Of a DNA stretch of 59,343 bases, positions 1 to 59,343 are shown piece by piece. The position numbers were made by a program, and so were the translations under genes. How positions within the stretch are numbered: the stretch's first letter is position 1; each line of letters opens with the position of its first letter. The stretch is from a virus, in UHGV virus genome UHGV-1362914; one strand, 5' to 3'. Below the pieces are notes generated by a model, which saw only the letters and a program-made list of their open reading frames with translations, was not told the origin of the DNA and made no database searches.

Positions 1-1010
1 GTGGGGCGCAACATAATGATCAGATCGATACCGGGATGGTCGAATCCTGTTGTTAGAACGTTGTTATTTGTTAAAGCCCTGAGTTTACCAGATTTGAAGT
101 CTGCAATCGCCTTGTCACGTTCCTTATCAGATATTTTGTTATGAACTGCCGCCGTAGGTATTCCTTTTTTGTTTAGAAGTTCTGCAACATCTTTGGCGTG
201 TTCAACACCAGCACAGAAGATGAGCCAGCTTTTACGATCTTGACCTACTTCCATTGCTTCAGCAATTGCGGCCTCGTTAGCTTCGGCTTTATTGACTGCT
301 GTTTGCAGTTCAGATGCAATGAAGTCACCGCCGCGTTTCTTAACTCCGTTTGTATCAAGCTGGAAGGATGTACGTTTAGGAACCACTGGCATTAAATAGC
401 CTTCGTGAATGAACCAGTTGAAGAATTCCACCGAAGAACCGTCAAACACAATGTGGTCAAACATCGCATCGATACCAGCTTCTTCGTCACCTTCCTGGCG
501 AACAATGGAACCAAAACCTAAACGATAAGGAGTTGCTGTCAAACCTATCACTTTGAGGTATGGGTTTACTTCTTTAAGTGCCGCAAAGAATTTTTTATAA
601 GCAGTCGCTTCGCTAGGACTAATTAAGTGGCATTCGTCGACCATAATAATGTCAACTTTACCAAATAAATGAGCTTTCTTAGCAACTGATTGGATACCCG
701 CGAATATGATTTGATCGTGTATTGATTTTTTCTTTAATCCAGCGGAATAGATACCAGCTGGGGCTTCGGGCCACAGCTTTATCATTTTGTCATAGTTCTG
801 AGCGATAAGCTCTTTCACGTGTGTGAGTAGCATAGCTTTCTGGCCCGGGAACCAGGTCAGAAGCAAACGAAAGAACTCCGCAATAACCAGACTTTTACCT
901 GTACCCGTAGGCAATACAATCACAGGATCACCAGAAGCGGCCTTATGCTTGTCGAAGTAACGAAATACACTGTAAACCGCTTCATTTTGATAGTCACGAA
1001 GTTTGAACAT
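1..1010 (-). CDS. SF2 DEAD/DEAH-box DNA helicase, N-terminal part (ATG at 1010..1008; gene continues at 59343..58350 across the window junction)
   Basis: Reverse translation gives MFKLRDYQNEAVYSVF...LPTGTGKS (Walker A), MVDECH (motif II), TATP (III), TTGFDHP (V). The reading frame continues exactly into the window end. Confidence 0.75.
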   Translation of the reverse strand, partial: MFKLRDYQNEAVYSVFRYFDKHKAASGDPVIVLPTGTGKSLVIAEFFRLLLTWFPGQKAMLLTHVKELIAQNYDKMIKLWPEAPAGIYSAGLKKKSIHDQIIFAGIQSVAKKAHLFGKVDIIMVDECHLISPSEATAYKKFFAALKEVNPYLKVIGLTATPYRLGFGSIVRQEGDEEAGIDAMFDHIVFDGSSVEFFNWFIHEGYLMPVVPKRTSFQLDTNGVKKRGGDFIASELQTAVNKAEANEAAIAEAMEVGQDRKSWLIFCAGVEHAKDVAELLNKKGIPTAAVHNKISDKERDKAIADFKSGKLRALTNNNVLTTGFDHPGIDLIIMLRP

Positions 1011-1011
1011 T

Positions 1012-1929
1012 TTATCTACCGTAATAATTGGCCATTTCGTAATGAGAACATGCGGCTATTTGTTCATCTGTTGTTATTGTTCTGTTTACTACAGGGTTGA
1101 TACATTTCCAAGTACCATCTTCAACAACCCTGGAATAAGAACAAGTTCTACAGCTGACTAAAGGTGGCTCATTTCTGTAGCAGTTATCGGAGAAATCACA
1201 CATCTTACATTCAAACCAGCTAGCACCTTTCGTACTTAATCCTACAGGAGGTTCCTCAGCCATTACAACCTTACATCCGCGGTCAATGAATTGGTCTGCT
1301 ACAGCGGCATCGAGAGGGATTAATTCGCAATATATTTCATCGTCGTTTTTATTTACTGCGATGTATAAACAAGCCGCTAAACCCATCTTTCGCATATATA
1401 CCTGGACCTGCGCGTAGTGCATCGGCTTAGAAACTTTCATACCATCCTTTAAAAGTTTCTTAAAGCTTTTATCGCCGTGGGTCTTCATTTCAGTCAATAT
1501 AGCTTGATTTGGATCTGGCATATCAGGACAACCAACGACAATACCATCAATAGCCGAGCCGAAATGACCGCCTAGTTCGCTAATGCGAAATTGATTACCT
1601 TCTACATCTTGCTGCCAGACTTTAAATCCCGCAGTTAACAGCATAGCAATGAAACGACCTTCCTCCATGTGCCCGCGGTTAAACAAGCGAATGATACGAC
1701 CATGGTGCTTAGGTCTTGCTACCCAACGAAATTGAAAGAACAATTTACGGGCGCAAGGGTCGCCGATTGTGGATACCCCTAAATGAGATCGTCTGCCGTT
1801 TCGCGGGTCAAAGGCGTCGCTAATTGTTGGTATTACTTTACCCAACCACTCTCGATATTTCGAACCTTGGTCTTCTTCTATTTTTTGGTCGATTAAGTTT
1901 TTAGTCTTTTCTGCTAAATAGATTGGCAT
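1012..1929 (-). CDS. PD-(D/E)XK recombination exonuclease (YqaJ/Cas4/RecB-like) with C-terminal Cys cluster
   Basis: Motifs AIDGIV...LTEMK (D...ExK). C-terminus has multiple Cys (CKMC..C..C..C). RBS AAGGA 7 nt upstream of ATG. Confidence 0.6.
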   Translation of the reverse strand: MPIYLAEKTKNLIDQKIEEDQGSKYREWLGKVIPTISDAFDPRNGRRSHLGVSTIGDPCARKLFFQFRWVARPKHHGRIIRLFNRGHMEEGRFIAMLLTAGFKVWQQDVEGNQFRISELGGHFGSAIDGIVVGCPDMPDPNQAILTEMKTHGDKSFKKLLKDGMKVSKPMHYAQVQVYMRKMGLAACLYIAVNKNDDEIYCELIPLDAAVADQFIDRGCKVVMAEEPPVGLSTKGASWFECKMCDFSDNCYRNEPPLVSCRTCSYSRVVEDGTWKCINPVVNRTITTDEQIAACSHYEMANYYGR

Positions 1930-1986
1930 CTCATTATCCTTAGATAAAAATAGCGCCCGGAGGCGCTATTAATTACGGGAGAGTGA

Positions 1987-2985
1987 TTAGGCTTGCGGCT
2001 GCTGCCACGGCGGAAGTTGCGCCTGAGCCGGGTGCGGAGGCTCAGCGGCAGCAGGTGCTGCTTGGGCTGCTGGCGCTTGCTGTGGCGCGGGTTGCGCGGT
2101 TTGCGTTGCCCACGGCGGCGTTGCTGCTGGCTGCTGTACCGGAGCAGGTTGTTCAGGTACAGGCTGTTGAACCGGGGCCGGAGCAGGTTGCTGGGCGGCT
2201 GCTGCTTGCTGCTGTTCCCATGCAATTTGCTCAGGGGATTTTACTGGCTGAGCAGGTGCCGGAGCAGGCTGCGGAGCAGGAGCCGGGGCAACTGGAGCAG
2301 GAGCCGGGGCAACTGGAGCAGGAGCCGGGGCAACTGGAGCAGGTTGAGCCGCTTGTGGTTGTTCCCACGGTTGAGGGCTGTTCTGCCAAGGTTGAGCAGG
2401 CGCCGCGGGTGCCGGTTGAGCTGCGGCCGGTGCAGCAGGTACGGCAGCAGGTTGGGTCGGTGCAGCTGGAACAGCGGGAGCAGCGACGCCTGGCATAGCC
2501 GGGGCGGCACCAGGGAACGGAGCAGACGCAGGAGCAGCACCAGCAGGGCGCGAACCAGGTTGAACTGCCAGAGCGCGATTAACGGTAATCATGTCGTAGC
2601 CGTTGGCTTTGTTACGATCTTCGTAGTCAGAACCTTCTTCCGCTTTATCAATTTTCAGCTTGATATGGAAGGGTTTATTGTGAAGCTCTTCAGTTTGCGA
2701 CCAACGTGGATGTTGACACGCCATAGAAAGAGCTGCCAGCTGTTCATGACCAATACGAACAGCGTCTTCGCTCGCGTTAACGACGTTATAGTCGAGGAAT
2801 ACCTTACGCCCTTTGGCAAAAGCCGGTGCGGTGATCTCAGCAACGAAATCGAGAGCTTGACCGCCGGAGTTAGTAGTACGCGATTTCGATTCGATGATTA
2901 CCGCCTGATACCAACCTTTAGGCAGTGCTTCGAAGTTCATCGCTGCGCCAGCGTGTTGGCTAGCATCAAATTGGAATTGAGCCAT
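1987..2985 (-). CDS. DUF669-like phage ssDNA-binding/recombination-associated protein with ~200-aa Pro/Ala/Gln-rich low-complexity tail
   Basis: The N-terminal ~130 aa (MAQFQFDASQ...NFEALPKGWYQAVI...) resemble DUF669 proteins that accompany Sak4. The start shares 1 nt with the Sak4 stop (TAATG). The tail contains PAPVAPA x3 and PW motifs. Confidence 0.5.
   Translation of the reverse strand: MAQFQFDASQHAGAAMNFEALPKGWYQAVIIESKSRTTNSGGQALDFVAEITAPAFAKGRKVFLDYNVVNASEDAVRIGHEQLAALSMACQHPRWSQTEELHNKPFHIKLKIDKAEEGSDYEDRNKANGYDMITVNRALAVQPGSRPAGAAPASAPFPGAAPAMPGVAAPAVPAAPTQPAAVPAAPAAAQPAPAAPAQPWQNSPQPWEQPQAAQPAPVAPAPAPVAPAPAPVAPAPAPQPAPAPAQPVKSPEQIAWEQQQAAAAQQPAPAPVQQPVPEQPAPVQQPAATPPWATQTAQPAPQQAPAAQAAPAAAEPPHPAQAQLPPWQQPQA
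2273..2344. repeat. 21-bp tandem repeat x3 (agccggggcaactggagcagg unit), coding for PAPVAPA heptads on the minus strand
   Basis: Direct reading of 2281-2344 shows period 21 with perfect copies. Confidence 0.7.
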
Positions 2986-3719
2986 TATTGATTACCTTTT
3001 GATTTGATCTTGTTGATGATATAACCCAGGTGAGGAAACTCGAACTCGGCGAGTGCTCCTGACCGATCTTTTGCACTATCGTTTAATCCTGGTTGAGTCT
3101 GTAAGACTCGTTGCTTGCTACCATCGGCACCAGGCATAACCTGATATCGAAATACTTCATCGAACAGATAAGGAAGTGCGGGCCCTAACTGTTGACCTGG
3201 CATTTTAGGCCCCCAAAGGAATTGACCTGTAACTTCGTCTTTTTCCTTTCCGAGCTTAGCAGACATATAAACATGCTTACCAGGAATATCACGGAACTTT
3301 TTGACCATTTCCAGGATCTTGTCTTGCATATCACCATAAGCTTTACGAGGATCTTTATGTTTCGGCTTATATTCGGCAAGTGCAATTTCACCCAGCTCAG
3401 ATAAAGAGTCAATACCAATCGAGTCAAAATGAGCTTGAGTATCCGGATGAATACACCACGCATAAGCTTCTTCAATCTCTGCAACGGTTTTGACAACAAT
3501 AGTCATAAAGTCGGTGGAATAAGATAAACCAGTCGGCCCGAAGATACGATCTAAGTTTTCCTTTTGCAGGGACAATAAACCGCCCTCTGCTGAAATAATA
3601 ACGGGCCGAGGCAATGTGGCCATAAGAGCCGTCTTACCCATACCCGCTTCAGCGTAATTAATCATTTTAACGCCCGAGTCTGCGACAATCTGACTCGAAT
3701 AAACCACTTGAATAGCCAT
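2985..3719 (-). CDS. Sak4-like RecA-family recombination ATPase (AAA_24-like)
   Basis: Walker A YAEAGMGKT near the N-terminus. Its size and position next to a DUF669 protein and an exonuclease are typical of a phage recombination module. Confidence 0.65.
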   Translation of the reverse strand: MAIQVVYSSQIVADSGVKMINYAEAGMGKTALMATLPRPVIISAEGGLLSLQKENLDRIFGPTGLSYSTDFMTIVVKTVAEIEEAYAWCIHPDTQAHFDSIGIDSLSELGEIALAEYKPKHKDPRKAYGDMQDKILEMVKKFRDIPGKHVYMSAKLGKEKDEVTGQFLWGPKMPGQQLGPALPYLFDEVFRYQVMPGADGSKQRVLQTQPGLNDSAKDRSGALAEFEFPHLGYIINKIKSKGNQ

Positions 3720-3822
3720 AACGCTACCTTTTGTCTTGGGGTGGTTAGTTTAAGCGATTATATTTTAGATCTGCAACCTGTTTATATGGACGCTTCTCTT
3801 TAATGTAACCACAATATCTGGC

Positions 3823-4158
3823 TTACAGCTTGCGAAGATGATTTAAATCGCGCTGGCGTATTACCTTACCCTTTAATTCGTTTGCTAACTCGTCTCGCAT
3901 TTTAAGCTGGCAAATATACAGATTAGCCATTTCCAAAGTAGGATCGATAGAGGTAGACATATCCAACAAAGTTCTACGCAAATGAGGATTTACCGCACGC
4001 TTTAAGCATTCACGAGCAGTATGCCTCATCGCTTCCGGGACAGGTCGAAGCTCGTTCTTAGCGAACCACATTGAAAGCTGTATGGTTGTAATAATATCCG
4101 GAAATTCATTGTACGCTGAGTTATTGATAACTTCCAGCGCCATGCGTTCTTTACCCAT
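3823..4158 (-). CDS. hypothetical protein
   Basis: ORF with coding periodicity in the early leftward operon. Confidence 0.4.
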   Translation of the reverse strand: MGKERMALEVINNSAYNEFPDIITTIQLSMWFAKNELRPVPEAMRHTARECLKRAVNPHLRRTLLDMSTSIDPTLEMANLYICQLKMRDELANELKGKVIRQRDLNHLRKL

Positions 4159-4408
4159 TTAAAGATTCTCCGTCTACGAAACGGGCAACATCGTCAGGGT
4201 TTCCACCGCCAGCTTTATAACCCAACGTATAAATATAGATATCGTGAGCTTTCATATACCCACCACACATCTTGCATTCAAAACCCGGACGAGGTGGTGC
4301 GGTAGTTGACCCTAATACATCCCCAAATTTATGACCAGCACAAGATCTCAATTTACGCTGATTTTCTTGTACTTGAACCCATAAGGCTTTCGCTTGTTCT
4401 TCATTCAT
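4151..4408 (-). CDS. hypothetical small protein with CxxC motif (start at MNEEQ; GGAGG 9 nt upstream)
   Basis: ECKMCGGY motif. The internal ATG has a better RBS than the track start. Confidence 0.4.
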   Translation of the reverse strand: MNEEQAKALWVQVQENQRKLRSCAGHKFGDVLGSTTAPPRPGFECKMCGGYMKAHDIYIYTLGYKAGGGNPDDVARFVDGESLNG

Positions 4409-5351
4409 CGTCATCTTCCTCCGGTGGTAGGATATCATTAATATCACGCCAAGATAAATAACGTGCTTGGCGTGGTTTCTCTTTTACACCAATAGGGAAA
4501 TGACGGAATTTGATTATTTTTTCCCCTGGTTGTATTTCACCAGACTGCCATTTTTCCCAGAGCTCAATACGCTCCGCATGAGTCATTTTACCAGGTCCGA
4601 TACGCGCCATATCGCCAGTATCAAGACGCTTAACCATAAGAGCGCCAGACATACCTTTGCCAATTTTATTGGCTTGGTGTGTACTTCTCTTTGTGAGACC
4701 CTGGGCATCGGTAAAAGCCTCATTTAAATTCTCCTCAGCTTCAAATACATCCATGAGATAACCTTCCGTATCTTCATACGGTTTACGTCGAGTATAGTTA
4801 CACTGTTTAGGTGTACACTTACCCCATTTATATTTTGCATCTGGATCACGTTGGATCAAACCTTCATAACCCATGTCTAGCCAGACCGCTTCTTGAGCTA
4901 GCAACTCCTCTTCGTTATTAACTTCAACGTAAGGAACGACCTGAAGATCTTCTAATTGCCCTATGCTATGCTGAAACTCAATCCAGTTCTTGAGCATGGC
5001 ATAGCGTTCACGATAAGGAAGATGTTGAACCGAAGGTTCACAAAGATCGAAAACGTGCCCAATTACCATAGGTTCGCCTTCTTGCGACATCACAGCTGAA
5101 ACTGTTTTACGGCAAAGATCGTCGTCAGTTTCTAAACCTGCCGCTAGTTCCATATCATATCCCTGATATAGAGGCTTACTAAAGTTCTCACGAGTGAAAA
5201 CATTAGGCATTAACGATAAAGTTCTGGTTAACAAAGTACCAAAAGGATTAAGCCCACGAACACCGTCAATCTTAGGCATAATCCAAGTGGGATAGCGCAC
5301 CATTGAAAGATCAGTGTTAACCGCACGGTAGGCGCGGAATTGTTTAGCCAT
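4401..5351 (-). CDS. ATP-dependent DNA ligase
   Basis: Adenylation motif I, MPKIDGVRG (KxDGxR). Start MAKQFRAY with GGAGAG RBS. About 316 aa, like T7/T3 ligases. Confidence 0.7.
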   Translation of the reverse strand: MAKQFRAYRAVNTDLSMVRYPTWIMPKIDGVRGLNPFGTLLTRTLSLMPNVFTRENFSKPLYQGYDMELAAGLETDDDLCRKTVSAVMSQEGEPMVIGHVFDLCEPSVQHLPYRERYAMLKNWIEFQHSIGQLEDLQVVPYVEVNNEEELLAQEAVWLDMGYEGLIQRDPDAKYKWGKCTPKQCNYTRRKPYEDTEGYLMDVFEAEENLNEAFTDAQGLTKRSTHQANKIGKGMSGALMVKRLDTGDMARIGPGKMTHAERIELWEKWQSGEIQPGEKIIKFRHFPIGVKEKPRQARYLSWRDINDILPPEEDDDE

Positions 5352-5901
5352 TTGTAACTCTCCGGCGAGAACGTAAATAATTAGACGATTGAGGTTTCTT
5401 CTTACGTTCCTGAATAGGTTCGTATGTTTCACCCCGGATAGAGGCTCTTTGTATTTGCATTTGGCGCTTAGCAGCAGCATCGCAATGGTTCTGAGCCCTT
5501 GTGCGATTGTTAGCGCCTATAGTATGCCCTGGCACATGTTTGTACCGCAATACAATACCAAAGCGATCTACAAGCCCCAGGACGTACTTCAAAACGTTGC
5601 TGAGCTGCTGGCAGTAAGGCTCTTGGCTTTCAGTTAATACTCGAATTGCAGTTAAGCTATCTGACTGAATAAGAATAACATCACTCTTAACAATCATTCC
5701 AGTGGAAAAGCCGTGCCACAAAGAATTTGCGATTGCCATTGCTTCTGCAACGTTATTATCAAAAGGCTTATCTAAAGTACCTTCAAAACCGTGACGACCG
5801 TTGTTATCAGTCGCTATCCATACACCATATCCAGCTGCTTTAGATTCAGAACAGAAAGAAGCATCTGCAATGATGGTAACTGTATTATTATTTTTCTTCA
5901 T
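5344..5901 (-). CDS. RNase H (RNase HI-like)
   Basis: Motifs IIADASF..GYG, EAMAI, HVPGH and a D near the C-terminus. About 185 aa. Confidence 0.6.
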   Translation of the reverse strand: MKKNNNTVTIIADASFCSESKAAGYGVWIATDNNGRHGFEGTLDKPFDNNVAEAMAIANSLWHGFSTGMIVKSDVILIQSDSLTAIRVLTESQEPYCQQLSNVLKYVLGLVDRFGIVLRYKHVPGHTIGANNRTRAQNHCDAAAKRQMQIQRASIRGETYEPIQERKKKPQSSNYLRSRRRVTNG

Positions 5902-5907
5902 TATTTT

Positions 5908-5932
5908 TCCAAAAGAGGGCCGAAGCCCTCTG
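5908..5932 (-). terminator. putative rho-independent terminator (AGAGGGC-TTCG-GCCCTCT + TTTTGG on minus strand)
   Basis: Perfect 7-bp stem with 4-nt loop between the 5939 gene end and the RNase H start. The T-run is short. Confidence 0.35.
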
Positions 5933-5938
5933 TTTCAG

Positions 5939-6373
5939 TTATTCAACACCTTTCGGCTTAATAAATTCGAGAGTACCGCTCGCAGGTTTTGTGGTTACGC
6001 ACTGATCGAAAATCTTATGCTGTTCTTCGTCCAGTTCGCGCCAGTTTTTGATTTTGAGAGAAGGTTTGCGTTCAATTAACTGGTCAACGTCAATACCTTT
6101 CTCACGCAAAGATGGTAGAAGGTTAGTCAACATAGCGTCGTCGACGTCACGTTGCAGTTTGTGAACAAATTTCAGACCATAGTTATTACCCAGGTCGAAA
6201 TTATTTGTACCTTCTTTAGGTGCTGTAAAAAAGGTTTTAATGATTTTCTGGCGAAGCATTGCTTCTTTTGCTTTCGCTTTAGCCAGATCTTTCTTAGCGC
6301 CGATCCACTCCATGATGTCTTCATTGGTGGCTTTTTCGGCTTCATCTGCATTGAAGTCAAATTCAGGGGTCAT
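5939..6373 (-). CDS. hypothetical protein
   Basis: ORF with plausible start; Lys-rich. Confidence 0.4.
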   Translation of the reverse strand: MTPEFDFNADEAEKATNEDIMEWIGAKKDLAKAKAKEAMLRQKIIKTFFTAPKEGTNNFDLGNNYGLKFVHKLQRDVDDAMLTNLLPSLREKGIDVDQLIERKPSLKIKNWRELDEEQHKIFDQCVTTKPASGTLEFIKPKGVE

Positions 6374-6385
6374 TTCTATCTCCTA

Positions 6386-6715
6386 TTATAATGCTTCATA
6401 AAAGTGAAGTACATAGGATTCACTAATATGTAGAGTTTTGATAAATTCACGTTTACGGAAAGGCATAACTTCACCGGTAACAAATACTTCAAAGCTACGA
6501 CCTTCACTAGACACTTGAGTATCGGCAGGTCTTTCAACCCACATATATAAAGAACCTTCCTGCATTGAGATATCAAGAACTTTGCTATCTTTAGCTAAAA
6601 ACATGCTGAAATTTTCAGCTCTTATTTTATATTTATGAATAACACGATCTTTTGTTCTTTCATTTTCGATCGTTAAACCCGGCATAATATTTCCAGTAGG
6701 TGTACTATTAGCCAT
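6386..6715 (-). CDS. hypothetical protein
   Basis: ORF in operon context. Confidence 0.4.
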   Translation of the reverse strand: MANSTPTGNIMPGLTIENERTKDRVIHKYKIRAENFSMFLAKDSKVLDISMQEGSLYMWVERPADTQVSSEGRSFEVFVTGEVMPFRKREFIKTLHISESYVLHFYEAL

Positions 6716-6735
6716 TTCTATCTCCTATCTAAGTT

Positions 6736-6777
6736 ATTGCCTACACCATTAGTATATAATAACTAACAATGTAGGCA
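6736..6777. promoter_or_regulatory. 9-bp perfect inverted repeat TTGCCTACA/TGTAGGCAA with 24-nt AT-rich loop containing TATATAAT
   Basis: Read directly from sequence. Lies between the dUTPase end and the next gene start; there is no T-run, so it looks like an operator or promoter element rather than a terminator. Confidence 0.3.
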
Positions 6778-6786
6778 AGACTCAAA

Positions 6787-7263
6787 TCACTTTAAATGAC
6801 GAGAAGCCATGATAGGTGAGCCTTTTGCAACGTTATCAGTGGAGCCAAAGCCGTTAGCTCCGCGCTCACCTTCCACCTGTGCCTTTTCTACTTCTTCGAG
6901 GACAGTGAACGGACGATAAATTAACATTGCCTGGGCAATAGCTTTACCGCGAGGCTGGAAATATGTTTCATTTCCGTCATTACGCAAACCTACCATGATA
7001 ACGCCACCATAGTCCTGGTCGATAACTCCCGTACCGTTTACCAACGTTACTTGGTTATTAAAGCCCTGCCCGCTGCGGCTAAACACCAGCAGAACATGGT
7101 CATTAGGAATTTGAGCAATCAATCCGGTGCTCGTTCGCTTCCATTCACCTGGTTTAATTTCTACATCTTCCATTGCAAAAAGGTCGAAACAAGCAGAATC
7201 TTTCGTTCCGCGTTTAGGCATAATTGCACGAGGATCTGTTCTTTGAATCTTTAAAGTAGGCAT
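6787..7263 (-). CDS. dut: dUTP diphosphatase (trimeric dUTPase)
   Basis: dUTPase motifs CFDLFA (GYDL-like), RSG, GVIDQDYGG and RGANGFGSTD. Confidence 0.75.
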   Translation of the reverse strand: MPTLKIQRTDPRAIMPKRGTKDSACFDLFAMEDVEIKPGEWKRTSTGLIAQIPNDHVLLVFSRSGQGFNNQVTLVNGTGVIDQDYGGVIMVGLRNDGNETYFQPRGKAIAQAMLIYRPFTVLEEVEKAQVEGERGANGFGSTDNVAKGSPIMASRHLK

Positions 7264-7724
7264 TACGTGTAACCTCCCGTTGTGATAATAAAGTCCGTCG
7301 CATGGGCGCGGAATATATCTTTAAAGTCGTCGAGCGTAATAATAGCACGAATCGGCGCCTTATTGTGGTAATACTCAAACTCTTCAGGGTTATGTACCCA
7401 GGGATTGAGCTCAAGCATTACAGACCACTTGCGCTTGTCCTTATATATCAGAACAGGGCGCTTCCTGGTTTCTGCCGCTGAAGTTACGCATTGTTTCCAC
7501 CAAGTATTCAGATTTAAGTTTTCCTGATTTTTGATTTCAAACGCATAACCGCATGTATTATCAATATCCATACCGCCTACAGCAGACTGATTCTGGCGTC
7601 GTTGGGCAATAGGCTTTGGCGGCAAAGGAATACCTAAAGTCTCATGAACTTCAGCATAGATATCGTTGCACCAATTTACAATATCCCTTTCGCCACGTTG
7701 ACCTTTAGCGCGGATATTAACCAT
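7263..7724 (-). CDS. PD-(D/E)XK nuclease, Holliday-junction-resolvase-like
   Basis: RGERD...MDID...FEIK arrangement (E, D, ExK). Start MVNIRAKG with GGAG 9 nt upstream. Confidence 0.45.
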   Translation of the reverse strand: MVNIRAKGQRGERDIVNWCNDIYAEVHETLGIPLPPKPIAQRRQNQSAVGGMDIDNTCGYAFEIKNQENLNLNTWWKQCVTSAAETRKRPVLIYKDKRKWSVMLELNPWVHNPEEFEYYHNKAPIRAIITLDDFKDIFRAHATDFIITTGGYT

Positions 7725-7751
7725 TCTCAATATCTCCACGTAATTTCATAG

Positions 7752-10187
7752 TTATTCCTTACAAATACGCTCGAGCTGGTCCATATCAAGCACGCGCCAA
7801 GCATGAGTATTTTTACTGATATTAATAGGCGTAATGTCGGCATTTGCAGGAGTGGCCAGGGCGGACTTTTCTCCGTCTGTAATTACTTCAATTAAACCTT
7901 CCTGAACAAAATCTACCAGTGTGCGACGAAGTATCTCCGCAGGTCCGGAGTTACGCCTTGTTTGCTCCACACGAGAAAGCTGACCCTGGCAACGTGCAAG
8001 TATGGGTCCGCGTAAGAATATATTTAGCTTCTGGTGCGGTATATAGCGTATTTCGTTCTTAATGTCTGAAAGGTCGCTGGTACAGTAGCGAAGTATAGCA
8101 TTTGCAACAGTACGACGGATTTTAGATTCATTGACTTCACCAATTTCCCCGCTTTTATAACGATCGAGCATCATCTTAACAGAAGACATTATATAAGCAT
8201 AAGACCATTCAACATGATGCTTTTCAACAATAGGCTGATCAGGTCTTTCAAATACTGCGAACGTCCCGGCCATACGCTCAGTCTTTTCCTGAATACGGTT
8301 ATAGATCTGACGCAAAGTTTCATCATTCATTTTGGCTTCATTTCCCAGCTTGCCTTCCAAGAACATCTGGATTTCATAAAGCCTGTCGCGGGCTTCTTGA
8401 GTCTCTTGAACTTCAACAGAATGCCCGTTAGTTTGATAATCAGCTTGCTGCGCAAAGATATAATGAATCAAGCTAATCAATGATTCGGGTAAATCTAAAC
8501 GTGTATTCAGATTTCGACTGGTTGTATAGCCCTCATAAACACCATAGTTAAAACGAGACATAAAACCATCAGCGGCCAGCTTACCTGTAAGGTTCTTAAA
8601 CAGAGAATCTAAGGTTGTTTCACCAATGACTGTTAATGTAACTTCAGTCGAATTAGATTCAATATTGTTTTCCTTATTGGAATACTCAGCACCGCCGCTT
8701 AACATCCCTTCGTGCGATGCTGAGTAGGCGTTAAGGAGAAAGTTTTTCTTCTCCATTGCAGCAGGGTTAGCGGTGTTATTAAGATCTTCCAGTAGACCGC
8801 CGATCTCTGGCATTATCGTACATAAATTGATCTGCTCTAACAGCTTTTTGCGCCAAGCAATAGTAGAACGCATATCAGCGGATGAGAATAAAGAGTTCAT
8901 CTCCACCCCACGCTCGACCATTTTCTTAACAATTCGCCCAATACCCAAGTGCATGGCGTTCTTACCCGTTCCTGAACGAGCCGCAATAATATAGTAAGCG
9001 TTCAGGTGCTTATCGCGATATCGCCATCCTTTAGCTGTAAGAGCAGAGGCAAATGCGAGTGCTGTGGTTATAGAAATAACCGGAACAGGTAGCGTTGAAG
9101 TGTTGTAAATCCATTTAGCAATTTCACCAATAGGCCCTGGCGGGAAACCATATTCGACCTTCTCTACTTCAAACTCTGCATCTTTAGCCGCTAACGATTG
9201 CTTAATTTCAGCTTTCTGAGCATTGGCTTTTTCAGTGTTCGCCAACCATGCCTGTACGTTATTACGGGACATAGCTATGAGCGCTTCTGTTTCTGCTTGC
9301 TTGCGCTGAATTTCTACTTGCAGGTAAGAACGCATATTGTTGATCGTACGGCTAAGATATTTATCATCAGCCATGATCTTATCTTTCTGCCCGGGCTTAG
9401 GTCCACGGTTAGCCAGCGGAGTTTTCCGGAAGATGCGCATAACCTGAGCATTGTTTGGAGATGCTTTCACCAGGAAGTTAATAAGCGCCGCATCTGCTTC
9501 TGACCCTGACGGATATTGTGTAGGGATAAGTCGGGCAATTGGTGAGTAATAAAGCACCTCAAACAGATCAGAGTTTTCCCAGCTGAGAATATCGTTAATG
9601 ACATCTTCATCTGAGCGAACTTGTGGCTGGTCTTCAACCTTGACGATGATCTTAGCTTTTTCATCAAGAAACTGAGCAAGGTATTCGCAGACCCCGTTTC
9701 CGTTAGAAATCGGCGTGTTTATAACCACATTACCCGTACAGATAATGAATCGCTCCTGGCTATAGCGTTCAATACCATAGTCAGAGGAGCGACGACCTTC
9801 ACCGTGGTTACCGTAAACCCATACATGCAATCCCTTCCCGGAAGCGGAAGATTCAACATAGGAAAACGCACCCTGGGCAATCTGCCAGAACCATTGAGAG
9901 TGTTCAGGTGGTGTGTCTTCCTTAACATCCATATCAATTACAGTGAAAGGGTCGTCAGGGGTTAGAACGAAACCAGGTAACAGACCTTCATTCATTTCGC
10001 AGAGGTGCTCTGCTGTGGCATATGACATCCAAGTTTTCGGGTCTGTGGGGGAAGCTTTTTCAAGTGGCTGCTGATAGCCAGGTGAGTACATGGGTATCTT
10101 ATCCGCATAACAAACTACCCACTGAGGGATAGCTTTTATCTCTTGCGGGAAAAGATAACCGTCGAACTCTGTTTGGAATTGTTTCAT
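7752..10187 (-). CDS. bifunctional primase-polymerase (AEP prim-pol) fused to C-terminal P-loop NTPase/helicase-like domain
   Basis: N-terminal VIDMDVK (DxD) and SGKGLHVWVY (SGxGxHxY AEP motif). Downstream P-loop ARSGTGKNA. 811 aa from MKQFQTEF. Confidence 0.55.
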   Translation of the reverse strand: MKQFQTEFDGYLFPQEIKAIPQWVVCYADKIPMYSPGYQQPLEKASPTDPKTWMSYATAEHLCEMNEGLLPGFVLTPDDPFTVIDMDVKEDTPPEHSQWFWQIAQGAFSYVESSASGKGLHVWVYGNHGEGRRSSDYGIERYSQERFIICTGNVVINTPISNGNGVCEYLAQFLDEKAKIIVKVEDQPQVRSDEDVINDILSWENSDLFEVLYYSPIARLIPTQYPSGSEADAALINFLVKASPNNAQVMRIFRKTPLANRGPKPGQKDKIMADDKYLSRTINNMRSYLQVEIQRKQAETEALIAMSRNNVQAWLANTEKANAQKAEIKQSLAAKDAEFEVEKVEYGFPPGPIGEIAKWIYNTSTLPVPVISITTALAFASALTAKGWRYRDKHLNAYYIIAARSGTGKNAMHLGIGRIVKKMVERGVEMNSLFSSADMRSTIAWRKKLLEQINLCTIMPEIGGLLEDLNNTANPAAMEKKNFLLNAYSASHEGMLSGGAEYSNKENNIESNSTEVTLTVIGETTLDSLFKNLTGKLAADGFMSRFNYGVYEGYTTSRNLNTRLDLPESLISLIHYIFAQQADYQTNGHSVEVQETQEARDRLYEIQMFLEGKLGNEAKMNDETLRQIYNRIQEKTERMAGTFAVFERPDQPIVEKHHVEWSYAYIMSSVKMMLDRYKSGEIGEVNESKIRRTVANAILRYCTSDLSDIKNEIRYIPHQKLNIFLRGPILARCQGQLSRVEQTRRNSGPAEILRRTLVDFVQEGLIEVITDGEKSALATPANADITPINISKNTHAWRVLDMDQLERICKE

Positions 10188-10245
10188 CGGGCGGCTGTCC
10201 TTGGACGTAGTTAGGGCGCCTATATTAGCGCCCAATAACGAATCA

Positions 10246-10794
10246 TTACAACTTGTAAACGCCTACGGTTGTGGCTCTGCCTTTCCATAGGTTGAGTTTT
10301 TGACACGTTATATCTTCGTGTTTTTCGATCAGCTTTTGATCCATTCTCTGGTTTTTATTGAGCGTTATGAAAACCCGATGCTTGTAGTTACCCTGGCGAT
10401 CAGAAATTTCTTGAACCAGCATGTAACGATCGCGTGACTTTTGTTCGCGTAGTTGTTCCCTCACTTCTCTCTGGCAATCTTGAATAAGGGAATTGAATTC
10501 CTCTTTCATCAAAGGTTGCCCTGAAAGTTTAATATTGTATGCTGCTTGGACAGCATCCGCAGCAGTAGTGACTGCTTTTGCTATACCCTCTTTAGCATTC
10601 TTGCTCTGTGCAATACCAACGGCCTTGTCGAAGTAAGGGCTAGTATCCCAGCCGCTGTCGCCACGCAGCATCGCAGGACGGAGGACAAGATCGGGTACGC
10701 CTGGCGTCGCGAATTTGAAAGTATAGGCTTCGCCTAACGCATCTTTTTCGTATACAACGCTCAGAACTGAGGTTTGAACTGGAAAGAATGACAT
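10246..10794 (-). CDS. hypothetical protein
   Basis: ORF; stop/start coupling with the upstream gene. Confidence 0.4.
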   Translation of the reverse strand: MSFFPVQTSVLSVVYEKDALGEAYTFKFATPGVPDLVLRPAMLRGDSGWDTSPYFDKAVGIAQSKNAKEGIAKAVTTAADAVQAAYNIKLSGQPLMKEEFNSLIQDCQREVREQLREQKSRDRYMLVQEISDRQGNYKHRVFITLNKNQRMDQKLIEKHEDITCQKLNLWKGRATTVGVYKL

Positions 10795-11414
10795 TATTCT
10801 TTATCTCCGTATTTATGAAACATTCTGCGAATTGCCTCCTCGAGACTTGGAGCAGATTCGCCCTTACGTTCGTGACTGCGCCCAATAGCAACAGTAAACC
10901 ACCGCGTAGCATCATCTTGAAACAGAGTAACGCTCGTATCGGTGCCGTTTTCAACATAACCCATAAGATTACGAATCATATCGAACATTTCGGCTTTCTT
11001 GCGCCATTTGTTAACCTCAACCATTAGCTGGCTGAGGTTAGGGCCAAATAAGCCAGCGGTAAGATCGTAGCCTTCTTCATGCTCGTCCTGGATAACGGCT
11101 TGAGTCAGTAAGCGAGCAAACACCAAAACGCCTTCGTTGAGTTTAATGGTGTTTACATCGTTACGAACTGCGTCGTGTTGATTTTCCATATTGACACGGG
11201 CTTCGAGCATCTTCCAGACGCGCTCGTACTCCGGCCAGTCGTGTTCAACGACAACAGTTTTTAGATCAGCTTTACCGCGTCTGTGACGTTCGAGGTTTAA
11301 AACTTCAAGAGTGCAATTCAAAGTGTCAATATCAGAACCGATAAGACTTCCGTGATATAAAGCATATTTTATATCAGACTTCTTAATCACGATATAACGT
11401 TCTTCACGTTCCAT
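10794..11414 (-). CDS. hypothetical protein (start MEREERY overlapping upstream stop TAATG)
   Basis: GGAG RBS 7 nt upstream of the internal ATG. Confidence 0.4.
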   Translation of the reverse strand: MEREERYIVIKKSDIKYALYHGSLIGSDIDTLNCTLEVLNLERHRRGKADLKTVVVEHDWPEYERVWKMLEARVNMENQHDAVRNDVNTIKLNEGVLVFARLLTQAVIQDEHEEGYDLTAGLFGPNLSQLMVEVNKWRKKAEMFDMIRNLMGYVENGTDTSVTLFQDDATRWFTVAIGRSHERKGESAPSLEEAIRRMFHKYGDKE

Positions 11415-11992
11415 TATTTTGCTCCGTACATTGAACAAACATAGTCAACCATATGATACCAACCTTCTTGGGTATCATAGACACCAAAATCTAGTATAGG
11501 GATATTAAGCATCTTGGCAAGACGTAAAGCCTGACCAGTACCTCCTTCACCCCGACCGCCCTCCGTCCAGCAAACAACAAATTGAACAGGTGTGTTTAAA
11601 TCTTGACCAAGGATTTGGTAAGTGTTACGCGCATGAAGTTCAAGCGCATGTGGCGATAAGTTCTTACCATTAGGATGCAACAGACGCGCAATTACCTTAC
11701 AACCTAGAACAGAACCTGTCACTTCATCTAAGTAGCTAGTTTGTTTCCAAGGCTCAGGATTCTCCCGTGTAATTTGTTCCATGCTCATATAGTTATGCTT
11801 GTTAGGCAGGAAGATTTCGCAAGAACCTTGAACAGCTCTCGCACCATACTCAAAAGCACTGTCAGCACCTTGTGCGCGTCCGCTCCGCAACGTCCAGCCA
11901 GCTTGCCCTAAGCGCCCGGCTAAGCTAGCAAATACAGCACATACCTTAGAGGGCGTTTTGCGGCTACCAATTCCGGCATATATTTTATTCAC
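11414..11992 (-). CDS. DprA/Smf-like Rossmann-fold (SLOG superfamily) protein
   Basis: IYAGIGSRKTPS...SGRAQGADSAFEYGA resembles the DprA core GSR..S...SG.A.G.D..AH. Confidence 0.4.
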   Translation of the reverse strand: MNKIYAGIGSRKTPSKVCAVFASLAGRLGQAGWTLRSGRAQGADSAFEYGARAVQGSCEIFLPNKHNYMSMEQITRENPEPWKQTSYLDEVTGSVLGCKVIARLLHPNGKNLSPHALELHARNTYQILGQDLNTPVQFVVCWTEGGRGEGGTGQALRLAKMLNIPILDFGVYDTQEGWYHMVDYVCSMYGAK

Positions 11993-12522
11993 CAGTCAAG
12001 CTCCTTACCTTGTTGCATACCTTTTCGGGTGAAATGTATCATAGTCCACCAAACAGGAGAAACAAGTCTGTTAAGGTGATCTTTCCTCCAGCCCACAGAA
12101 ATTAAATATTCCGCGCAATCTGGATATTCGAAAGATAGTTTTTCACTGTTCTTACGACTCATACATTGAACAGGTATTAATGAAAAGCCTTCCTTTTTCC
12201 TGACCATTAAACCTAATGAACGTAATCGACCCAGGATTCCATTATCCGTCCTGTTAAATTCCATACATAAATCAACAAGACGTACTTCGGTATTTTTAAC
12301 TGCCTTAGTTTTAGCCATAATCGACTGTAAGAGTTTTAACGTCTCGGGCTTAGTCCAACGCATACCCACAGAACAGCCATGACAATCGACGGGCAAGTTT
12401 TTATCATGCTTCATGCGTTTCTTGGCTTTAGCTTGTTCCAAACGGCGCCAGCGTGACTCTTCTACTTGGGCTGGAGTCATATTAGATTCGTCAACCCAAG
12501 GTATTTTCTTTTTCTTATTCAT
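11989..12522 (-). CDS. hypothetical protein
   Basis: ORF; basic N-terminus. Confidence 0.4.
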   Translation of the reverse strand: MNKKKKIPWVDESNMTPAQVEESRWRRLEQAKAKKRMKHDKNLPVDCHGCSVGMRWTKPETLKLLQSIMAKTKAVKNTEVRLVDLCMEFNRTDNGILGRLRSLGLMVRKKEGFSLIPVQCMSRKNSEKLSFEYPDCAEYLISVGWRKDHLNRLVSPVWWTMIHFTRKGMQQGKELDW

Positions 12523-12869
12523 TCTTTACCCTTACGCATACCGCGGCCCATGAACTGGATGAAATATGGGTTCTTGGCGAAGTCAGACTCTGAACGGGCG
12601 ATTAGCATATACCGGACTTTACTGCTACCAGCTTCAGTTATATCCCAGAAACGATGTCGTGGTTTACAATTCCGGGCAGTTAAGAGCTCTTGCCATTCAT
12701 AATGAATCTCAAAAAACTGATCATCCGTAAGATGTGAAAATTCAGAACGGACAATTTCCTTCGCTTTCATGAACGGTATTCTTTTTAGGCGACAATCCAC
12801 AAAAGTATCATGAAATTTCTGAAGATTCATAAACAGAGGTGATTGGAGATCTAAATGAAAGTTCAGCAT
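12519..12869 (-). CDS. hypothetical protein
   Basis: ORF. Confidence 0.35.
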   Translation of the reverse strand: MLNFHLDLQSPLFMNLQKFHDTFVDCRLKRIPFMKAKEIVRSEFSHLTDDQFFEIHYEWQELLTARNCKPRHRFWDITEAGSSKVRYMLIARSESDFAKNPYFIQFMGRGMRKGKE

Positions 12870-12876
12870 AATGTGG

Positions 12877-13113
12877 TTACCTTTCTCTCACGGATACAAC
12901 AACTTCTACGATTTCGCAAGTGTCTTCTTTCAGGTCTTTAGCAACACACATAAACATAATTTCAGCCGCTTTAATACCTGGTGTCCGGTTAGCATAAGTA
13001 AGGTCGTCAACCCAAGAAGCGTCATGTACAGTTTTACCATTTTTGACGCGAGTAACGACGCGGAGGTATTTACCAGTTTTCCGATTTTTGACAACGCACA
13101 TTATACGTTCCAT
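12877..13113 (-). CDS. hypothetical protein
   Basis: ORF. Confidence 0.35.
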   Translation of the reverse strand: MERIMCVVKNRKTGKYLRVVTRVKNGKTVHDASWVDDLTYANRTPGIKAAEIMFMCVAKDLKEDTCEIVEVVVSVRER

Positions 13114-13118
13114 AACAT

Positions 13119-13400
13119 CTACCTTATTAAGTATCTAAGCAATGTACCTATTATAAAGCAGGCTGCAACAAATACCATAGAGATCAGAATATTTATAAGC
13201 CTGTTTCGCGCCTTTAATTTAAGCTCTTCAATCTTCAGAGAGCGCTTCACACGCCGGGCAGTATCGGCCCGCGCGTCGGCGTAGCCGTCCAGCCAGTCAA
13301 AGTACCGGTCGCTGTCGAGATTAACATTGTAGGGATTTGAATCTTCACACTCGCCGTTAATGTAGCCCATATAGCCTTGCTGAATCGGATCACTGCTCAT
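13119..13400 (-). CDS. hypothetical membrane protein (C-terminal TM helix)
   Basis: Hydrophobic segment LINILISMVFVAACFIIGTLL. Confidence 0.35.
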   Translation of the reverse strand: MSSDPIQQGYMGYINGECEDSNPYNVNLDSDRYFDWLDGYADARADTARRVKRSLKIEELKLKARNRLINILISMVFVAACFIIGTLLRYLIR

Positions 13401-13620
13401 CTAAATACCTCAATATGTCTATGCACTGGTGGGAGAGCTCGTTCAACTCTTTTAACTGAGCCAACGGCAAGTGATTGCTGAAACGCGCTATGGTATCGCA
13501 CGCGCTTGAAGGAAACAGGATAAGCGCTTTCGCGGTAACAAACTTATCCAGCCCAATGTAATATCTAATCTTCCATATTTGCTCGCGTACTTGTTTTAAC
13601 TCCGAGCCCATGTCTATCAT
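13390..13620 (-). CDS. hypothetical protein
   Basis: ORF. Confidence 0.3.
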   Translation of the reverse strand: MIDMGSELKQVREQIWKIRYYIGLDKFVTAKALILFPSSACDTIARFSNHLPLAQLKELNELSHQCIDILRYLDEQ

Positions 13621-14156
13621 TTGGCACGCTCTGCTATGATTTTGCGGAACACATGATCAATCTCCTTTAATGCGTTCTTGAGTTCTGGAGGTTGGTCCTT
13701 AATCAATTCGCCGATCACTTTCTTAAAATCCCCGCCCTCGTAGAATTGCGGGTACTGAGCCGCAACGTATCCTTTCCAGTTTAGCATCTCGGCACGCGGT
13801 TCGTTAGTGGTCTTATAGACAGTACCCCACAGCGTATATTCGTACTCACCTTTGACCTTTTTAGGGCGACCAGGTTTTTTATCGGCTTTCTTAGCTTCTC
13901 GTGTGGAAGCTTTCGCGGTCTGCTGATCTGTATACGCTCCGAACCACCATTCTGCATAAGAACGGCGGTAATACACGCGCTGGCTATCTTTAACCACAAT
14001 TACACGCCGAGCTTTAATAAGCTGCGTTTGGCGTGACATAGAGATTTTATACTTTTCTTCTACTTCTTTGGCAGTCATATATCGTTGTCTGAATTCTTCG
14101 TTTTCAACTTCAGTCCAATGATCTATATCAGCTTGCGTCATTTCTAAAGGGTTCAT
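13617..14156 (-). CDS. putative DNA-binding early protein (AT-hook-like KKPGRPKK)
   Basis: First gene of the leftward operon. Basic region KKADKKPGRPKKVK. GAGGAG RBS. Confidence 0.4.
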   Translation of the reverse strand: MNPLEMTQADIDHWTEVENEEFRQRYMTAKEVEEKYKISMSRQTQLIKARRVIVVKDSQRVYYRRSYAEWWFGAYTDQQTAKASTREAKKADKKPGRPKKVKGEYEYTLWGTVYKTTNEPRAEMLNWKGYVAAQYPQFYEGGDFKKVIGELIKDQPPELKNALKEIDHVFRKIIAERAK

Positions 14157-14946
14157 ATTAGCTCCTCAGTCTACTACGCACATTATATAGGCAAAGTAAA
14201 TGATCATCTAGTCTTATTTAGTTACTTTATAAATGCATAGTCTTATGCAGGAGATTGCTATAGTTACTTTAGTGAAAATAGCGAAAGTAAAGTAATTATC
14301 GGAGGTGGATAGCTATAGTTACTTTAGGATGGATTATGCGAGTAGCTTTAATTACTTTTCCTATAGTTACTTTACTAACTTTGCTAAGCCTTGCTATAGC
14401 TGGAAAAGCTTTACTTAGGTGAGTTACTTTAGCAACAACATGCTTTCGTACTTTCCGCTTTCACTATAAGTACCCTGGAAAACTACCTATAGAAACTCGT
14501 AACTATAGTCCAATTATTTTTCATGAATTCAGTAAAAAAGTAGTAAAGTAGTAAGTAATATATAGATGAATATACGTATTTACTGGGTTTTCTCTGCTTT
14601 CTGGGCTATAAAGTTCATTAAAGTACAAATCTAGTAGAATTTTCTTCTTTCTAGAGACGAATAATGCGGTAAGAAAGTGGTCACTCAACTACCTGACTAG
14701 CATATACCTGACCAGCAATATTTCAATTTGACAAATTTGGATTTTAGATTTTCAGATTTTGATTTTTCGTTTCTTATTTATGACTTGTTTTGAGCTCGTT
14801 TCTGCGCTAGAATACTTATATTACCAATGCCGCTGAAGATTCGAAGTCCTAAGGACGATAGATAAGCGCGTTGGCACAATGTGGTTACAGAAATCGACTT
14901 CACATAACAGCAGAAAGCTGAAAAATCAGAATAGGAGTGCTATAGA
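14157..14946. promoter_or_regulatory. divergent control region between the leftward early operon and the rightward block. Contains candidate sigma70-like elements (TATAAT on minus at about 14183..14188; TTGTTT-17-TAGAAT on plus at 14785..14813) and phased A/T tracts
   Basis: 790 bp without ORFs, AT-rich. Hexamers were read directly from the sequence; the -35 matches are weak. Confidence 0.35.
14221..14431 (+). repeat. iteron-like array of five direct copies of GTTACTTTA plus one inverted copy (three in the extended form CTATAGTTACTTTAG)
   Basis: Direct copies start at 14221, 14263, 14318, 14366 and 14423, spaced 42-57 bp apart. Inverted copy TAAAGTAA near 14288. Palindrome CTATAG x4. Confidence 0.6.
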
Positions 14947-15255
14947 ATGAAAATTGAAGGTATGAGCGAACAATATCTGTCGGCTGGTGGCAAATTTTTC
15001 GTGCAATACGACTTCGACGAGAATGGTAAACCTTTGTATCGTCAGATCGAGCTCTACTTACCGTCGGCCGAAGGCACTTACGGCGAGCCGATTGAAGTAA
15101 CCATGAAGAAATGGCTCGATCAGCTCGAAGACGGTAGTCGCGACTGGAAGTGGGCTATCGGTTCTACGGGCGGACAGCTCACCGCTCGCTACCAGGTGCG
15201 CGAGAGCGACGGCGAACTGGTGTCTTTGCTGGCGCTGAAAGGCGGGATGGCGTAG
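14947..15255 (+). CDS. hypothetical protein (GC-rich, acidic)
   Basis: GGAG RBS. First gene of the plus block. Confidence 0.45.
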   Translation: MKIEGMSEQYLSAGGKFFVQYDFDENGKPLYRQIELYLPSAEGTYGEPIEVTMKKWLDQLEDGSRDWKWAIGSTGGQLTARYQVRESDGELVSLLALKGGMA

Positions 15256-15312
15256 CAAATACTGGCCCAGGACGGGCCTGGAAATGTTCCTGTCAATTTC
15301 AAATTTTGTAGA

Positions 15313-15347
15313 AGCCTCGCGTATAGTAAGAATCGCGGGGCTTTTTG
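15313..15347 (+). terminator. putative rho-independent terminator
   Basis: AGCCTCGCG...CGCGGGGCT stem (one mismatch) with a 12-nt loop, followed by TTTTT. Confidence 0.4.
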
Positions 15348-15375
15348 TTGGCAGAAACAGATCTATCCGCTTCAA

Positions 15376-16159
15376 TAGATGAGTTGGCTAACGATAGGAG
15401 GCTCATCATGAGGAGGCTCAGGATATTATGAGTCAGCTACTGGTATATTAGTCGTCGGATAACAATAAGTCGTCTCAGTGTCTGCTAGTCGGCAGGTAGA
15501 TAGCTAGTAATTCAAAAGTTAACAATGAGTCAGCTACTGACCTACTAGGTGTTTAGTTACAACATTCTTCGGTGGTAGCTTGGTCGCAGATAGTTCGAGA
15601 GCGAAGTATGAGCAAATTATTAAAGAGCCTGCGAGCAGTAGCCAGTCTGTCGGCGCTGTTTGCCCGGAGTGCTTATTATACTATGATCGGCTAATAGTTC
15701 ACAATGGCAAGCAATTTGGTCTAGCAAGAAGTAGGCCCAAGGTCGTGGCCAAAAGTGGCAAATCGAGATCTATTTCTTTTCATACTAGGGTACAGGGTAC
15801 CGGCTAGAAACGCTTAAAATCGCCTACAGCGCGTTTTAGCGCGATGTCGATATATACAGTAGATTTAGAATGGGCCTAGTTCTTGCTACGCGCAGGCGTT
15901 ACTAATAAATGTGCAGATACGACATGGGCCTATTTATTGCATACCGCATTTCGTGATATTATCACAATCTTAGCCTGCGATGAGAGTGCTCAGTATGTAG
16001 AACTCTGAAAATTTACACTTCTAACTGATTGATAGATAACAAGTTTATCAGGATAGCATTTTTGGCCACTCCAAAGTCTACGCATTAACATGATATTAGA
16101 AGCGTAGGTTGTAGTTAAGAAGTCCGGCAGCAATAAAGCAGAAATGAAAGGGAATACGT
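15376..16159. other. ~0.8-kb ORF-poor region with internal repeats (candidate ncRNA / regulatory / origin region)
   Basis: No ORF of 60 aa or more with ATG and RBS in any frame. Contains duplicated ATGAGTCAGCTACTG (15428, 15525), duplicated AGGAGGCTCA, palindrome GTGATATTATCAC (15953..15965) and GATAA-N5-TTATC (16035..16049). Confidence 0.4.
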
Positions 16160-16405
16160 ATGTTAACTCAAAAACAAATTACTAAACGCATCATCGGTCG
16201 CTGGTTGCATAAGCGCGGCGTGCCAGTAGTAGGTAACCGCTTCGGCCGCTACGTAATCGATAACGGTGCTGTAGAGCTGAAGTTCCAGGTCTACGAAGAC
16301 GGCACGATTAATACTTTTCGCTTCTATACGGGTTTGGCTGGTATCGAAAGCTTTAACGGTTTATCGGCGCTCTTAACAGCAGTTAAAGAAATGGATAAGG
16401 AGTAA
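16160..16405 (+). CDS. hypothetical protein
   Basis: AAGGGA RBS. GC-rich codon usage. Confidence 0.45.
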   Translation: MLTQKQITKRIIGRWLHKRGVPVVGNRFGRYVIDNGAVELKFQVYEDGTINTFRFYTGLAGIESFNGLSALLTAVKEMDKE

Positions 16406-16408
16406 ATC

Positions 16409-16714
16409 ATGGCCCGGAAAACTGTTAATATCAGCTCCAACGAGATCTATGAGCAGTTGAATCTTCAGCTGACTAATGGTTGGGAAGCAAACTCTGATTC
16501 CGAAATCGATACCTTGTGCATTAACGGTCGCGATTTTAACCTTGGTTACATCGTCCAGTTAGTTATGGACAGTTACAAAGGTTATAGTTTCATCGTTTAC
16601 GAGTTCGTGGAGCGTAAAGAAGACGGTGAGACTAATGAGTCGGATAACGATTTCCTGACTTACGATGAGGCTCTTAACTTCATTCGCACGAAAGTAGAAG
16701 CATACTCAGCATAA
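16409..16714 (+). CDS. hypothetical acidic protein
   Basis: ORF tightly linked to the upstream gene. Confidence 0.45.
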   Translation: MARKTVNISSNEIYEQLNLQLTNGWEANSDSEIDTLCINGRDFNLGYIVQLVMDSYKGYSFIVYEFVERKEDGETNESDNDFLTYDEALNFIRTKVEAYSA

Positions 16715-16764
16715 TCCGGCGAATAATCGCCACTCGATAACAAAATTAAGAAAAGGTGAATACT

Positions 16765-17394
16765 ATGTACGAACTGACTAAGATCTACAAAACCAAAGCT
16801 ATGGCCGTTAACGCGATCCGCATGACTGCGACCAACAAGGGCTGGAAAGTGCTGTCCACCGACGACGCCGCGCAGCACGTATGGCCGCAGGCGGAAGGTT
16901 TCACTGTAAACAATACCTCCTTAAACCTCGCCCTGGGCTTCATTAGCGAAGCGGATGCGGATGCACTATCCCAGCGGGTTCCGGGGGGTAGCGTAACAAA
17001 CGGCGAGGCGCTGGAAGCGGTAAACGCTGCCCTGGCCGAGAAAGCTAATGTGGATAAAAAGGCTCCGAAGCTGCAAGCGCCGTCCAAGCTGGAGCAGGAC
17101 AAAAAGGCTGCCAAAGCTGCCAAAAAGGCGGACAAGGCACCAAAAGGCACCGGTGAGGGCGATAAGTCCGCCACACGCTGCGAAGTTAAGAACGGCGCAC
17201 GCCGCCCGCTCCGCGGCAAGACTTTGCTGGTATGGGAGACTACCGAGATGCTCGCAGCAGGTCCTAACGGTATTCCGACTCTGAAGGAAGTATATGAAGA
17301 GCTTTGCCGCCTGGAACCAGGTTTTAACAAAACCACCGCAGGAATCCAGTATTACGCTTGCCGTGCTTACAACGGCTGGGAGTCTAAAAAATGA
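16765..17394 (+). CDS. Lys/Ala-rich protein with conserved C-terminal domain (paralog of 56966..57724)
   Basis: AAGGTG RBS before MYELTK. KAAKAAKKADKAPK low-complexity region. C-terminal ~65 aa align with the 56966 gene product. Confidence 0.5.
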   Translation: MYELTKIYKTKAMAVNAIRMTATNKGWKVLSTDDAAQHVWPQAEGFTVNNTSLNLALGFISEADADALSQRVPGGSVTNGEALEAVNAALAEKANVDKKAPKLQAPSKLEQDKKAAKAAKKADKAPKGTGEGDKSATRCEVKNGARRPLRGKTLLVWETTEMLAAGPNGIPTLKEVYEELCRLEPGFNKTTAGIQYYACRAYNGWESKK

Positions 17395-17555
17395 TGAAAC
17401 ATATTTCTGAAGTAAGAGTAGGCGACATCGTGTTACATGAAGGCGTCGAGATGACGGTCGGTGTTAATGATATCAAGTATGATAGTTTCATGGGTTATAC
17501 TTTATTTGGTGATAGTTACCGTCTTGGTTACAAGAAAGTTCATGTAGTTCGTTGA
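17391..17555 (+). CDS. hypothetical small protein (54 aa), ATGA-coupled to upstream gene
   Basis: ATG overlaps the upstream TGA stop; below the track cutoff. Confidence 0.3.
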   Translation: MMKHISEVRVGDIVLHEGVEMTVGVNDIKYDSFMGYTLFGDSYRLGYKKVHVVR

Positions 17556-17619
17556 TTTATACCTTGCCCATCGTAAGGTGGGCAATAATAAGTCTGCTCA
17601 CTAATAAAAGGAATATAAT

Positions 17620-17934
17620 ATGAATCGCACTTATTTCCCGACTGATAGTTCATTTCGTATCGCATTTGCCTTATGCGTTAATCGTATCGCGCAGCATAAC
17701 AATCAGCAAATGATAGTAGAAACAGATATAAGTAAGATCTGCGACAACGTTAAAGATACTGCGAAGCTGAATGATATTGTTGTTAACTATATCGGCTTCG
17801 GTAGTCTCCGTGATAGCGATGTACAGTGGATCACTGAGTATCACAACCGCAATAAGCTGTGGCATACAGAGGACCAGGAGCAGAGCTGGCTGGGGTTATG
17901 GGAATATGCCAAGGTATGGAGGGAGACTAAATAA
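17620..17934 (+). CDS. hypothetical protein
   Basis: AGGAA RBS. Confidence 0.4.
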   Translation: MNRTYFPTDSSFRIAFALCVNRIAQHNNQQMIVETDISKICDNVKDTAKLNDIVVNYIGFGSLRDSDVQWITEYHNRNKLWHTEDQEQSWLGLWEYAKVWRETK

Positions 17935-18200
17935 TGGGTAAAGTTATCCAGGTGACCTTCGCTCCGGCAACTGCTACCAAAGGTAAACGTTACATTGCGA
18001 AGTCTGATGTGGCTCACGTTACCACCGACTATAACCCGCATCTTACCGATAGCGCGAACGCCCGTTTCGCAGCGAATGCTTGCATTCGAGAAATGAACCT
18101 GGACACTGATACGATGTTGGCAGGTATCAAGTGGGATATAGTTGCAAGCGGTACTATGCCGGACGGAAAGAGCATCATATTCATAGCGGAGGAACTATGA
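17934..18200 (+). CDS. hypothetical protein
   Basis: ORF. Confidence 0.4.
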   Translation: MGKVIQVTFAPATATKGKRYIAKSDVAHVTTDYNPHLTDSANARFAANACIREMNLDTDTMLAGIKWDIVASGTMPDGKSIIFIAEEL

Positions 18201-18331
18201 GCTTACTATTTAGTCTGCTCACTCTTACAGGTGCGATAGTATGCACGCTACCGATCGGGCTCATGGTTGCAAGGGTAACAATGGCGCTAGAGAACTCTGA
18301 TCTCGCAAATAAAAATAAAAAGAAACGGTAA
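18197..18331 (+). CDS. small membrane protein (44 aa), ATGA-coupled
   Basis: GGAGG RBS. Single TM segment LLFSLLTLTGAIVCTLPIGLMV, then KNKKKR. Confidence 0.35.
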   Translation: MSLLFSLLTLTGAIVCTLPIGLMVARVTMALENSDLANKNKKKR

Positions 18332-18621
18332 CGTAAAGAGATAGTGAGGTTGTGACACAGAAGCAGCCTCACTGTTCCCTCAGGTGACTATACCCGACGC
18401 CATCATTATCTGGCTTATTATCACCGGGTGGGCCTCCCTATCCTGATAGTATCCTTGTCCTAAAATATCAACTATCATACACCTGACCCTGTTCCTGTTT
18501 CTCACTTTAAAATAATTCAGTCTGTATATAGGTATTTTTAAATCTAAATCTAGCCTGATCTAAATTTATTCAGTATACTCGCTATACAAGCTAAAGAAAG
18601 CTAACTTATCCGGAGAATACA

Positions 18622-18990
18622 ATGTCTAACGTGGTTGCAATTGAATATCGTTTCCCTATGGAGGAGAAACACGTTTACGATTCCTTCGTAAAACTGTTAG
18701 GTCAGTATGACTACGAAATTTCGGTACATCGTATTAACGGTGTGATAGTTTTAACAATAATGGACAGAACTGGATCTAGCACATTCATTAAACATCTTTA
18801 CGATGCTGCTAAGAACCTTGCAACACCTCCTCAGCTCAAACAGGTAAAACTATTCCTGTCCGCTATTAAGCTGGTATTGGCGTGGTTCGGTTTAGTGGGC
18901 GCTATTGGTTTAATGGGTGGTTTGATTTACCTGATAATCAGTGTCGTAGTTTATCCCTTTAGCAAGATCGTAGAATTTCTTTACGGGTGA
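18622..18990 (+). CDS. hypothetical membrane protein
   Basis: GGAG RBS. C-terminal TM helix. Confidence 0.4.
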   Translation: MSNVVAIEYRFPMEEKHVYDSFVKLLGQYDYEISVHRINGVIVLTIMDRTGSSTFIKHLYDAAKNLATPPQLKQVKLFLSAIKLVLAWFGLVGAIGLMGGLIYLIISVVVYPFSKIVEFLYG

Positions 18991-19083
18991 GTTAATGCGT
19001 AACCTGTATTGTGGTTACACTGATTGCTTCATTCCTGGTGGTACACTACGGATTCTATTTCAGAGAATCTTGGAGACAAAATA

Positions 19084-19554
19084 ATGAGAAAGATACTTTG
19101 TAATGCCACTGCTTACCAGCTGATGACAAAAGTTAGAGAAGATGGCTTAGATAAAGCCTATGACTGGTTCATGGAGCTTTCTAAGACTGAGAATCTTAAC
19201 CCACGTGAGCAAATGCACATCATTCTTCTTGCGGGCGGTATCCGTGAGTCTGTAGAACAAGATTTTAAGAACTCCGTTGAAGTTCCGTGGACCTGGAACG
19301 CGCCTAAGGTTAATGTAATTGCAGATGAAGCAAATATAATCCATGAGCCGAAAGAGCTCCCGAAACAAAAGAGCACTAAGCGCCAGCCTAGCAGTAAGTG
19401 CCTGGATGATGCGCGGAAAGCGCTAGGCAGGTACCCGTATAACGAAGGTACTAACTACTTAGTGGGTGATGGTTATTTCTCCCGCAGTTGCCGTGACAAG
19501 TATGGCGATCGCATGTGGGACGAAGCCTGTGAAATAGTCAGAAAGGAAAGATAA
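19084..19554 (+). CDS. hypothetical protein
   Basis: GGAG RBS before MRKILC. Confidence 0.4.
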   Translation: MRKILCNATAYQLMTKVREDGLDKAYDWFMELSKTENLNPREQMHIILLAGGIRESVEQDFKNSVEVPWTWNAPKVNVIADEANIIHEPKELPKQKSTKRQPSSKCLDDARKALGRYPYNEGTNYLVGDGYFSRSCRDKYGDRMWDEACEIVRKER

Positions 19555-19556
19555 CT

Positions 19557-19877
19557 ATGATAGATGCCGAAAAAATAGCGTTCTTACGGGAACAAGAACT
19601 CATGGTTGGTTGGACTCCAGGAATGGAGTTTGAAAAAGCAACCATCAAGCTTGAAATGACTCGCGGGTCTGATTTATTAGATTACTTTTTGATGTCAGAA
19701 ATCATCGAACTTTGCGAGTATTACAGCAAATTATCTGCTATGATTTCTTTGGGTCAGGTTGTTACGCCTGCTGATCGTTTTACGTTTCATATTTTAAAAG
19801 CTAATAAAATCTTCGATGCGTTTAACTCTTTATATCAAGAAATGAAAGGTGAAAACCATGCACAACAAAATGTATAA
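19557..19877 (+). CDS. hypothetical protein
   Basis: ORF. Confidence 0.4.
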   Translation: MIDAEKIAFLREQELMVGWTPGMEFEKATIKLEMTRGSDLLDYFLMSEIIELCEYYSKLSAMISLGQVVTPADRFTFHILKANKIFDAFNSLYQEMKGENHAQQNV

Positions 19878-20058
19878 GCCTGGTTATAAAGTGCGTCGCT
19901 TAGGTGGCGGCCTGTATTGTGTAGAGCGCGACGGTAAGCATCCGTCTTATATCCGTCGCATTGAAGAAGGCTCTCGCAACTCCTATTTCTGCGGTGGCGG
20001 TAGTCCGTGGTTCCCTACGCTGCGCGATGCAATCTTCCACGTAATTTCACACTGGTGA
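19858..20058 (+). CDS. hypothetical small protein
   Basis: AAGGTG RBS before MHNKMYKP. Confidence 0.35.
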   Translation: MHNKMYKPGYKVRRLGGGLYCVERDGKHPSYIRRIEEGSRNSYFCGGGSPWFPTLRDAIFHVISHW

Positions 20059-20063
20059 TTAAT

Positions 20064-20360
20064 ATGACCTATGAAGAGTATAAGGTCCACTTACAGTCTC
20101 AAGGTTGGACTTGCTGGGCTCGTTATATGGGAACAGGGACTGAAAGCGCTTGTGAAATGAATCATCCCGACTGTTCCTATATTCTTACAGTTGAAGATAA
20201 ACCTGACGGTGTTGTAGCTAGCGCTACTATAACCCTACCGGGTTTCATTCAACCTGTAACCACAGGAAAGTTTGGATCACCTTGGTCCAACAAAGCATTC
20301 TTCACACAAGTTCAACGTCTTGACAAAATCAAACGTTTGGTGGGAGATCAATTGAAATGA
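20064..20360 (+). CDS. hypothetical protein
   Basis: GGTGA RBS before MTYEEYK. Confidence 0.35.
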   Translation: MTYEEYKVHLQSQGWTCWARYMGTGTESACEMNHPDCSYILTVEDKPDGVVASATITLPGFIQPVTTGKFGSPWSNKAFFTQVQRLDKIKRLVGDQLK

Positions 20361-20863
20361 GTAAATTAACTGACTGGATTGAAGCCCACAAGGACAATCC
20401 TGATGACGAGCTAAACGTTCGCAATTATACGCTGAATAAAGAGTATTATGAGCGGGATTATGCCGAAGCAGTTGAAAAGGGTAACGTCGTTGAATGTCAT
20501 ATCTGCGAGTATCCACAAGTGATCGGCACTAGCTCGGTTGACCCTGAAATGATTGAGCATAAAGTATGCTTTACGTGTTGGTTCTGGTTGCACCACATCG
20601 GCCTCAAGAACGGACCAACTCCGCGCTCTATCATCGTTAAAGGTACGCATTATGTCGATGCTGGTAACAAACCTAAAGAGCCTCGATCTGCGTTCTTAGG
20701 ATATGGCGGCAGTAAGTTCTATTATCGCAAGATCGGTGAATCCGAATATGTGGAAACCAACAATATGTGGCACCAGGGAACGATTCCAAAACGCTTCAAC
20801 ATCCCTGATACTCACGAATTTAAACCTCCGAAAAGAATGAATTATGTTCCAACATTTAAATAA
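20357..20863 (+). CDS. hypothetical protein with CxxC...CxxC zinc-binding motif
   Basis: CHICEY...CFTCWF. Confidence 0.4.
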   Translation: MSKLTDWIEAHKDNPDDELNVRNYTLNKEYYERDYAEAVEKGNVVECHICEYPQVIGTSSVDPEMIEHKVCFTCWFWLHHIGLKNGPTPRSIIVKGTHYVDAGNKPKEPRSAFLGYGGSKFYYRKIGESEYVETNNMWHQGTIPKRFNIPDTHEFKPPKRMNYVPTFK

Positions 20864-20876
20864 TTGATTAATTAAA

Positions 20877-20901
20877 GGGTAGACGTGAGTCTGCCCTTTT
20901 T
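20877..20901 (+). terminator. rho-independent terminator (GGGTAGAC-GTGA-GTCTGCCC + TTTTT)
   Basis: 8-bp stem (one G-U wobble), tetraloop, T5. Confidence 0.55.
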
Positions 20902-20935
20902 GCTATACTGTTTTCAGTCAACAGGAGGATTGAAA

Positions 20936-21322
20936 ATGGGTAAGCGTAAAGATTGGGTATACGCTGAGGCAAATGGCTGCACTGTAGGTCTGATGAAGTG
21001 CTGTTCTTGCGGAAAGAAAATCACCGAGGGTGAATTCCGTTATTATGAAACCGAAGAAGCTTATGTTTGCCAGTGTAAAACATGTGGCGGCTCTGATAGT
21101 CGCTGGATGGAACGCGATCGTCAAGAAGCGGCCCTTGTTCGTCGGCAGTGGGAGTCTGATGCACGTACTGATCATGTTGTACTTTTACAACGTATACAAG
21201 AAGCCTTTTTTGAAGGTTTTGCTGAGTCGGATACAGGTGACTTTTCAGTGTCAGAAGCTTGGCGCCGTTCCGACTCTAAACGTGTTTATGATGTTTTGAA
21301 AGAACTGTGGAGCGTACAATGA
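20936..21322 (+). CDS. hypothetical zinc-ribbon protein
   Basis: AGGAGG RBS. CCSCGKK...CQCKTCGG. Confidence 0.4.
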   Translation: MGKRKDWVYAEANGCTVGLMKCCSCGKKITEGEFRYYETEEAYVCQCKTCGGSDSRWMERDRQEAALVRRQWESDARTDHVVLLQRIQEAFFEGFAESDTGDFSVSEAWRRSDSKRVYDVLKELWSVQ

Positions 21323-21867
21323 ACAACTTACAAGTCTCTAAATTAGAAGATGTAAAATCTGGCCTGGAACGTTTAGGGCTTATTGCTGAAGTTGGTAAGA
21401 CCAAAGTACCTGAATGGAAGCGTATTTATGTTCATGCCCCGCATAAAGAAGGTTGTACCCTCTATGTGATGCGTATGTCATTCCACCATGGGCTTTTGAA
21501 CTCGTACAAAACGTTCGGATTGCCTGGTTTCTGGTTTACTGCTATTCGTGTTATGCTGGAGCGTAAAATCATTATGGATCACGTGAAATACCTCGCGTTA
21601 GGTGTCCGTGCATATAATGAGGTTTACCACATTCTCGAAGAGCTGCCTCATTGCAAAACCGAGAAAGAACGTAATAAAGTGAATCGTCAGTTCCTCGAAG
21701 CGAAGTGGCGGCGTTTGACTCAGCTGATTAACCATTATTACTATGGTCATAGTCTCCCGGAGATCGAAGATGCGATCAACCCAAAAGCGTCGCGGTTACT
21801 GCCAGTTTCCGCTAACCGAAATCGAAAAAGCCAGGCAAGCGGCAGAGTTGCGGAGAAAGCGGACTAA
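21319..21867 (+). CDS. hypothetical protein
   Basis: GGAG RBS. ATGA coupling. The 3' ~98 nt overlap the next gene. Confidence 0.35.
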   Translation: MNNLQVSKLEDVKSGLERLGLIAEVGKTKVPEWKRIYVHAPHKEGCTLYVMRMSFHHGLLNSYKTFGLPGFWFTAIRVMLERKIIMDHVKYLALGVRAYNEVYHILEELPHCKTEKERNKVNRQFLEAKWRRLTQLINHYYYGHSLPEIEDAINPKASRLLPVSANRNRKSQASGRVAEKAD

Positions 21868-22153
21868 AGCCCATTGCTGCGTCTGTATAATCAGGAATAG
21901 CTCAAGAAACGAAGCCTATCTAGGATTAAAGAATACCACTGAAGCGAAACAGTATGAGGTGGTTTATCATACTAACCCCGCCTGGCAAGAAACTGGTAGG
22001 CTTGTTACTTATCCGGATCGTGAACTTCGCGGCAAGGTTATTGACCTGCTCAGCGAGGGATTGAAACCTAGGCGCGTCGCGGAACAGACTGGCGTATCGG
22101 CTAGCTATGTTTACCACCTTCAAAGAATATTAAAGGATTCTACTAATGTTTGA
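21770..22153 (+). CDS. putative HTH DNA-binding regulator
   Basis: C-terminal LKPRRVAEQTGVSASYVYHLQRIL helix-turn-helix. GGAG RBS. Confidence 0.4.
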   Translation: MRSTQKRRGYCQFPLTEIEKARQAAELRRKRTKAHCCVCIIRNSSRNEAYLGLKNTTEAKQYEVVYHTNPAWQETGRLVTYPDRELRGKVIDLLSEGLKPRRVAEQTGVSASYVYHLQRILKDSTNV

Positions 22154-22589
22154 TTATAAATTAGTACATCAAACCCAGCCAACTCCTATGGGTTGTGTTT
22201 GTACCTGTATTGCAATGCTGATGGGGGAAGACGCACAATCCGTAATTGATCATTATCATGAAAAATATTATGTAAAAAGGTCAATGGACGTTGGCGACAT
22301 CTTAGCGGAACAAGCTTTTATATTCCGCCGGGAAATGGCTGGCACGGTGCTAACGCTTTACCCGGGAGCTGTTTATCTGCTAACTGTAGCTAGCCTTAAC
22401 ATCCCTGGCAGCTTGCACCAGATTTTAGTAGATTACCGCGACACTGCGGGTCCTGTAGTGTTGGACCCTGCGAAAGGGTACGGTAAGCGCAAATATTACA
22501 CATTTGATCAAACGGAAGCTGATGAAGTCAATAACGCTTTCTTGCTTTTTAGCTGGATTGTTGATTATACAATTACCGACAGAGGTTGA
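22146..22589 (+). CDS. papain-like cysteine peptidase (C39-like)
   Basis: HQTQPTPMGCVCTCIAMLMG matches the Q...CG..C.AM catalytic Cys region of C39-like domains. Downstream H in SLHQILVDY. Confidence 0.4.
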   Translation: MFDYKLVHQTQPTPMGCVCTCIAMLMGEDAQSVIDHYHEKYYVKRSMDVGDILAEQAFIFRREMAGTVLTLYPGAVYLLTVASLNIPGSLHQILVDYRDTAGPVVLDPAKGYGKRKYYTFDQTEADEVNNAFLLFSWIVDYTITDRG

Positions 22590-22590
22590 T

Positions 22591-23085
22591 ATGACTGCTA
22601 TCGCATGGGATGGTAAAACCTTAGCCGCCGATACGATGTACAACTACGGAGGTCATAAAGGATACTCAATCAAAATGGAAATCGTTGAGCATCCGATTAT
22701 CGGTAAAATGATTGTTGCTCTTTGCGGAACCGTAAGAGGTAGCTCTCTGCTCTTTAAGCAGTTAGAAACAAATACTATTAAACAAATTGACGACTATGAT
22801 GTTGTCAATGTTTATGGTGTTGCTGTAGACTCAAAGAAGAACGTCTATAACGTCTACGGTGACGGTTATTGTGTAATTGAACATCCGAAGAATCAATTCA
22901 TCGCCAGCGGGTCTTGTATGGACTTTCTCTATGGTGCTATGTACGCAGGAGCTAGCGCAGAGCGTGCCATTGGCCTTGCTATGGAGTACAGAACGGACGC
23001 AGGGAACGAGTGTCAAAAGATGGTTTGGGCTGACGTTTTTAAGGGCTACGAGAATGAAAGATTTAACGACGATATTCCCTACTGA
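22591..23085 (+). CDS. HslV/proteasome-beta-like Ntn-hydrolase peptidase
   Basis: MTAIAWDGKTLAADT (Thr2 nucleophile, like HslV TTIVSV...IAGD). ALCGTVRG matches GFAGGTADA, and IASGSCMDFLYGAMYAG matches IAIGSGGPYAQAAARAL. GAGG RBS. Confidence 0.5.
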   Translation: MTAIAWDGKTLAADTMYNYGGHKGYSIKMEIVEHPIIGKMIVALCGTVRGSSLLFKQLETNTIKQIDDYDVVNVYGVAVDSKKNVYNVYGDGYCVIEHPKNQFIASGSCMDFLYGAMYAGASAERAIGLAMEYRTDAGNECQKMVWADVFKGYENERFNDDIPY

Positions 23086-23332
23086 GGTTAAAGAACTTGC
23101 TAAGTTCAATCCCGCTGGCTATTGGGAATTACCTCATAATATGTTTGTCACTGATAACGAAAGTATTATGATCGCTATTATTGACAGCGCCACAGATGAA
23201 ACCATGGTCTTGTTTTGGGATAAATCCGAGCAAACTTGGTTTCATTATACCAACTGCTTTGGACTCGGAGAAGGTAATGATGTTGCCACTAAATCTCTTA
23301 TCAGTGAATGGCTTGAAACAGCTAGCGGTTAA
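23054..23332 (+). CDS. hypothetical protein (start uncertain)
   Basis: ORF; weak AAGGG RBS. Confidence 0.3.
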   Translation: MKDLTTIFPTEVKELAKFNPAGYWELPHNMFVTDNESIMIAIIDSATDETMVLFWDKSEQTWFHYTNCFGLGEGNDVATKSLISEWLETASG

Positions 23333-23831
23333 GTTGCTGCCGTGGCTGGTGCTTATTGTGGTTACAGTTCTGCTTTATTTATTTGCCCAGAATAAGTGGA
23401 ATGAAGCATTAGAAACCAAGTATAATGCTGGTGTTAAAGACGGTAAACAGGCCGTAGTTGACGAGTATGAAAACAAAGCCGCTCAGCTACGAAACAAGTT
23501 AGATATTGACAAAGGTAAAATCGAGTATGAAGCACATCAAAATATTGAGGTCGCAAATCGTGACGCTCAGTCTGCTCGCGATCTTGCTGACAGCTTGCAG
23601 CGAACGCTCGACAAAGTACGAAGCATCGCCAGTCGTGCCGGAGCAACTGTCACCACTAGCACGTCAACCACAAAAGCCGTCGATCTGCTCGCCGACATGC
23701 TCGTCAAATCAAATCGTCGAGCAAACCAATATGCAGAATTCGCTGACCGAGCTTTTGAAGCAGGTCGAACCTGTGAACGACAATACGACTCATTGAGGGG
23801 CCGGATAATTGAACAAACTACCTCCAAATAG
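23277..23831 (+). CDS. Rz: i-spanin (Rz-like)
   Basis: N-terminal TM LLPWLVLIVVTVLLYLF followed by a coiled-coil periplasmic domain. GGAG RBS. Contains an embedded +1-frame lipoprotein gene. Confidence 0.55.
   Translation: MMLPLNLLSVNGLKQLAVKLLPWLVLIVVTVLLYLFAQNKWNEALETKYNAGVKDGKQAVVDEYENKAAQLRNKLDIDKGKIEYEAHQNIEVANRDAQSARDLADSLQRTLDKVRSIASRAGATVTTSTSTTKAVDLLADMLVKSNRRANQYAEFADRAFEAGRTCERQYDSLRGRIIEQTTSK
23527..23796 (+). CDS. Rz1: o-spanin (Rz1-like lipoprotein) embedded in Rz
   Basis: MKHIKILRSQIVTLSLLAILLTAC signal peptide with LTAC lipobox. Pro-rich mature part. Confidence 0.5.
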   Translation: MKHIKILRSQIVTLSLLAILLTACSERSTKYEASPVVPEQLSPLARQPQKPSICSPTCSSNQIVEQTNMQNSLTELLKQVEPVNDNTTH

Positions 23832-24018
23832 TCAGATTCGAAAACATGCTTCAAAAGCTGGAGTTGAAGAACTCTATGATCAGCATGTAGAATCTTTAAC
23901 AAAGCTTCTTGATGCTGCTACTGAGGAAGGTCAAGGTTCGTTGGCTGGTTTTTTGTTTGCATTCTCAACACTTGCAAATGAGATTCAAAAGCGACACAAC
24001 GGGCCCAAAAAGCAATAA
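23809..24018 (+). CDS. hypothetical small protein (TTG start)
   Basis: ORF only. Confidence 0.25.
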   Translation: MNKLPPNSQIRKHASKAGVEELYDQHVESLTKLLDAATEEGQGSLAGFLFAFSTLANEIQKRHNGPKKQ

Positions 24019-24077
24019 TTGACCACAGTATCAAAAGCATGTAGCCTTACTCTGTCATTTATTAGAGGAGTAGGGCT

Positions 24078-24515
24078 ATGGCTACCATCCCCCGCGGCAT
24101 TCGAAACAATAACCCTGGTAACATTCGTTGGTCAAACGACCAGTGGAAGGGTTTAATTCCTAAAGATCAGGCCAACGATAAATCCTTCTGCGTGTTTCGA
24201 ACTCCTGAGTATGGTATTCGTGCCATGACTCGGATTTTACGTCGATATACGCAATATCCTGGTATCCCGAACGTTGGCAAACCAAAGATCGATACTGTTC
24301 GTGAAGTTATCTCTCGCTGGGCACCGCCTAACGAGAACAACACTGAAGCCTATATTCAAAGTGTTGCCAAAAATGTTGGGGTAGCGGCCAACAGTCCCAT
24401 TGACGTTTTCGATAGTGCTATTATGTTAAAGTTGCTGAAAGCAATTATCGCGCACGAGAACGGTCAGCAGCCGTATACTGACGCCCAAATTTTGGCCGGA
24501 ATTAATTTAGCATAA
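24078..24515 (+). CDS. putative endolysin / cell-wall hydrolase (family not recognised)
   Basis: Lies in the lysis cluster next to a holin-like gene. Soluble 145-aa protein with NNPGNIRW motif. Assignment is positional. Confidence 0.3.
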   Translation: MATIPRGIRNNNPGNIRWSNDQWKGLIPKDQANDKSFCVFRTPEYGIRAMTRILRRYTQYPGIPNVGKPKIDTVREVISRWAPPNENNTEAYIQSVAKNVGVAANSPIDVFDSAIMLKLLKAIIAHENGQQPYTDAQILAGINLA

Positions 24516-24526
24516 GGAATAACCAA

Positions 24527-24874
24527 ATGCTTTTTTCGCCTGACCCGAAGTGGGATTGGGGGAAGATAATCATCTTCACCATCCTGGCATTTTTAGGCGG
24601 TTCTCTAGGCTACACAATGCGAACGCTCGACGCGAATGAAAAACTTGTCTGGTGGAGGGTTTTGCTTGAAGGTTTCAGCGCCGTATTTTTCGCAGTCATA
24701 ACCGGTTTGATTTGCATGGAGCAAAACATATCCTTTGGTTGGTCGAGCGCCATTATTGGCGCAACATCGTGGATAGGTTCAAGGGCGACATTCCTAATCA
24801 TCCGGTCTGTGACTTTTAAGAAGTTTGGTATCGAGCCGGAGAAACGCAATGAAACACCTAATTCAGGAGACTAA
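24527..24874 (+). CDS. holin-like membrane protein (3 predicted TM segments)
   Basis: Three hydrophobic stretches and a charged C-terminus. About 115 aa. Confidence 0.4.
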   Translation: MLFSPDPKWDWGKIIIFTILAFLGGSLGYTMRTLDANEKLVWWRVLLEGFSAVFFAVITGLICMEQNISFGWSSAIIGATSWIGSRATFLIIRSVTFKKFGIEPEKRNETPNSGD

Positions 24875-25160
24875 AGACCTTTTTCAGAGGCCGCGTTTAC
24901 TGATACAGTACGTGGTCTTAAATTTTTTCCTGATTTCAGTTGGTCTTGCTGCCGTAGTATACACTAAGAAGGAGTTGGCGTTAGAGCATTCAAAAACTCA
25001 GAGTGAACAGATCATTAATGTAGGCCAGCAGTTGAGAGGGGTAGACTTACCTCCTAGTGTTGAGCGTAATATCAATCAACTTCAACGTAATGCAGAGCAG
25101 ACATTAAGCGAGGTCAATCAACCTGAAAACCCAAAGACCGGAGGCAGTTCTTCGAAGTAG
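24849..25160 (+). CDS. signal-anchored membrane protein (possible lysis regulator)
   Basis: GGAG RBS. Single N-terminal TM. Confidence 0.35.
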   Translation: MKHLIQETKDLFQRPRLLIQYVVLNFFLISVGLAAVVYTKKELALEHSKTQSEQIINVGQQLRGVDLPPSVERNINQLQRNAEQTLSEVNQPENPKTGGSSSK

Positions 25161-25239
25161 TCTAGAGCTGCCTACTTCACTAATCTCTTGCTTTACGCTC
25201 ATACCGTCGGTATAGTTCAGAAAAACCTATGGAGGCGGT

Positions 25240-25803
25240 ATGAGCGACGCATCTAATTTTAACCCTGATTGGACAGCATATATTGAACGGGCGAGAGACT
25301 TGACTCAAGACGAAATGAATATTCGTGAGCAAGTAGTTCGTCAGTATCTGTATGACTATAGCTGGACCAAAGCCTGCCTACGGTGCGGATTCCGTCCGGA
25401 GTTCGCTGCGGATAATGCCGAACGTTTTGCGAAAGACCCTTATTGCATCTGGCGTGTAAAAGAGCTAGCCCGCGAGATTGGCCTTAATCCTAATCCTGAG
25501 CAACGAGCAAAAGATATCGAACAAGATAAAGTCGATATTATTAACGCCCTGAAGAAAGAAGCTCATTATTATGGACCTGGCAGCTCTCAAGCGGCCCGTG
25601 TTAGCGCCCTGGGCAAGCTGGCTCAGCTACTTGGCATGGAACCGCCTAAGCAAATTAAAGCGGACGTAAAAGGTACTGGTGTTATGGTCGTTCCTGGTAT
25701 TGCTGACACTGACGAATGGGAAAAGTTAGCAATTCAACAACAGGAAGATCTACGCGAAGATACCATGCGAGCTATTGAGAAGGGTGATAATAATGTCCAC
25801 TAA
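25240..25803 (+). CDS. terminase small subunit
   Basis: Lies immediately upstream of TerL and overlaps it. Size 187 aa. Confidence 0.5.
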   Translation: MSDASNFNPDWTAYIERARDLTQDEMNIREQVVRQYLYDYSWTKACLRCGFRPEFAADNAERFAKDPYCIWRVKELAREIGLNPNPEQRAKDIEQDKVDIINALKKEAHYYGPGSSQAARVSALGKLAQLLGMEPPKQIKADVKGTGVMVVPGIADTDEWEKLAIQQQEDLREDTMRAIEKGDNNVH

Positions 25804-27319
25804 TCCGCCGAAAGTTGTATGGCGTCCACATAGAGGGTCACAGACCCTGGCGCTGTCCTGCCCGGCGGATATTATTATCTATCACGGAACTCGCGGGCCC
25901 GGTAAGACTGATAGCCAGCTCATGCGCTTTCGCCAGCGTGTGGGCTTAGGCTATGGTAAATACTGGAAAGGTATCATCTTTGACCGTGAATATAAAAACC
26001 TTGACGACTTGGTGACAAAATCCCTTCGCTGGTTTCCTGAGTTTAATGACGGCGCGAAGTTTCTTTCTTCAAAATCTGATTATAAGTGGGTTTGGCCCAC
26101 AGGTGAAGAACTTCTGTTCCGTGTTGCAGCTAAGCCTGAAGATTACTGGTCGTATCACGGTCATGAATATCCTTTCATTGGCTGGAACGAATTAACCAAA
26201 TATCCAAACGGACTAGTCTTTGACGCGATGATGTCCTGTAACCGCTCCTCATTCCTTCCTGCTGACCACCCGCAGAAAGATGCGGACGGTAAGATTTATT
26301 ATTTGCCTCGCATTCCGTTAGAAGTATTTGCGACTACTAACCCTTTTGGGGTTGGGCATAACTGGGTCAAGAAGCGTTTTATTGATGTTTCCCGTATGGG
26401 TGAGATCGTCAAGAAAGAGATTCAAGTATTCGACCCGCAGACCCAACAGGATATTGTGGTCACAACGACACAATGCCATATCTACGGGTCTTATCGCGAG
26501 AACCGAAATCTTGACCCTAAATATATTGCAAAACTGATGGAAGAAACAGACCCTAACAAAAGAGCAGCATGGTTAGGTGGGTCATGGGATATCACTTCTG
26601 GTGGTATGTTCGATGATTTGTGGTCTTCGCGTCACCACATTATTGCACCATTTGAGATACCCAGAAGCTGGAAAATTACTCGTTCGTTTGACTGGGGTAA
26701 CTCCAAACCATTTTCTGTTGGTTGGTGGGCTGTAAGCGACGGAACGGATTTTGTTGATTCTCGTGGTGTTACACGCAGTACAATTCGTGGTGACCTTTTC
26801 CGTATTAATGAATGGTACGGCACTAATGGAAAGCCTAACGAAGGCTTGCGTATGCTCGATAAGGAAATAGCCCGAGGTATTGTACAGCGTGAACTGATCA
26901 TGGGTATTCGTGACAGAGTTGTACCTGGCCCTGCGGATAACTCTATATGGGATTTGGAAAACGGTAACTCAACGGCAGCCACAATGTCGCAGCAAGTCAC
27001 TATTAACGGCGTTATTCACAAAGGTGTTTCGTGGAAGCGTTCAGATAAGAGTTCAGGTTCCCGTAAAGTGGGTTGGAAGAAAATGAGGGAATTCTTCGCG
27101 GGTAGTATCCCTGAACCTGGCTTACCACGTGAAAATCCTGGTATATTCGTCTTTAGTACGTGCAAGCATTTTATTGATCTGGTTCCTAGCCTCCCTCGGG
27201 ACGAAGCAGATCAGGACGACGTAGATACAGAATCTGAAGATCACATGGGCGATGAAGTTCGTTACATGGTTCTTGATCAGGCTGTTTACTCTGGCATCAA
27301 AGCGACCAAAGGTACTTAA
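25793..27319 (+). CDS. terminase large subunit
   Basis: Walker A YHGTRGPGKT. C-terminal nuclease-like region. 508 aa. Confidence 0.85.
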   Translation: MSTNPPKVVWRPHRGSQTLALSCPADIIIYHGTRGPGKTDSQLMRFRQRVGLGYGKYWKGIIFDREYKNLDDLVTKSLRWFPEFNDGAKFLSSKSDYKWVWPTGEELLFRVAAKPEDYWSYHGHEYPFIGWNELTKYPNGLVFDAMMSCNRSSFLPADHPQKDADGKIYYLPRIPLEVFATTNPFGVGHNWVKKRFIDVSRMGEIVKKEIQVFDPQTQQDIVVTTTQCHIYGSYRENRNLDPKYIAKLMEETDPNKRAAWLGGSWDITSGGMFDDLWSSRHHIIAPFEIPRSWKITRSFDWGNSKPFSVGWWAVSDGTDFVDSRGVTRSTIRGDLFRINEWYGTNGKPNEGLRMLDKEIARGIVQRELIMGIRDRVVPGPADNSIWDLENGNSTAATMSQQVTINGVIHKGVSWKRSDKSSGSRKVGWKKMREFFAGSIPEPGLPRENPGIFVFSTCKHFIDLVPSLPRDEADQDDVDTESEDHMGDEVRYMVLDQAVYSGIKATKGT

Positions 27320-27321
27320 TC

Positions 27322-28863
27322 ATGGGCTTAGACTCTACTCACCCGCTTTATCAAAAATACGAGTCGACTTGGAAAAAGTTAGACGACGTATTTGAAGGGC
27401 AAGATAAGATTAAAGAAGAAGGAACTACTTATCTGCCGCATTTACCGTCTATGGTTTTAGATGGTGTAACTAATCCGGAAGATCTTGGTTCACAGCGCTA
27501 TAAGCAATATATCTTACGCGCTAACTTCCCGGACGACTTTTCTGAAGCTGTCCGGAATAACCATGGTCTTTTGTGGAGTAAGCCGCCAACAATTCAATTA
27601 CCTCCTGAAATGGAGTATTTGAATGAAAAAGCAACTCGCGACGGTGCAACGTTGATGGGTTTGTTATCTCTTATTAATGAGATGCAACTTCGCAATGGTC
27701 GGGTCGGTATTTTGCTAGATATGGACTCTACGCCTAGTCCTGAAAATAAACCTTTCATTAGCGTGTATTTTGCTCCTAATATCCGAAATTGGGATAAAGC
27801 GGACGCTACAGAACAGGTTGAACGAGATTCTTTAAATATGGTAGTTCTGGACGAATCAAAAATGGTTCGTCAGCCTAACGAGTTTGATTGGTCAAAAGAG
27901 ACTCGTTATCGTGTTCTGAGTTTAGGTAAGTTGAATGAAAACGATCCAGAAGGTACTGCTGTTTATCGGCAAGGGTTGTTTATTGAAACTACCGACTTTG
28001 ATGAAAGTAAGCTTATCACGCCCGTGTATCGGGGTACGGCGCTGGAAGAAATTCCGTTCGTAGCTATTAATGCTTCCGACTGCTTAATTGACCCTGATGT
28101 ACCGCCAATGTTAGGTCTTGCTAACTTGTGCTTGAGTATGTATATCAGCGATGCTGACTATCGTCAACATTTGTACATGCAAGGTCAAGACACTTTAGTT
28201 CGCATCGGCGCATCTGGGGCGGGAACAGAAGACGGCGCGGCCCCTGCTCGCGTAGGCGCTGGCGCTGTTATGGACGTTGCCCTTGGCGGTGACGTTAAAT
28301 ATGTTGGTGTTGAATCCCAAGGATTGTCTGAAGAGCGTTTAGCATTAGCTAATGACAAAGCAGAAGCTCAGCTAAAAGCGGGTCAGATGGTTAACAACAC
28401 AAAGGGTTCTCAGGAATCCGGCGAAGCTCTGCGTACACGTATCGGGGCGCGTACTGCTAGCCTTGTACAGCTCGCGAAAACAGGCTCCGCAGGGTTAGAG
28501 ATGTTGTTGAAAATTTGCGCTCGTTGGATGAACGCCGATCCTGAGAAAGTTAAGATTCAACCTAACCTCGACTTCTCGAAAGCTATCTTTAGCGGGCAAA
28601 ATTTGGTTCAGACTATGGCAGCGCGTAACCTGGCCGCTCCGTTGTCTCTGAAAACAATTCATGAATATTTAACGGATCAGGGATTGACCAAGCTGACCTT
28701 TGAAGAAGAAATGAAACAGATTGCCTACGAGTTCGATACTTATCCCGAGATTAAGTTGCTAAACACTGGTAAGGCTGACCAGAATGCTACTCAGCAAGCG
28801 CAAGGCTCGCAGGTAGACTCTGGTGGAGCTAAACAGCAAAAGCAAAATGACTCTGGACAATAA
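27322..28863 (+). CDS. portal protein
   Basis: 513 aa, directly after TerL. Acidic, Gln-rich C-terminus. Confidence 0.65.
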   Translation: MGLDSTHPLYQKYESTWKKLDDVFEGQDKIKEEGTTYLPHLPSMVLDGVTNPEDLGSQRYKQYILRANFPDDFSEAVRNNHGLLWSKPPTIQLPPEMEYLNEKATRDGATLMGLLSLINEMQLRNGRVGILLDMDSTPSPENKPFISVYFAPNIRNWDKADATEQVERDSLNMVVLDESKMVRQPNEFDWSKETRYRVLSLGKLNENDPEGTAVYRQGLFIETTDFDESKLITPVYRGTALEEIPFVAINASDCLIDPDVPPMLGLANLCLSMYISDADYRQHLYMQGQDTLVRIGASGAGTEDGAAPARVGAGAVMDVALGGDVKYVGVESQGLSEERLALANDKAEAQLKAGQMVNNTKGSQESGEALRTRIGARTASLVQLAKTGSAGLEMLLKICARWMNADPEKVKIQPNLDFSKAIFSGQNLVQTMAARNLAAPLSLKTIHEYLTDQGLTKLTFEEEMKQIAYEFDTYPEIKLLNTGKADQNATQQAQGSQVDSGGAKQQKQNDSGQ

Positions 28864-28885
28864 AGTCTCTGATGTAATATAGTCT

Positions 28886-28916
28886 AAGCGTCCAATGTCG
28901 GACGCTTAATTTTTTG
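28886..28916 (+). terminator. rho-independent terminator AAGCGTCC-AATGTC-GGACGCTT + AATTTTTT
   Basis: Perfect 8-bp stem. The same arm sequence is reused at 56917..56946. Confidence 0.55.
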
Positions 28917-28939
28917 TTGCATGGGCAACAGGAGAAAAC

Positions 28940-29818
28940 ATGAAACGTAACCTTATCACCCTCGCTATGCCTCATTTCGGTATGATCGGTGTTCGTCTTG
29001 GTGACGGTACACCGGAACTCGAAGTTTCCTACGATAGCGCTGATGACATCCCGGCAGGGTTTGAAAGTCTGTATACCGAAAAAGACGGTAAGCATATCCT
29101 TACCCGCGTTAAAGGTCTGAAAACTCAAGCCGATATCGATCGTCTCAATACTGCGCTGTCGAAAGAACGTAGCGATCACAAGGCCGTTAAGCAGCAGCTT
29201 TCCTCTCTGGCCAGCTACGGCACGGTTGAAGAAATCGTAGCAAACCTGGACCGTATTCCGGAGCTCGAAGCCAAGCAAGGTAAGGGCGACCCGGCAGACC
29301 TTGAAAAGGTAGTCACTGCCCGCCTGGCGCCGTTGCAGCGCAAACTCGATGAAGCGAATGCACTGCTTCAAGAGAAGGATAAAGCGATCGAAGGCTACAA
29401 AGGCAAAGAAGTGAAGGCGACCGTCGCGGACGTAGTTCGTAAAGCTGCGAAAACCCTGAAAATCCGCGAATCGGCGATCGAAGACGCCATCATGTATGGC
29501 GAGCGCCTGTTGCATGTCGACGAATCCGGTAATGTGGTCACCAAAGAAGGCGTTGGTGTTACCCCTTTCCTGGATGCTGAAAATATGCTGCGTGATCTGA
29601 TCACGAGTCGCCCGCACTGGCTTGAAGATTCCTTCGGCGGCGGCGCTTCTGGTGGTAAAGGCGGACAGGGCGGCGGCGACGACCCGTATTCCCACGATGG
29701 TTGGTCTGTAACTGAACAGATGAAACTGTTCAAAGTTGATCCGGAACGTGCTAAGAAACTGGCGAAGCGCAACGGCGTTGATCCGTTAAATCCGAAGCGC
29801 CCGGCGAAAAAGTCCTAA
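28940..29818 (+). CDS. scaffolding protein
   Basis: Coiled-coil-rich, Gly-rich C-terminus, directly upstream of the major capsid gene. Confidence 0.55.
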   Translation: MKRNLITLAMPHFGMIGVRLGDGTPELEVSYDSADDIPAGFESLYTEKDGKHILTRVKGLKTQADIDRLNTALSKERSDHKAVKQQLSSLASYGTVEEIVANLDRIPELEAKQGKGDPADLEKVVTARLAPLQRKLDEANALLQEKDKAIEGYKGKEVKATVADVVRKAAKTLKIRESAIEDAIMYGERLLHVDESGNVVTKEGVGVTPFLDAENMLRDLITSRPHWLEDSFGGGASGGKGGQGGGDDPYSHDGWSVTEQMKLFKVDPERAKKLAKRNGVDPLNPKRPAKKS

Positions 29819-29944
29819 ACTGATATTGACCGTGCTTTTTGAATACGCTAATTTTGCGTTCATGAAGCATGGTCTTCAATCATTTAGGCCTTCCATGGGG
29901 AAAGGCTTACAAAAAATTAAAAGCTTTCCTTATGGAGAAGAATT

Positions 29945-31015
29945 ATGTCTCGTATCGTTCACCTTCCAGGCTTCGCCCCGGTTCGTCTGGGTGCTACCGA
30001 CCTGACCCGTATTTCTGATATCGTAGTTCCGGAGATCTTTGCTGGATACGTTCAGACCCTGACTCAGGAAAAATCCCGTCTGGTCCAGTCTTCTGCGCTC
30101 GTCATGGACGAACGTCTGAACGCTGACCTTGCTGGTGGTGGTCTGACCTTTAACCAGCCGTTCTATCACGATCTGCTGTCCAGCGATGGCGACCATGCTG
30201 AAAACATCTCTTCGGACAACGGCCCTGACTCCGTTCCGGATAACATCCAGGCAGCGACTGAAATTCAGATCCGCATGTCGCGTAACAAATCCTGGGGTTC
30301 TGCTGACCTGGTAGCTGCGCTGGCGGGTAACGACCCGATGAACGCGATCGCTAACCGTGTTGCTGACTGGCGTGTTCGCCGTTTGCAGGGTGCGTGGCTG
30401 GCCACAATGAAGGGCGTGTTCGCTACTAACGACGCTGCCCCGGCTGGCGGTTCCACTCACGTCGCAACAGACCTGACTCTCGACATCTCCAGTCTGAGCG
30501 GTGATGCTGCGAAGTTTAGTTCTTCTGCATTTATTGCAGCGTGCGGCCTGATGGGCGACAGCATGGGTGACCTTACCATGGTCATGATGCACTCCGTTGT
30601 TTATCAGCGCCTGATGAACCTGAACCTGATCGACTTTATCCCGGATTCCCGCGGCGATGTCAACATCGCGTACTACATGGGCCGTGAAGTTATCGTTGAT
30701 GACAGTATGCCGAACACTGGTGGCGTTTACCAGACCTTCCTGATCGGTACTGGCGCAACTGCCCTGGGCGTAGGTTCCCCGAAAGTTCCGGTTGCTGTGA
30801 AGCGCAACGAAGAAGCCAACGACGGTGCGGGTGAAGAAATCCTGTTCAACCGTTGGGAATGGATCATCCACCCGGTCGGCCACGCCTGGAAAGGCACTGC
30901 CGCCAAGAAAGGTGGCCCGTCCAACACCGAGCTCGGTGCGGCAGGTTCCTTCATCCGCGTATTCCGCGAACGTAAACAGATCCGCATCGCGCGTCTGATT
31001 ACGAAAGAGGTCTAA
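29945..31015 (+). CDS. major capsid protein
   Basis: 356 aa, after the scaffold gene and followed by a strong terminator. High-expression GC-rich codon usage. Confidence 0.6.
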   Translation: MSRIVHLPGFAPVRLGATDLTRISDIVVPEIFAGYVQTLTQEKSRLVQSSALVMDERLNADLAGGGLTFNQPFYHDLLSSDGDHAENISSDNGPDSVPDNIQAATEIQIRMSRNKSWGSADLVAALAGNDPMNAIANRVADWRVRRLQGAWLATMKGVFATNDAAPAGGSTHVATDLTLDISSLSGDAAKFSSSAFIAACGLMGDSMGDLTMVMMHSVVYQRLMNLNLIDFIPDSRGDVNIAYYMGREVIVDDSMPNTGGVYQTFLIGTGATALGVGSPKVPVAVKRNEEANDGAGEEILFNRWEWIIHPVGHAWKGTAAKKGGPSNTELGAAGSFIRVFRERKQIRIARLITKEV

Positions 31016-31031
31016 TACCGGTTAACTAAGA

Positions 31032-31054
31032 GGGCGGCTCCGGCCGCCTTTTTT
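31032..31054 (+). terminator. rho-independent terminator GGGCGGC-TCCG-GCCGCC + TTTTTT
   Basis: GC stem followed by T6, right after the capsid gene. Confidence 0.6.
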
Positions 31055-31067
31055 AGGAGGATACAAA

Positions 31068-31478
31068 ATGCCACGTCATTCAAGACATATGCGACATCGT
31101 CGCTATATCCGGCATGATCGTCACGATCCTTTACCGGTTATCACGGCAGTTGGCGCCGTGCAATATTCGGCCGACGGTACTACCTGGGCTGATTCAATTC
31201 CGGTGGATACTATGAAAGTCGACACCGCTTTGAACTTCTTTGTTCGTCCCAAAACTGTGACCCCTGCCGATACCGGGTTCTACACGTATAACTTTGCAAT
31301 TGCAGCAGGTACTGGTGACGGTTTGAGTCTTACTAATGTTTCCAATGGTGTGGCACGTATTAGCGGAACTGCGCCAGCTGGCATGGTTGGTAAGACTTTC
31401 TCTGTCAACGTAACAGTTACCGATAAGAAAGGTAACGCTGTTGCAGGTACTGCGCTGACTCAAGCGTGGGCCGCTTAA
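31068..31478 (+). CDS. Ig-like domain protein, probable capsid decoration protein, with His/Arg-rich N-terminus
   Basis: AGGAGG RBS. MPRHSRHMRHRRYIRHDRHD followed by a Big_2/Ig-like beta-rich domain. Confidence 0.45.
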   Translation: MPRHSRHMRHRRYIRHDRHDPLPVITAVGAVQYSADGTTWADSIPVDTMKVDTALNFFVRPKTVTPADTGFYTYNFAIAAGTGDGLSLTNVSNGVARISGTAPAGMVGKTFSVNVTVTDKKGNAVAGTALTQAWAA

Positions 31479-31535
31479 AGAGCACGATGGAAGAGGGTGG
31501 AAAGGGGTTTTGGTCTATTTCCATATTTAGACGAA

Positions 31536-31571
31536 GGTGCTACACTCGCGAAGGGTAGTACCTTTCTTTTT
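31536..31571 (+). terminator. putative terminator (GGTGCTAC...GTAGTACC, 11-nt loop, TTTCTTTTT)
   Basis: 8-bp stem with one G-U wobble. Confidence 0.35.
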
Positions 31572-31587
31572 CACCTGAGGAATTATA

Positions 31588-32196
31588 ATGAACGAAAAGA
31601 TTATCGAAGGCCTGAAAACTCTGGACGCCAAAGTTGACGCTCAGTGGACCCAAGACGGCCTGGTCAACTTGAACGGTTTTAAATTCGTGCTAGGCGGTGA
31701 AGCGGTTACGCGCGAACAGCTGGAAGAAGCGGCCCCAGGTTTTAATCGTGAAAACGCTGAAACCTACTTTCTGACTAAAACAGCAGAACCCAAAGCTGCT
31801 GTAGAAAGCCCCGCGAAAGATCGCAGCAATGTGGTCACAGGCGAAATCAAACTACTGGTAGAAGTTCAGTTCTCGGATGCTATTCGCGCTCTTCTAGGCG
31901 ACGCTCTTGATATTAAAGTTGAAGAGCTGACGCTTGAGCAACTGAAAGATCTGATGCCGCAAGTTCCGGAACGTCGCAATCAGCTGATCAACCTCCGCGA
32001 AGAAATGCTGAAAGCAATCGAAGCTGAAATGAACCAGCTGGTTAATATTGAAGCGGCTTATGACCGCTCTGTTCCGAAAGATAACCATTCTGATATCGTG
32101 AAGCAGGTCTATCTGGCGAACGCTGGTAAGTATCAAGAAGTGGACCGCCCACGCGCCCGCGCTGCTGCGATTGTTCCTCCTTTGAACCGTCGATAA
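31588..32196 (+). CDS. hypothetical head/neck structural protein
   Basis: ORF in the morphogenesis block. Confidence 0.4.
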   Translation: MNEKIIEGLKTLDAKVDAQWTQDGLVNLNGFKFVLGGEAVTREQLEEAAPGFNRENAETYFLTKTAEPKAAVESPAKDRSNVVTGEIKLLVEVQFSDAIRALLGDALDIKVEELTLEQLKDLMPQVPERRNQLINLREEMLKAIEAEMNQLVNIEAAYDRSVPKDNHSDIVKQVYLANAGKYQEVDRPRARAAAIVPPLNRR

Positions 32197-32202
32197 GGTA
32201 AA

Positions 32203-32337
32203 TGAAGATGAAGCCTCCTCGTATGCGAAGTGACAAGCCGTTTAAAGCATGGTTAGTTCAGCGTAACCGTAAACGTCGCGAGGAGGCTAATGAACCTGTT
32301 AATACAACACCACCTCCAGAAACTACAGAATAAGGTA
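32203..32337 (+). CDS. small basic protein (44 aa)
   Basis: MKMKPPRMRSDKPFKAWLVQRNRKRREEA. Below the track cutoff; AAGGTAA upstream. Confidence 0.25.
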
Positions 32338-32342
32338 ACGTT

Positions 32343-32834
32343 ATGACTGTTAGTTTAATTGTTGAAGACGGTTCCGGAGTTGTCGACGCGAATACTTATA
32401 TCACAGTGGCGGAGGCCAAAGCCTATGCTGAGAATCGCGGTGTTACTCTTGGTTCTGATGATGCCATTGCAGCCAACCTGGTTTTGGCTGCTGACTACAT
32501 GGAAACGACTGGACCGTACAAAGGGTACGTATACAGTTCTGATCAAGGACTCGAATTCCCTCGCAAAGAGACGTCTGGCGGACCTTCGCTTGGCATCCCT
32601 TCAGATATCAAAAAAGCACAGGCACAACTCCTTATCGATATCAAAGAGAGCGGAGCATTAATGACTAGCTCTCGCCAGTTCGCGCTTAAACGCCGCAAGC
32701 TGGAAGGTCTGGAGCAGGAATGGGCTGTTGGTTCTTACGCAGCTTACAAGCCTAATGCGGAGCATAAATTTTACGACTTCCTTATGGGCCCTTACCAGGT
32801 TTATGGCGGTCGCGGGGGATACTTAATAAGATGA
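32343..32834 (+). CDS. head-tail connector/adaptor (gp6-like)
   Basis: N-terminus MTVSLIVEDG..ITVAEAKAYAE is typical of the Phage_connect_1 family. Position supports the call. Confidence 0.45.
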   Translation: MTVSLIVEDGSGVVDANTYITVAEAKAYAENRGVTLGSDDAIAANLVLAADYMETTGPYKGYVYSSDQGLEFPRKETSGGPSLGIPSDIKKAQAQLLIDIKESGALMTSSRQFALKRRKLEGLEQEWAVGSYAAYKPNAEHKFYDFLMGPYQVYGGRGGYLIR

Positions 32835-33205
32835 GTACCTTCGACGATTTCTATGAAATGGCTAAGGAAATGCTCAGCGACCCTGATATCTGTTCTAATG
32901 CTCAGATACTTGTTCCCGTTGATGCACCGCTGCCCGATCCATCAAAGCCTTGGGAACTACCAGTATCTGGACCTGAAGTCCATGATGTTACGTGCTTTTA
33001 CTATAAGCCAAAAAACAACATGGTTAACGGCACGGTGATAGCTACTGGTCAAAAGGCTGTCTTAGTTCAGACCGATGTTCCTGAGGCTTCCTTATTATTA
33101 GCCACATGGGTAGACGCCGACTCAAATCAATGGCAAATTAAAACTTTCGAGAAAACAGAGCTCAACGATAAACCCATTATGTTTAAACTCCTTATAGGTA
33201 CCTAA
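32831..33205 (+). CDS. head-closure / neck protein
   Basis: Position and size. Confidence 0.4.
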   Translation: MSTFDDFYEMAKEMLSDPDICSNAQILVPVDAPLPDPSKPWELPVSGPEVHDVTCFYYKPKNNMVNGTVIATGQKAVLVQTDVPEASLLLATWVDADSNQWQIKTFEKTELNDKPIMFKLLIGT

Positions 33206-33206
33206 T

Positions 33207-33620
33207 ATGGCCAGGCCTTCGTTTCGTGATCAGTTTGATAAAGCAACCTTAAAAGCTATGCAAGCCGTTTCAAAAGAAGCGAAGGCCCGCCTTATGGGTT
33301 TTGTTGGTGCTGTAGTTGACGACACTCCTGTTCTTAGCGGTAAGCTAAAAGGTTCTTGGCAGATTGTTAAAACAGGCGCTGAATTCCTCGAAGACCTACC
33401 ACCCGATCCTAGCGGTATAGCAACTAAGCAACGTCTTCTACAGAAGATTCGTTATCTTCCCATTCATATGGATTGGCAAATTCTCTTTGGTACTCCAGTA
33501 CCATACGCTCACAAGATTGAATATGAAGGCTGGTCAAAACAAGCGCCTTCGGGTATGGTGCGCAAAAATATTATTCTGGGCGGTGAGCGCTTCAAAGGTA
33601 TCTATATAGGAGAATTCTAA
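33207..33620 (+). CDS. HK97 gp10-like neck protein
   Basis: GSWQ and YAHKIEYEGW motifs. Confidence 0.45.
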   Translation: MARPSFRDQFDKATLKAMQAVSKEAKARLMGFVGAVVDDTPVLSGKLKGSWQIVKTGAEFLEDLPPDPSGIATKQRLLQKIRYLPIHMDWQILFGTPVPYAHKIEYEGWSKQAPSGMVRKNIILGGERFKGIYIGEF

Positions 33621-34069
33621 TGGCCTTTGAATGGGTGAAAGATATAGTTCAGGGGTATGTTGCAAACGGTCTACCTGAATATGTAAAAGACATGGCCTGG
33701 AAGAATTTGAAATTCGACCCGGCTAATCGTATATTGTGGTTAAAAGTAATTTACGTTCCTATCACTGAAGATGCTGTTACGCTTGGAATACATGGCGATA
33801 ACGAGCTCAAAGGTTTCATTCAAATCGGTGTATACCAGAAAGCTGGTACAGGAACCAAAGAAGCGGATACCGCTCTGAACCGTATCAACGAGCTGATGAA
33901 AATCCCTATGCACTTATCGGCTCCTGAAGGTTGTATTCTTCGATTGACTTCGAAGTCTAGCGGGCAAGGTGGTCAGACTTCACTAGCGGACTCTACGGCT
34001 GGTGGTACTGAAGGCTTATGGGACGCGAATTATATCACTGTTTATTGGCTCGCACGTGAGCCTAGATAA
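33620..34069 (+). CDS. tail completion/terminator protein
   Basis: Lies immediately upstream of the major tail protein. Confidence 0.4.
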   Translation: MAFEWVKDIVQGYVANGLPEYVKDMAWKNLKFDPANRILWLKVIYVPITEDAVTLGIHGDNELKGFIQIGVYQKAGTGTKEADTALNRINELMKIPMHLSAPEGCILRLTSKSSGQGGQTSLADSTAGGTEGLWDANYITVYWLAREPR

Positions 34070-34081
34070 GAGGGCAATAAA

Positions 34082-35257
34082 ATGGCAGAAGGTTCACGTT
34101 ATGCCAGCTACTTCGTACAAGAACTATCGAGCGGCGTTACTCCTGCGAATGCCGCTCTGAAAGTTTTTCGTCCGACTAAGTCTGGTTTAGATATCAGTAT
34201 CGCGGCGTTACAGTCTGAAGAGATTCGTAATGACGCTGAAATTGCTGATTTTCGTTTAGGCGCTCGTCACGTTGAAGGCACTGCATCAGCGGAACTATCC
34301 TACGGGACGTTCGACGATCTGCTGGCAGCAGCTCTCCGCGGCACCTGGGCATCTGATACCCTGGTCGCGGGCATTCTGCGCCCGAGCTTCACTTTCGTAG
34401 ACTACAATGCGGACATCAACGATTTGCCTTACACCATTTACCGCGGTTGTGAAGTGAACTCGTTGAACATCAAAATCTCTGCATCTGCAATGGTGACAGT
34501 TGAGTTTGGTATTGTTGGGCGTACTATGGAACAGCGGGCAGATTTACCAGCAGGTTGGACTGTAGGTGCTCGCACATCCACCAGTCCGATGGATGCTTTC
34601 TCTGGTGGCTTGACCGCTAACGGTGTGAAAAACAACGTTATTACAGAGCTCTCTATCGATATCGCTAACGGTATCGAGCCGCGCTTTGTCGTTGGTTCCA
34701 AATACTCCATCCGCCCTGGTGCGAAGAGCCGTAACGTGACTGGTTCACTCACCGCTTACTTTGAAGATAACAGCTTACGTCTGGCTTACCTGAACGAGCT
34801 GCCGCAAGTAATTGTAATGACGCTGTCGGACGGTGTGTCTGGTAACACGTATGAGATCACCATGCCGAAAGTCAAACTGACTGAAGCACCGCGCCCGATC
34901 GACGGCGAAGGCGATATCATGCAGAACATCTCCTACCGCGGCCTGTTAGACCCAACTGAAGCGACTTCAATTAAGATTGTGCGTAAAGTTGTAGTGCCGG
35001 ATGCTGAAGGCGTGATTGTTAGCCCGGGCTATGTGGACACCGTAGAGGGCGGGTCTACTCAGCAGTTCAATGCAACTGTTCTGGGCACCACAGCACAGGG
35101 AGTCGCTTGGTCTGTTGAACCAACAGGTAACGGTACTATTACCCCGTCTGGTTTGTTTACTGCTGACGAAGCTGCAACTGGTGAAACCACTATTGTCGCA
35201 ACGTCAACGAAAACAAACACTGTTTCTGGTACCGCTCGAATCGGCTCTATTTCTTAA
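34082..35257 (+). CDS. major tail protein with C-terminal Ig-like (Big_2) domain
   Basis: 391 aa. C-terminal ~90 aa beta-rich Ig-like domain. Strong terminator downstream. Confidence 0.6.
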   Translation: MAEGSRYASYFVQELSSGVTPANAALKVFRPTKSGLDISIAALQSEEIRNDAEIADFRLGARHVEGTASAELSYGTFDDLLAAALRGTWASDTLVAGILRPSFTFVDYNADINDLPYTIYRGCEVNSLNIKISASAMVTVEFGIVGRTMEQRADLPAGWTVGARTSTSPMDAFSGGLTANGVKNNVITELSIDIANGIEPRFVVGSKYSIRPGAKSRNVTGSLTAYFEDNSLRLAYLNELPQVIVMTLSDGVSGNTYEITMPKVKLTEAPRPIDGEGDIMQNISYRGLLDPTEATSIKIVRKVVVPDAEGVIVSPGYVDTVEGGSTQQFNATVLGTTAQGVAWSVEPTGNGTITPSGLFTADEAATGETTIVATSTKTNTVSGTARIGSIS

Positions 35258-35270
35258 TAGCGTTGACTTC

Positions 35271-35300
35271 AAAAAGGCTCCTCCGGGGGCCTTTTCTTTT
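35271..35300 (+). terminator. rho-independent terminator AAAAAGGCTCC-TCCG-GGGGCCTTTT
   Basis: Stem with a U-G wobble plus a T-run. Confidence 0.6.
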
Positions 35301-35352
35301 GGGCGCTTTCTTGCTATATTCAGTTTTGACCTAATCCTCCCGGAGAATAATA

Positions 35353-35742
35353 ATGGGCAGCTTCAAGAAATATAATACAGTTCGTGATTTCCAGGACTCC
35401 ACCTACGTCCTTAAGCTTGTATACCCAGGAATCGGTGATACAGGTGAAACTCTGACTATTCGCAGCCAGTACAGCAAAGAGTTTCGTGAAGCCAAAGCAA
35501 GAGCTACACGTCAGATTTCCACTTTGACTATTTCCCGCAAAGGCAAGGATTTGGATGAAGACGAAATCAAATTAATCGAAGATACTCAGTTCGCTGCGCT
35601 AATCGCTGACTGGTCCTTTGAAGAAGAATGCACCGTGGAAAACATCATTGAATTCCTCGATGCTAACCCGCAGGTGTATGACCTGATCAATACTACTGCC
35701 GCTCAAGACACCCTTTTTTTAAAGAAAGTCGAGAAAAAGTAA
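35353..35742 (+). CDS. tail assembly chaperone (gpG-like)
   Basis: Lies directly upstream of the tape measure gene and ends just after a T7 slippery run. Confidence 0.55.
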   Translation: MGSFKKYNTVRDFQDSTYVLKLVYPGIGDTGETLTIRSQYSKEFREAKARATRQISTLTISRKGKDLDEDEIKLIEDTQFAALIADWSFEEECTVENIIEFLDANPQVYDLINTTAAQDTLFLKKVEKK

Positions 35743-36095
35743 TCGAATATGCGTTGCTCCATTGGAAGATGGCATTGCCACCCATTGGGGCGACCTCCTC
35801 CCTCCTCTCACAACTCGAACACGTTCGCAAGGTAACGGGGAAAACTCCCTCACAGCTCGAAGAATACGAGAGCAAAGAGTTGCCTAAAGAACTGGCCTAT
35901 ATTTATCTTTACTTTCAAGACTTTTACAACGGAGATCAGTTTAGTTATACTGAGCTTCAATCATGGCAGAAGTTTATTGGCTTTGATCTTGCATACTGGG
36001 AAGCCGAGCTGATACGCCAACTATGTCTTGAGCGTTTAGCCTTCGACTTTAAACGTCAGCAAGACTTTATCAAGTCGCAAAAAGGTAAAAAATAA
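35353..36095 (+). CDS. tail assembly chaperone frameshift product (gpGT-like), made by a -1 shift at 35715..35721 (T TTT TTA)
   Basis: The -1 frame ORF 35754..36095 has no start or RBS of its own. A slippery heptamer lies just before the G stop. The fusion ends at the TMP start codon. Confidence 0.5.
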
Positions 36096-39000
36096 TGGCC
36101 GATTCAGATATCATTATCCGAGTCAGAACAGACGGTACCGCCGCTGCTGAGACCGCGCTCAAGCGACTCGGCGATGTTGGCGTGCGTACTGAAGTTGTTA
36201 CTGACTCCATGGCCCGGACTTTTGAACGTAACAACAGGGCGATCCAGGCCAATACCGTTGCGATGCAGGCAATGCAGGCGCTTGGTATTGTTACCTTTCT
36301 TGCGGGTCTTGTTGGCGGTGTTGCCAAACTCAACGATACCTATACTAGCCTGACTAACAAACTTGTCAACGCAAATAGCGCACATGAAGATCTTGTAGTG
36401 GTACAGCAACGAGTCTTTGATATCGCGCAAAGGTCGCGTACAGGTTTGGAGGCAACTGCTACGCTATACGCGCGTTTGGAGCGTTCGCTTGCACAGTACG
36501 GAGCAACCTCCACGCAGATTGCTCGTGTAACGGAAACGGTAAGTAAGGCAATGATTGTTTCCGGCGCGACCGCTCAGGAAGCCAACGCCGCTATCATTCA
36601 GCTTTCCCAGGGCCTCCAGTCTGGTGTCCTCCGAGGAGACGAATTCCGCTCTGTTGCTGAACAGGCTCCGCGTCTGCTTAAAGCTATGGCAGATAGCCTT
36701 GGTGTAACCACAGGTGAGCTCCGGGCGCTAGCGGGTCAAGGTAAGCTCACTGCCGACATTGTAGCAAGGGCCATCTACGATGCTTCTGCTGCAATCGACA
36801 AAGAGTTCAACAATACTACTGCCACTTTCAGCCAGAAACTGACCGTTGCCAATAACAACCTCTTGAAGTTCGCAGGAACTAATGAGTCTGTAGGCGGTGC
36901 TACGTCTGTGCTGGGTGATGGTATTCTCTTACTGTCACAAAACCTCGATACTGTCGCAACGATTGTTGGCGTAGTGGCTACTGCGTTTACCGGTAAACTA
37001 GTCACGGCGCTCATTGCTAGCCAGGCCGCCTCTATCCGTGTAGCGGCAGCTCAGGCTATAGAGATGGCAACCGCAAAAGCTCTGACTAGTACGCGCGTAC
37101 AGGATGCCGCGGCGGCAGTGCAGCAGGCGAGAGCTACTCTGGCAGTAGCCGAAGCGGATAAAGCGGCGGCGCTTGCTGCTTTACAATCAAATCAGGCTTA
37201 CTATAAAGGTATACCAACACTCAACGCCTATTATCAAGCGAAGAACCAGGTCAAAACAGCCACAACCGCTTTGACTACCGCCACCACGACGATGAATGAT
37301 GTTGTGGCTACAGCTACAACCCGGGCTACTGTGATGGCGACTGCTATGACGGGTCTGCGAACTGCCCTTGCTTTAGTGGGCGGACCTGTCGGCGCTATTA
37401 TGTTGGCAGTTGGTGCGATCATTATGTGGAACCAGCATCAAGAGCGGGCTATTGAAAACGCTCGTAAGCTGGCAACAGATACTGAAACTCTCACTGATAA
37501 GCTAAAAAATATGACTACAGCGCAACAGGAAGCGCTACAGGTCGAATTAAAACGCGCTGCTGTTAAGTTAGAAGCACAGTTAGCGAAAGAAAAGGCAGCA
37601 TATGAGTCGCTCCAAGCCGGTGTAAAAAACCAAATTGCCTTGTCACGCGATGAAAGTCAGTCGATGATTATTCGTAACTCGGCGGTTGAAACAGCTAACC
37701 GCTTGGCTGGTGATGCGAAGATTAAAAACGGTGAGCTGTCAACAACTCAGAAGGAACTGAACCAAACTCGCGATAACTTGCGTGTTGTGACTGAGAACCT
37801 GGCAGCAGGTGAGCGCGGTCTAAGAGCTGCTGTAGATGACACTAACACTGCCATGAACCTGGCAACTAAAGCGGCCACGCAGCGCTCTGACGACCTTACT
37901 CGGGCCCTGCAAGCGCAGAACGCAGAGAATGACGTTGCGCAGCTTAAACTGGCTGGTAATGCCCGTGCTGCTGCTCAGCTTGCTGATGTTCAATCGCGTA
38001 TGCCTAAAGTTTACGCAGCTAACAAAGCATTCATTGATGATTTAATTGCAGGTCATGCTGGTTTAACCACAGTTATGACTAACGAGCAGCTTGGTATCAA
38101 AGAATTTATTGATCAGTCAGGTAAAGCTTTCGATGCTCAAGAGAAGCTTCGTCAGATGAAAAAAGATGAAGCGCAAGGAAAGCGTGATGAAGCTGCCGCC
38201 GCTCGTTATGAAGAGCAGTGGGATAAAGCCTACGAACGAACCGAAGCCCGGGGCGCTACCGCCTTAGACCGCTTGAAGATACAGCAGGAAGCAGAGGTCC
38301 GTGTAATAACTGATAAGGCTACCCGCGCGAATGCTACGCAGGAGCAACTTGGTAACGCTTTAACCGCTATTGACGCGAAGTATGCGAGAGAACGTCAGAA
38401 AATTGCTGACCAGTTTAACCCTGCAGGTAAAGCAAAAACTGAGTATGAAGAGGCTCTTAAAACCATTGGTCAGTTACAGCGAGCGGGCTTACTTGATCAG
38501 GAGCAGGTTAACAACGCTAAACTTACAGCGGAGAAAACATACCTCCAAGCTAAGATGCAACTGGCGCAACAGAACGCGGTAAGCGAACGTGATCAGTTGA
38601 AAGGCGAATATGATCCTGTACAAGCTGCCCAGAACCAATACGCCCAACAATTAGCCGCGCTGACTGAAGCGCATAACCTTGGTTTAGTTGAAGATCAGCG
38701 TTTTTACGATTTGCGTCACCAGTATTACACTGACTACTTACAGAAACAAGCAGTAGCTCAGAACCAAGAAGTTCTAGGTTTCTTAGACGCTACTTCGAGC
38801 ATGGCGAACAGCATGTCGAGCGTCTTGGAGAACATGGGGGCCAAGAACTCTGGTGCTTATAAAGCCATGTTTGCTTTGTCAAAGTCTTTTGCAATTGCCG
38901 AAGCATCAATAAAGCTGACTACTGCAATGGTTCAAGCTATGGCGGACCCGACAGCGCTTACACCGATGCAGAAGTTCGCAAACTACGCCATGGTTGCGGC

Positions 39001-39355
39001 AGCAGGTGCTAATTTGATAAACCAAATTGTCGGCGCAAGCATGACAGGTATGGCGCACGATGGTATTACGGAGATCCCAAAAGAAGGTACATGGTTACTT
39101 CAGAAAGGTGAACGTGTACTTTCCGCACAGCAGAACGCCGACTTTACTAACTTTATGAACAAGGGTGGTGGTAGCTCTTCTGGTTCGCAGGGTGGCGCTA
39201 CAATCGTTCAGCATATTACTGTTACCGGCAATGGTGATAAAACACTCAAAGAGGCTATGCAGCAGGCCGCGAAAGATGGTGCTAAACAAGGTTATGATAT
39301 GGTCTTGCGGGATACCAGCTCTCGCGGTAATATTAGCCGTTCGATTGGTCGTTAA
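36095..39355 (+). CDS. tape measure protein
   Basis: 1086 aa, alpha-helical, rich in A/Q/T/L. Confidence 0.85.
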   Translation: MADSDIIIRVRTDGTAAAETALKRLGDVGVRTEVVTDSMARTFERNNRAIQANTVAMQAMQALGIVTFLAGLVGGVAKLNDTYTSLTNKLVNANSAHEDLVVVQQRVFDIAQRSRTGLEATATLYARLERSLAQYGATSTQIARVTETVSKAMIVSGATAQEANAAIIQLSQGLQSGVLRGDEFRSVAEQAPRLLKAMADSLGVTTGELRALAGQGKLTADIVARAIYDASAAIDKEFNNTTATFSQKLTVANNNLLKFAGTNESVGGATSVLGDGILLLSQNLDTVATIVGVVATAFTGKLVTALIASQAASIRVAAAQAIEMATAKALTSTRVQDAAAAVQQARATLAVAEADKAAALAALQSNQAYYKGIPTLNAYYQAKNQVKTATTALTTATTTMNDVVATATTRATVMATAMTGLRTALALVGGPVGAIMLAVGAIIMWNQHQERAIENARKLATDTETLTDKLKNMTTAQQEALQVELKRAAVKLEAQLAKEKAAYESLQAGVKNQIALSRDESQSMIIRNSAVETANRLAGDAKIKNGELSTTQKELNQTRDNLRVVTENLAAGERGLRAAVDDTNTAMNLATKAATQRSDDLTRALQAQNAENDVAQLKLAGNARAAAQLADVQSRMPKVYAANKAFIDDLIAGHAGLTTVMTNEQLGIKEFIDQSGKAFDAQEKLRQMKKDEAQGKRDEAAAARYEEQWDKAYERTEARGATALDRLKIQQEAEVRVITDKATRANATQEQLGNALTAIDAKYARERQKIADQFNPAGKAKTEYEEALKTIGQLQRAGLLDQEQVNNAKLTAEKTYLQAKMQLAQQNAVSERDQLKGEYDPVQAAQNQYAQQLAALTEAHNLGLVEDQRFYDLRHQYYTDYLQKQAVAQNQEVLGFLDATSSMANSMSSVLENMGAKNSGAYKAMFALSKSFAIAEASIKLTTAMVQAMADPTALTPMQKFANYAMVAAAGANLINQIVGASMTGMAHDGITEIPKEGTWLLQKGERVLSAQQNADFTNFMNKGGGSSSGSQGGATIVQHITVTGNGDKTLKEAMQQAAKDGAKQGYDMVLRDTSSRGNISRSIGR

Positions 39356-39381
39356 TGTGGTCACTATAACAGGACGATAAC

Positions 39382-39975
39382 ATGGCAATATTAGACTGGC
39401 CTGAGCATCTCCGGCCTTCTTCAATGAGTTGGACGCTTTTATCTAGCGGGTCAATGTTTGAAAGCGTCTTCAATAAGTCGACACAAACTGTTACCTTTCC
39501 TGGCTCCAAATGGAAGGTGTCGATGAACTTCCAAGATTTAGATGATTTCGACTCTCGCCTTCTTGAATCTATTATTGTAGATCTTGATGGTATGGGCGGA
39601 CGTATTCGCATGGGCGACTTCGGTCGTTATGGTGTACCCCCTCAAGGTACTCCTATAATCAGCGGAGCTAACCAAACAGGGAAAAGCATCAATACAGCTG
39701 GATGGTTGCCAGATCGTATGATCCTTGCTCGCGGGCAATATTTAACAATCGGCGATGAAATGAAAATGGTGCTTAACGATGCGTGGTCTGATGAGCAGGG
39801 TTTTGCAACCATCCGCATAGGCCCTATGCTTCGCGTTTCCCCTGCTGCTGGCGCACCTATTGAGGTCCAAAGCCCTCGCGGTATTTTCATGCTAACGGAA
39901 AACGAGAATGGTGTTGATCGTAAACCTGCGTTCTCAAATGATTTTAACTTATCCTTCATGGAGTACATAGAATGA
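39382..39975 (+). CDS. distal tail protein (minor tail protein)
   Basis: First gene after the TMP. Confidence 0.45.
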   Translation: MAILDWPEHLRPSSMSWTLLSSGSMFESVFNKSTQTVTFPGSKWKVSMNFQDLDDFDSRLLESIIVDLDGMGGRIRMGDFGRYGVPPQGTPIISGANQTGKSINTAGWLPDRMILARGQYLTIGDEMKMVLNDAWSDEQGFATIRIGPMLRVSPAAGAPIEVQSPRGIFMLTENENGVDRKPAFSNDFNLSFMEYIE

Positions 39976-40556
39976 TTACCGCAGATTTATCTGAAGAGGT
40001 TGCATATTACTTGGCGCAAGGAAACGTAAACCTTGCGCTTGCAACGGAGATTGAATTTAACTCCGGTATATCGCGCTATCACTCTGCTACAGGTCAAATA
40101 GAAATTGGTGGTGAGATCTTTTATGGAACAGGTCAGCTAGGCGACTGCTCTGTAATTAATGAAGAGAACAATACCTCTGACCAACAAATTAACTTGACGC
40201 TTAATGGCTTAAATAACGAGCTCGTAGCAATAGCTTTAAATGAAAAAGTCGTCGGTCGTCGGGTGACTTGCTACATTGTCGTTTTTGACGATGATTATAC
40301 AGCAATGGCGTATAACATTATCTACGTAGGAAAGATCGCTCAACCTGCTTTAAGCGCGGGCGGTACTTGTGCGATTTCTTATAATGTGGGTAACATCTTT
40401 CAGGAATGGTCAAAAAGTAAGCCATACCGCTTCACGGACGAGTCACATGTTAAAGATCATCCAGGCGACAGGATTTTCAGATATGTTGGTCAAATGTCTG
40501 AACGTTCTATTTATTGGGGTAGCAAAAAAGATGCTCCGGGGTTCACATACTCATGA
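39972..40556 (+). CDS. minor tail protein (gpL-like)
   Basis: Position. Cys pairs. Confidence 0.4.
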   Translation: MITADLSEEVAYYLAQGNVNLALATEIEFNSGISRYHSATGQIEIGGEIFYGTGQLGDCSVINEENNTSDQQINLTLNGLNNELVAIALNEKVVGRRVTCYIVVFDDDYTAMAYNIIYVGKIAQPALSAGGTCAISYNVGNIFQEWSKSKPYRFTDESHVKDHPGDRIFRYVGQMSERSIYWGSKKDAPGFTYS

Positions 40557-40960
40557 AAAGATATATTGATTGGCAAGTGCGTTTATTGGCTCTTACAGAA
40601 TCTCGTGAAGAAGTTCCGTTTGAGTGGGGTAAATACGATTGCTGCCTGTTCGCTGCTGATGTCGTAAGGGAAATGACTGGTGAAGACTATGCTGAACCTT
40701 TCCGTGGCAAGTACACAACGGAAGAAGGTGCTAAGGCTCTTTTAGAAGAAAAAGGTGGATTGGTAGAATATATTGATTCAGTTCTTCCCCGTAAAGACGT
40801 TAACTTTGCACAGCGCGGCGATGTTGTCCTGGTAACCACAGATCTTGGCGATACTCTCGGTATTTTTTGGAGTATGGGCCAGGTATGGTTACATGCTCCT
40901 GAAGGTGTTAAATTGTTCCCAAGAATGAAGAACAAGATCACAAAAGCGTGGGGAGTATAA
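40553..40960 (+). CDS. tail NlpC/P60 peptidase domain protein (gpK-like C-terminal domain)
   Basis: YDCCLFAADVV catalytic Cys context and a downstream His (LHAP). Confidence 0.5.
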   Translation: MKRYIDWQVRLLALTESREEVPFEWGKYDCCLFAADVVREMTGEDYAEPFRGKYTTEEGAKALLEEKGGLVEYIDSVLPRKDVNFAQRGDVVLVTTDLGDTLGIFWSMGQVWLHAPEGVKLFPRMKNKITKAWGV

Positions 40961-40963
40961 CAG

Positions 40964-43213
40964 ATGCCACCAGCAATAATTGCCGGAGCGATTGCAATCG
41001 GAGCCTCAGCGGCTGCCTATGCCGGATATATCACAATAACAACAGCCCTTATTATTTCAATGACGGCAACGGTTGCGGGTGCTATGCTAACGAAAGTCTC
41101 TGTACCTTCGTTAGGGGCATATACCTCACAACAGGATCGAAAGCAAGTCTTGCGATCCTCGGCGGCACCAAAGAACTATATTTACGGTAAGACTAAAATG
41201 TCTGGCGTAATGTTCTTTGCTGAAGAGCAAGCTGGCGATCAAACTGATAAAGAATGGCTCCATATTGCTATTGCTGTTTGTGCCCATGAGGCGAATGCCA
41301 TATTAGCTGTTTACTTAGGTGACGATGATATCAGCACCTACGGTGAATACGCACAATACCAAGTTCACAATAATTCAACTGATGTGTCGGATATGCTTTC
41401 CCGGGCACCTTCGTGGAAGCCCGACATGATTGGGCAGGGCATCTGCTGGGTACGTCTGTCTCTTAAATTCAACCAGGAAAAATTCCCTTCCGGTTTGCCG
41501 AATATTACTTTCCTTGTTGAAGGTAAGAAAGTTTATGACCCCCGATCAGGTCTAACCCAATATTCCAATAATGCCGCTTTATGTATCCTCGACTACTATC
41601 GCGATTATCTGAAAGTACCAGATTCAGAATTGCTAATGGAAGAATTTATCGAAGCTGCTAACCTTTGCGACGAAACTATCAACGGCAACTCCTATTCGGA
41701 ACCTCGTTATACAATTAATGGGGTTTTCGATGCCTCCGAAGCTGTTTCGTCGACGTTAGATGATCTCCATTTATGCTGTGCAGGTGAACCAACTTACATT
41801 GGTGGTAAACATGGCCTATTAGTTGGTGCCTATTACGGCCCAGCTACTATGGTGCTAGACGAAAGTCAGATTGTCGGGGATATAAAGATCGTCCCTGAGA
41901 CTCCATGGAACGAACGTATTAACATCGTACAAGGTACTTTCATTGATCCTGAGCAAGGTTATACAGAGGTTGACTACCCCGCTGTAAAAGTTGATGCCTA
42001 CATTATTGAAGACGGTGCTGAGTTCACTACTGATCAGAAATACCGTTTTGTTACTTCAGAGTTTCAAGCCCAGCGACTGGCCCAGATAGCGATAAACCGC
42101 AAGCGCCTGGGGCGCACCATGGATATATCGTTAAACTTTGCAGGATACCCTTATCGCCCGGGGCGGTATGTTAAAATCAACATTCCACAGCTCGGTATCG
42201 ATATGGAGGAATTCCGCGTTACTAAATGGGCGCTGAATCCTAACGGTACGGGTATTAAGATTACTGTTCGCCAAGAAAACGCTGATGTTTGGGGCGATGC
42301 CGTTGGTAAACCTATTGACAGACCAGATCTAACGAACTTACCAGGCCCGAACGTACCGGCACCAACGAACATTCAATTTATTCCTGTGGCCTCAAATGCT
42401 GAGGTTAACTATCAGGGTGAGTTGTCGTGGGTTAACCCGACTATAGTTGATTTTACGCAAATCATTATTCAGGGCAACGGTAAGACAATTGTTAGCCAGC
42501 AGTCAACAGAAAACAAAATTCAGGTAAACGGATTAGACCGCGGCATTACCTACACAGCGTATTTGCGTAACTCTGCTAAGGGCGGAATCCTGAGTAATGT
42601 GGCCACATTACAATTCGTCTTGGCTATTGACTCAAAGTATTATGGTGACATTTACGCAAACAACGGTTATTTTAAAGGGACTGTTTACGCAAACAACATA
42701 GTTGGCGACGTCTATAACAAGATGTCTGGTGGTATCTCATATGTGAACGTATCAGATGACTACGGTAGTGGGTTTCCATGGGCATCGAACGCAGGTGAGC
42801 ATGTGATCTGGTCTATACCGGGAGAGGAGTTCGACAGGATAATGGACTCTAATCTATATTTAACCCTGACATCGTCACAGAGGCAATACTTCACCATACT
42901 GATGAGGGCACCGGGTTTGCCGGACCAGCAGGTGGCACATATCGACACCGGAAACGGCGGTGAAAACTCCCCCGCCGTTGTCCAATTAAATGGAGTGACC
43001 GTCCCGGCTACTGACAGGAACACACCATGTCAATTGGTGTGCGTTGTAGGTGAAAATAGGTCGTCAGGGGCGTCGTTCTTCACACCCTACGCCATGCAAA
43101 CAGTAAAAGCTGACAGTGGCTCCGGAGCGTTGGAGCTAGTGGGTAGAGTTGTTAGGGAAGTTCCGTGGGTGGCTCTTTATAAGAAGGGCAGGACTCCAAT
43201 CATACCGGTTTAA
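40964..43213 (+). CDS. central tail fiber / tip attachment protein J-like with FN3 domain
   Basis: 749 aa. Hydrophobic N-terminus. Internal FN3-like segment (NVPAPTNIQF...ITYTAYLRN). Confidence 0.55.
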   Translation: MPPAIIAGAIAIGASAAAYAGYITITTALIISMTATVAGAMLTKVSVPSLGAYTSQQDRKQVLRSSAAPKNYIYGKTKMSGVMFFAEEQAGDQTDKEWLHIAIAVCAHEANAILAVYLGDDDISTYGEYAQYQVHNNSTDVSDMLSRAPSWKPDMIGQGICWVRLSLKFNQEKFPSGLPNITFLVEGKKVYDPRSGLTQYSNNAALCILDYYRDYLKVPDSELLMEEFIEAANLCDETINGNSYSEPRYTINGVFDASEAVSSTLDDLHLCCAGEPTYIGGKHGLLVGAYYGPATMVLDESQIVGDIKIVPETPWNERINIVQGTFIDPEQGYTEVDYPAVKVDAYIIEDGAEFTTDQKYRFVTSEFQAQRLAQIAINRKRLGRTMDISLNFAGYPYRPGRYVKINIPQLGIDMEEFRVTKWALNPNGTGIKITVRQENADVWGDAVGKPIDRPDLTNLPGPNVPAPTNIQFIPVASNAEVNYQGELSWVNPTIVDFTQIIIQGNGKTIVSQQSTENKIQVNGLDRGITYTAYLRNSAKGGILSNVATLQFVLAIDSKYYGDIYANNGYFKGTVYANNIVGDVYNKMSGGISYVNVSDDYGSGFPWASNAGEHVIWSIPGEEFDRIMDSNLYLTLTSSQRQYFTILMRAPGLPDQQVAHIDTGNGGENSPAVVQLNGVTVPATDRNTPCQLVCVVGENRSSGASFFTPYAMQTVKADSGSGALELVGRVVREVPWVALYKKGRTPIIPV

Positions 43214-43223
43214 GGAAACTGAA

Positions 43224-44966
43224 ATGACTGCAAGAATATCAGGCATACTGATAGACGGATTCGGGGAGCCGATAGCTAACGCCCAGATGCGGGCAGTATC
43301 CCGTGAAACAGGGGAATCGATCGTAGGGTCAAGTGCGTATACCAAGACAGAGGCCGACGGCAGTTACGATTTCACCTTAGAAATAGGTTCGTACTCATTC
43401 AGCATATGGTTTGGATCTCTCGGGTATCAATATGTCGGAGACATATACATACAGGATGGGACACCAGACTGCTCGCTAGATGACGCTTTATCACTACCTT
43501 CGAATATCCAGCCTATGGTCCTGACTAAAGTGCTGCAAGCCGCCATCGATGCCCAAAATGCGGCAAACTCGGCCGCAGAAGAAGTTCGGGACATTCTGAT
43601 ACCACTCAGCCGCCAATACATGACGCTGGCGGCTGCTCAGGCGGATATTGCGAACATCCCCGAGGGCAGTACCACATATTACCGCAGCCCAGACGACAGC
43701 GCTCTCGCAATTGAGGTGATGAACGTTGGCGGGACTTTAACCGAGACAGGGCGTAAAATGCCATCTCAGGCTTCCGTGAACGATGTAAATAACCACTTAA
43801 ATGAAGAAATAAAACAAAGAAAACAACTGATTGATTCGAACGTTCAACCGGGGGTTTTATCAATATTAGATGACAACGGTTACGAAGGCGGCCGCATCAC
43901 CATGTCCAGCTTGGAGCTGCAGAAATTCAAAATCCTGTACTCCGCCCTTGGTCCGATACTGGCATTACAGGACAGCAACGGATACGGCTCGCAAATCATG
44001 ACCCCCGATGGCAAGCTAATGGCCGGCATGACCAAGTTCTTTGATGGCCCGGGCCTGCTCTCCCTCTTTGGCCAGAATGGCTTCGGTACAGTCCTCCTGG
44101 ATGAAAACGGTGCGCTTTGCGTCGGGTCTAACCGGCTGTTTGAGGTCAAAGGCTACACATTTGCGGCCTTTGATTCTAACGGATGGGTTATCTGGGGAAT
44201 CACGGATGAGGGTTACACCGTAAGCCGGAATGGTAGCGGCAACGTGGAGCCTGTACCATCGGTTCTGGAAAGCAATTCCGTCGGCCACTGGCTGTTCGGA
44301 CGTGAAGCGACCAGTTATGGCAGCCGCGTCGGCACTAAAGCGCTGGTCCCGCAGGCGACTCCATCGTTTAACGGGAACTACATCACGACCTTGCCATGGG
44401 GCGGCGCACTGGTTTCGGATATCCCGGACGCGGGCGAATACACGGTGTGCGCAGTGGTTCGTGTTCCTGCACAGTCCCCGGAAACCGATTGCGTTGTGGT
44501 CTACGGGACGCAGAATGGTTACTCTCTGCGTGACGACGACGATACTTACACCGGCAACCAACTTTCCCTTTTCTCTGACCGTGATACACGGCGCTGGATT
44601 CGGTCTAAAATATCAGGGTATCGTGGTACGTCCCGTCAATACCCGACCATGCAGCCGCCTGTCAGCGAGTGGATTTTCGTTTCGCACGTTGTACGTTTAA
44701 CTGGCACCGGGAAGCGCTATCAGGCGATAGTCGTTGGCGACGGGTATTTCCAAGAGCTGCGCGAAGCCGACACGGACCGGCTGATATTGTCAGGCCGTAA
44801 TGTTGCGGTGGGCAACGCATATTGCGATGTCGCGGCATTTAAGACAAAAGGTTTGGATATCGCGGAATTTATTTATTTTGACCATGCACTTTCTGCAGAA
44901 GACGTAAGAAACGTGTATATTAACTCACGAATCAGAATGGCCGAACGGTCAATTGACCTTAACTAA
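43224..44966 (+). CDS. tail fiber / receptor-binding protein (N-terminal Ig/prealbumin-like, C-terminal lectin-like)
   Basis: AAGGAAA RBS. 580 aa. GC content jumps to about 58-60 percent. Confidence 0.45.
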   Translation: MTARISGILIDGFGEPIANAQMRAVSRETGESIVGSSAYTKTEADGSYDFTLEIGSYSFSIWFGSLGYQYVGDIYIQDGTPDCSLDDALSLPSNIQPMVLTKVLQAAIDAQNAANSAAEEVRDILIPLSRQYMTLAAAQADIANIPEGSTTYYRSPDDSALAIEVMNVGGTLTETGRKMPSQASVNDVNNHLNEEIKQRKQLIDSNVQPGVLSILDDNGYEGGRITMSSLELQKFKILYSALGPILALQDSNGYGSQIMTPDGKLMAGMTKFFDGPGLLSLFGQNGFGTVLLDENGALCVGSNRLFEVKGYTFAAFDSNGWVIWGITDEGYTVSRNGSGNVEPVPSVLESNSVGHWLFGREATSYGSRVGTKALVPQATPSFNGNYITTLPWGGALVSDIPDAGEYTVCAVVRVPAQSPETDCVVVYGTQNGYSLRDDDDTYTGNQLSLFSDRDTRRWIRSKISGYRGTSRQYPTMQPPVSEWIFVSHVVRLTGTGKRYQAIVVGDGYFQELREADTDRLILSGRNVAVGNAYCDVAAFKTKGLDIAEFIYFDHALSAEDVRNVYINSRIRMAERSIDLN

Positions 44967-44976
44967 GGGGTATACC

Positions 44977-45654
44977 ATGCCAGGATTAGGATTAGAAGTT
45001 TCAGGATTAGACGCATCGGGCTTTGCAAACGTGTATTCCCCGCCGGTGGGAGGCGCCGTTGACTGGGTAAATACTGAAAACTCGACCAAGGATGCGTCCC
45101 GTCGACTGAAAAACTGGGGTTCCGCGGGCGGTTCAGTAGCGTTATCCGGGAACGCCGCGCTGGCGGCGGTAGGTGTGCAGGCAGCAGCGGGTACGGAAAG
45201 CCGTATGACCCTCGGCGTTCATACTGACGACGCGTTCACCTTCATCGCACTGGTCGACGTGGGAGTATCCGCCGCAATCATGCGCCAGCGTAATATCCGG
45301 CTCCAGACCAACGAGTCTAAAGCCCTGATGCGCGTTATGGCGGCCGGCGTTTCCACCTCGACAATTATTGCACCGTCTACCGGGGCATTTGTCGCATTCA
45401 TTAACGGCGATCTGACAGGACACAGTTTCGGTATGCTGACCGCCTCGTCAGTTCAGAAAGTGGATTCGACGGCGGTCAACACTTCGGGCGTCGCAACCGC
45501 GGTTGGTGGCCTCAATAGCGCGGCAGAAGCAAAACCGTGGACCAGCTACGGGGCGGCGTACTACAACCGCCGTCTGACTGACGCGGAGATGATGCTGGTG
45601 GCACAACGTCTTATCAAGCGAGCTCGTGAACTGGGGGTAACGGTAAATGGCTGA
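44977..45654 (+). CDS. tail fiber-associated protein
   Basis: AAGGGG RBS. High GC. Confidence 0.4.
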   Translation: MPGLGLEVSGLDASGFANVYSPPVGGAVDWVNTENSTKDASRRLKNWGSAGGSVALSGNAALAAVGVQAAAGTESRMTLGVHTDDAFTFIALVDVGVSAAIMRQRNIRLQTNESKALMRVMAAGVSTSTIIAPSTGAFVAFINGDLTGHSFGMLTASSVQKVDSTAVNTSGVATAVGGLNSAAEAKPWTSYGAAYYNRRLTDAEMMLVAQRLIKRARELGVTVNG

Positions 45655-46945
45655 TGTGGAAATTTCGACGATCTCGGATTCCGCGTCAGAAAGCAATCAG
45701 GCGGGGTGGTGGCACCCCCTTGATTCATTTCAGGGCGCAGAATACTACGCGTTGAACAAAGAGTTCGGCACCGTGGGAAAACACCACGTGGAGATCGTTA
45801 AACGCGCCTCCGATGGTACCTTAACCCGCGGATTGTGCAAGCTGTTTGACGGATCGACAGCGGTTTACAATAACGACATTGGGCATAATAACCCGTCCAT
45901 CGCGGTAGATGGCGACGGCTACATCCATGTCTTTACGTCCATGCACGTTAACCTGCTACGCTATTTCCGTAGTGCGGCGCCGCATGATGTAACGGATATG
46001 GTGGAAGCGTCGTGGTTCTCTCCGGACGCCGACTGGGTATACACCTACCCAACGATCGCCCGTAGTCCGAACGGTGATGTTTACTGCATGATGCGCGCCG
46101 GAGTCCGAAGCTCGGTAGGCGCAAACAAGCAGCTCGGCGTCATCTATAAATACTCGGTGGCCAGTAAACTCTGGTCCCGCCTGGCGCCAGCTGCGGAGAA
46201 CGTTGGCCGCGCGGTATACCCTGATGACTTGTCGGCTCAGAATGACGGCCTGCATTTGCTTTTCCAGTGGGCGCCGTACCCTGCCTCTGCGGTTCGGCAT
46301 ATCGGGGAATACGGCATTATCGGGACCGATGGTCTTATGCGTAACGTCACCGGGGAACAAATCCCGATGCCGGTGACGCAGGGGCTGATGGCTTATAAAC
46401 CGTTGCAGCCCGGTGAAAACCCCGGTTCCGGAACAGGACTGACCATTGGCATCCAGTCGGCCAAGTTCGCCTTTGAAAATGGTGCGCTGTCGCACATTAC
46501 CTTCCGTTTCCGCACAGAGGATGATCCGGAAGGGACGTACTTCACCAAATTTGGGGTATACGTCACGCACTGGGATGGGTCCGCGTGGGTGGAGGAACGC
46601 ATTGCTTATGTTCCTCCGGAAATCGGCAACACGTCGGCGGCACTCGCTGCCACAGTTAAAGACGGCGTTCGCCGGGTGTATTTCTCTATCGAGTACACCT
46701 CCGGGGGAAATGTCGTTGCAGTAATCTGTATCGCGGAGAATAAAGGTACCGGATGGGTATTCTCACTACTGGGAAGCCCGGCACCGCAGTTACTTCGTCT
46801 TGGCTCGGCACCTGCGTCAAACGGTGATGCGATCTACGTTTCGTCCCCGTATCAGGGTTTGGTGAGTCGGTATATGGTCCCTTACGACTATACGCCGGTA
46901 CAACAGTTTACTAACTTCAATGACCTTCTAAATAACCTTCCATAA
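45647..46945 (+). CDS. putative tailspike / receptor-binding protein (beta-propeller, BNR-like)
   Basis: 432 aa, last gene of the rightward block, high GC. Repeats such as DGDGYIHVF and DGSAWVEE. Confidence 0.4.
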   Translation: MADVEISTISDSASESNQAGWWHPLDSFQGAEYYALNKEFGTVGKHHVEIVKRASDGTLTRGLCKLFDGSTAVYNNDIGHNNPSIAVDGDGYIHVFTSMHVNLLRYFRSAAPHDVTDMVEASWFSPDADWVYTYPTIARSPNGDVYCMMRAGVRSSVGANKQLGVIYKYSVASKLWSRLAPAAENVGRAVYPDDLSAQNDGLHLLFQWAPYPASAVRHIGEYGIIGTDGLMRNVTGEQIPMPVTQGLMAYKPLQPGENPGSGTGLTIGIQSAKFAFENGALSHITFRFRTEDDPEGTYFTKFGVYVTHWDGSAWVEERIAYVPPEIGNTSAALAATVKDGVRRVYFSIEYTSGGNVVAVICIAENKGTGWVFSLLGSPAPQLLRLGSAPASNGDAIYVSSPYQGLVSRYMVPYDYTPVQQFTNFNDLLNNLP

Positions 46946-46946
46946 A

Positions 46947-46970
46947 TAAAGGGCCGAATGGCCCTTTATT
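46947..46970. terminator. bidirectional rho-independent terminator AAAGGGCC-GAAT-GGCCCTTT between the convergent blocks
   Basis: Perfect 8-bp stem flanked by an A-run and a T-run. Confidence 0.6.
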
Positions 46971-46978
46971 ATGATTCT

Positions 46979-47098
46979 TTATATAATCACCACTGCTAAC
47001 CATAATAAACCTACTACAGACCACACTGCTGCGTTAAAATAGACAAGCGCCCAACGGCGAGCTTGATAAGCAGGCATTTGCCCGAGCCAGTGCCACAT
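46979..47098 (-). CDS. small hydrophobic protein (39 aa), last gene of the minus block
   Basis: AGGAGG 6 nt upstream of ATG. MWHWLGQMPAYQARRWALVYFNAAVWSVVGLLWLAVVII. Confidence 0.25.
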   Translation of the reverse strand: MWHWLGQMPAYQARRWALVYFNAAVWSVVGLLWLAVVII

Positions 47099-47141
47099 TT
47101 TCATCCTCCTATAAAAACGAGTTAATTCTTAATAAGACTCA

Positions 47142-47176
47142 GACAAGGTAGGTCATAATGTGGTTACTACCTTGTC
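47142..47176. other. 10-bp perfect hairpin GACAAGGTAG/CTACCTTGTC whose 15-nt loop carries the CATAATGTGGTTAC motif
   Basis: Read directly from sequence. Lies downstream of the DNA polymerase gene. Confidence 0.4.
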
Positions 47177-47322
47177 GTTTCACGATAGAGTATCGTCCCT
47201 GACACTCTATCGTGTCAACTAGTAGCGAAGTAAATTCTGCCTTAAAGCTTCAATCTGTATTGCTACAAAAATAGATATCAAACTTCTACGAAAACGAACT
47301 TGACCTATTTTACCAGCATTCA

Positions 47323-49287
47323 TTATTGATACCCCATCATTTCAAGATATTTGTTAGCTTTTGCTATGTAGGTTTCATGGTTAAGGTCTTCTGGAAACTC
47401 CTCAGGTAATTCCATCATCGGAACACCACCTGTTGAGTTTGTCACCTTGTTACCAGAAGCAGCATAAACCATTTCAGGCGAATCTTCAGGCCCATAATAC
47501 CAGCGCACAACCTTGCCTAGGTAGTGCCCGTTGCAAACCGCTCCCCCCTTAACGTTGCGCACTACTGCAAATTTACGCACATCGCGACATTCGCGTATTG
47601 TTTGTTCTACGGGTATATTATCCTTCAGCTTAGCCCTTACAGCTTCTACGATAATCTCACCTGTTGGGTTTTTTGACAACCCCGAGTCAGCAAACCAGCC
47701 TTTACATTTCAAATGACCATCATCAGTGATGGCAACATAGTTGTTAACGTTTGCCGAGAATAGGGCTCGATAGAAATTAGATTCCATTTCAAATCCCGTT
47801 TGCTTCTCCCACCAACCAATGATAGTTTCAACGAGCTGTTCTTGTTCTTCCGCATAATCAATAACAATACCATCAGTGTTAGCGGATATAACAGGAATAC
47901 CCATCAACTCGAAAGCTTCAATAAGCATTAAGAGTGACAACTGACCAGTGATGGTTACCTGGATGAGCAATTGCGGAGCATATAATACTGACCACATTGA
48001 GCCCAGCTTACCAAATGAACCGTTGATAACGATCTTCAGTGTCTGGGCAGTTTTCTTGTCTCCTGTATGTTTAGCGCGAACACGTCTGTCAACGATCTTC
48101 TTATAAACACGAAGGAATACTTCTCCGAGGTGCTCAGGGAACAGTCTCTGACCTAATATTACACTAGGGTAATAGGAGGTTACGTCGATATCACGTTTTT
48201 TACGCCCCTTAACGTATCGGTGACAGGCAGCTTCTTCGGTTGAGTGCAGGCCGCCAATCCCCATTTGGTAAGTTGCATTACCAATATTGATACGGAGGTT
48301 TTTAAGCTGCCAAGGTAGTTCAACAGAACCTTTATCGCTAATGACAAAATCGCATTTCTTAATTAAGTCTATAACGCTACGCATCAAAGGAGTCTGATAA
48401 ACTAAGAAGCCAGGAACGTTGTACTTATAACGCCTACCTGGCTCTACCCTTGCTCGTTGTACGCGCTTGCGGGTAATACGCTGTATTTCGTGGCGTATTA
48501 CGTCCTCTGCAATTTGTGCATCGGAACGGGAACGAAGATCGACACCATATTCCTTAGACATGATTTCACGCAAGTGAATTTCATCTTCTAAAGCTAGGAA
48601 TAGCGATTCGGTTGCGTCCAGGTCGTTGATACAGTAATGGCGCACAATAAGCATATGATCATGGGTAAGCATCATATTTGGCGGGAAAGGTAGATCTTGT
48701 AGTCGCTTACGATGTAAACGTCCAGCACGTTGTTTCAAGCTACCGCCAGCGGGTGCCACTTCCATGACGTCAATGTGGTTAAGCTTTAATCGATCTAGCC
48801 CTGCTTCTTTTAAAATGTCGCTAGGACGCCAATCTTCTAAGATGATACGATCAGTGGCTTGCTTCATTTCGGAATTAGTTGCCCCATTAAGGGCAAGGGT
48901 TAAGATTGGTTCATCATACCCAAGACCGTTGTAGCTGACTAATAAGAAGTTATGAACTACCCAATTCAACCATTCTACATTTAATTCGCATCCAAGATAC
49001 TTTTCAAAGTAGATAACTTTTTGAGTCTTAACGTTGCGGAATGCGATTAAGAAATAGTTAGGATAACACTCGATATCGAATACATGTGGCTCACCTGCTT
49101 TCTGGGCCTCCATGAGTTCTTCAACCGTGTACATGTTAACAACTGCCCGTCGTGCTTCGTCAATGCCCGGTAAATAGTCCGGACGTTCCCAAGTACGTGG
49201 CGGCGGCGTGCGTTTGATCTTTTCTTTCTTAACTTTCGGAGGTGGTGGTAAATCCTGCCAGAAAAAACCAATGGCATCTGTTCTCAT
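47323..49287 (-). CDS. DNA polymerase, family B, with 3'-5' exonuclease domain
   Basis: FDIECYPN (Exo I), YNGLGYD (Exo II), DVTSYYPS (motif A), KIVINGSFGKLG (motif B), ANTDGI (motif C). Confidence 0.75.
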   Translation of the reverse strand: MRTDAIGFFWQDLPPPPKVKKEKIKRTPPPRTWERPDYLPGIDEARRAVVNMYTVEELMEAQKAGEPHVFDIECYPNYFLIAFRNVKTQKVIYFEKYLGCELNVEWLNWVVHNFLLVSYNGLGYDEPILTLALNGATNSEMKQATDRIILEDWRPSDILKEAGLDRLKLNHIDVMEVAPAGGSLKQRAGRLHRKRLQDLPFPPNMMLTHDHMLIVRHYCINDLDATESLFLALEDEIHLREIMSKEYGVDLRSRSDAQIAEDVIRHEIQRITRKRVQRARVEPGRRYKYNVPGFLVYQTPLMRSVIDLIKKCDFVISDKGSVELPWQLKNLRINIGNATYQMGIGGLHSTEEAACHRYVKGRKKRDIDVTSYYPSVILGQRLFPEHLGEVFLRVYKKIVDRRVRAKHTGDKKTAQTLKIVINGSFGKLGSMWSVLYAPQLLIQVTITGQLSLLMLIEAFELMGIPVISANTDGIVIDYAEEQEQLVETIIGWWEKQTGFEMESNFYRALFSANVNNYVAITDDGHLKCKGWFADSGLSKNPTGEIIVEAVRAKLKDNIPVEQTIRECRDVRKFAVVRNVKGGAVCNGHYLGKVVRWYYGPEDSPEMVYAASGNKVTNSTGGVPMMELPEEFPEDLNHETYIAKANKYLEMMGYQ

Positions 49288-49288
49288 T

Positions 49289-50263
49289 TTATACCCTTTC
49301 TCTTTGACCTAAGAGTATGCCTCGTAAGTTCTTACCAAAGAACGTGCAGGGGTTAGGATAGAGCGTCAAGTCTGCTGTGTCCACATTGTCCTTTAGCAAC
49401 ATTAAGATTTCTAACGCAAATATGCCGCGAATAGACTCATCTTGTAGTCGATAAGACGCACCTTCGCTTTCGTCCGCATGGGTTCTTACTACCCCTTCTT
49501 CGATATAAACCCTGCCGCTATCCGTAGCAAAAGGTTTCAGCTTAGCAAGCGCCTCAAAAAGTACTGGATCGATAGTTGTCGGGTTACTTTTAACTTCAAA
49601 CAAGCGATCGATTTCTAAAGGCCATTCATTCTCCATTAAGGTGCTCTTCATCCAGCAACCTGATTCGTAATGGAAAGTGATCGAGTTCTTTGTTACTTGC
49701 GCTCGAACTGGTGCCTCTTTAATCTTAACCAGTGCTTCGCAAGCTTCACTAGACAATACAACATCAAGAGGAAATGGGCTACCAAACCAATACTGAGCAA
49801 TAGTAACGTTATTTGTGGCGTAGGCAGACCCTCCTTTAATAAGTACAGACATACAGAATCGACGAGAAGCATCAGTGCCGATAAAAGGACTAACAGTTTT
49901 AATAGCAGTGACAAGTTCGGCTCCGTTAATTTCATAAAACTCTCCTTCCGGGTCGACGTGAGCGGATATTTCATCCGTACAAGGTATGTTGGCTTTAAAC
50001 GCTCCGGACTTAATATGTAGCTTACCGTTTGCTAATAGCGTTAACTGCGTTGCGTCCTCGCAGTTTGCTATCGCCTTTACCATTGGGATTGCTTCCGGGG
50101 CGCACTCTACGGCTAACGGGATAGGCGCAGCCATTGCAATAACCCCGTTAGTGGCGCGGACCATCCCATCCTTGATCAAAAAGTGGGTAGTACCTGGAAC
50201 AAAAGCACGTTTACCCACTGCCGATGATGCGAATTTAAGTGCTTCAAGCATCTTCCATTTCAT
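49289..50263 (-). CDS. putative sliding-clamp-like processivity factor
   Basis: 324 aa, adjacent to the polymerase. The N-terminus (MLEALKFASSAVGKRAFVPGTTHFLIKDGMVRATNG) recalls the start of the beta clamp. Confidence 0.35.
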   Translation of the reverse strand: MKWKMLEALKFASSAVGKRAFVPGTTHFLIKDGMVRATNGVIAMAAPIPLAVECAPEAIPMVKAIANCEDATQLTLLANGKLHIKSGAFKANIPCTDEISAHVDPEGEFYEINGAELVTAIKTVSPFIGTDASRRFCMSVLIKGGSAYATNNVTIAQYWFGSPFPLDVVLSSEACEALVKIKEAPVRAQVTKNSITFHYESGCWMKSTLMENEWPLEIDRLFEVKSNPTTIDPVLFEALAKLKPFATDSGRVYIEEGVVRTHADESEGASYRLQDESIRGIFALEILMLLKDNVDTADLTLYPNPCTFFGKNLRGILLGQRERV

Positions 50264-50407
50264 CCTTACAAATAAAAACTATTGAAAGATAGGGTTCGTG
50301 GAGATTGATATGAACAATACGAGTTATAATGTTTTGGTTCTCATACATTCTTTGAAGTTCCTCAACAGGATAGAGAAGAAAGTGTTTACCTAATAATTTA
50401 ACACTCA

Positions 50408-51331
50408 TCAGAATAACTCCATTATCGTTGGTTCGAATATACGGGAGTGTTTATCTAAATTGATACGATCTGCGATCTGGCGATAGCTCCACATATTGAA
50501 GGTGGCGCGAGTTTCATATATTGTGGTTAAACGCTCAAGTTCGAAACCGCTCTCTTCAATAACCTTGTCTATATAAGCCCTTTCAAGTGGGTTAAGGGTG
50601 AGTACGTGTCTACCGGCTTCGTGTATGGTTCCGGCTTTTTCTGAAACACGATAAGGTACCCCATTGGGGATAAACATTGAGCCATAAGCTCCGAATTGAA
50701 TCCAGGATGATGAATCGACGCTATACCAAGGGTATCGCTCCATAACACGGACAGAGGTGATCCCGAAGGCATGGAATTTGGCTTTAGGGCGCCCTGCCCC
50801 GTCAATGATGTATCTTTCCCAGATCCGGTCAAGCCATGTGATGAGTTGCTCAACAGTCTTTCCGACCATGCCTCCAAGGGTAATGTAGGGATATTTTGAC
50901 ATGTAATATTCAAGATATCGTTCATCCTCGCCGAAGTGAAAACAGGGTAAAGGAGTAACTCCTCTGGCTTCCATTTCGTTTTGATTTCGCCAAGTCTGAA
51001 GGGGATCTCCGATTCCGTCGAGTACAGAGGCCATAATGACTCCATCATCCTTTCGGATAATGTCTTCGTTTTCTTGAATGTATTTGCAATAGCCAGGTAA
51101 GCTGATCGTTGCTCCCATGTTCCAAGCAGAGAAAGCCCCTGAGTCAAGAAATACCTGAGCTCCGTCGGCCCGCATTTCATCGACATATTTCTGGCGATTG
51201 ACATAGTGATATGACTCCAGGATGTTGGGTATGGTATCCACAATTTCAGCTTCGCGTTCGTTCAGCTTTGGATAAGTTGACTGACCTTTGCGAAATCCGT
51301 TTGTGTAAACAGCCGCAAGATATAAGTTCAT
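50408..51331 (-). CDS. dpdA: DpdA, 7-deazaguanine DNA transglycosylase (TGT-like TIM barrel)
   Basis: FLDSGAFS and other TGT/DpdA-like segments. Clustered with folE, queD, queE and queC. Confidence 0.7.
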   Translation of the reverse strand: MNLYLAAVYTNGFRKGQSTYPKLNEREAEIVDTIPNILESYHYVNRQKYVDEMRADGAQVFLDSGAFSAWNMGATISLPGYCKYIQENEDIIRKDDGVIMASVLDGIGDPLQTWRNQNEMEARGVTPLPCFHFGEDERYLEYYMSKYPYITLGGMVGKTVEQLITWLDRIWERYIIDGAGRPKAKFHAFGITSVRVMERYPWYSVDSSSWIQFGAYGSMFIPNGVPYRVSEKAGTIHEAGRHVLTLNPLERAYIDKVIEESGFELERLTTIYETRATFNMWSYRQIADRINLDKHSRIFEPTIMELF

Positions 51332-51561
51332 TATGCCACCAATTCAAACCAATCATTGATACGTTTTTCTAAAGCACGTTTAGCACCGTCGATGGTTGAA
51401 AATGAGTTGGTGCTTTTTGGCATACCGGGCAGCAAAAGACGCGCGTCGCATTTACTACCATCATGCAATGTAGTGATTACAGCTACTTTGATTTGATTAA
51501 TATAGGCGAAGGTTGCGTCACGGTATTTAAATTTCCCTGAACGCCAAATGATCTCTTTCAT
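51331..51561 (-). CDS. hypothetical protein in deazaguanine island
   Basis: ORF between folE and dpdA. Confidence 0.35.
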   Translation of the reverse strand: MKEIIWRSGKFKYRDATFAYINQIKVAVITTLHDGSKCDARLLLPGMPKSTNSFSTIDGAKRALEKRINDWFELVA

Positions 51562-51617
51562 ATTATCTCCAATAAAAAAGGCCCATCTCTGGGCCTAATT
51601 ATATACTACGTTTTTAA

Positions 51618-52268
51618 TCATTTACAGGCTTCAAGGAACTCGCGCCGCCACATCAAACCTTCTTCATCAATGTAGCCATCGACCGGGTTAGTCGCCCCGC
51701 GGAAAGCCTTTGTAATTGTGCTTGAGCCACATACCTGTTTAACGCCCCGCGATTCCATGCACATATGCTTGGCGTCAATATAAACGCAAACGGCCAGCGG
51801 TTGCAGGTGTTCCTGGATAGCGTCCGCGATTTGGTTAGTCAGCCGTTCCTGTACTTGAAGGCGCCGGGAAAAAGCATCAACCACACGAGATAACTTGCTA
51901 AGCCCAACGATTTTTCCATTGGGGACATAGCCGACCACAGCGCGACCAATGATAGGGGCCATGTGATGCTCACAATGGCTATAGACAGGAATATCACGAA
52001 CGATAACCATTTCATTCGAACCTTCCGCACCATCTTCAAAAACTTTGAACAAGCTAGCGATGTCAACATCGTATCCGCAGAACCAGGTAGCGTAGGCTTT
52101 CGCTACGCGGGTAGGTGTTTCACGCAGACCTTCGCGCAGAAGATCGTCAGGACGCTCAATAACGCGCAGCACATTCACGATCAGTGTTTCAATTTCGCTA
52201 ACGTTGCGCGGGTCGTCGATCTTCGTGTCGCTGTAGGTTTCAACCGATTCGAATTTTAACTGTTCCAT
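51618..52268 (-). CDS. folE: GTP cyclohydrolase I
   Basis: CEHHMAPI and VGLSKLSRVV motifs. QVQERLT. Start overlaps the queD stop. Confidence 0.8.
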   Translation of the reverse strand: MEQLKFESVETYSDTKIDDPRNVSEIETLIVNVLRVIERPDDLLREGLRETPTRVAKAYATWFCGYDVDIASLFKVFEDGAEGSNEMVIVRDIPVYSHCEHHMAPIIGRAVVGYVPNGKIVGLSKLSRVVDAFSRRLQVQERLTNQIADAIQEHLQPLAVCVYIDAKHMCMESRGVKQVCGSSTITKAFRGATNPVDGYIDEEGLMWRREFLEACK

Positions 52269-52789
52269 TATTTGGTATACTCCACGTGACATTTTGAGGT
52301 TTCTTCAATGCGGCATTCTACTAATTCAACGCCGTAAGGGTCGAGCAGCTCAGGCCCGATTACTTCGACCATATAGGCCGCCAGGTTTTCAGCAGTTGGG
52401 TTGAACGGTAGCTGTACCAGAGAATCAATAAAATGAGCGTGATCATTATCTACGACATAACCTTCACGCAAATCAGACGCAAGATCCCTTAAACCGTTAA
52501 TTAATTCATCCCTAGCCCAATACAGAAATTTATGATCCCAATTGTTCTCAAGCCATTCGCAGAGTGTAGACTTAACAACACTGAAGTCGATAACACGACC
52601 GACAGAATCAAGACACATATGAGATTCTTGTGCCCCTGCTTTTGGTTTCATACCTTTAGCTTGTATTTTCGGTGCAACTTTAAAATGAAATTTGTAATTG
52701 TGGCCATGCAGGTGACGACATTTACTTTCGTGACCTACTACCCGGTGTCCAGCGCAAATTTCGTGAGTACGAATTACAGAGTATGACAT
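52268..52789 (-). CDS. queD: 6-carboxy-5,6,7,8-tetrahydropterin synthase
   Basis: CxxxHGH motif (CRHLHGHNY). C/H/E catalytic residues. Confidence 0.8.
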   Translation of the reverse strand: MSYSVIRTHEICAGHRVVGHESKCRHLHGHNYKFHFKVAPKIQAKGMKPKAGAQESHMCLDSVGRVIDFSVVKSTLCEWLENNWDHKFLYWARDELINGLRDLASDLREGYVVDNDHAHFIDSLVQLPFNPTAENLAAYMVEVIGPELLDPYGVELVECRIEETSKCHVEYTK

Positions 52790-52984
52790 TTAAACTTCCT
52801 CGCATTCTGGTAAAATGTCTTCATTGTTCTCGCTTACAAACATTAATTCGTGACCTCTATGCTTGTCAAGAAAGCTAACAATATCATTTGAAGACGAAGT
52901 TGGACGGACTTCATCGGGATAACCTTGAGCAATATCCATGCACTTTTTACAGGACTTACATACAATATAGTGATTTGTGCTCAA
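52790..52984 (-). CDS. small Cys-rich protein (CxxC-x2-C)
   Basis: CKSCKKCMD. Confidence 0.35.
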   Translation of the reverse strand: MSTNHYIVCKSCKKCMDIAQGYPDEVRPTSSSNDIVSFLDKHRGHELMFVSENNEDILPECEEV

Positions 52985-53026
52985 TCTTATTCACCTCAGT
53001 TAAAGCCTTCCATGGCTAGCCCATTG

Positions 53027-53512
53027 TTAGGCGACTGTTAAGCCGTTTCGTTTACGGCCTTCGTAGATGACATATAATACAGCCGATGCTGCGAATTTGG
53101 AAAGGCTCATTGCGATGATCGACCCCCACGAAGCGAATCCAATCATATGCAGGAATATGAATGAATCAACCGGAACGGCTATGAATGAGCTTATTACCAC
53201 CCGCTGATGGAAAGGCTTTTTCGTGATCGTAAAGATAGTATAGTCTAGCAACTCGCTAACAGCAAAAGAAGTCACAGACGCCACTACCACAACGGGATCG
53301 CCCAACCACCAGCTAATTAAACACGCTAGCGCTATAGCCCACAGGACGTTATGGCCAGCGCTGCGCTGCGCATAATCGCGCAGGACGAACACACAGCCCA
53401 CGAAGAACGCCATAAGCGGAACAGGGCCCAGCGGAGTGGTTACAATCGGCAGATAACTAAAGCCGAGGTTTACGAAAACAACCATTAACAGATATGCGAT
53501 GATGAATTTCAT
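53027..53512 (-). CDS. YhhQ/VUT-family (DUF165) membrane protein, putative preQ0/preQ1 precursor transporter (short form)
   Basis: Multi-TM protein. VLRDYAQRSAG matches DLTVRIFGAPLAR of YhhQ, and AVPVDSFIFL matches NVSDTLAFF. Confidence 0.5.
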   Translation of the reverse strand: MKFIIAYLLMVVFVNLGFSYLPIVTTPLGPVPLMAFFVGCVFVLRDYAQRSAGHNVLWAIALACLISWWLGDPVVVVASVTSFAVSELLDYTIFTITKKPFHQRVVISSFIAVPVDSFIFLHMIGFASWGSIIAMSLSKFAASAVLYVIYEGRKRNGLTVA

Positions 53513-53776
53513 TTAGTTCACCTTATCGTAAGTAAGTTCAAAAATATCAGGTTTGCAAGGATAAAGTTCACCTTTTACACCCCGGATAATATAATCACCG
53601 CTATCTGCTCGGTGATCCCCTTCTAGAGTTTTTATGATTAAATGATCACCATTGTCAATGACAATACCCTCTATCACGGCGCTAGCAAACCACCCTGGCA
53701 AAGTTCCATTTGAGTAGTCAAGAAATGGTTGAAACTGAAAAGCCTCAATCTCAACTGGTTTTTTACGAAATTTCAT
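53513..53776 (-). CDS. hypothetical protein in deazaguanine island
   Basis: ORF. Confidence 0.35.
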   Translation of the reverse strand: MKFRKKPVEIEAFQFQPFLDYSNGTLPGWFASAVIEGIVIDNGDHLIIKTLEGDHRADSGDYIIRGVKGELYPCKPDIFELTYDKVN

Positions 53777-54381
53777 TTTGTCTTTTCCTGATATTGGAAT
53801 AAAGCACGCTCAACAGAGGACAGGATATCAATCAAGTCCTGCTCGTAGTCTTTGTGTCCGCGCTTACCAGCAGCCAGAAGCTTCTTAATGGCATGTTGCA
53901 AGGCGCCAGAGGTTACTTCAAAACAATCAATCACGTCGTAAACATCAACAAAAACGCCGGGCTTGATTTCACGCTTGTACTTGTCGTTAGCGTAGTGCAT
54001 GATCGGACCTTGCGCACAGACAGTACCTTCAAAGTATCCTTTGTTGGCAAAAGTCGGATTAGGAAATATCCGACGTCTACTTGATATACGCCAACAATTT
54101 ATTCCGTTTGCAGGAAAAGTTTCAACAGCGGGCGCGACGTTATACTCTAATTTAACGTGAGCATCGTTAAGATTAACGTCTTGAAGCAATTTACCGTCAT
54201 TGGTTTCAATATCGAAATTAAAACCCTCTATATGTAAATGGCTTAATGCGTCCAATGAAGTTCTCTGACCCGCAAAGCTTTTATTATGAAGAGTTACCCA
54301 CCCACCTTCTTGAATATTACCGCGAAGAGATGGATAAACTTCGCTTAACGTAATTTCAGGTGATGAAATTTTAGTATTCAT
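53773..54381 (-). CDS. hypothetical protein (203 aa), candidate deazaguanine-pathway accessory enzyme
   Basis: Start set at MNTKISS (GGAG RBS); the track's N-terminal extension overlaps queC out of frame. No recognised motifs. Confidence 0.4.
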   Translation of the reverse strand: MNTKISSPEITLSEVYPSLRGNIQEGGWVTLHNKSFAGQRTSLDALSHLHIEGFNFDIETNDGKLLQDVNLNDAHVKLEYNVAPAVETFPANGINCWRISSRRRIFPNPTFANKGYFEGTVCAQGPIMHYANDKYKREIKPGVFVDVYDVIDCFEVTSGALQHAIKKLLAAGKRGHKDYEQDLIDILSSVERALFQYQEKTK

Positions 54382-54415
54382 AATTTCTCCGAGGCGCATC
54401 CTTGCGCCGGGACGA

Positions 54416-55150
54416 TTAGAAGTTAAAAGGGTTGGCTTGAATAAAGGCTTCAAAACCGTTTGCGCGGAGTTTACAAGCCGGGCACTCGCCGCAGCCATAG
54501 CCCCATACGAAGCTAGTATTGTGGTCACCATTATAGCAGGTGTGACTATCTTCGAGAACTACCGTTAAGAAGTCAACTGCTTTGGCCAGCGCAAAAGTTT
54601 CGGCTTTATTTAACCACATTAATGGCGTATGGATTTTAATGTTAGTTTGATAACCGAGGTTTAGGGTTTCTTCAAGTGAACGAATGAATTCGTCACGGCA
54701 ATCTGGATAACCGCTATAGTCAGTTTCACAAACACCAGTAATGAGGCTATCCGCTTCGACTTTTTGCGCATAAGCGTGGGCCGTGGTTAAAAAGAGGGCG
54801 TTACGATTCGGCACAAAGGAAGCCGGAAGGTTAGCGTTTTGGGTATGTTTAGCGCTGACATCGCCTTGTTCAGTTCCGCGAATGAGCGCACTGTTCCCGA
54901 TAGATTGCAGGGCGGGAATTGAAAAGACGGTAAACGGTACGCCGTGTTCTTCACAGATACGCTTAGCGCAGTGGATTTCAACTTCGTGCTTTTGCCCATA
55001 TACGAACCCTACAGCGTGTACAGTTTTAAAGTTGCGAAGGGCGAGCCCTAAGCAAGTTACGGAGTCCTGGCCGCCAGACAGGACAACAACGGCGGAGTTA
55101 CCCTTCACGGATTCAACAACTTCGTTTACTTTCAATGCGGATACTTTCAT
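54416..55150 (-). CDS. queC: 7-cyano-7-deazaguanine (preQ0) synthase
   Basis: VVVLSGGQDS PP-loop. C-terminal Cys cluster CYNG...CGECPAC. Confidence 0.85.
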   Translation of the reverse strand: MKVSALKVNEVVESVKGNSAVVVLSGGQDSVTCLGLALRNFKTVHAVGFVYGQKHEVEIHCAKRICEEHGVPFTVFSIPALQSIGNSALIRGTEQGDVSAKHTQNANLPASFVPNRNALFLTTAHAYAQKVEADSLITGVCETDYSGYPDCRDEFIRSLEETLNLGYQTNIKIHTPLMWLNKAETFALAKAVDFLTVVLEDSHTCYNGDHNTSFVWGYGCGECPACKLRANGFEAFIQANPFNF

Positions 55151-55164
55151 GGGTATTTCCCCTA

Positions 55165-55335
55165 TTACGGTTCGTTAGTGATGACAACAATTTGCTCGCT
55201 GAAACCTTCAGGAGACATCTTTTCTTGAATTTCTGAAACAATGTGATTCTGTTCCAGGAATTCTTTTATCTGACGCAGAATAGTCGTCTTACCTGAAGCT
55301 ACAGGGCCCGAAACAGCAACAATTATCTTGCTCAT
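55165..55335 (-). CDS. mini P-loop protein (56 aa, Walker A only)
   Basis: MSKIIVAVSGPVASGKTTILRQIKEF...; ATGA-coupled to the upstream ORF. Below the track cutoff. Confidence 0.3.
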   Translation of the reverse strand: MSKIIVAVSGPVASGKTTILRQIKEFLEQNHIVSEIQEKMSPEGFSEQIVVITNEP

Positions 55336-55535
55336 TCACACTCCAGAATATCAATGTTGGCACTAATGTTTTCTAATTCAACAATATCGTAATACTGACA
55401 GCCGATTTGTTGAACTTGTCTGATCGCAATTTGGACGTAAACGCCTTCATTGTGACCTTCCCGGATTGCTAAGTTCAAATCTGCTACAGCATCTTTGATT
55501 TTCTTAGCATGTTCTTTGGCTTCTTGTGGTGTCAT
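55332..55535 (-). CDS. hypothetical small protein
   Basis: ORF. Confidence 0.35.
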   Translation of the reverse strand: MTPQEAKEHAKKIKDAVADLNLAIREGHNEGVYVQIAIRQVQQIGCQYYDIVELENISANIDILECE

Positions 55536-55982
55536 TTAATACTCCATTAATTTTTCAAGAGTTGTTTCAATAACACCCCCTGCTTTACGGCTCCAGCGTA
55601 AATACTTTTTATCCGTCGCAATGCCATGAATCAAACCGAGATGGTGTGATTCAAATTCTGCTTCACTAATTTTATAGTGACGCCAAAGAGAATGTGGGGC
55701 GTCGCAATACCATCTAGTAACAGCCCCTTTATTTTGCTCAAATAAATATTGAAGCAAAAGATTTTCAGAAGGTGTACCGCTGTTTTCTTCTGCGAGTACA
55801 CCAAATAAAGTTGTACATCGCATACCACGACCTTCGGTTAAATCTGGAGAGTGGTTGACGCGGTAATAGCTTAAATTTCTTTTGAGGTTGCTGTAATGCG
55901 CCTCCCAATCCCTGCAATCTTTTTCTGAAGTGAATTCACGACCATCTTCTGATATAAATACAGGTTGATTGACTTGTCTCAT
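55536..55982 (-). CDS. hypothetical protein (148 aa) in deazaguanine island
   Basis: ORF immediately downstream of queE. Confidence 0.4.
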   Translation of the reverse strand: MRQVNQPVFISEDGREFTSEKDCRDWEAHYSNLKRNLSYYRVNHSPDLTEGRGMRCTTLFGVLAEENSGTPSENLLLQYLFEQNKGAVTRWYCDAPHSLWRHYKISEAEFESHHLGLIHGIATDKKYLRWSRKAGGVIETTLEKLMEY

Positions 55983-55984
55983 AT

Positions 55985-56686
55985 TTACTCCACATTGAGT
56001 AATTTGTGAATCTGAAGTTGAACTGTATAGTTATGCTTCATTGCACTATCGAGGACGGCTTTAGTATTTTTGAAGTTCTTAAATACGTCTTGTTCGTCCA
56101 TCGGCTGTAAATATATCTTACCACGGAATGACTTATGAGGTCTCGCAATATAAGGGGTGGCACGATGATCTAAAGCTTGCAGGGGTAAGCCGTCCTCCTC
56201 CCGCACGTTTCCGGCCTTCATTACATACTTAAAGGCGTTAGCGCGGTGTAGGGCGCTCGGATGCAATTTGGCGGTTTTAGGGGAACACACAACCGTAACC
56301 AACTGAGAGAGCTCCATTGGTATTTGCATAGAGCCGTTGGTTTCAATTTGTACGTCGAAATCGTTTTCGATAAGGAAGTCGCAGAAAGGGGTAATGTTCT
56401 GGCGGAAAGGTTCACCACCGGAAATTACGATTAGATTTGCATTACTTGATGTTGACATTAAACGTTCTTCAATATTCTGAAGAATTGATACGTAATTTAA
56501 TCGTTCACGGTTTTGAGTGTATTCAGTATCACAACCGGGACACTGGAGATTGCAGCCAGCTAAGCGGACAAATACAGCAGGACGACCGCAGAAAGGACCT
56601 TCGCCTTGAATAGTGCTGAAAATGGAATGTACTTCGAGAGTAGATTGATAATCTTTCTTTTCTGGGGTCTGAGAGTTCAGCTTCAT
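55985..56686 (-). CDS. queE: 7-carboxy-7-deazaguanine synthase (radical SAM)
   Basis: CNLQCPGCDT radical-SAM cluster motif. 233 aa. Confidence 0.8.
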   Translation of the reverse strand: MKLNSQTPEKKDYQSTLEVHSIFSTIQGEGPFCGRPAVFVRLAGCNLQCPGCDTEYTQNRERLNYVSILQNIEERLMSTSSNANLIVISGGEPFRQNITPFCDFLIENDFDVQIETNGSMQIPMELSQLVTVVCSPKTAKLHPSALHRANAFKYVMKAGNVREEDGLPLQALDHRATPYIARPHKSFRGKIYLQPMDEQDVFKNFKNTKAVLDSAMKHNYTVQLQIHKLLNVE

Positions 56687-56731
56687 GGTTTTTATCCCTG
56701 TTTCCTAGGCGAGTTTGCCAGATTGTAGATG

Positions 56732-56820
56732 TGGCGGATAGTATCCGATTCGAACGGATGGAGCCTTGCGACTCGTCTGGTTAGCAACCAGGTGCCTTAG
56801 ACCAACTCAGCCAACTATCC
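56732..56820 (-). tRNA. tRNA-Ser (anticodon GCU), type II with long variable arm, CCA encoded
   Basis: Hand-folded. Acceptor GGATAGT/ACTATCC; T-arm ATCCG-TTCGAAT-CGGAT; variable-arm hairpin GAGTC-GCAA-GGCTC; anticodon loop TTGCTAA. There is one A-C mismatch in the anticodon stem. Confidence 0.55.
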
Positions 56821-56822
56821 GG

Positions 56823-56910
56823 TATAGTGAGACACTCTAGAGTTCAACACCTACTCGTAGCCTCTAATCCAAAAGGGGTTATTGATTATTAACTAGAGTG
56901 TCTTACTATA
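56823..56910. repeat. 18-bp inverted repeat TATAGTGAGACACTCTAG / CTAGAGTGTCTTACTATA (1 mismatch) separated by 52 nt, abutting the tRNA
   Basis: Read directly from sequence. Confidence 0.55.
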
Positions 56911-56916
56911 CCAATT

Positions 56917-56946
56917 AAAAAGCGTCCAATTAGGACGCTTTTAATT
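56917..56946. terminator. bidirectional terminator AAAAAGCGTCC-AATTA-GGACGCTTTT
   Basis: Same GCGTCC/GGACGC arms as the 28886 terminator. A-run and T-run flanks. Confidence 0.5.
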
Positions 56947-56965
56947 TTACTCGCTAAATGCTTGA

Positions 56966-57724
56966 TTAGTCAAGCAGACCCTGCGGCAGAGGGATAGCGA
57001 CGCGACCTTCGATGCCGTTGAACTTCTTCCAGCGTGCATACTGAGTCTTAACGGTGTCGTAGTTCAGACCACGTTGCTCAGCGCCCTGGAGGACGATACT
57101 GATCGGTGCCGGTTGGCTCAGCTTGGCGGACAGTTCGTCCATCAGTGCCCAGGCATTACCGCACGCGGTATCCGGACGCGGACGGGTGATACCGTTCTGG
57201 TTCGGCATTGCATTGGCAGCTTTCGCTTCGTCTTTCAGGCGCTTCGCTTCAGCTTTTTCAGCTTCTTTCGCTGCTTTTTTGGCAGCGGCCACTTTACCTT
57301 TGACGCCTTTCAGCGCTTCGTCCAGAGCGGAGACCAGGCCTTCGGCTGAAGTTACAGCAGCGGCCAGTTCGCCCGGCTCTTTCAGTTTTTTAACAGTCGC
57401 TTTGATCAGCTTCAGCGATTCGCGAGCAGCTTTCAGAGAAGCGCCGGCGTTTTCGCCCGCAGTGTTAACCTGATCAACGGTGCTTTCTTCAGTCAGCGAT
57501 GCCAGAGAAGCGGTACCGTTATCGGTGTGACCTTTCAGGGTGGTGAATTCGGCGGTCACTTTTTCGTTGGCTTCGGCCAGCTTGTTCGCTTCGGCTTGAG
57601 CTTTTTCATCAGCTTTCTGCTGATCTTTCTGCTCTTTAGCCAGTTTCGCTTTTTCAGCGGCTTCTTTTTTCGCCTGAGCGGCTTTTTCTTTTTTCTGTTC
57701 AGGGGTCAGTTCTACGTTTTCCAT
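56966..57724 (-). CDS. Lys/Ala/Glu-rich protein with conserved C-terminal domain (paralog of 16765..17394)
   Basis: GGAG RBS before MENVELT. Low-complexity KAAKEAEKAEAK. C-terminal domain aligns with the other paralog. Confidence 0.5.
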   Translation of the reverse strand: MENVELTPEQKKEKAAQAKKEAAEKAKLAKEQKDQQKADEKAQAEANKLAEANEKVTAEFTTLKGHTDNGTASLASLTEESTVDQVNTAGENAGASLKAARESLKLIKATVKKLKEPGELAAAVTSAEGLVSALDEALKGVKGKVAAAKKAAKEAEKAEAKRLKDEAKAANAMPNQNGITRPRPDTACGNAWALMDELSAKLSQPAPISIVLQGAEQRGLNYDTVKTQYARWKKFNGIEGRVAIPLPQGLLD

Positions 57725-57783
57725 ATTGCACTCCACATGATCTGTTTAATGTTTAAGAGGGTTATACCACAAGACAGAACGAA

Positions 57784-57811
57784 ACTTAACAGAGCCGTTT
57801 AGATCGTGCAA
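57784..57811 (-). promoter_or_regulatory. sigma70-like promoter TTGCAC-16-TTAAGT for the 56966 gene
   Basis: Hexamers read on the minus strand in the 57737..57860 intergenic region. Confidence 0.35.
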
Positions 57812-57860
57812 GCTTTATTTTCGGTATTGTGGTTACTTTTAATCTCCGCTGTTTTAAGAG

Positions 57861-58340
57861 CTATTCAAAAGGGCGCTGTATAGCTGGCTTAAACACAATG
57901 GGATTCATCGTGGCTAATAGTGTAGCCGCTATTTCCGGATCATAGTCAACGGTTAAATTATCCCATAATCCTTCATCAAACGAAGGTTCGCGTTTTCCTT
58001 TTAAGAATGAACAATATCCCTGAATATCCCATTCAATAGCGTATTGAGCTTGATCGCATACTTCTTTCTGATCAAGTATATTTTCTTTACACTCATTGAT
58101 GTAATACATAAGAAGATATTCAACTTGCTCTCTTGACCATGAAGGATCAGGAGATTCCAATGTGATACCAATAAACAGCATAGTTACTTCATGATCATCC
58201 CAATCTTTGAACATACCATTTTCAAAAGGTATCGTTTCCTGACTTTCCGGGCAATTGATGATTCCCAAATTATAAAGAACCATGCAGTTAGGATGCTTCG
58301 CTATCAAATCATATGAATCACGATTAATTAAAACGAACAT
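57861..58340 (-). CDS. hypothetical protein
   Basis: ORF. Confidence 0.4.
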   Translation of the reverse strand: MFVLINRDSYDLIAKHPNCMVLYNLGIINCPESQETIPFENGMFKDWDDHEVTMLFIGITLESPDPSWSREQVEYLLMYYINECKENILDQKEVCDQAQYAIEWDIQGYCSFLKGKREPSFDEGLWDNLTVDYDPEIAATLLATMNPIVFKPAIQRPFE

Positions 58341-58349
58341 AATTTCACC

Positions 58350-59343
58350 TTAAAAAGGAACATCAAGATCTTCTTCATCAAACCCTTGCGAAGCAGGAGT
58401 TAGATCTTGATATCCGCTTGTATTGTAGTCAGTGACAACTTCATGGTTTTCCCGATCGTAAATATTCTCACTGTTAGCAGTAGCCGACACGATATTGTTG
58501 CCGCTATAGATCTGAATACCTATATCCTGTTCCATTGGCGCTAAAGTACCGAAAGCAGAACCATCATAGCAACACTTCATTATCTCCGGATACTTTCTAT
58601 TAGTGTGAACTTTGATATGTGTTGGTACTCTTAGAGTTGAGACTATATCTAAAGCATCATCAATAGAAGCAGGTAATGGTAGGTTTGTTCTATTCTTCCA
58701 CCACTTGTAAGCTTTACGCCCCGCCCAATCCCCGTGCATCAAACATACATATTCGGAGAATGTCTTGTGACCACATTGATAAGTCACTTTCAGTGTAGGC
58801 GGCTTGCTTGGATCACCTCTGTTAATGTTCTTCTGATATACGATGTTTTCTACTGCAAAGTCTTCAATAATAGGTAATGTTTCTTTTATTAGCTTCTCGC
58901 TACTAGATGCGACTTTGAGTTTTTCTTTGAACTTGAACGGAGCGCCGCAACTTCCCTCAATACCTACAGCCATATGACCTGAAATACGATAACCTTGTTT
59001 TACCAGATCTGCTACTTGGCCATAAGTATAGCCAGTAATGTCAAGATGCTCTTTACCTCCACAGAAACGCCAAGCAGGGTATTGACCATCTAACCCGCAC
59101 ACCTCACACGCTTTATAAATGCCAGGTCCTGAACCTTTTTCCCCAGGGCGCCTCGGAACAGCGGGGTCATTAATGGGGCCAAGGCGCCTGCTGTTACCGG
59201 AGAAGTCCAGCACCAAGCAATCGTGTTTCGTGCTCATCTCTATAGCCAGTAAGCGCTGCTCGCGGTCGCTAATATCGTACCCTGGCGCGTAGTCCGGGCG
59301 GGTACCTCGCCCCAGCATTTGCACCCAAAGGACGGTTGACTGA
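58350..59343 (-). CDS. SF2 DEAD/DEAH-box DNA helicase, C-terminal part (motif VI QMLGRGTR, Zn-ribbon-like Cys motifs, acidic ...DEEDLDVPF tip); continuation of 1010..1
   Basis: The frame runs without a stop from the window end: ...LRPT|QSTVLWVQMLGRGTRP. The track's GTG start is an artefact of the window edge. Confidence 0.75.
   Translation of the reverse strand, partial: QSTVLWVQMLGRGTRPDYAPGYDISDREQRLLAIEMSTKHDCLVLDFSGNSRRLGPINDPAVPRRPGEKGSGPGIYKACEVCGLDGQYPAWRFCGGKEHLDITGYTYGQVADLVKQGYRISGHMAVGIEGSCGAPFKFKEKLKVASSSEKLIKETLPIIEDFAVENIVYQKNINRGDPSKPPTLKVTYQCGHKTFSEYVCLMHGDWAGRKAYKWWKNRTNLPLPASIDDALDIVSTLRVPTHIKVHTNRKYPEIMKCCYDGSAFGTLAPMEQDIGIQIYSGNNIVSATANSENIYDRENHEVVTDYNTSGYQDLTPASQGFDEEDLDVPF

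Follow-up and report, generated by a model that had tools for sequence, protein, structure and literature searches.

A strict, evenly spaced 8-nucleotide word in a Queuovirinae phage genome as the putative template recognition sequence of the phage primase-polymerase

The 59,343-nt window, i.e., the whole stretch of DNA that was analysed, is a complete, circularly permuted Queuovirinae genome, in which the strict 8-mer 5'-TGTGGTYA-3' occurs 28 times in comparison to ~3.5 copies expected. This genome-wide word is probably the sequence that the phage-encoded primase-polymerase/helicase recognises on its template, the enzyme being the product of the following gene:

7752..10235, minus strand: primase-polymerase/helicase, 827 aa, assigned by domain content, homology and predicted structure

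Our analysis defined the motif, established how enriched, how evenly spaced and how conserved it is, and showed that it is associated with the N-terminus of the primase, which in turn is homologous to the NrS-1 primase-polymerase (PrimPol).

Definition and copy number of the motif

The top 8-mer of the window was TGTGGTTA, with z = 12.3, in comparison to maximum z values of 5.6–7.9 in 20 order-3 Markov simulations; these simulations, together with shuffles, rule out a compositional artefact. All eight positions of TGTGGTYA are strict save for T/C at position 7, and its one-mismatch variants were all at background level in the six genomes analysed. Strictness of this kind is more in keeping with the recognition site of an enzyme than with a degenerate operator. 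Flank preferences in the window's lineage are softer than the core, with Y A W on the 5' side and C/A followed by A on the 3' side; position −3 is almost without G and position −2 favours A.

A sequence-only reading of this DNA had described a scattered 13–14-mer. Its individual copies were recovered: exact CAYAATGTGGTTAC occurs three times (12867, 14875 and 47154, the second having been placed one position too low at 14874), all on the plus strand with 0 expected; GTATTGTGGTTAC occurs at 19006 and 57824; TAATGTGGTCAC lies at 39353–39364, 18 nt before the ATG at 39382; and TATTGTGGTTAC lies at 23354, within the ORF 23181–23831. Its estimate that the motif is commoner than chance was also borne out, with 11 copies of TGTGGTTAC versus 0.37 expected in the window. 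The recurrent unit, however, is the 8-mer rather than the longer sequence. The 13–14-mers are the best-flanked, intergenic copies of the 8-mer, and, being free of coding constraint, they display all the flank preferences of the lineage (YAW-TGTGGTTA-C). A mostly intergenic location, as had been proposed, describes the five long exact copies and not the core, for which 20 of 28 sites are genic. The claim that all copies are on the plus strand failed: the minus strand accounts for 4/11 occurrences of TGTGGTTAC and 11/28 of TGTGGTYA.

Literature searches for TGTGGTTAC, TGTGGTTA/TAACCACA, TGTGGTCA, TGTGGGCA and TTTGGTTA, and for Queuovirinae together with promoter or primase, found no description of the motif, and the paper on phage EC151 mentions no promoter, primase or repeat.

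The sites occur at a density of ~1 per 2 kb on both strands and are listed below; "EC151 comparison" marks those for which the comparison with phage EC151 is among the evidence.

452..459, plus strand: TGTGGTCA, antisense in helicase gene; kept in EC151
3806..3813, minus strand: TGTGGTTA (within TATTGTGGTTAC), intergenic; kept in EC151
5990..5997, plus strand: TGTGGTTA, antisense in DUF7173 gene; EC151 comparison
9063..9070, plus strand: TGTGGTTA, antisense in primase gene; EC151 comparison
9722..9729, minus strand: TGTGGTTA, sense in primase gene; EC151 comparison
12872..12879, plus strand: TGTGGTTA, within the copy read earlier at 12867–12880; EC151 comparison
13991..13998, minus strand: TGTGGTTA, sense in ORF 13617–14156; kept in EC151 despite a flank identity of only 0.52
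14880..14887, plus strand: TGTGGTTA, divergent intergenic region, second copy of the sequence-only reading; lost in EC151, which reads TGTGGATA
19010..19017, plus strand: TGTGGTTA (within GTATTGTGGTTAC), intergenic
20257..20264, minus strand: TGTGGTTA, antisense in ORF 20007–20360; lost in EC151
23357..23364, plus strand: TGTGGTTA, sense in spanin-region ORF; EC151 reads TGTGGTCA, a change at the Y position
24020..24027, minus strand: TGTGGTCA, intergenic; EC151 comparison
26455..26462, plus strand: TGTGGTCA, sense in terL; EC151 reads TGTGGTTA
29533..29540, plus strand: TGTGGTCA, sense in scaffold gene; EC151 comparison
31830..31837, plus strand: TGTGGTCA, sense in ORF 31588–32196
33735..33742, plus strand: TGTGGTTA, sense in ORF 33620–34069; EC151 comparison
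36705..36712, minus strand: TGTGGTTA, antisense in tape measure gene; EC151 comparison
38064..38071, minus strand: TGTGGTTA, antisense in tape measure gene; EC151 comparison
39356..39363, plus strand: TGTGGTCA (within TAATGTGGTCAC), between the tape measure stop codon and the next gene
40833..40840, minus strand: TGTGGTTA, antisense in ORF 40553–40960
47159..47166, plus strand: TGTGGTTA, wholly within a hairpin loop
47989..47996, minus strand: TGTGGTCA, sense in DNA polymerase gene; EC151 comparison
48774..48781, plus strand: TGTGGTTA, antisense in DNA polymerase gene; EC151 comparison
50522..50529, plus strand: TGTGGTTA, antisense in DpdA-like gene; EC151 comparison
54520..54527, plus strand: TGTGGTCA, antisense in ORF 53773–54531; EC151 comparison
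54611..54618, minus strand: TGTGGTTA, sense in QueC-like gene; EC151 comparison
57828..57835, plus strand: TGTGGTTA (within GTATTGTGGTTAC), intergenic; EC151 comparison
58768..58775, minus strand: TGTGGTCA, sense in helicase gene; EC151 comparison

The site at 12872..12879 occupies the 7-bp spacer of two minus-strand genes, overlapping the stop codon (TAA) of one gene and the start codon (ATG) of the following one.

Strand, gene context and spacing

The division of the sites between strands, 17 plus and 11 minus, is not significant (binomial p = 0.35). The genic sites are equally divided between sense and antisense (10 each) and span two sense and two antisense reading phases; these phases together with the intergenic copies rule out a peptide or codon artefact. 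Because it is found in multiple phases and in intergenic DNA, TGTGGTYA is neither a peptide signal nor does it follow transcription. The eight intergenic sites exceed what is expected from the 6.4% non-coding fraction (P = 3e-4), and such an excess is also expected where coding constraints limit site placement.

Spacing was evener than random in all ten genomes compared, with gap CVs of 0.47–0.67 versus ~0.95 (P ≤ 0.016 each), and the mean spacing was 1.1–3.2 kb, which is the scale of Okazaki fragments. No orientation switch point is visible along the window, so that the origin and the fork direction cannot be read from the sites; inferring an origin from site orientation was therefore dropped.

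The primase-polymerase gene

The proposed reader of the motif contains an archaeo-eukaryotic primase (AEP) Prim/Pol domain at aa 36–173 (nt 9717–10130), an NrS-1-type helix-bundle domain (HBD) at about aa 245–301 (nt 9333–9503) and, according to Pfam, a C-terminal DUF3987 region at aa 521–674 (nt 8214–8675). It matches the NrS-1 primase with E = 3e-10 (phmmer, PDB) as well as phrog_3022 DNA primase. When compared with the HBD family PF22763 in Pfam, the window's protein gave E = 0.09, below threshold, and its homolog P0014 gave E = 5.8e-8. A profile of the primase family matched NrS-1 N300 with E = 3e-32 over both Prim/Pol and HBD (chain residues 10–289). NrS-1 N300 also provided the top six Foldseek matches (E = 2.5e-13, 296 columns) to an alignment-based AlphaFold model of the protein (pLDDT 77), and the next-best structural match to its N-terminus was the pRN1 primase (3M1M, 9AAM). 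The HBD of the window's protein is thus a predicted domain, assigned on family-level and structural evidence. A tblastn search with the primase matched 365 phage records.

Related phages and PrimPol islands

The sequence-only reading had proposed checking related phages for enrichment and conservation of the motif, and both were found. TGTGGTYA was the top over-represented k-mer in every Queuovirinae genome tested, including phages of Klebsiella, Enterobacter, E. coli, Pseudomonas and Vibrio, with 31 copies in K4PH164, 29 in EC151, 50 in Seurat, 56 in FritzHoffmann and 46 in the Pseudomonas phage PAJD-1. Vibrio phage 033B contains 20 copies of TGTGGTCA and 17 of TGTGGCCA, and altogether seven Queuovirinae genomes carry TGTGGTYA or TGTGGYCA. 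Since the hosts differ, the motif is most likely read by a protein that the phages themselves encode. In an alignment of the window with EC151 (78% column identity), 23 sites were aligned, of which 19 are unchanged and 21 still match the motif, the two tolerated changes both being T<->C at the degenerate position. In comparison to a background 8-mer retention of 0.20, this conservation (P = 2e-10) reveals that the TGTGGTYA sites are under purifying selection.

Five phages outside Queuovirinae, which are without DpdA and que genes, encode a homologous primase (~27% identity) and carry sister motifs that share the TGTGG core. In Ab26, Loki, RcTitan and Samson the top k-mer is TGTGGGCW, and in Achromobacter phage LB5 it is CTGTGGGC(A/G); these phages contain zero copies of TGTGGTYA. 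The control phage T1 has four TGTGGTYA copies, and its top 8-mers are unrelated.

Across the twelve phages compared, the class of motif changes together with the replication module as a whole and not with the primase alone, and only a set of five small integrase-bearing islands separates the two. These islands have only the PrimPol N-terminus in common with the phages (30–38% identity), their C-terminal NTPase being different (AAA_25), and no family-B DNA polymerase (PolB), clamp, Cas4 nuclease or DpdA was seen in the five gene lists. Inside the islands, whose borders are our own estimates, TGTGGTYA occurs 15 times versus 1.9 expected (P = 2e-9), in contrast to 2 versus 2.05 expected in the chromosomal flanks. 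The counts per island are uneven (6, 4, 2, 2 and 1), and the island with a single site (L018) lacks a clear TGTGG 8-mer. Across Queuovirinae, the other phages and the islands, the motif tracks the primase in unrelated contexts and shifts as the primase diverges.

Comparison with characterised primases

NrS-1 PrimPol recognizes 5'-TTTGGTTA-3', as relayed from Zhu et al. 2017 in PMC8718748, and 5'-GTG(A/G)-3', with GTGG being efficient (PMC8718748, PMC7102993). Its HBD binds the site, and the primer begins at the first base 5' of it (PMC8718748, PMC7102993). In the NrS-1 genome the 8-nt site is present only twice, and its proposed role is that of an origin (PMC7102993). TGTGGTTA shares 7 of 8 positions with TTTGGTTA and includes GTGG; according to our own count, about 1.5e-3 of random 8-mers are this close to TTTGGTTA in either orientation. 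The two systems share a homologous enzyme, consisting of AEP Prim/Pol, NrS-1-type HBD and a C-terminal NTPase region, and in both the site is 8 nt long, asymmetric and read on a single-stranded template, the last being predicted for the window's site. They differ at position 2 of the motif (G in the window, T in NrS-1) and in the C-terminal region, which is DUF3987 in the window and a characterised SF3 helicase in NrS-1. Furthermore, NrS-1 has its two copies near the centre, one per strand, whereas the window has 28 evenly spaced sites and its relatives up to 56, and the replicative polymerase of NrS-1 is PrimPol itself, whereas the window's phage has a family-B polymerase and a clamp as well. 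The dispersed lagging-strand role proposed here is an extension of the origin-like case, and NrS-1 is no precedent for it.

The HBD of pRN1 ORF904 binds a 5'-GTG-3' template site, and GTG is embedded in TGTGGTYA. However, pRN1 is an archaeal plasmid, the sequence identity is ~13%, and a 3-nt site requires no genomic provisioning, in contrast to a motif of eight strict positions. The T7 gp4 primase uses a 5'-GTC-3' core, e.g., 5'-TGGTC-3', and T4 gp61 uses 5'-GTT-3' and 5'-GCT-3'. These are likewise dispersed template signals that set the starts of lagging-strand primers, and TGTGGTC contains the T7 sequence TGGTC. Unlike AEP PrimPols, they belong to DnaG/TOPRIM enzymes with zinc fingers and an unrelated fold, and their sites of 3–5 nt are common by chance; to our knowledge, they are not over-represented as words genome-wide.

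Alternative readings of the motif

A Chi-like control sequence would explain the motif if a phage SF2 helicase and Cas4/RecB-family exonuclease, or another recombination machine, read the 8-mer so that degradation is attenuated or recombination-dependent replication is stimulated. In bacteria, Chi stands out statistically as a strict, over-represented, mildly biased and dispersed 8-mer, and TGTGGTYA, non-palindromic and present genome-wide on both strands with a mild bias, resembles Chi (5'-GCTGGTGG-3') and KOPS in this respect; adjacent helicase and exonuclease genes are also annotated in most of the phages examined. The sequences are different, however, as are the readers (RecBCD or FtsK rather than the proposed primase) and the functions (recombination or translocation rather than priming). 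Canonical GCTGGTGG, unrelated in sequence, has six copies in the window, and a RecBCD Chi site was rejected on this sequence difference and on the retention of TGTGGTYA in Pseudomonas and Vibrio phages and in the islands. We consider the Chi-like reading improbable, given that islands without the helicase and nuclease, with the PrimPol N-terminus only, are still enriched and that the close agreement with the site of the NrS-1 primase would be coincidental. We know of no precedent for Chi recognition by SF2 helicase and Cas4/RecB-family proteins.

Slightly less probable again is that the motif is bound by another phage dsDNA-binding protein that covers or structures the genome, e.g., the DUF7173 protein or a factor for transcription or nucleoid organisation. 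A "putative DNA binding protein" (DUF7173 in the window) is syntenic across Queuovirinae, and the intergenic excess described above would suit such a factor. In contrast, recognition is stricter than that of a typical regulator, most sites are genic, in either orientation and evenly spaced without promoter clustering, and the islands are enriched although the candidate proteins are not in their gene lists.

Site-specific single-strand nicks in virion DNA, introduced by a phage nickase as in T5-type phages or the Pseudomonas phage tf type, had been raised in the sequence-only reading, and a strict, asymmetric and dispersed motif with modest strand bias would be compatible with them. In the nicked phages described so far, nicks are known from one strand only, in contrast to the 39% of TGTGGTYA sites on the other strand here. 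In addition, the annotations show no nickase common to all phages and islands, and the similarity to the site of the NrS-1 primase would go unexplained, making this reading very unlikely.

Middle or late promoters read by the host RNA polymerase, possibly phage-modified, which were the fallback of the sequence-only reading, are scarcely credible: some copies have a −10-like 5' flank (CATAAT, TATTGT), a few lie 18–90 nt upstream of gene starts and a single copy, at 12867, has a weak sigma-70-like match (9/12), but sense and antisense sites are equal in number, most sites lie within coding sequence, the intergenic plus copies at 12872 and 57828 are oriented against the local genes, promoter-like matches between 12 and 20 kb number 13 versus 15.8 by chance, the phages Seurat, FritzHoffmann and PAJD-1 keep the 8-mer without the −10-like flank, and the evenly spaced sites are not placed at operon starts and are enriched in Pseudomonas, Vibrio and enterobacterial phages alike. 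Its preference for a replication, packaging or recombination signal, or an enzyme target, over a promoter agrees with the evidence, the sites being most likely primase sites; its premise of strict strand fixation was wrong, only a modest plus excess being present.

Several further candidates were rejected. DpdA modifies GA and GGC in CAjan (PMC7544227) and GA in iggy (PMC10484667). None of the three G residues in TGTGGTYA precedes A or forms GGC, so these published contexts lend no support to a clustering of modified G at the motif (PMC7544227, PMC10484667), and a DpdA target or loading site is further contradicted by the DpdA-less phages that are enriched in the sister motif. A DnaA box (TTATCCACA, relaxed TTWTNCACA) does not fit, as the reverse complement of the motif, TTAACCACA/TGACCACA, has another base in place of the conserved T at position 4; the window has one perfect and three relaxed DnaA boxes. 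The DnaA-type variant TGTGGATA(A) is at background (2–5 copies), and the motif is conserved across hosts, which also led us to reject Tus/Ter-like and dif-like resemblances.

Proposed priming mechanism

Based on the analogy to NrS-1 and pRN1, we propose that at the replication fork the primase HBD would bind the 8-mer in single-stranded template DNA, and the Prim/Pol domain would start a primer on the template bases just 5' of the site. The primer would then be passed to PolB and the sliding clamp of the phage. By chance, only ~3–4 copies of an 8-nt site are expected in 59 kb, so the genome must carry dedicated sites; selection would maintain about one site per 2 kb, evenly and on both strands, such that discontinuous synthesis could be primed everywhere. 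A plus-strand site would prime leftward synthesis and thus serve rightward-moving forks. From the mild plus excess we infer that most forks may travel in the direction of late-gene transcription. As a counterpoint, NrS-1 PrimPol also uses GTG(A/G), and if the same holds here, the 8-mer would not be needed for priming.

We tentatively suggest a broader possibility, which we regard as somewhat doubtful, that the siphophage clade of 365 records and the PrimPol islands replicate under a private "priming code", in which strands start only at an 8-nt word composed of the TGTGG core and a lineage-specific 3' triplet (TYA, YCA, GCW or GCR). Under such a code, evenly spaced copies would be required on both strands and the word would co-evolve with the HBD; in some lineages, partial words (GTGG) appear purged. 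Priming would be restricted to self DNA, discriminating self from host at replication; recombination between lineages would be constrained, and the genomic signature would predict primase specificity.

If the assignment of the motif to the primase is correct, primase specificity could be read from genome statistics for hundreds of phages, including ones in wide use as models or in therapy against E. coli, Klebsiella and Pseudomonas (Queuovirinae, Septimatrevirus, Lokivirus, Titanvirus), and an 8-nt primase site could shape a whole genome, with 20–56 even sites in comparison to the two origin-like sites of NrS-1. The natural TYA, YCA and GCW variants, being swappable, would provide a test system for DNA reading by AEP helix-bundle domains. 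For phage recoding and engineering, synonymous changes could destroy putative priming sites, and there may be a bearing on why defence systems sense the replication proteins of these phages. A vague "oriented repeat" thereby gives way to a specific, refutable mechanism.

A site displayed in a hairpin loop

One site is presented within a hairpin, as noted in the sequence-only reading for the 47154 copy:

47142..47176, plus strand: hairpin between the convergent tail and DNA-polymerase operons

Its perfect 10-bp stem is formed by 47142–47151 (GACAAGGTAG) pairing with 47167–47176 (CTACCTTGTC), and the 15-nt loop GTCATAATGTGGTTA contains the whole 8-mer, displayed as single-stranded DNA (folding dG −12.3 kcal/mol, z −3.6). 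Loop display as a general trait was rejected, as only the 47159 site lies in a loop and the six other flanked sites that were folded gave no significant structure around the motif. K4PH164 has a hairpin at the same locus, and four other phages contain analogous loop-displayed sites.

The motif in the window

A k-mer scan of the window revealed that the actual repeated unit is the 8-mer TGTGGTYA, present in 28 copies (TGTGGTTA, 19 vs about 1.9 expected; TGTGGTCA, 9 vs about 1.5). It tops the over-represented words of this genome, far beyond the range of Markov simulations, and its single-base variants are all at background. The longer strings singled out by the sequence-only reading are intergenic copies that carry the added flank preferences of this lineage (5' T/C, A, A/T; 3' C/A then A). 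They were recovered with none expected by chance: CAYAATGTGGTTAC at 12867, 14875 (previously placed at 14874, off by one) and 47154, the last, as described, within the loop (15 nt) of a hairpin whose 10-bp stem is perfect, and GTATTGTGGTTAC at 19006 and 57824. Near-variants at 39353 and 23354 likewise matched their description, and the claim of an excess over chance was borne out by the common core TGTGGTTAC (11 copies vs 0.37 expected).

Two other parts of that reading did not stand. The motif had been described as confined to the plus strand; 4 of the 11 TGTGGTTAC copies are on the minus strand, and the 28 sites split into 17 plus and 11 minus, a difference that is not significant. It had also been called mostly intergenic; 20 of the 28 sites are within genes, 10 sense and 10 antisense, in several reading phases, and 8 are between genes. 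This equal placement, together with the several phases and the intergenic copies, indicates that the motif functions as a DNA sequence, with no tie to transcription.

The window is a complete, circularly permuted Queuovirinae siphophage genome of 59,343 bp. Its ends fall inside a helicase gene, so it is a whole-genome assembly with no natural termini and not a fragment. Identity is 93-94% to Klebsiella phage vB_Ko_K4PH164 (aligned parts of a 12-20 kb query) and about 78-80% to Enterobacter phage EC151 (alignable parts). The gene layout is as follows.

1-1010 and 58350-59343: helicase gene, cut by the window ends
1-14156, minus strand: gene block
about 14.9-46.9 kb, plus strand: gene block with early genes, lysis, terminase, head and tail
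47.3-59.3 kb, minus strand: second block with DNA polymerase, clamp, DpdA, que genes and helicase

Two sites lie at gene junctions: that at 12867-12880 overlaps a TAA stop (12877-12879) and the ATG of the next gene (12867-12869), both minus-strand with a 7-bp gap, and at 39353-39364 the TAA in TAATGTGGTCAC doubles as the stop codon of the tape measure gene. A separate 21-bp tandem repeat (2250-2343; 4.3 copies, 90% match, unit GAGCAGGAGCCGGGGCAACTG) accounts for the GGAGCAGG words that the k-mer table lists for the plus strand only; it lies inside an ORF (1987-2985, minus strand) matching phage SSB families and would encode a 7-residue repeat.

Conservation and distribution among relatives

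Enrichment extended to related phages, with TGTGGTYA the top over-represented word in every Queuovirinae genome examined.

Table. Copies of TGTGGTYA, or of its variants, in Queuovirinae relatives
K4PH164: 31
EC151: 29
Escherichia coli Seuratvirus Seurat: 50 (TGTGGTTA alone 42 vs 2.2 expected, z = 27)
E. coli Nonagvirus FritzHoffmann: 56
Pseudomonas Nipunavirus PAJD-1 (58% GC): 46
Vibrio phage 033B: TGTGGTCA 20, TGTGGCCA 17, TGTGGACA 6

In 033B the variants TGTGGTCA and TGTGGCCA are equally enriched, the relaxed position being 6 and not 7. The hosts of these phages differ so widely that the motif is most likely read by a protein that the phages themselves encode.

Location and sequence are also conserved. 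Against a background of 78% column identity between the window and EC151, with 20% of 8-mers perfectly kept, 19 of the 23 sites that align are unchanged and 21 retain the motif (P = 2e-10), both tolerated changes being T<->C at the degenerate position. Sites are spaced more evenly than random in all ten genomes tested (gap CV 0.47-0.67 vs about 0.95; P <= 0.016 per genome; mean spacing 1.1-3.2 kb). With late genes set to plus, plus sites equal or exceed minus sites in every genome; pooling gives 180:112 (p = 8e-5, which overstates independence, some genomes being related).

Primase homologs outside the subfamily

We consider it fairly probable that the reader is the phage's own 827-aa primase-polymerase/helicase (gene 7752-10235, minus strand), which tblastn found in 365 phage records. 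Ab26, Samson, RcTitan, Loki and Achromobacter phage LB5 have the replication module in common with the window, with a primase about 27% identical, and lack DpdA and que genes. None contains TGTGGTYA; their top word is a sister motif, TGTGGGCW or CTGTGGGC(A/G) (Ab26, 18 vs 0.24 expected; RcTitan, 17 vs 0.29). That a sister motif is enriched in phages without DpdA/que means that the deazaguanine system cannot be the reader.

In the ~43-kb phages Ab26, RcTitan and Samson, GTGG is globally scarce (63, 45 and 89 copies, both strands), 85-89% of TGTGG is followed by G, in most cases as part of a complete TGTGGGC, and GTGGT hardly occurs (0 in RcTitan). This scarcity may reflect purged partial primase sites; the window has no GTGG depletion (339 copies vs 300 expected).

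The closest database homologs of the primase N-terminus (30-38% identity) are in small integrase-bearing islands of bacterial chromosomes, where its fusion partner is another type of NTPase domain (AAA_25); the genes listed for the islands include no PolB, clamp, SF2 helicase, Cas4 nuclease or DpdA. Five islands, with borders estimated by us, together hold 15 TGTGGTYA vs 1.9 expected (P = 2e-9), unevenly distributed (6, 4, 2, 2 and 1), and their chromosomal flanks hold 2 vs 2.05. Only through the islands can the word be linked to the PrimPol N-terminus and not to the whole replication module. Three islands from different samples (L018, L022 and L023) also have the over-represented word GGTTCGCT/AGCGAACC in common (5-7 copies vs about 0.3-0.7 expected), and island L020 has 7 copies of GCGCAAGT; these may be origin iterons of satellite-like elements.

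TGTGGTYA enrichment was absent from the control phage T1, whose primase/replication genes are annotated differently and which is not among the primase tblastn matches listed. T1 has unexplained over-represented 8-mers of its own: ACCAGTCA (17 vs 2.0), CTGACTGG (15 vs 1.7) and GTGCTATT (16 vs 1.7, strands split 4:12).

The primase as the proposed reader

Three parts of the primase can be recognized. Residues 36-173, its Prim/Pol domain, match NrS-1 primase-polymerase crystal structures (E = 3e-10), and residues 521-674 match DUF3987. The Pfam NrS-1 polymerase HBD (helix-bundle) domain is weak at aa 245-301 (E = 0.09) and significant in the homolog P0014 (E = 5.8e-8), alongside DUF3987. A family profile built from the window N-terminus and 17 database homologs matched NrS-1 N300 across the Prim/Pol and helix-bundle domains (E = 3e-32) and 7OLA, a solved 797-aa 'DNA primase' (E = 1e-40). 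For an AlphaFold model from the alignment (pLDDT 77), the best PDB matches were six NrS-1 N300 entries (E = 2.5e-13, 296 columns), after which come pRN1 prim-pol (with its HBD) and RepB'.

The primase of NrS-1, a deep-sea vent phage, recognizes 5'-TTTGGTTA-3' and 5'-GTG(A/G)-3', GTGG being efficient; the site is bound by the helix-bundle domain, and synthesis starts, with some slippage, at the first base 5' of it (PMC8718748). Eight nucleotides is an uncommonly long requirement, and only two copies exist in the NrS-1 genome, one per strand, near its centre (PMC7102993). The window word TGTGGTTA and TTTGGTTA differ by a single base, and the motif includes GTGG. Priming at specific sequences was already known, as was the 8-nt site of NrS-1. 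What appears to be new is such a site, its function here proposed by us, as a dispersed, conserved, genome-shaping word and not a two-copy origin signal; no published account of the motif or its genome-wide enrichment was found in the literature covered, which is incomplete.

Proposed mechanism and alternatives

We hypothesize that the HBD of the primase-helicase reads 5'-TGTGGTYA-3' in the unwound template, that the Prim/Pol domain would begin a primer on the neighbouring 5' template bases, extending away from the site, and that the primer would be handed over to the family-B polymerase and clamp. A word this long would have to be provided by the genome itself, which would account for its over-representation (8-fold in the window, roughly 20-fold in relatives), its even spacing at about 1-3 kb, its presence on both strands and its strong conservation within genes. 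Synthesis primed at plus-strand sites would run leftward and would therefore serve forks moving rightward, and the mild plus excess suggests that more forks may travel in the late-gene direction. G is nearly missing at -3 (0/28, 1/29, 3/50, 2/56 and 7/46) and A is favoured at -2, a bias that fits a constraint on the opening nucleotides of the primer but proves nothing.

Four alternatives were weighed: that the word is a Chi-like signal read by the phage's helicase and Cas4, that some other DNA-binding protein recognizes it, that it marks nicks, or that it is a promoter. None accounts for all of the following: the islands are enriched, the word is strict, sense and antisense copies are equally frequent, spacing is even, the hosts are diverse, and the NrS-1 site matches, which would be left unexplained. 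Nick sites are judged improbable, not refuted.

Loop-displayed sites

A possible role for the site displayed in the hairpin loop at 47142-47176 is that of a single-strand initiation signal or an origin-like one, although it may be no more than a terminator. Similar copies occur in K4PH164 (21220), FritzHoffmann (35417, minus strand), PAJD-1 (27610), Ab26 (31881) and Samson (32257). The tendency is for one intergenic copy per genome in a 12-22-nt loop of a 7-10-bp hairpin, a modest excess over chance by rough estimate. Those of Ab26 and Samson are at the same location, adjoining a recombinase gene.

Follow-up and report, generated by a model that had tools for sequence, protein, structure and literature searches.

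The closest described relatives of the sequence studied here are untranslated repeats of bacteriophage T5, which lie in first-step-transfer DNA as IRD′ and IRD of Repeat Regions 3 and 2 (bioRxiv 10.1101/866236). These repeats have been known since the 1980s and their function has never been shown; so far they have been treated only as an oddity of T5-like phages and of two-step injection. The description available in the literature searched is confined to T5-like phages (Davison, bioRxiv 10.1101/866236).

We analysed a gene-free stretch in the genome of a Queuovirinae member, UHGV-1362914 (hereafter the window, meaning the whole 59,343 nucleotides of DNA analysed). From the sequence alone, the stretch had been proposed to be a structured non-coding RNA, an origin or a regulatory hub. 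It is truly non-coding, and the regulatory hub is the best of these three options; a structured RNA in the module described below, an origin and functional mini-ORFs were not supported. The stretch has three layers, namely a lineage-conserved leader, a 130-bp module and window-specific promoter-like sequence. We see about an even chance that it is a mosaic, cis-acting control region, operating mainly as double-stranded DNA with a protein-binding regulatory cassette.

A gene-free stretch in three layers

The ORF-free stretch covers 904 nt (15256–16159) and, as predicted, contains no credible gene. Its longest frame (75 aa, TTG start) begins within a window-specific insertion and had no match in Pfam or PHROG. 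A protein gene at this place in related genomes had been named as the sign of a local frame error; K4PH164 and EC151 are geneless here, with gaps of 488–489 nt, and there is therefore no frame error. Homologues differ by 1-nt and 10-nt indels, which we counted in favour of non-coding status. Searches of Rfam 15 returned no match in 14000–17000 at E ≤ 1 and none in six homologous loci at E ≤ 0.1, ARAGORN reported only a tRNA-Ser at 56732, and a literature search by sequence strings yielded nothing relevant. For annotation, the 0.9-kb gap thus hides no overlooked gene and no RNA gene belonging to a known family. Parts of the stretch are conserved, which points to function.

Table 1 Coordinates, strand and content of the features in and next to the gene-free stretch.
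Feature	Position	Strand	Content or context
Intrinsic terminator of 102-aa gene (14947-15255)	15310..15352	+	12-bp stem, 12-nt loop, U-run
Lineage-conserved leader	15348-15712		after strong terminator; interrupted by 140-nt window-specific insertion
Proximal block B1	15348..15477	.	AGGAGGCTCA twice, first ATGAGTCAGCTACTG, hairpin AGYYRGC-U-ACUG-GUAUAU-CAGU
Insertion	15478..15618	.	second ATGAGTCAGCTACTG copy (local duplication); window lineage only
Proximal block B2	15619..15712	.	hairpin 15628-15667 and promoter-like sites on both strands
18-nt motif TGGGCCTAnTTnTTGCWA, inverted copy	15722..15739	-	left arm of inverted repeat I1
Recently exchanged cassette	15736..16443	+	module, downstream spacer, 81-aa gene, start of 101-aa gene
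Cross-family conserved DNA module	15745..15873	+	5′ motif, phased array, half-palindrome
Module 5′ motif GTGGCCAAAAGTGGCAAATCGAGATCT	15745-15771		
Module phased array	15806-15859		invariant A every 10 nt, CTACAG/TTTTAG repeats
Module half-palindrome ATGTCGATATATACAG	15844-15859		TGT-N8-ACAG type
18-nt motif, second copy	15871..15908	+	with TTGCTA (15883-15888), ACGCGCAGGCG and TAATAA (15903-15908)
18-nt motif, third copy	15925..15965	+	over TTGCAT (15937-15942), then TATTAT (15957-15962)
Window-specific promoter-like sequence			third layer, reaching up to orphan 81-aa gene
IHF-consensus match TATCAATCAGTTA	16022-16034	-	
GATAA-N5-TTATC	16035-16049		
Motif ATAGCATTTTTGGCCACTCC	16053-16072		

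A module conserved across phage families

The module matched T5-like phages with E-values down to 2e-10 in BLAST and 9e-12 in nhmmer, and a query with the Kamaji copy matched 103 phage records. Its carriers are Demerecviridae (T5-like), Vequintavirinae, Stephanstirmvirinae and other Queuovirinae, where it occupies non-coding early regions, and its identity is ~75–80% across phage families sharing no other similarity. A profile of nine homologues matched T5 9345–9430 (E = 3.3e-5, in a small search); the 3′ half of the module aligns to this segment, which is within the annotated iss (injection stop signal; 9140–10149). The segment falls in the IRD′-spacer-IRC′ interval of the T5 repeats (Davison, bioRxiv 10.1101/866236).

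Across six helical turns of the module, conservation returns at 10-bp intervals, and information content peaks at period 10, with a value reached in none of 5,000 permutations. No conserved RNA fold emerged for the module: across 17 diverse homologues RNAalifold gave −2.46 (+) and −1.35 (−) kcal/mol and predicted only a 5-bp palindrome and a weak 7-bp pairing. Covariation, which had been suggested as a check on the RNA proposal, was essentially absent from these homologues, and with folding energies close to zero on both strands and no Rfam match the proposal is not supported for the most conserved part of the stretch. It is more likely that the module docks a protein on DNA than that it encodes a folded RNA, a peptide or an origin.

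Relative to neighbouring genes the module is orientation-independent. It points the same way as the flanking genes in FKP3 and KP2025, and as both of them in My1, but the other way in SSBI34 and PBES02, and it lies between divergent operons in K9PH25C2 as well as in most of the T5-like loci examined (for example Kamaji, Slocum, Pylo, pVp-1 and phi3). No flanking ORF of the non-Queuovirinae loci (T5-like, Vequintavirinae, Stephanstirmvirinae) matched the window. The module occurs once in the whole window. Searches of 5,426 E. coli genomes and 72,556 plasmids gave no match to it, and a metagenome scan with an unspecific 14-base pattern gave chance matches only. The closest relatives, K4PH164, EC151 and L074, are without it, and it is therefore dispensable for this phage type.

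Several more specific identities of the module were considered and rejected. A closing RNA stem GTCAA...TTGAC, seen around the module in T5-like phages, is absent in FKP3 and ill-defined in K9-type Queuovirinae. The 18-nt inverted repeat is no better as a closing stem, being specific to the window lineage and carrying three substitutions in L251 that are uncompensated; these substitutions, in the inverted copy, argue against an RNA-stem constraint. Read as a −35 element, the TTGAC after the palindrome has by eye no −10 at 16–18 nt downstream in any homologue, and in a sigma-54 reading of TGGCA-N5-TGCT the GG-to-GC spacing is, by our own count, two bases short of consensus. A LexA box (CTGT-N8-ACAG) was also discarded: the window has ATGT-N8-ACAG at the half-palindrome and no CTG[TA]-N8-[AT]CAG anywhere in the region, and CTGT-N8-ACAG is present in T5 and the Proteus phages Stubb and PM135 whereas most homologues have ATGT or GTGT. 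A miniature inverted-repeat transposable element does not fit homologues without the 18-nt inverted repeat or a single copy in the window, and by eye there was no flanking direct duplication (GGTC vs CGCG).

The leader and its putative RNA hairpins

The predicted terminator upstream of the gap was confirmed, with a stem at 15310–15345 of −18.3 kcal/mol (z = −3.2) followed by the U-run, and it is kept in K4PH164, EC151, L074 and L061. A promoter-like TTCAAA-N18-TATAGT has its second hexamer within the terminator loop. Beyond the terminator, B1 is conserved in five relatives and B1 and B2 together across six sequences; three of the relatives, L031, L061 and L074, came from a 15-mer viral scan that otherwise gave mostly noise. 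The insertion between the two blocks is missing from K4PH164, EC151, L074, L061 and L031, and with its repeat families D1 and D6 it differs between the window and L251.

Promoter-like sites in the region were close in number to those expected in shuffled sequence (7 sigma-70-like matches found vs 5.7 expected), and among them only the minus-strand TATAAT at 15680–15675 is conserved in all six sequences. This perfect hexamer belongs to a TTGTGA-N18-TATAAT at 15704–15675, whose −35 is kept as T[TG][GA]TGA at 18 nt and lies ~40 nt away from the module. The plus-strand counterpart, TTGCCC-N16-TATGAT at 15660–15687, has a −35 that is not conserved.

The best-surviving alternative, which we nonetheless regard as unlikely, is a non-coding RNA from the proximal block (15348–15712), produced either leftward from the minus-strand TATAAT towards the terminator or as a structured plus-strand leader, and acting via the invariant loop TAGCCAGTCTGTCGGCGCTGT or the GGUAUAUCAG loop. 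The invariance of the minus-strand hexamer and the fixed −35 spacing speak for it, as does the conservation of a block that encodes nothing. The hairpin at 15628–15667 is also in its favour: a covarying base with two adjacent compensatory pairs (GAATA/TATTC vs GAGCA/TGCCC) encloses a nearly invariant apical 21 nt with TAGCCAGTCTGTCGGCGCTGT. Against this, the comparison comprises six sequences only, in which alifold energies did not decide between the strands (−39.6 vs −32.0 for B1 and −23.7 vs −21.8 for B2). The window hairpins are unremarkable (z = −1.3, −0.6 and +0.5; the B1 hairpin is weak at −4.1 kcal/mol), whole-block z-scores were −1.4 and −1.75, and Rfam gave no match. The block also tolerates a 140-nt insertion in its middle and diverges by 7% between the window and L251. 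Since two proximal-block hairpins carry compensatory changes, some RNA-level role is possible there.

A cassette shared between two lineages

Between the window and L251 there is 1 substitution in the 708 nt of 15736–16443, compared with 23 in 313 nt before it and 15 in 257 nt after it. The comparison with this variant contig shows the block moving as one recently exchanged cassette. Besides the module it contains an orphan 81-aa gene (16160–16405), for which 50,697 phage records and IMG/VR yielded no relative. A co-transferred DNA-binding protein was rejected, the 81-aa gene being without relatives there and no flanking ORF of the T5-like, Vequintavirinae or Stephanstirmvirinae loci matching the window. 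Only Queuovirinae have the C-terminal domain of the 209-aa protein.

This mosaic make-up could also mean that most of the stretch is neutral filler left by illegitimate recombination and local duplication, with only the terminator and one promoter of any importance. Such a history would leave a patchwork like the one seen here, where 140 nt were inserted in one lineage only, a block of 0.7 kb was swapped and recombination broke the sequence at 15736; relatives make do with 490 nt. Filler would not be expected, however, to show ~75–80% identity and a 10-bp-phased invariant pattern across otherwise dissimilar families, or to conserve B1 and B2 in six sequences, and we consider this account improbable.

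Short repeats and promoter-like sequence

The words listed in the original prediction were all found where it had placed them; the main feature, the conserved module, had been overlooked. Within the window, ATGAGTCAGCTACTG is confined to 15428 and 15525 and AGGAGGCTCA to 15396 and 15411, and ATGGGCCTAnTT is present at 15870 and 15924. The 15-mer and 10-mer duplicates and the twin ATGGGCCTA words are far above chance; the twin words, correctly noticed, turned out to belong to an 18-nt motif with three copies, of which the remaining one is inverted upstream of the module. The AGTCGTC/AGTCGGC repeats are present and locally clustered (AGTCG[TG]C at 15450, 15468 and 15487), but the whole window has 14 of them against ~14 expected by a back-of-envelope estimate, and because this count is close to expectation only the local clustering is unusual. 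Similarly, the 13-bp palindrome GTGATATTATCAC at 15953 and GATAA-N5-TTATC at 16035 exist as described, but neither is significant alone, since by our own estimates ~0.2 perfect 13-bp palindromes and ~1 inverted repeat with 5-bp arms are expected in 904 nt. Fur, CRP, TyrR and DnaA readings of GTGATATTATCAC, with spacings compared by eye to consensus sequences, did not fit.

Downstream of the array, the second copy of the 18-nt motif overlaps TTGCTA and is followed by a GC-rich box, ACGCGCAGGCG. The corresponding TTGCTACGCG(T/C)GCG box is common to Vibrio phage Pylo, Kamaji, My1 and others, and in Pylo the box region scores as TTGCTA-N17-TATATT. In the window the TTGCTA/TAATAA spacing is 14 nt, so a promoter at 15883–15908 is doubtful; both rightward promoter candidates have non-canonical 14-nt spacers. 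At the third copy, TATTAT sits within GTGATATTATCAC (15953–15965), an arrangement that would give 15925–15965 the geometry of an operator over a promoter. Further on, the IHF-consensus match is a pattern for which we estimate ~0.05 chance occurrences per 904 nt, and the ATAGCATTTTTGGCCACTCC motif, the inverse of the module's 5′ motif (inverted repeat I5), recurs on both sides of the 105-aa gene in K4PH164 and EC151.

Alternatives in DNA entry, replication and translation

The alignment of the 3′ half of the module within T5 iss raises the question of whether the module is a DNA-entry or injection-pause signal that acts here, as in T5, on incoming DNA. Phages reported as sensitive to daunorubicin include Demerecviridae, Vequintavirinae and, at an intermediate level, Seuratvirus of Queuovirinae (PMC13250531). 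These groups overlap those carrying the module, though this is a correlation only. Paired DnaA boxes (TTWTNCACA pairs 3 bp apart) are absent, the module has no inverted partner, and the window gave no match to A2 (queries were the full Pylo and pVp-1 A2 and a C-terminal fragment of T5 A2). In T5-like phages the full module sits among divergent pre-early promoters, far within the terminal repeat and not at its end, the closest relatives of the window do without it, and we know of no report of two-step injection in Queuovirinae. All this makes a signal for incoming DNA quite improbable here.

A replication origin with iterons and host initiator sites is highly improbable. Its appeal lies in the gene-free setting, where phased direct repeats of 10 bp, several palindromes and one IHF-consensus match come together; the phased repeats are present but are not origin-specific. 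The original suggestion of an origin was not supported on three counts. TTWTNCACA boxes, of which the whole window has only 3, are absent from both strands of 15256–16159; GC content is 0.33–0.49, with no AT-rich unwinding element, compared with 0.25–0.36 in the divergent region at 14200–14800; and the cumulative GC-skew minimum is in that divergent region, near 14 kb, ~1.5 kb upstream. Moreover, the phages that carry the module replicate with unrelated machinery. In T5 the origins have been mapped to the middle of the genome (Davison, bioRxiv 10.1101/866236).

The mini-ORFs MRRLRIL* (15408), MSQLLVY* (15428) and MSQLLTY* (15525) translate as predicted but are not conserved in relatives, so that translated leader peptides controlling downstream expression by attenuation, which AGGAGG-type sequences upstream of the ATGs and similar first seven codons in several relatives might suggest, are an extremely remote prospect, already largely refuted, as far as sequence comparison goes, by loss of the start in L074 (ATT) and L061 (ATC), a stop at codon 3 in L031, lengths from 2 to 23 codons (7, 8, 13 and 23 in those other than L074, L061 and L031) and the position of the second copy within the window-only insertion. 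In sum, the tests made lent no support to an origin, a LexA box, leader peptides or a missed gene.

A candidate docking site for early infection

If the stretch is a protein-binding control region, it would begin with the lineage-conserved leader behind the terminator of the first rightward gene, enlarged here by a 140-nt duplication or insertion. A portable regulatory cassette would follow, with the module at its upstream end. Within the module, a bipartite GTGGC-N5-GTGC/GATC motif forms the 5′ part. The array of six helical turns, conserved on one helix face with an invariant A every 10 bp in TACAG/TTTAG units and ending in the TGT-N8-ACAG half-palindrome, comes next, and a protein that oligomerises or bends DNA would wrap or coat it. 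Because unrelated phage families share the module without a shared neighbouring gene, a host protein would be the most economical candidate binder; a phage protein encoded elsewhere in the genomes may serve instead. It counts against the model that no known host-factor consensus fits the array. The resulting complex may set the activity of adjacent early promoters in either orientation, here the putative leftward promoter at 15704–15675 and a putative rightward promoter towards the 81-aa gene.

More tentatively, and with a probability we would put low, the array, which is homologous to part of the T5 iss repeat, could be a common docking site for one host protein that governs the first minutes after infection, swapped among at least four lineages of virulent phages (Demerecviridae, Vequintavirinae, Stephanstirmvirinae and Queuovirinae) that infect enterobacteria and vibrios and are otherwise unrelated. 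Such a site would act via early-promoter control or the handling of incoming DNA. In that case the iss repeats of T5 would not be specific to two-step injection, and repeat function would become open to study in a small 59-kb phage with a dispensable module cassette, for which natural variants are at hand in this phage with the module and in K4PH164 and EC151 without it. The presence of the module in this Queuovirinae genome, as a recently exchanged and dispensable cassette without DnaA boxes or A2, argues for a more general role, for example host-factor docking or early-promoter control.

Comparison with known systems

The T5 repeats AAACGC-TTAGAAT, GCGnTCTAG and CGTTTTAG, together with the TGTAT-N4-ATACAGTAG palindrome after them, have their homologous counterpart at window 15806–15862. 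The whole 130-bp module, including the 5′ motif, is found in the distant T5-like phages My1, Kamaji, Slocum, Stubb, pVp-1, Pylo and phi3, always non-coding and in the earliest-expressed part of the genome. Unlike in T5, the carrier here is not T5-like, the module has neither a kb-distant inverted partner (the IRC-IRD or IRD′-IRC′ pair) nor paired DnaA boxes next to it, and its palindrome has a degenerate left half (ATGTCG).

Helically phased arrays are bound by Lrp at pap, by IHF and Fis in upstream regions and by ParR on the 11-bp iterons of parC. Like these, the module has several sites one helical turn apart over ~60 bp with conservation on one face, is orientation-independent and adjoins promoter-like sequences. 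In contrast to them, it has no partition or regulator gene beside it, and informal comparison gave no match to their consensus sites. The likeness would be one of architecture, a functional analogy only, and not of membership.

The exchanged block also resembles phage morons in that its 708 nt combine their own upstream regulatory DNA with one small orphan gene, are nearly identical in two lineages that differ by 5–7% on either side, and are missing from the nearest sequenced relatives. A classical moron consists of promoter, gene and terminator in a temperate phage, whereas the phage here looks virulent, its 81-aa gene has no following terminator and the promoter is only putative.

A gene-free stretch of mosaic composition

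The genome is assigned to the Queuovirinae, with genes running leftward left of ~14.16 kb and rightward from 14947. Between the first rightward gene (102 aa; identity 99% to Klebsiella phage vB_Ko_K4PH164 and 66% to Enterobacter phage EC151) and the gene for an 81-aa protein lie 904 nt without a gene. All words listed in the original prediction are present at their positions, and the terminator it placed behind the first rightward gene was recovered. Its reading that no credible ORF is present also held, as the longest ORF (75 aa, TTG start) begins within a lineage-specific insertion and had no match in Pfam or PHROG. Since the gap is likewise gene-free in K4PH164 and EC151, where it is shorter (488-489 nt), a conventional gene hidden by a frame error can be set aside. 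The long duplicated words are far above chance, but by our own estimates neither the 13-bp palindrome nor GATAA-N5-TTATC is significant individually, and the 14 occurrences of AGTCG[TG]C in the window are close to genome-wide chance expectation. The expectation that so much gene-free DNA has a function agrees with our results: the stretch is best read as a functional-looking cis-regulatory mosaic, rather than as an RNA gene or an origin.

Coordinates of features in the window and in fetched phage loci around module homologues (L004, L007, L008, L018-L021)
Feature	Location	Orientation	Detail
102-aa gene	14947-15255	rightward	
Gene-free stretch	15256-16159		904 nt
Terminator	15310-15345		12-bp stem + U-run, -18.3 kcal/mol
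Conserved proximal blocks	15348-15477; 15619-15712		six-sequence alignment
18-nt motif TGGGCCTAnTTnTTGCWA	15722-15739	inverted	
18-nt motif TGGGCCTAnTTnTTGCWA	15871-15888; 15925-15942	direct	
Phased-repeat module	15745-15873		
Invariant A residues	15808, 15818, 15828, 15838, 15858		module alignment
TTTACACTTCT	16014-16024		
Inverse 5' motif ATAGCACnTTTGGCCACaCC	16053-16072	inverse	
81-aa gene	16160-16405		
209-aa protein, C-terminal 70 aa	17167-17376		
Distant paralogue of these 70 aa	57011-57199	-	
tRNA-Ser (GCT)	56732-56820	-	only tRNA gene of the window
GC-rich GCGATGGCACCTGATGCAGGGGGAGACAAACACCG sequence	L018 850-960; L021 850-960	+	
GC-rich GCGATGGCACCTGATGCAGGGGGAGACAAACACCG sequence	L019 ~1180-1260; L020 ~1190-1270	-	
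TTTAC-N5-TTTAC	L018 1150-1215; L004 1700-1770		
TTTAC-N5-TTTAC	L007, L008		downstream of module

A module common to unrelated virulent phages

Sensitive BLAST with the gene-free stretch as query returned matches of 74-80% identity, with E down to 2e-10, in non-coding DNA of T5-like phages (Pectobacterium My1 and DU_PP_V; Serratia Slocum and Kamaji; Vibrio pVp-1, VPT02, Pylo, Thalassa and Ceto), and a weaker match (E 5e-4) in K9PH25C2, another Queuovirinae phage. A module homologue used as query matched 103 phage records, among them T5-like phages of Proteus, Yersinia and Klebsiella, the Vequintavirinae SSBI34, PBES 02 and POP17, the Stephanstirmvirinae phage FKP3, Vibrio phage 1.262.O, and the unclassified Klebsiella phage KP2025, whose local gene order is that of FKP3; no similar sequence was found in 5,426 E. 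coli genomes or 72,556 plasmids. These alignments show that, at the sequence level, the module is common to unrelated virulent phage groups. Its site is always a gene-free gap of 0.45-1.2 kb, flanked by divergent operons in most T5-like loci and K9PH25C2, by genes co-oriented with the module in FKP3, KP2025 and My1, and by genes opposed to it in SSBI34 and PBES 02. Tiny ORFs are annotated over the module in a few records, yet indels of 1 nt and 10 nt separate the homologues. The nearest relatives of the window are without the module; all that they retain is its 5' motif, in inverse copy on either side of their 105-aa gene. The homologue of this gene in the metagenomic relative L074 contains a ~24-nt direct duplication (CCGCGCCCGCGTCGACATGTTT twice, 2790-2830), which could be a genuine in-frame repeat or have arisen in assembly.

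The structured ncRNA of the original prediction found no support in the module: RNAalifold on 17 diverse copies gave -2.46 kcal/mol for the plus and -1.35 kcal/mol for the minus strand, predicting no helices beyond a 5-bp stem at the palindrome and a weak one of 7 bp, with negligible covariation, and Rfam had no match in the window region or six homologous loci. Information content along the alignment shows a strong 10-nt period over 15800-15862, with a peak value that was reached in none of 5,000 permutations. The phased A residues (at 15848 the consensus is A and the window has C) fall within TACAG/TTTAG units, and the array ends in an invariant TGT...TACAG. This phasing suggests that one helix face is read over six turns, by a protein array or wrap. 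LexA was ruled out as the common reader because CTGT-N8-ACAG, the canonical LexA box, is present only in T5 and the Proteus phages, and most copies of the palindrome, including the window's with ATGT, depart from it. No flanking ORF accompanies the module across families, so that the simplest candidate for the reader is a host protein; it may alternatively be a phage protein encoded elsewhere in the genome. Judging from the architecture, such a protein would dock on the phased array and control adjacent early promoters.

Several elements adjoin the module homologues. A GC-rich conserved sequence of ~80-100 nt (GCGATGGCACCTGATGCAGGGGGAGACAAACACCG..CCTGCC..), oriented with the flanking genes and not with the module, is found in Stephanstirmvirinae and Vequintavirinae; it may be a small RNA, and had no Rfam match at E <= 0.1. 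In T5-like phages and FKP3, a strong promoter-like TTGCAT-N16-TATTAT or TTGTGG-N17-TAATAT is directly preceded by TTTAC-N5-TTTAC. The latter is the CpxR-box pattern, GTAAA-N5-GTAAA, in reverse, and its only counterpart in the window is TTTACACTTCT. K9PH25C2-type phages have a homologue of the 209-aa protein gene next to the module. The C-terminal domain of the 209-aa protein, restricted to Queuovirinae (Seuratvirus, Nonagvirus), and its paralogue near the other window end share 26-27% identity with the same K9-type proteins. Phage groups reported to be daunorubicin-sensitive are Demerecviridae, Vequintavirinae and likewise Drexlerviridae, with Seuratvirus intermediate (PMC13250531). These groups overlap those carrying the module, a correlation only, and Drexlerviridae had no record among the BLAST matches listed for the module.

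The proximal block

Aligning the window with K4PH164, EC151 and three metagenomic relatives (L074, L061, L031) delimited two conserved blocks, between which the window phage alone has a 140-nt insertion containing the second ATGAGTCAGCTACTG. The proposed mini-ORFs did not behave as conserved peptides: the MSQLLVY start ATG is replaced by ATT in L074 and by ATC in L061, the third codon in L031 is a stop, and elsewhere the frame spans 8, 13 or 23 codons, which contradicts a leader-peptide reading. A 36-codon minus-strand frame is, by our own reading, interrupted in three of the six sequences.

A possible alternative is an ncRNA made from the proximal block only. The 21-mer TAGCCAGTCTGTCGGCGCTGT is nearly invariant and lies within a hairpin with two adjacent compensatory pairs at its base (GAATA/TATTC vs GAGCA/TGCCC), and a second conserved hairpin has the loop GGUAUAUCAG; the window's own folds are unremarkable, and the six sequences do not decide the strand of this putative element. 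Read on the minus strand, the conserved ATTATAC(T/A) block gives a perfect TATAAT, and in all six sequences T[TG][GA]TGA, which resembles a -35, lies 18 nt from it. The plus-strand candidate TTGCCC-N16-TATGAT is not conserved as a promoter, because its -35 varies together with the hairpin.

An exchanged cassette

The 18-nt motif has no further copy in the rest of the genome, nor in any of the retrieved loci. Its direct copies overlap TTGCTA and TTGCAT, followed 14 nt later by TAATAA and TATTAT, respectively, the latter inside GTGATATTATCAC; since this spacing is non-canonical, we claim no promoter. A TTGCTACGCG(T/C)GCG box is common to the window and T5-like phages, where it is readable as a -35 with a GC-rich spacer. 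Window RNA with the 18-nt inverted repeat has low folding energy (z = -3.4). A conserved stem was rejected because the inverted repeat is absent from module homologues and its left arm carries three uncompensated changes in L251, a variant contig.

Cassette limits were drawn from contigs encoding the identical 81-aa protein. Two (L249, L250) equal the window over the 904-nt stretch; L251 differs by 23 substitutions in 15423-15735, 1 in 15736-16443 and 15 in 16444-16700. This pattern indicates that a 708-nt block of module, spacer and orphan 81-aa gene was recently exchanged as a single cassette, whose left breakpoint falls at the module edge. A tblastn search of 50,697 phage records and of IMG/VR gave no match to the 81-aa gene that travels with the module; the gene has only a weak match to PHROG 13865 (E 1.7e-4) and is absent from K4PH164, EC151 and L074.

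Relation to the T5 injection stop signal

The module profile matches T5 9345-9430, within the annotated injection stop signal (iss, 9140-10149) and within the IRD'-spacer-IRC' interval described by Davison (bioRxiv 10.1101/866236). The T5 iss also holds direct repeats TTAAATGAGAATCATTATC (T5 locus L128 430-640; T5 ~9530-9740), and related AAATGAGAAT words adjoin the module in My1, FKP3 and SSBI34. With 15/19 positions in agreement, TTAAATGAGAATCATTATC resembles the consensus of the Fur box, GATAATGATAATCATTATC.

Homology to the iss would fit an injection-pause signal like that of T5, but its defining companions are missing from the window, and two-step entry has, to our knowledge, not been reported for Queuovirinae. 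The proposed replication origin found no support: the stretch has no DnaA box and a GC of 0.33-0.49, and the skew reaches its minimum near 14 kb, where the divergent region is AT-rich. Neutral filler is contradicted by conservation across phage families. A second gene-free stretch (14157-14946, 790 nt) separates the leftward from the rightward genes. It is AT-rich (GC 0.25-0.36), with GATTTT(n)A words in tandem near 14738-14770, and the cumulative GC skew has its minimum there; as main early promoter hub or as an origin, it is the better candidate of the two stretches.

The window module shares with the T5 iss its three phased repeats and the palindrome TACTGTATAAATATACAGTA, whereas the paired DnaA boxes, inverted partner copy and A2 gene of T5 are absent. 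In the literature searched, the repeats are described for T5-like phages only. A phased-repeat module earlier described only within the T5 iss repeats is shared by unrelated virulent phage groups.
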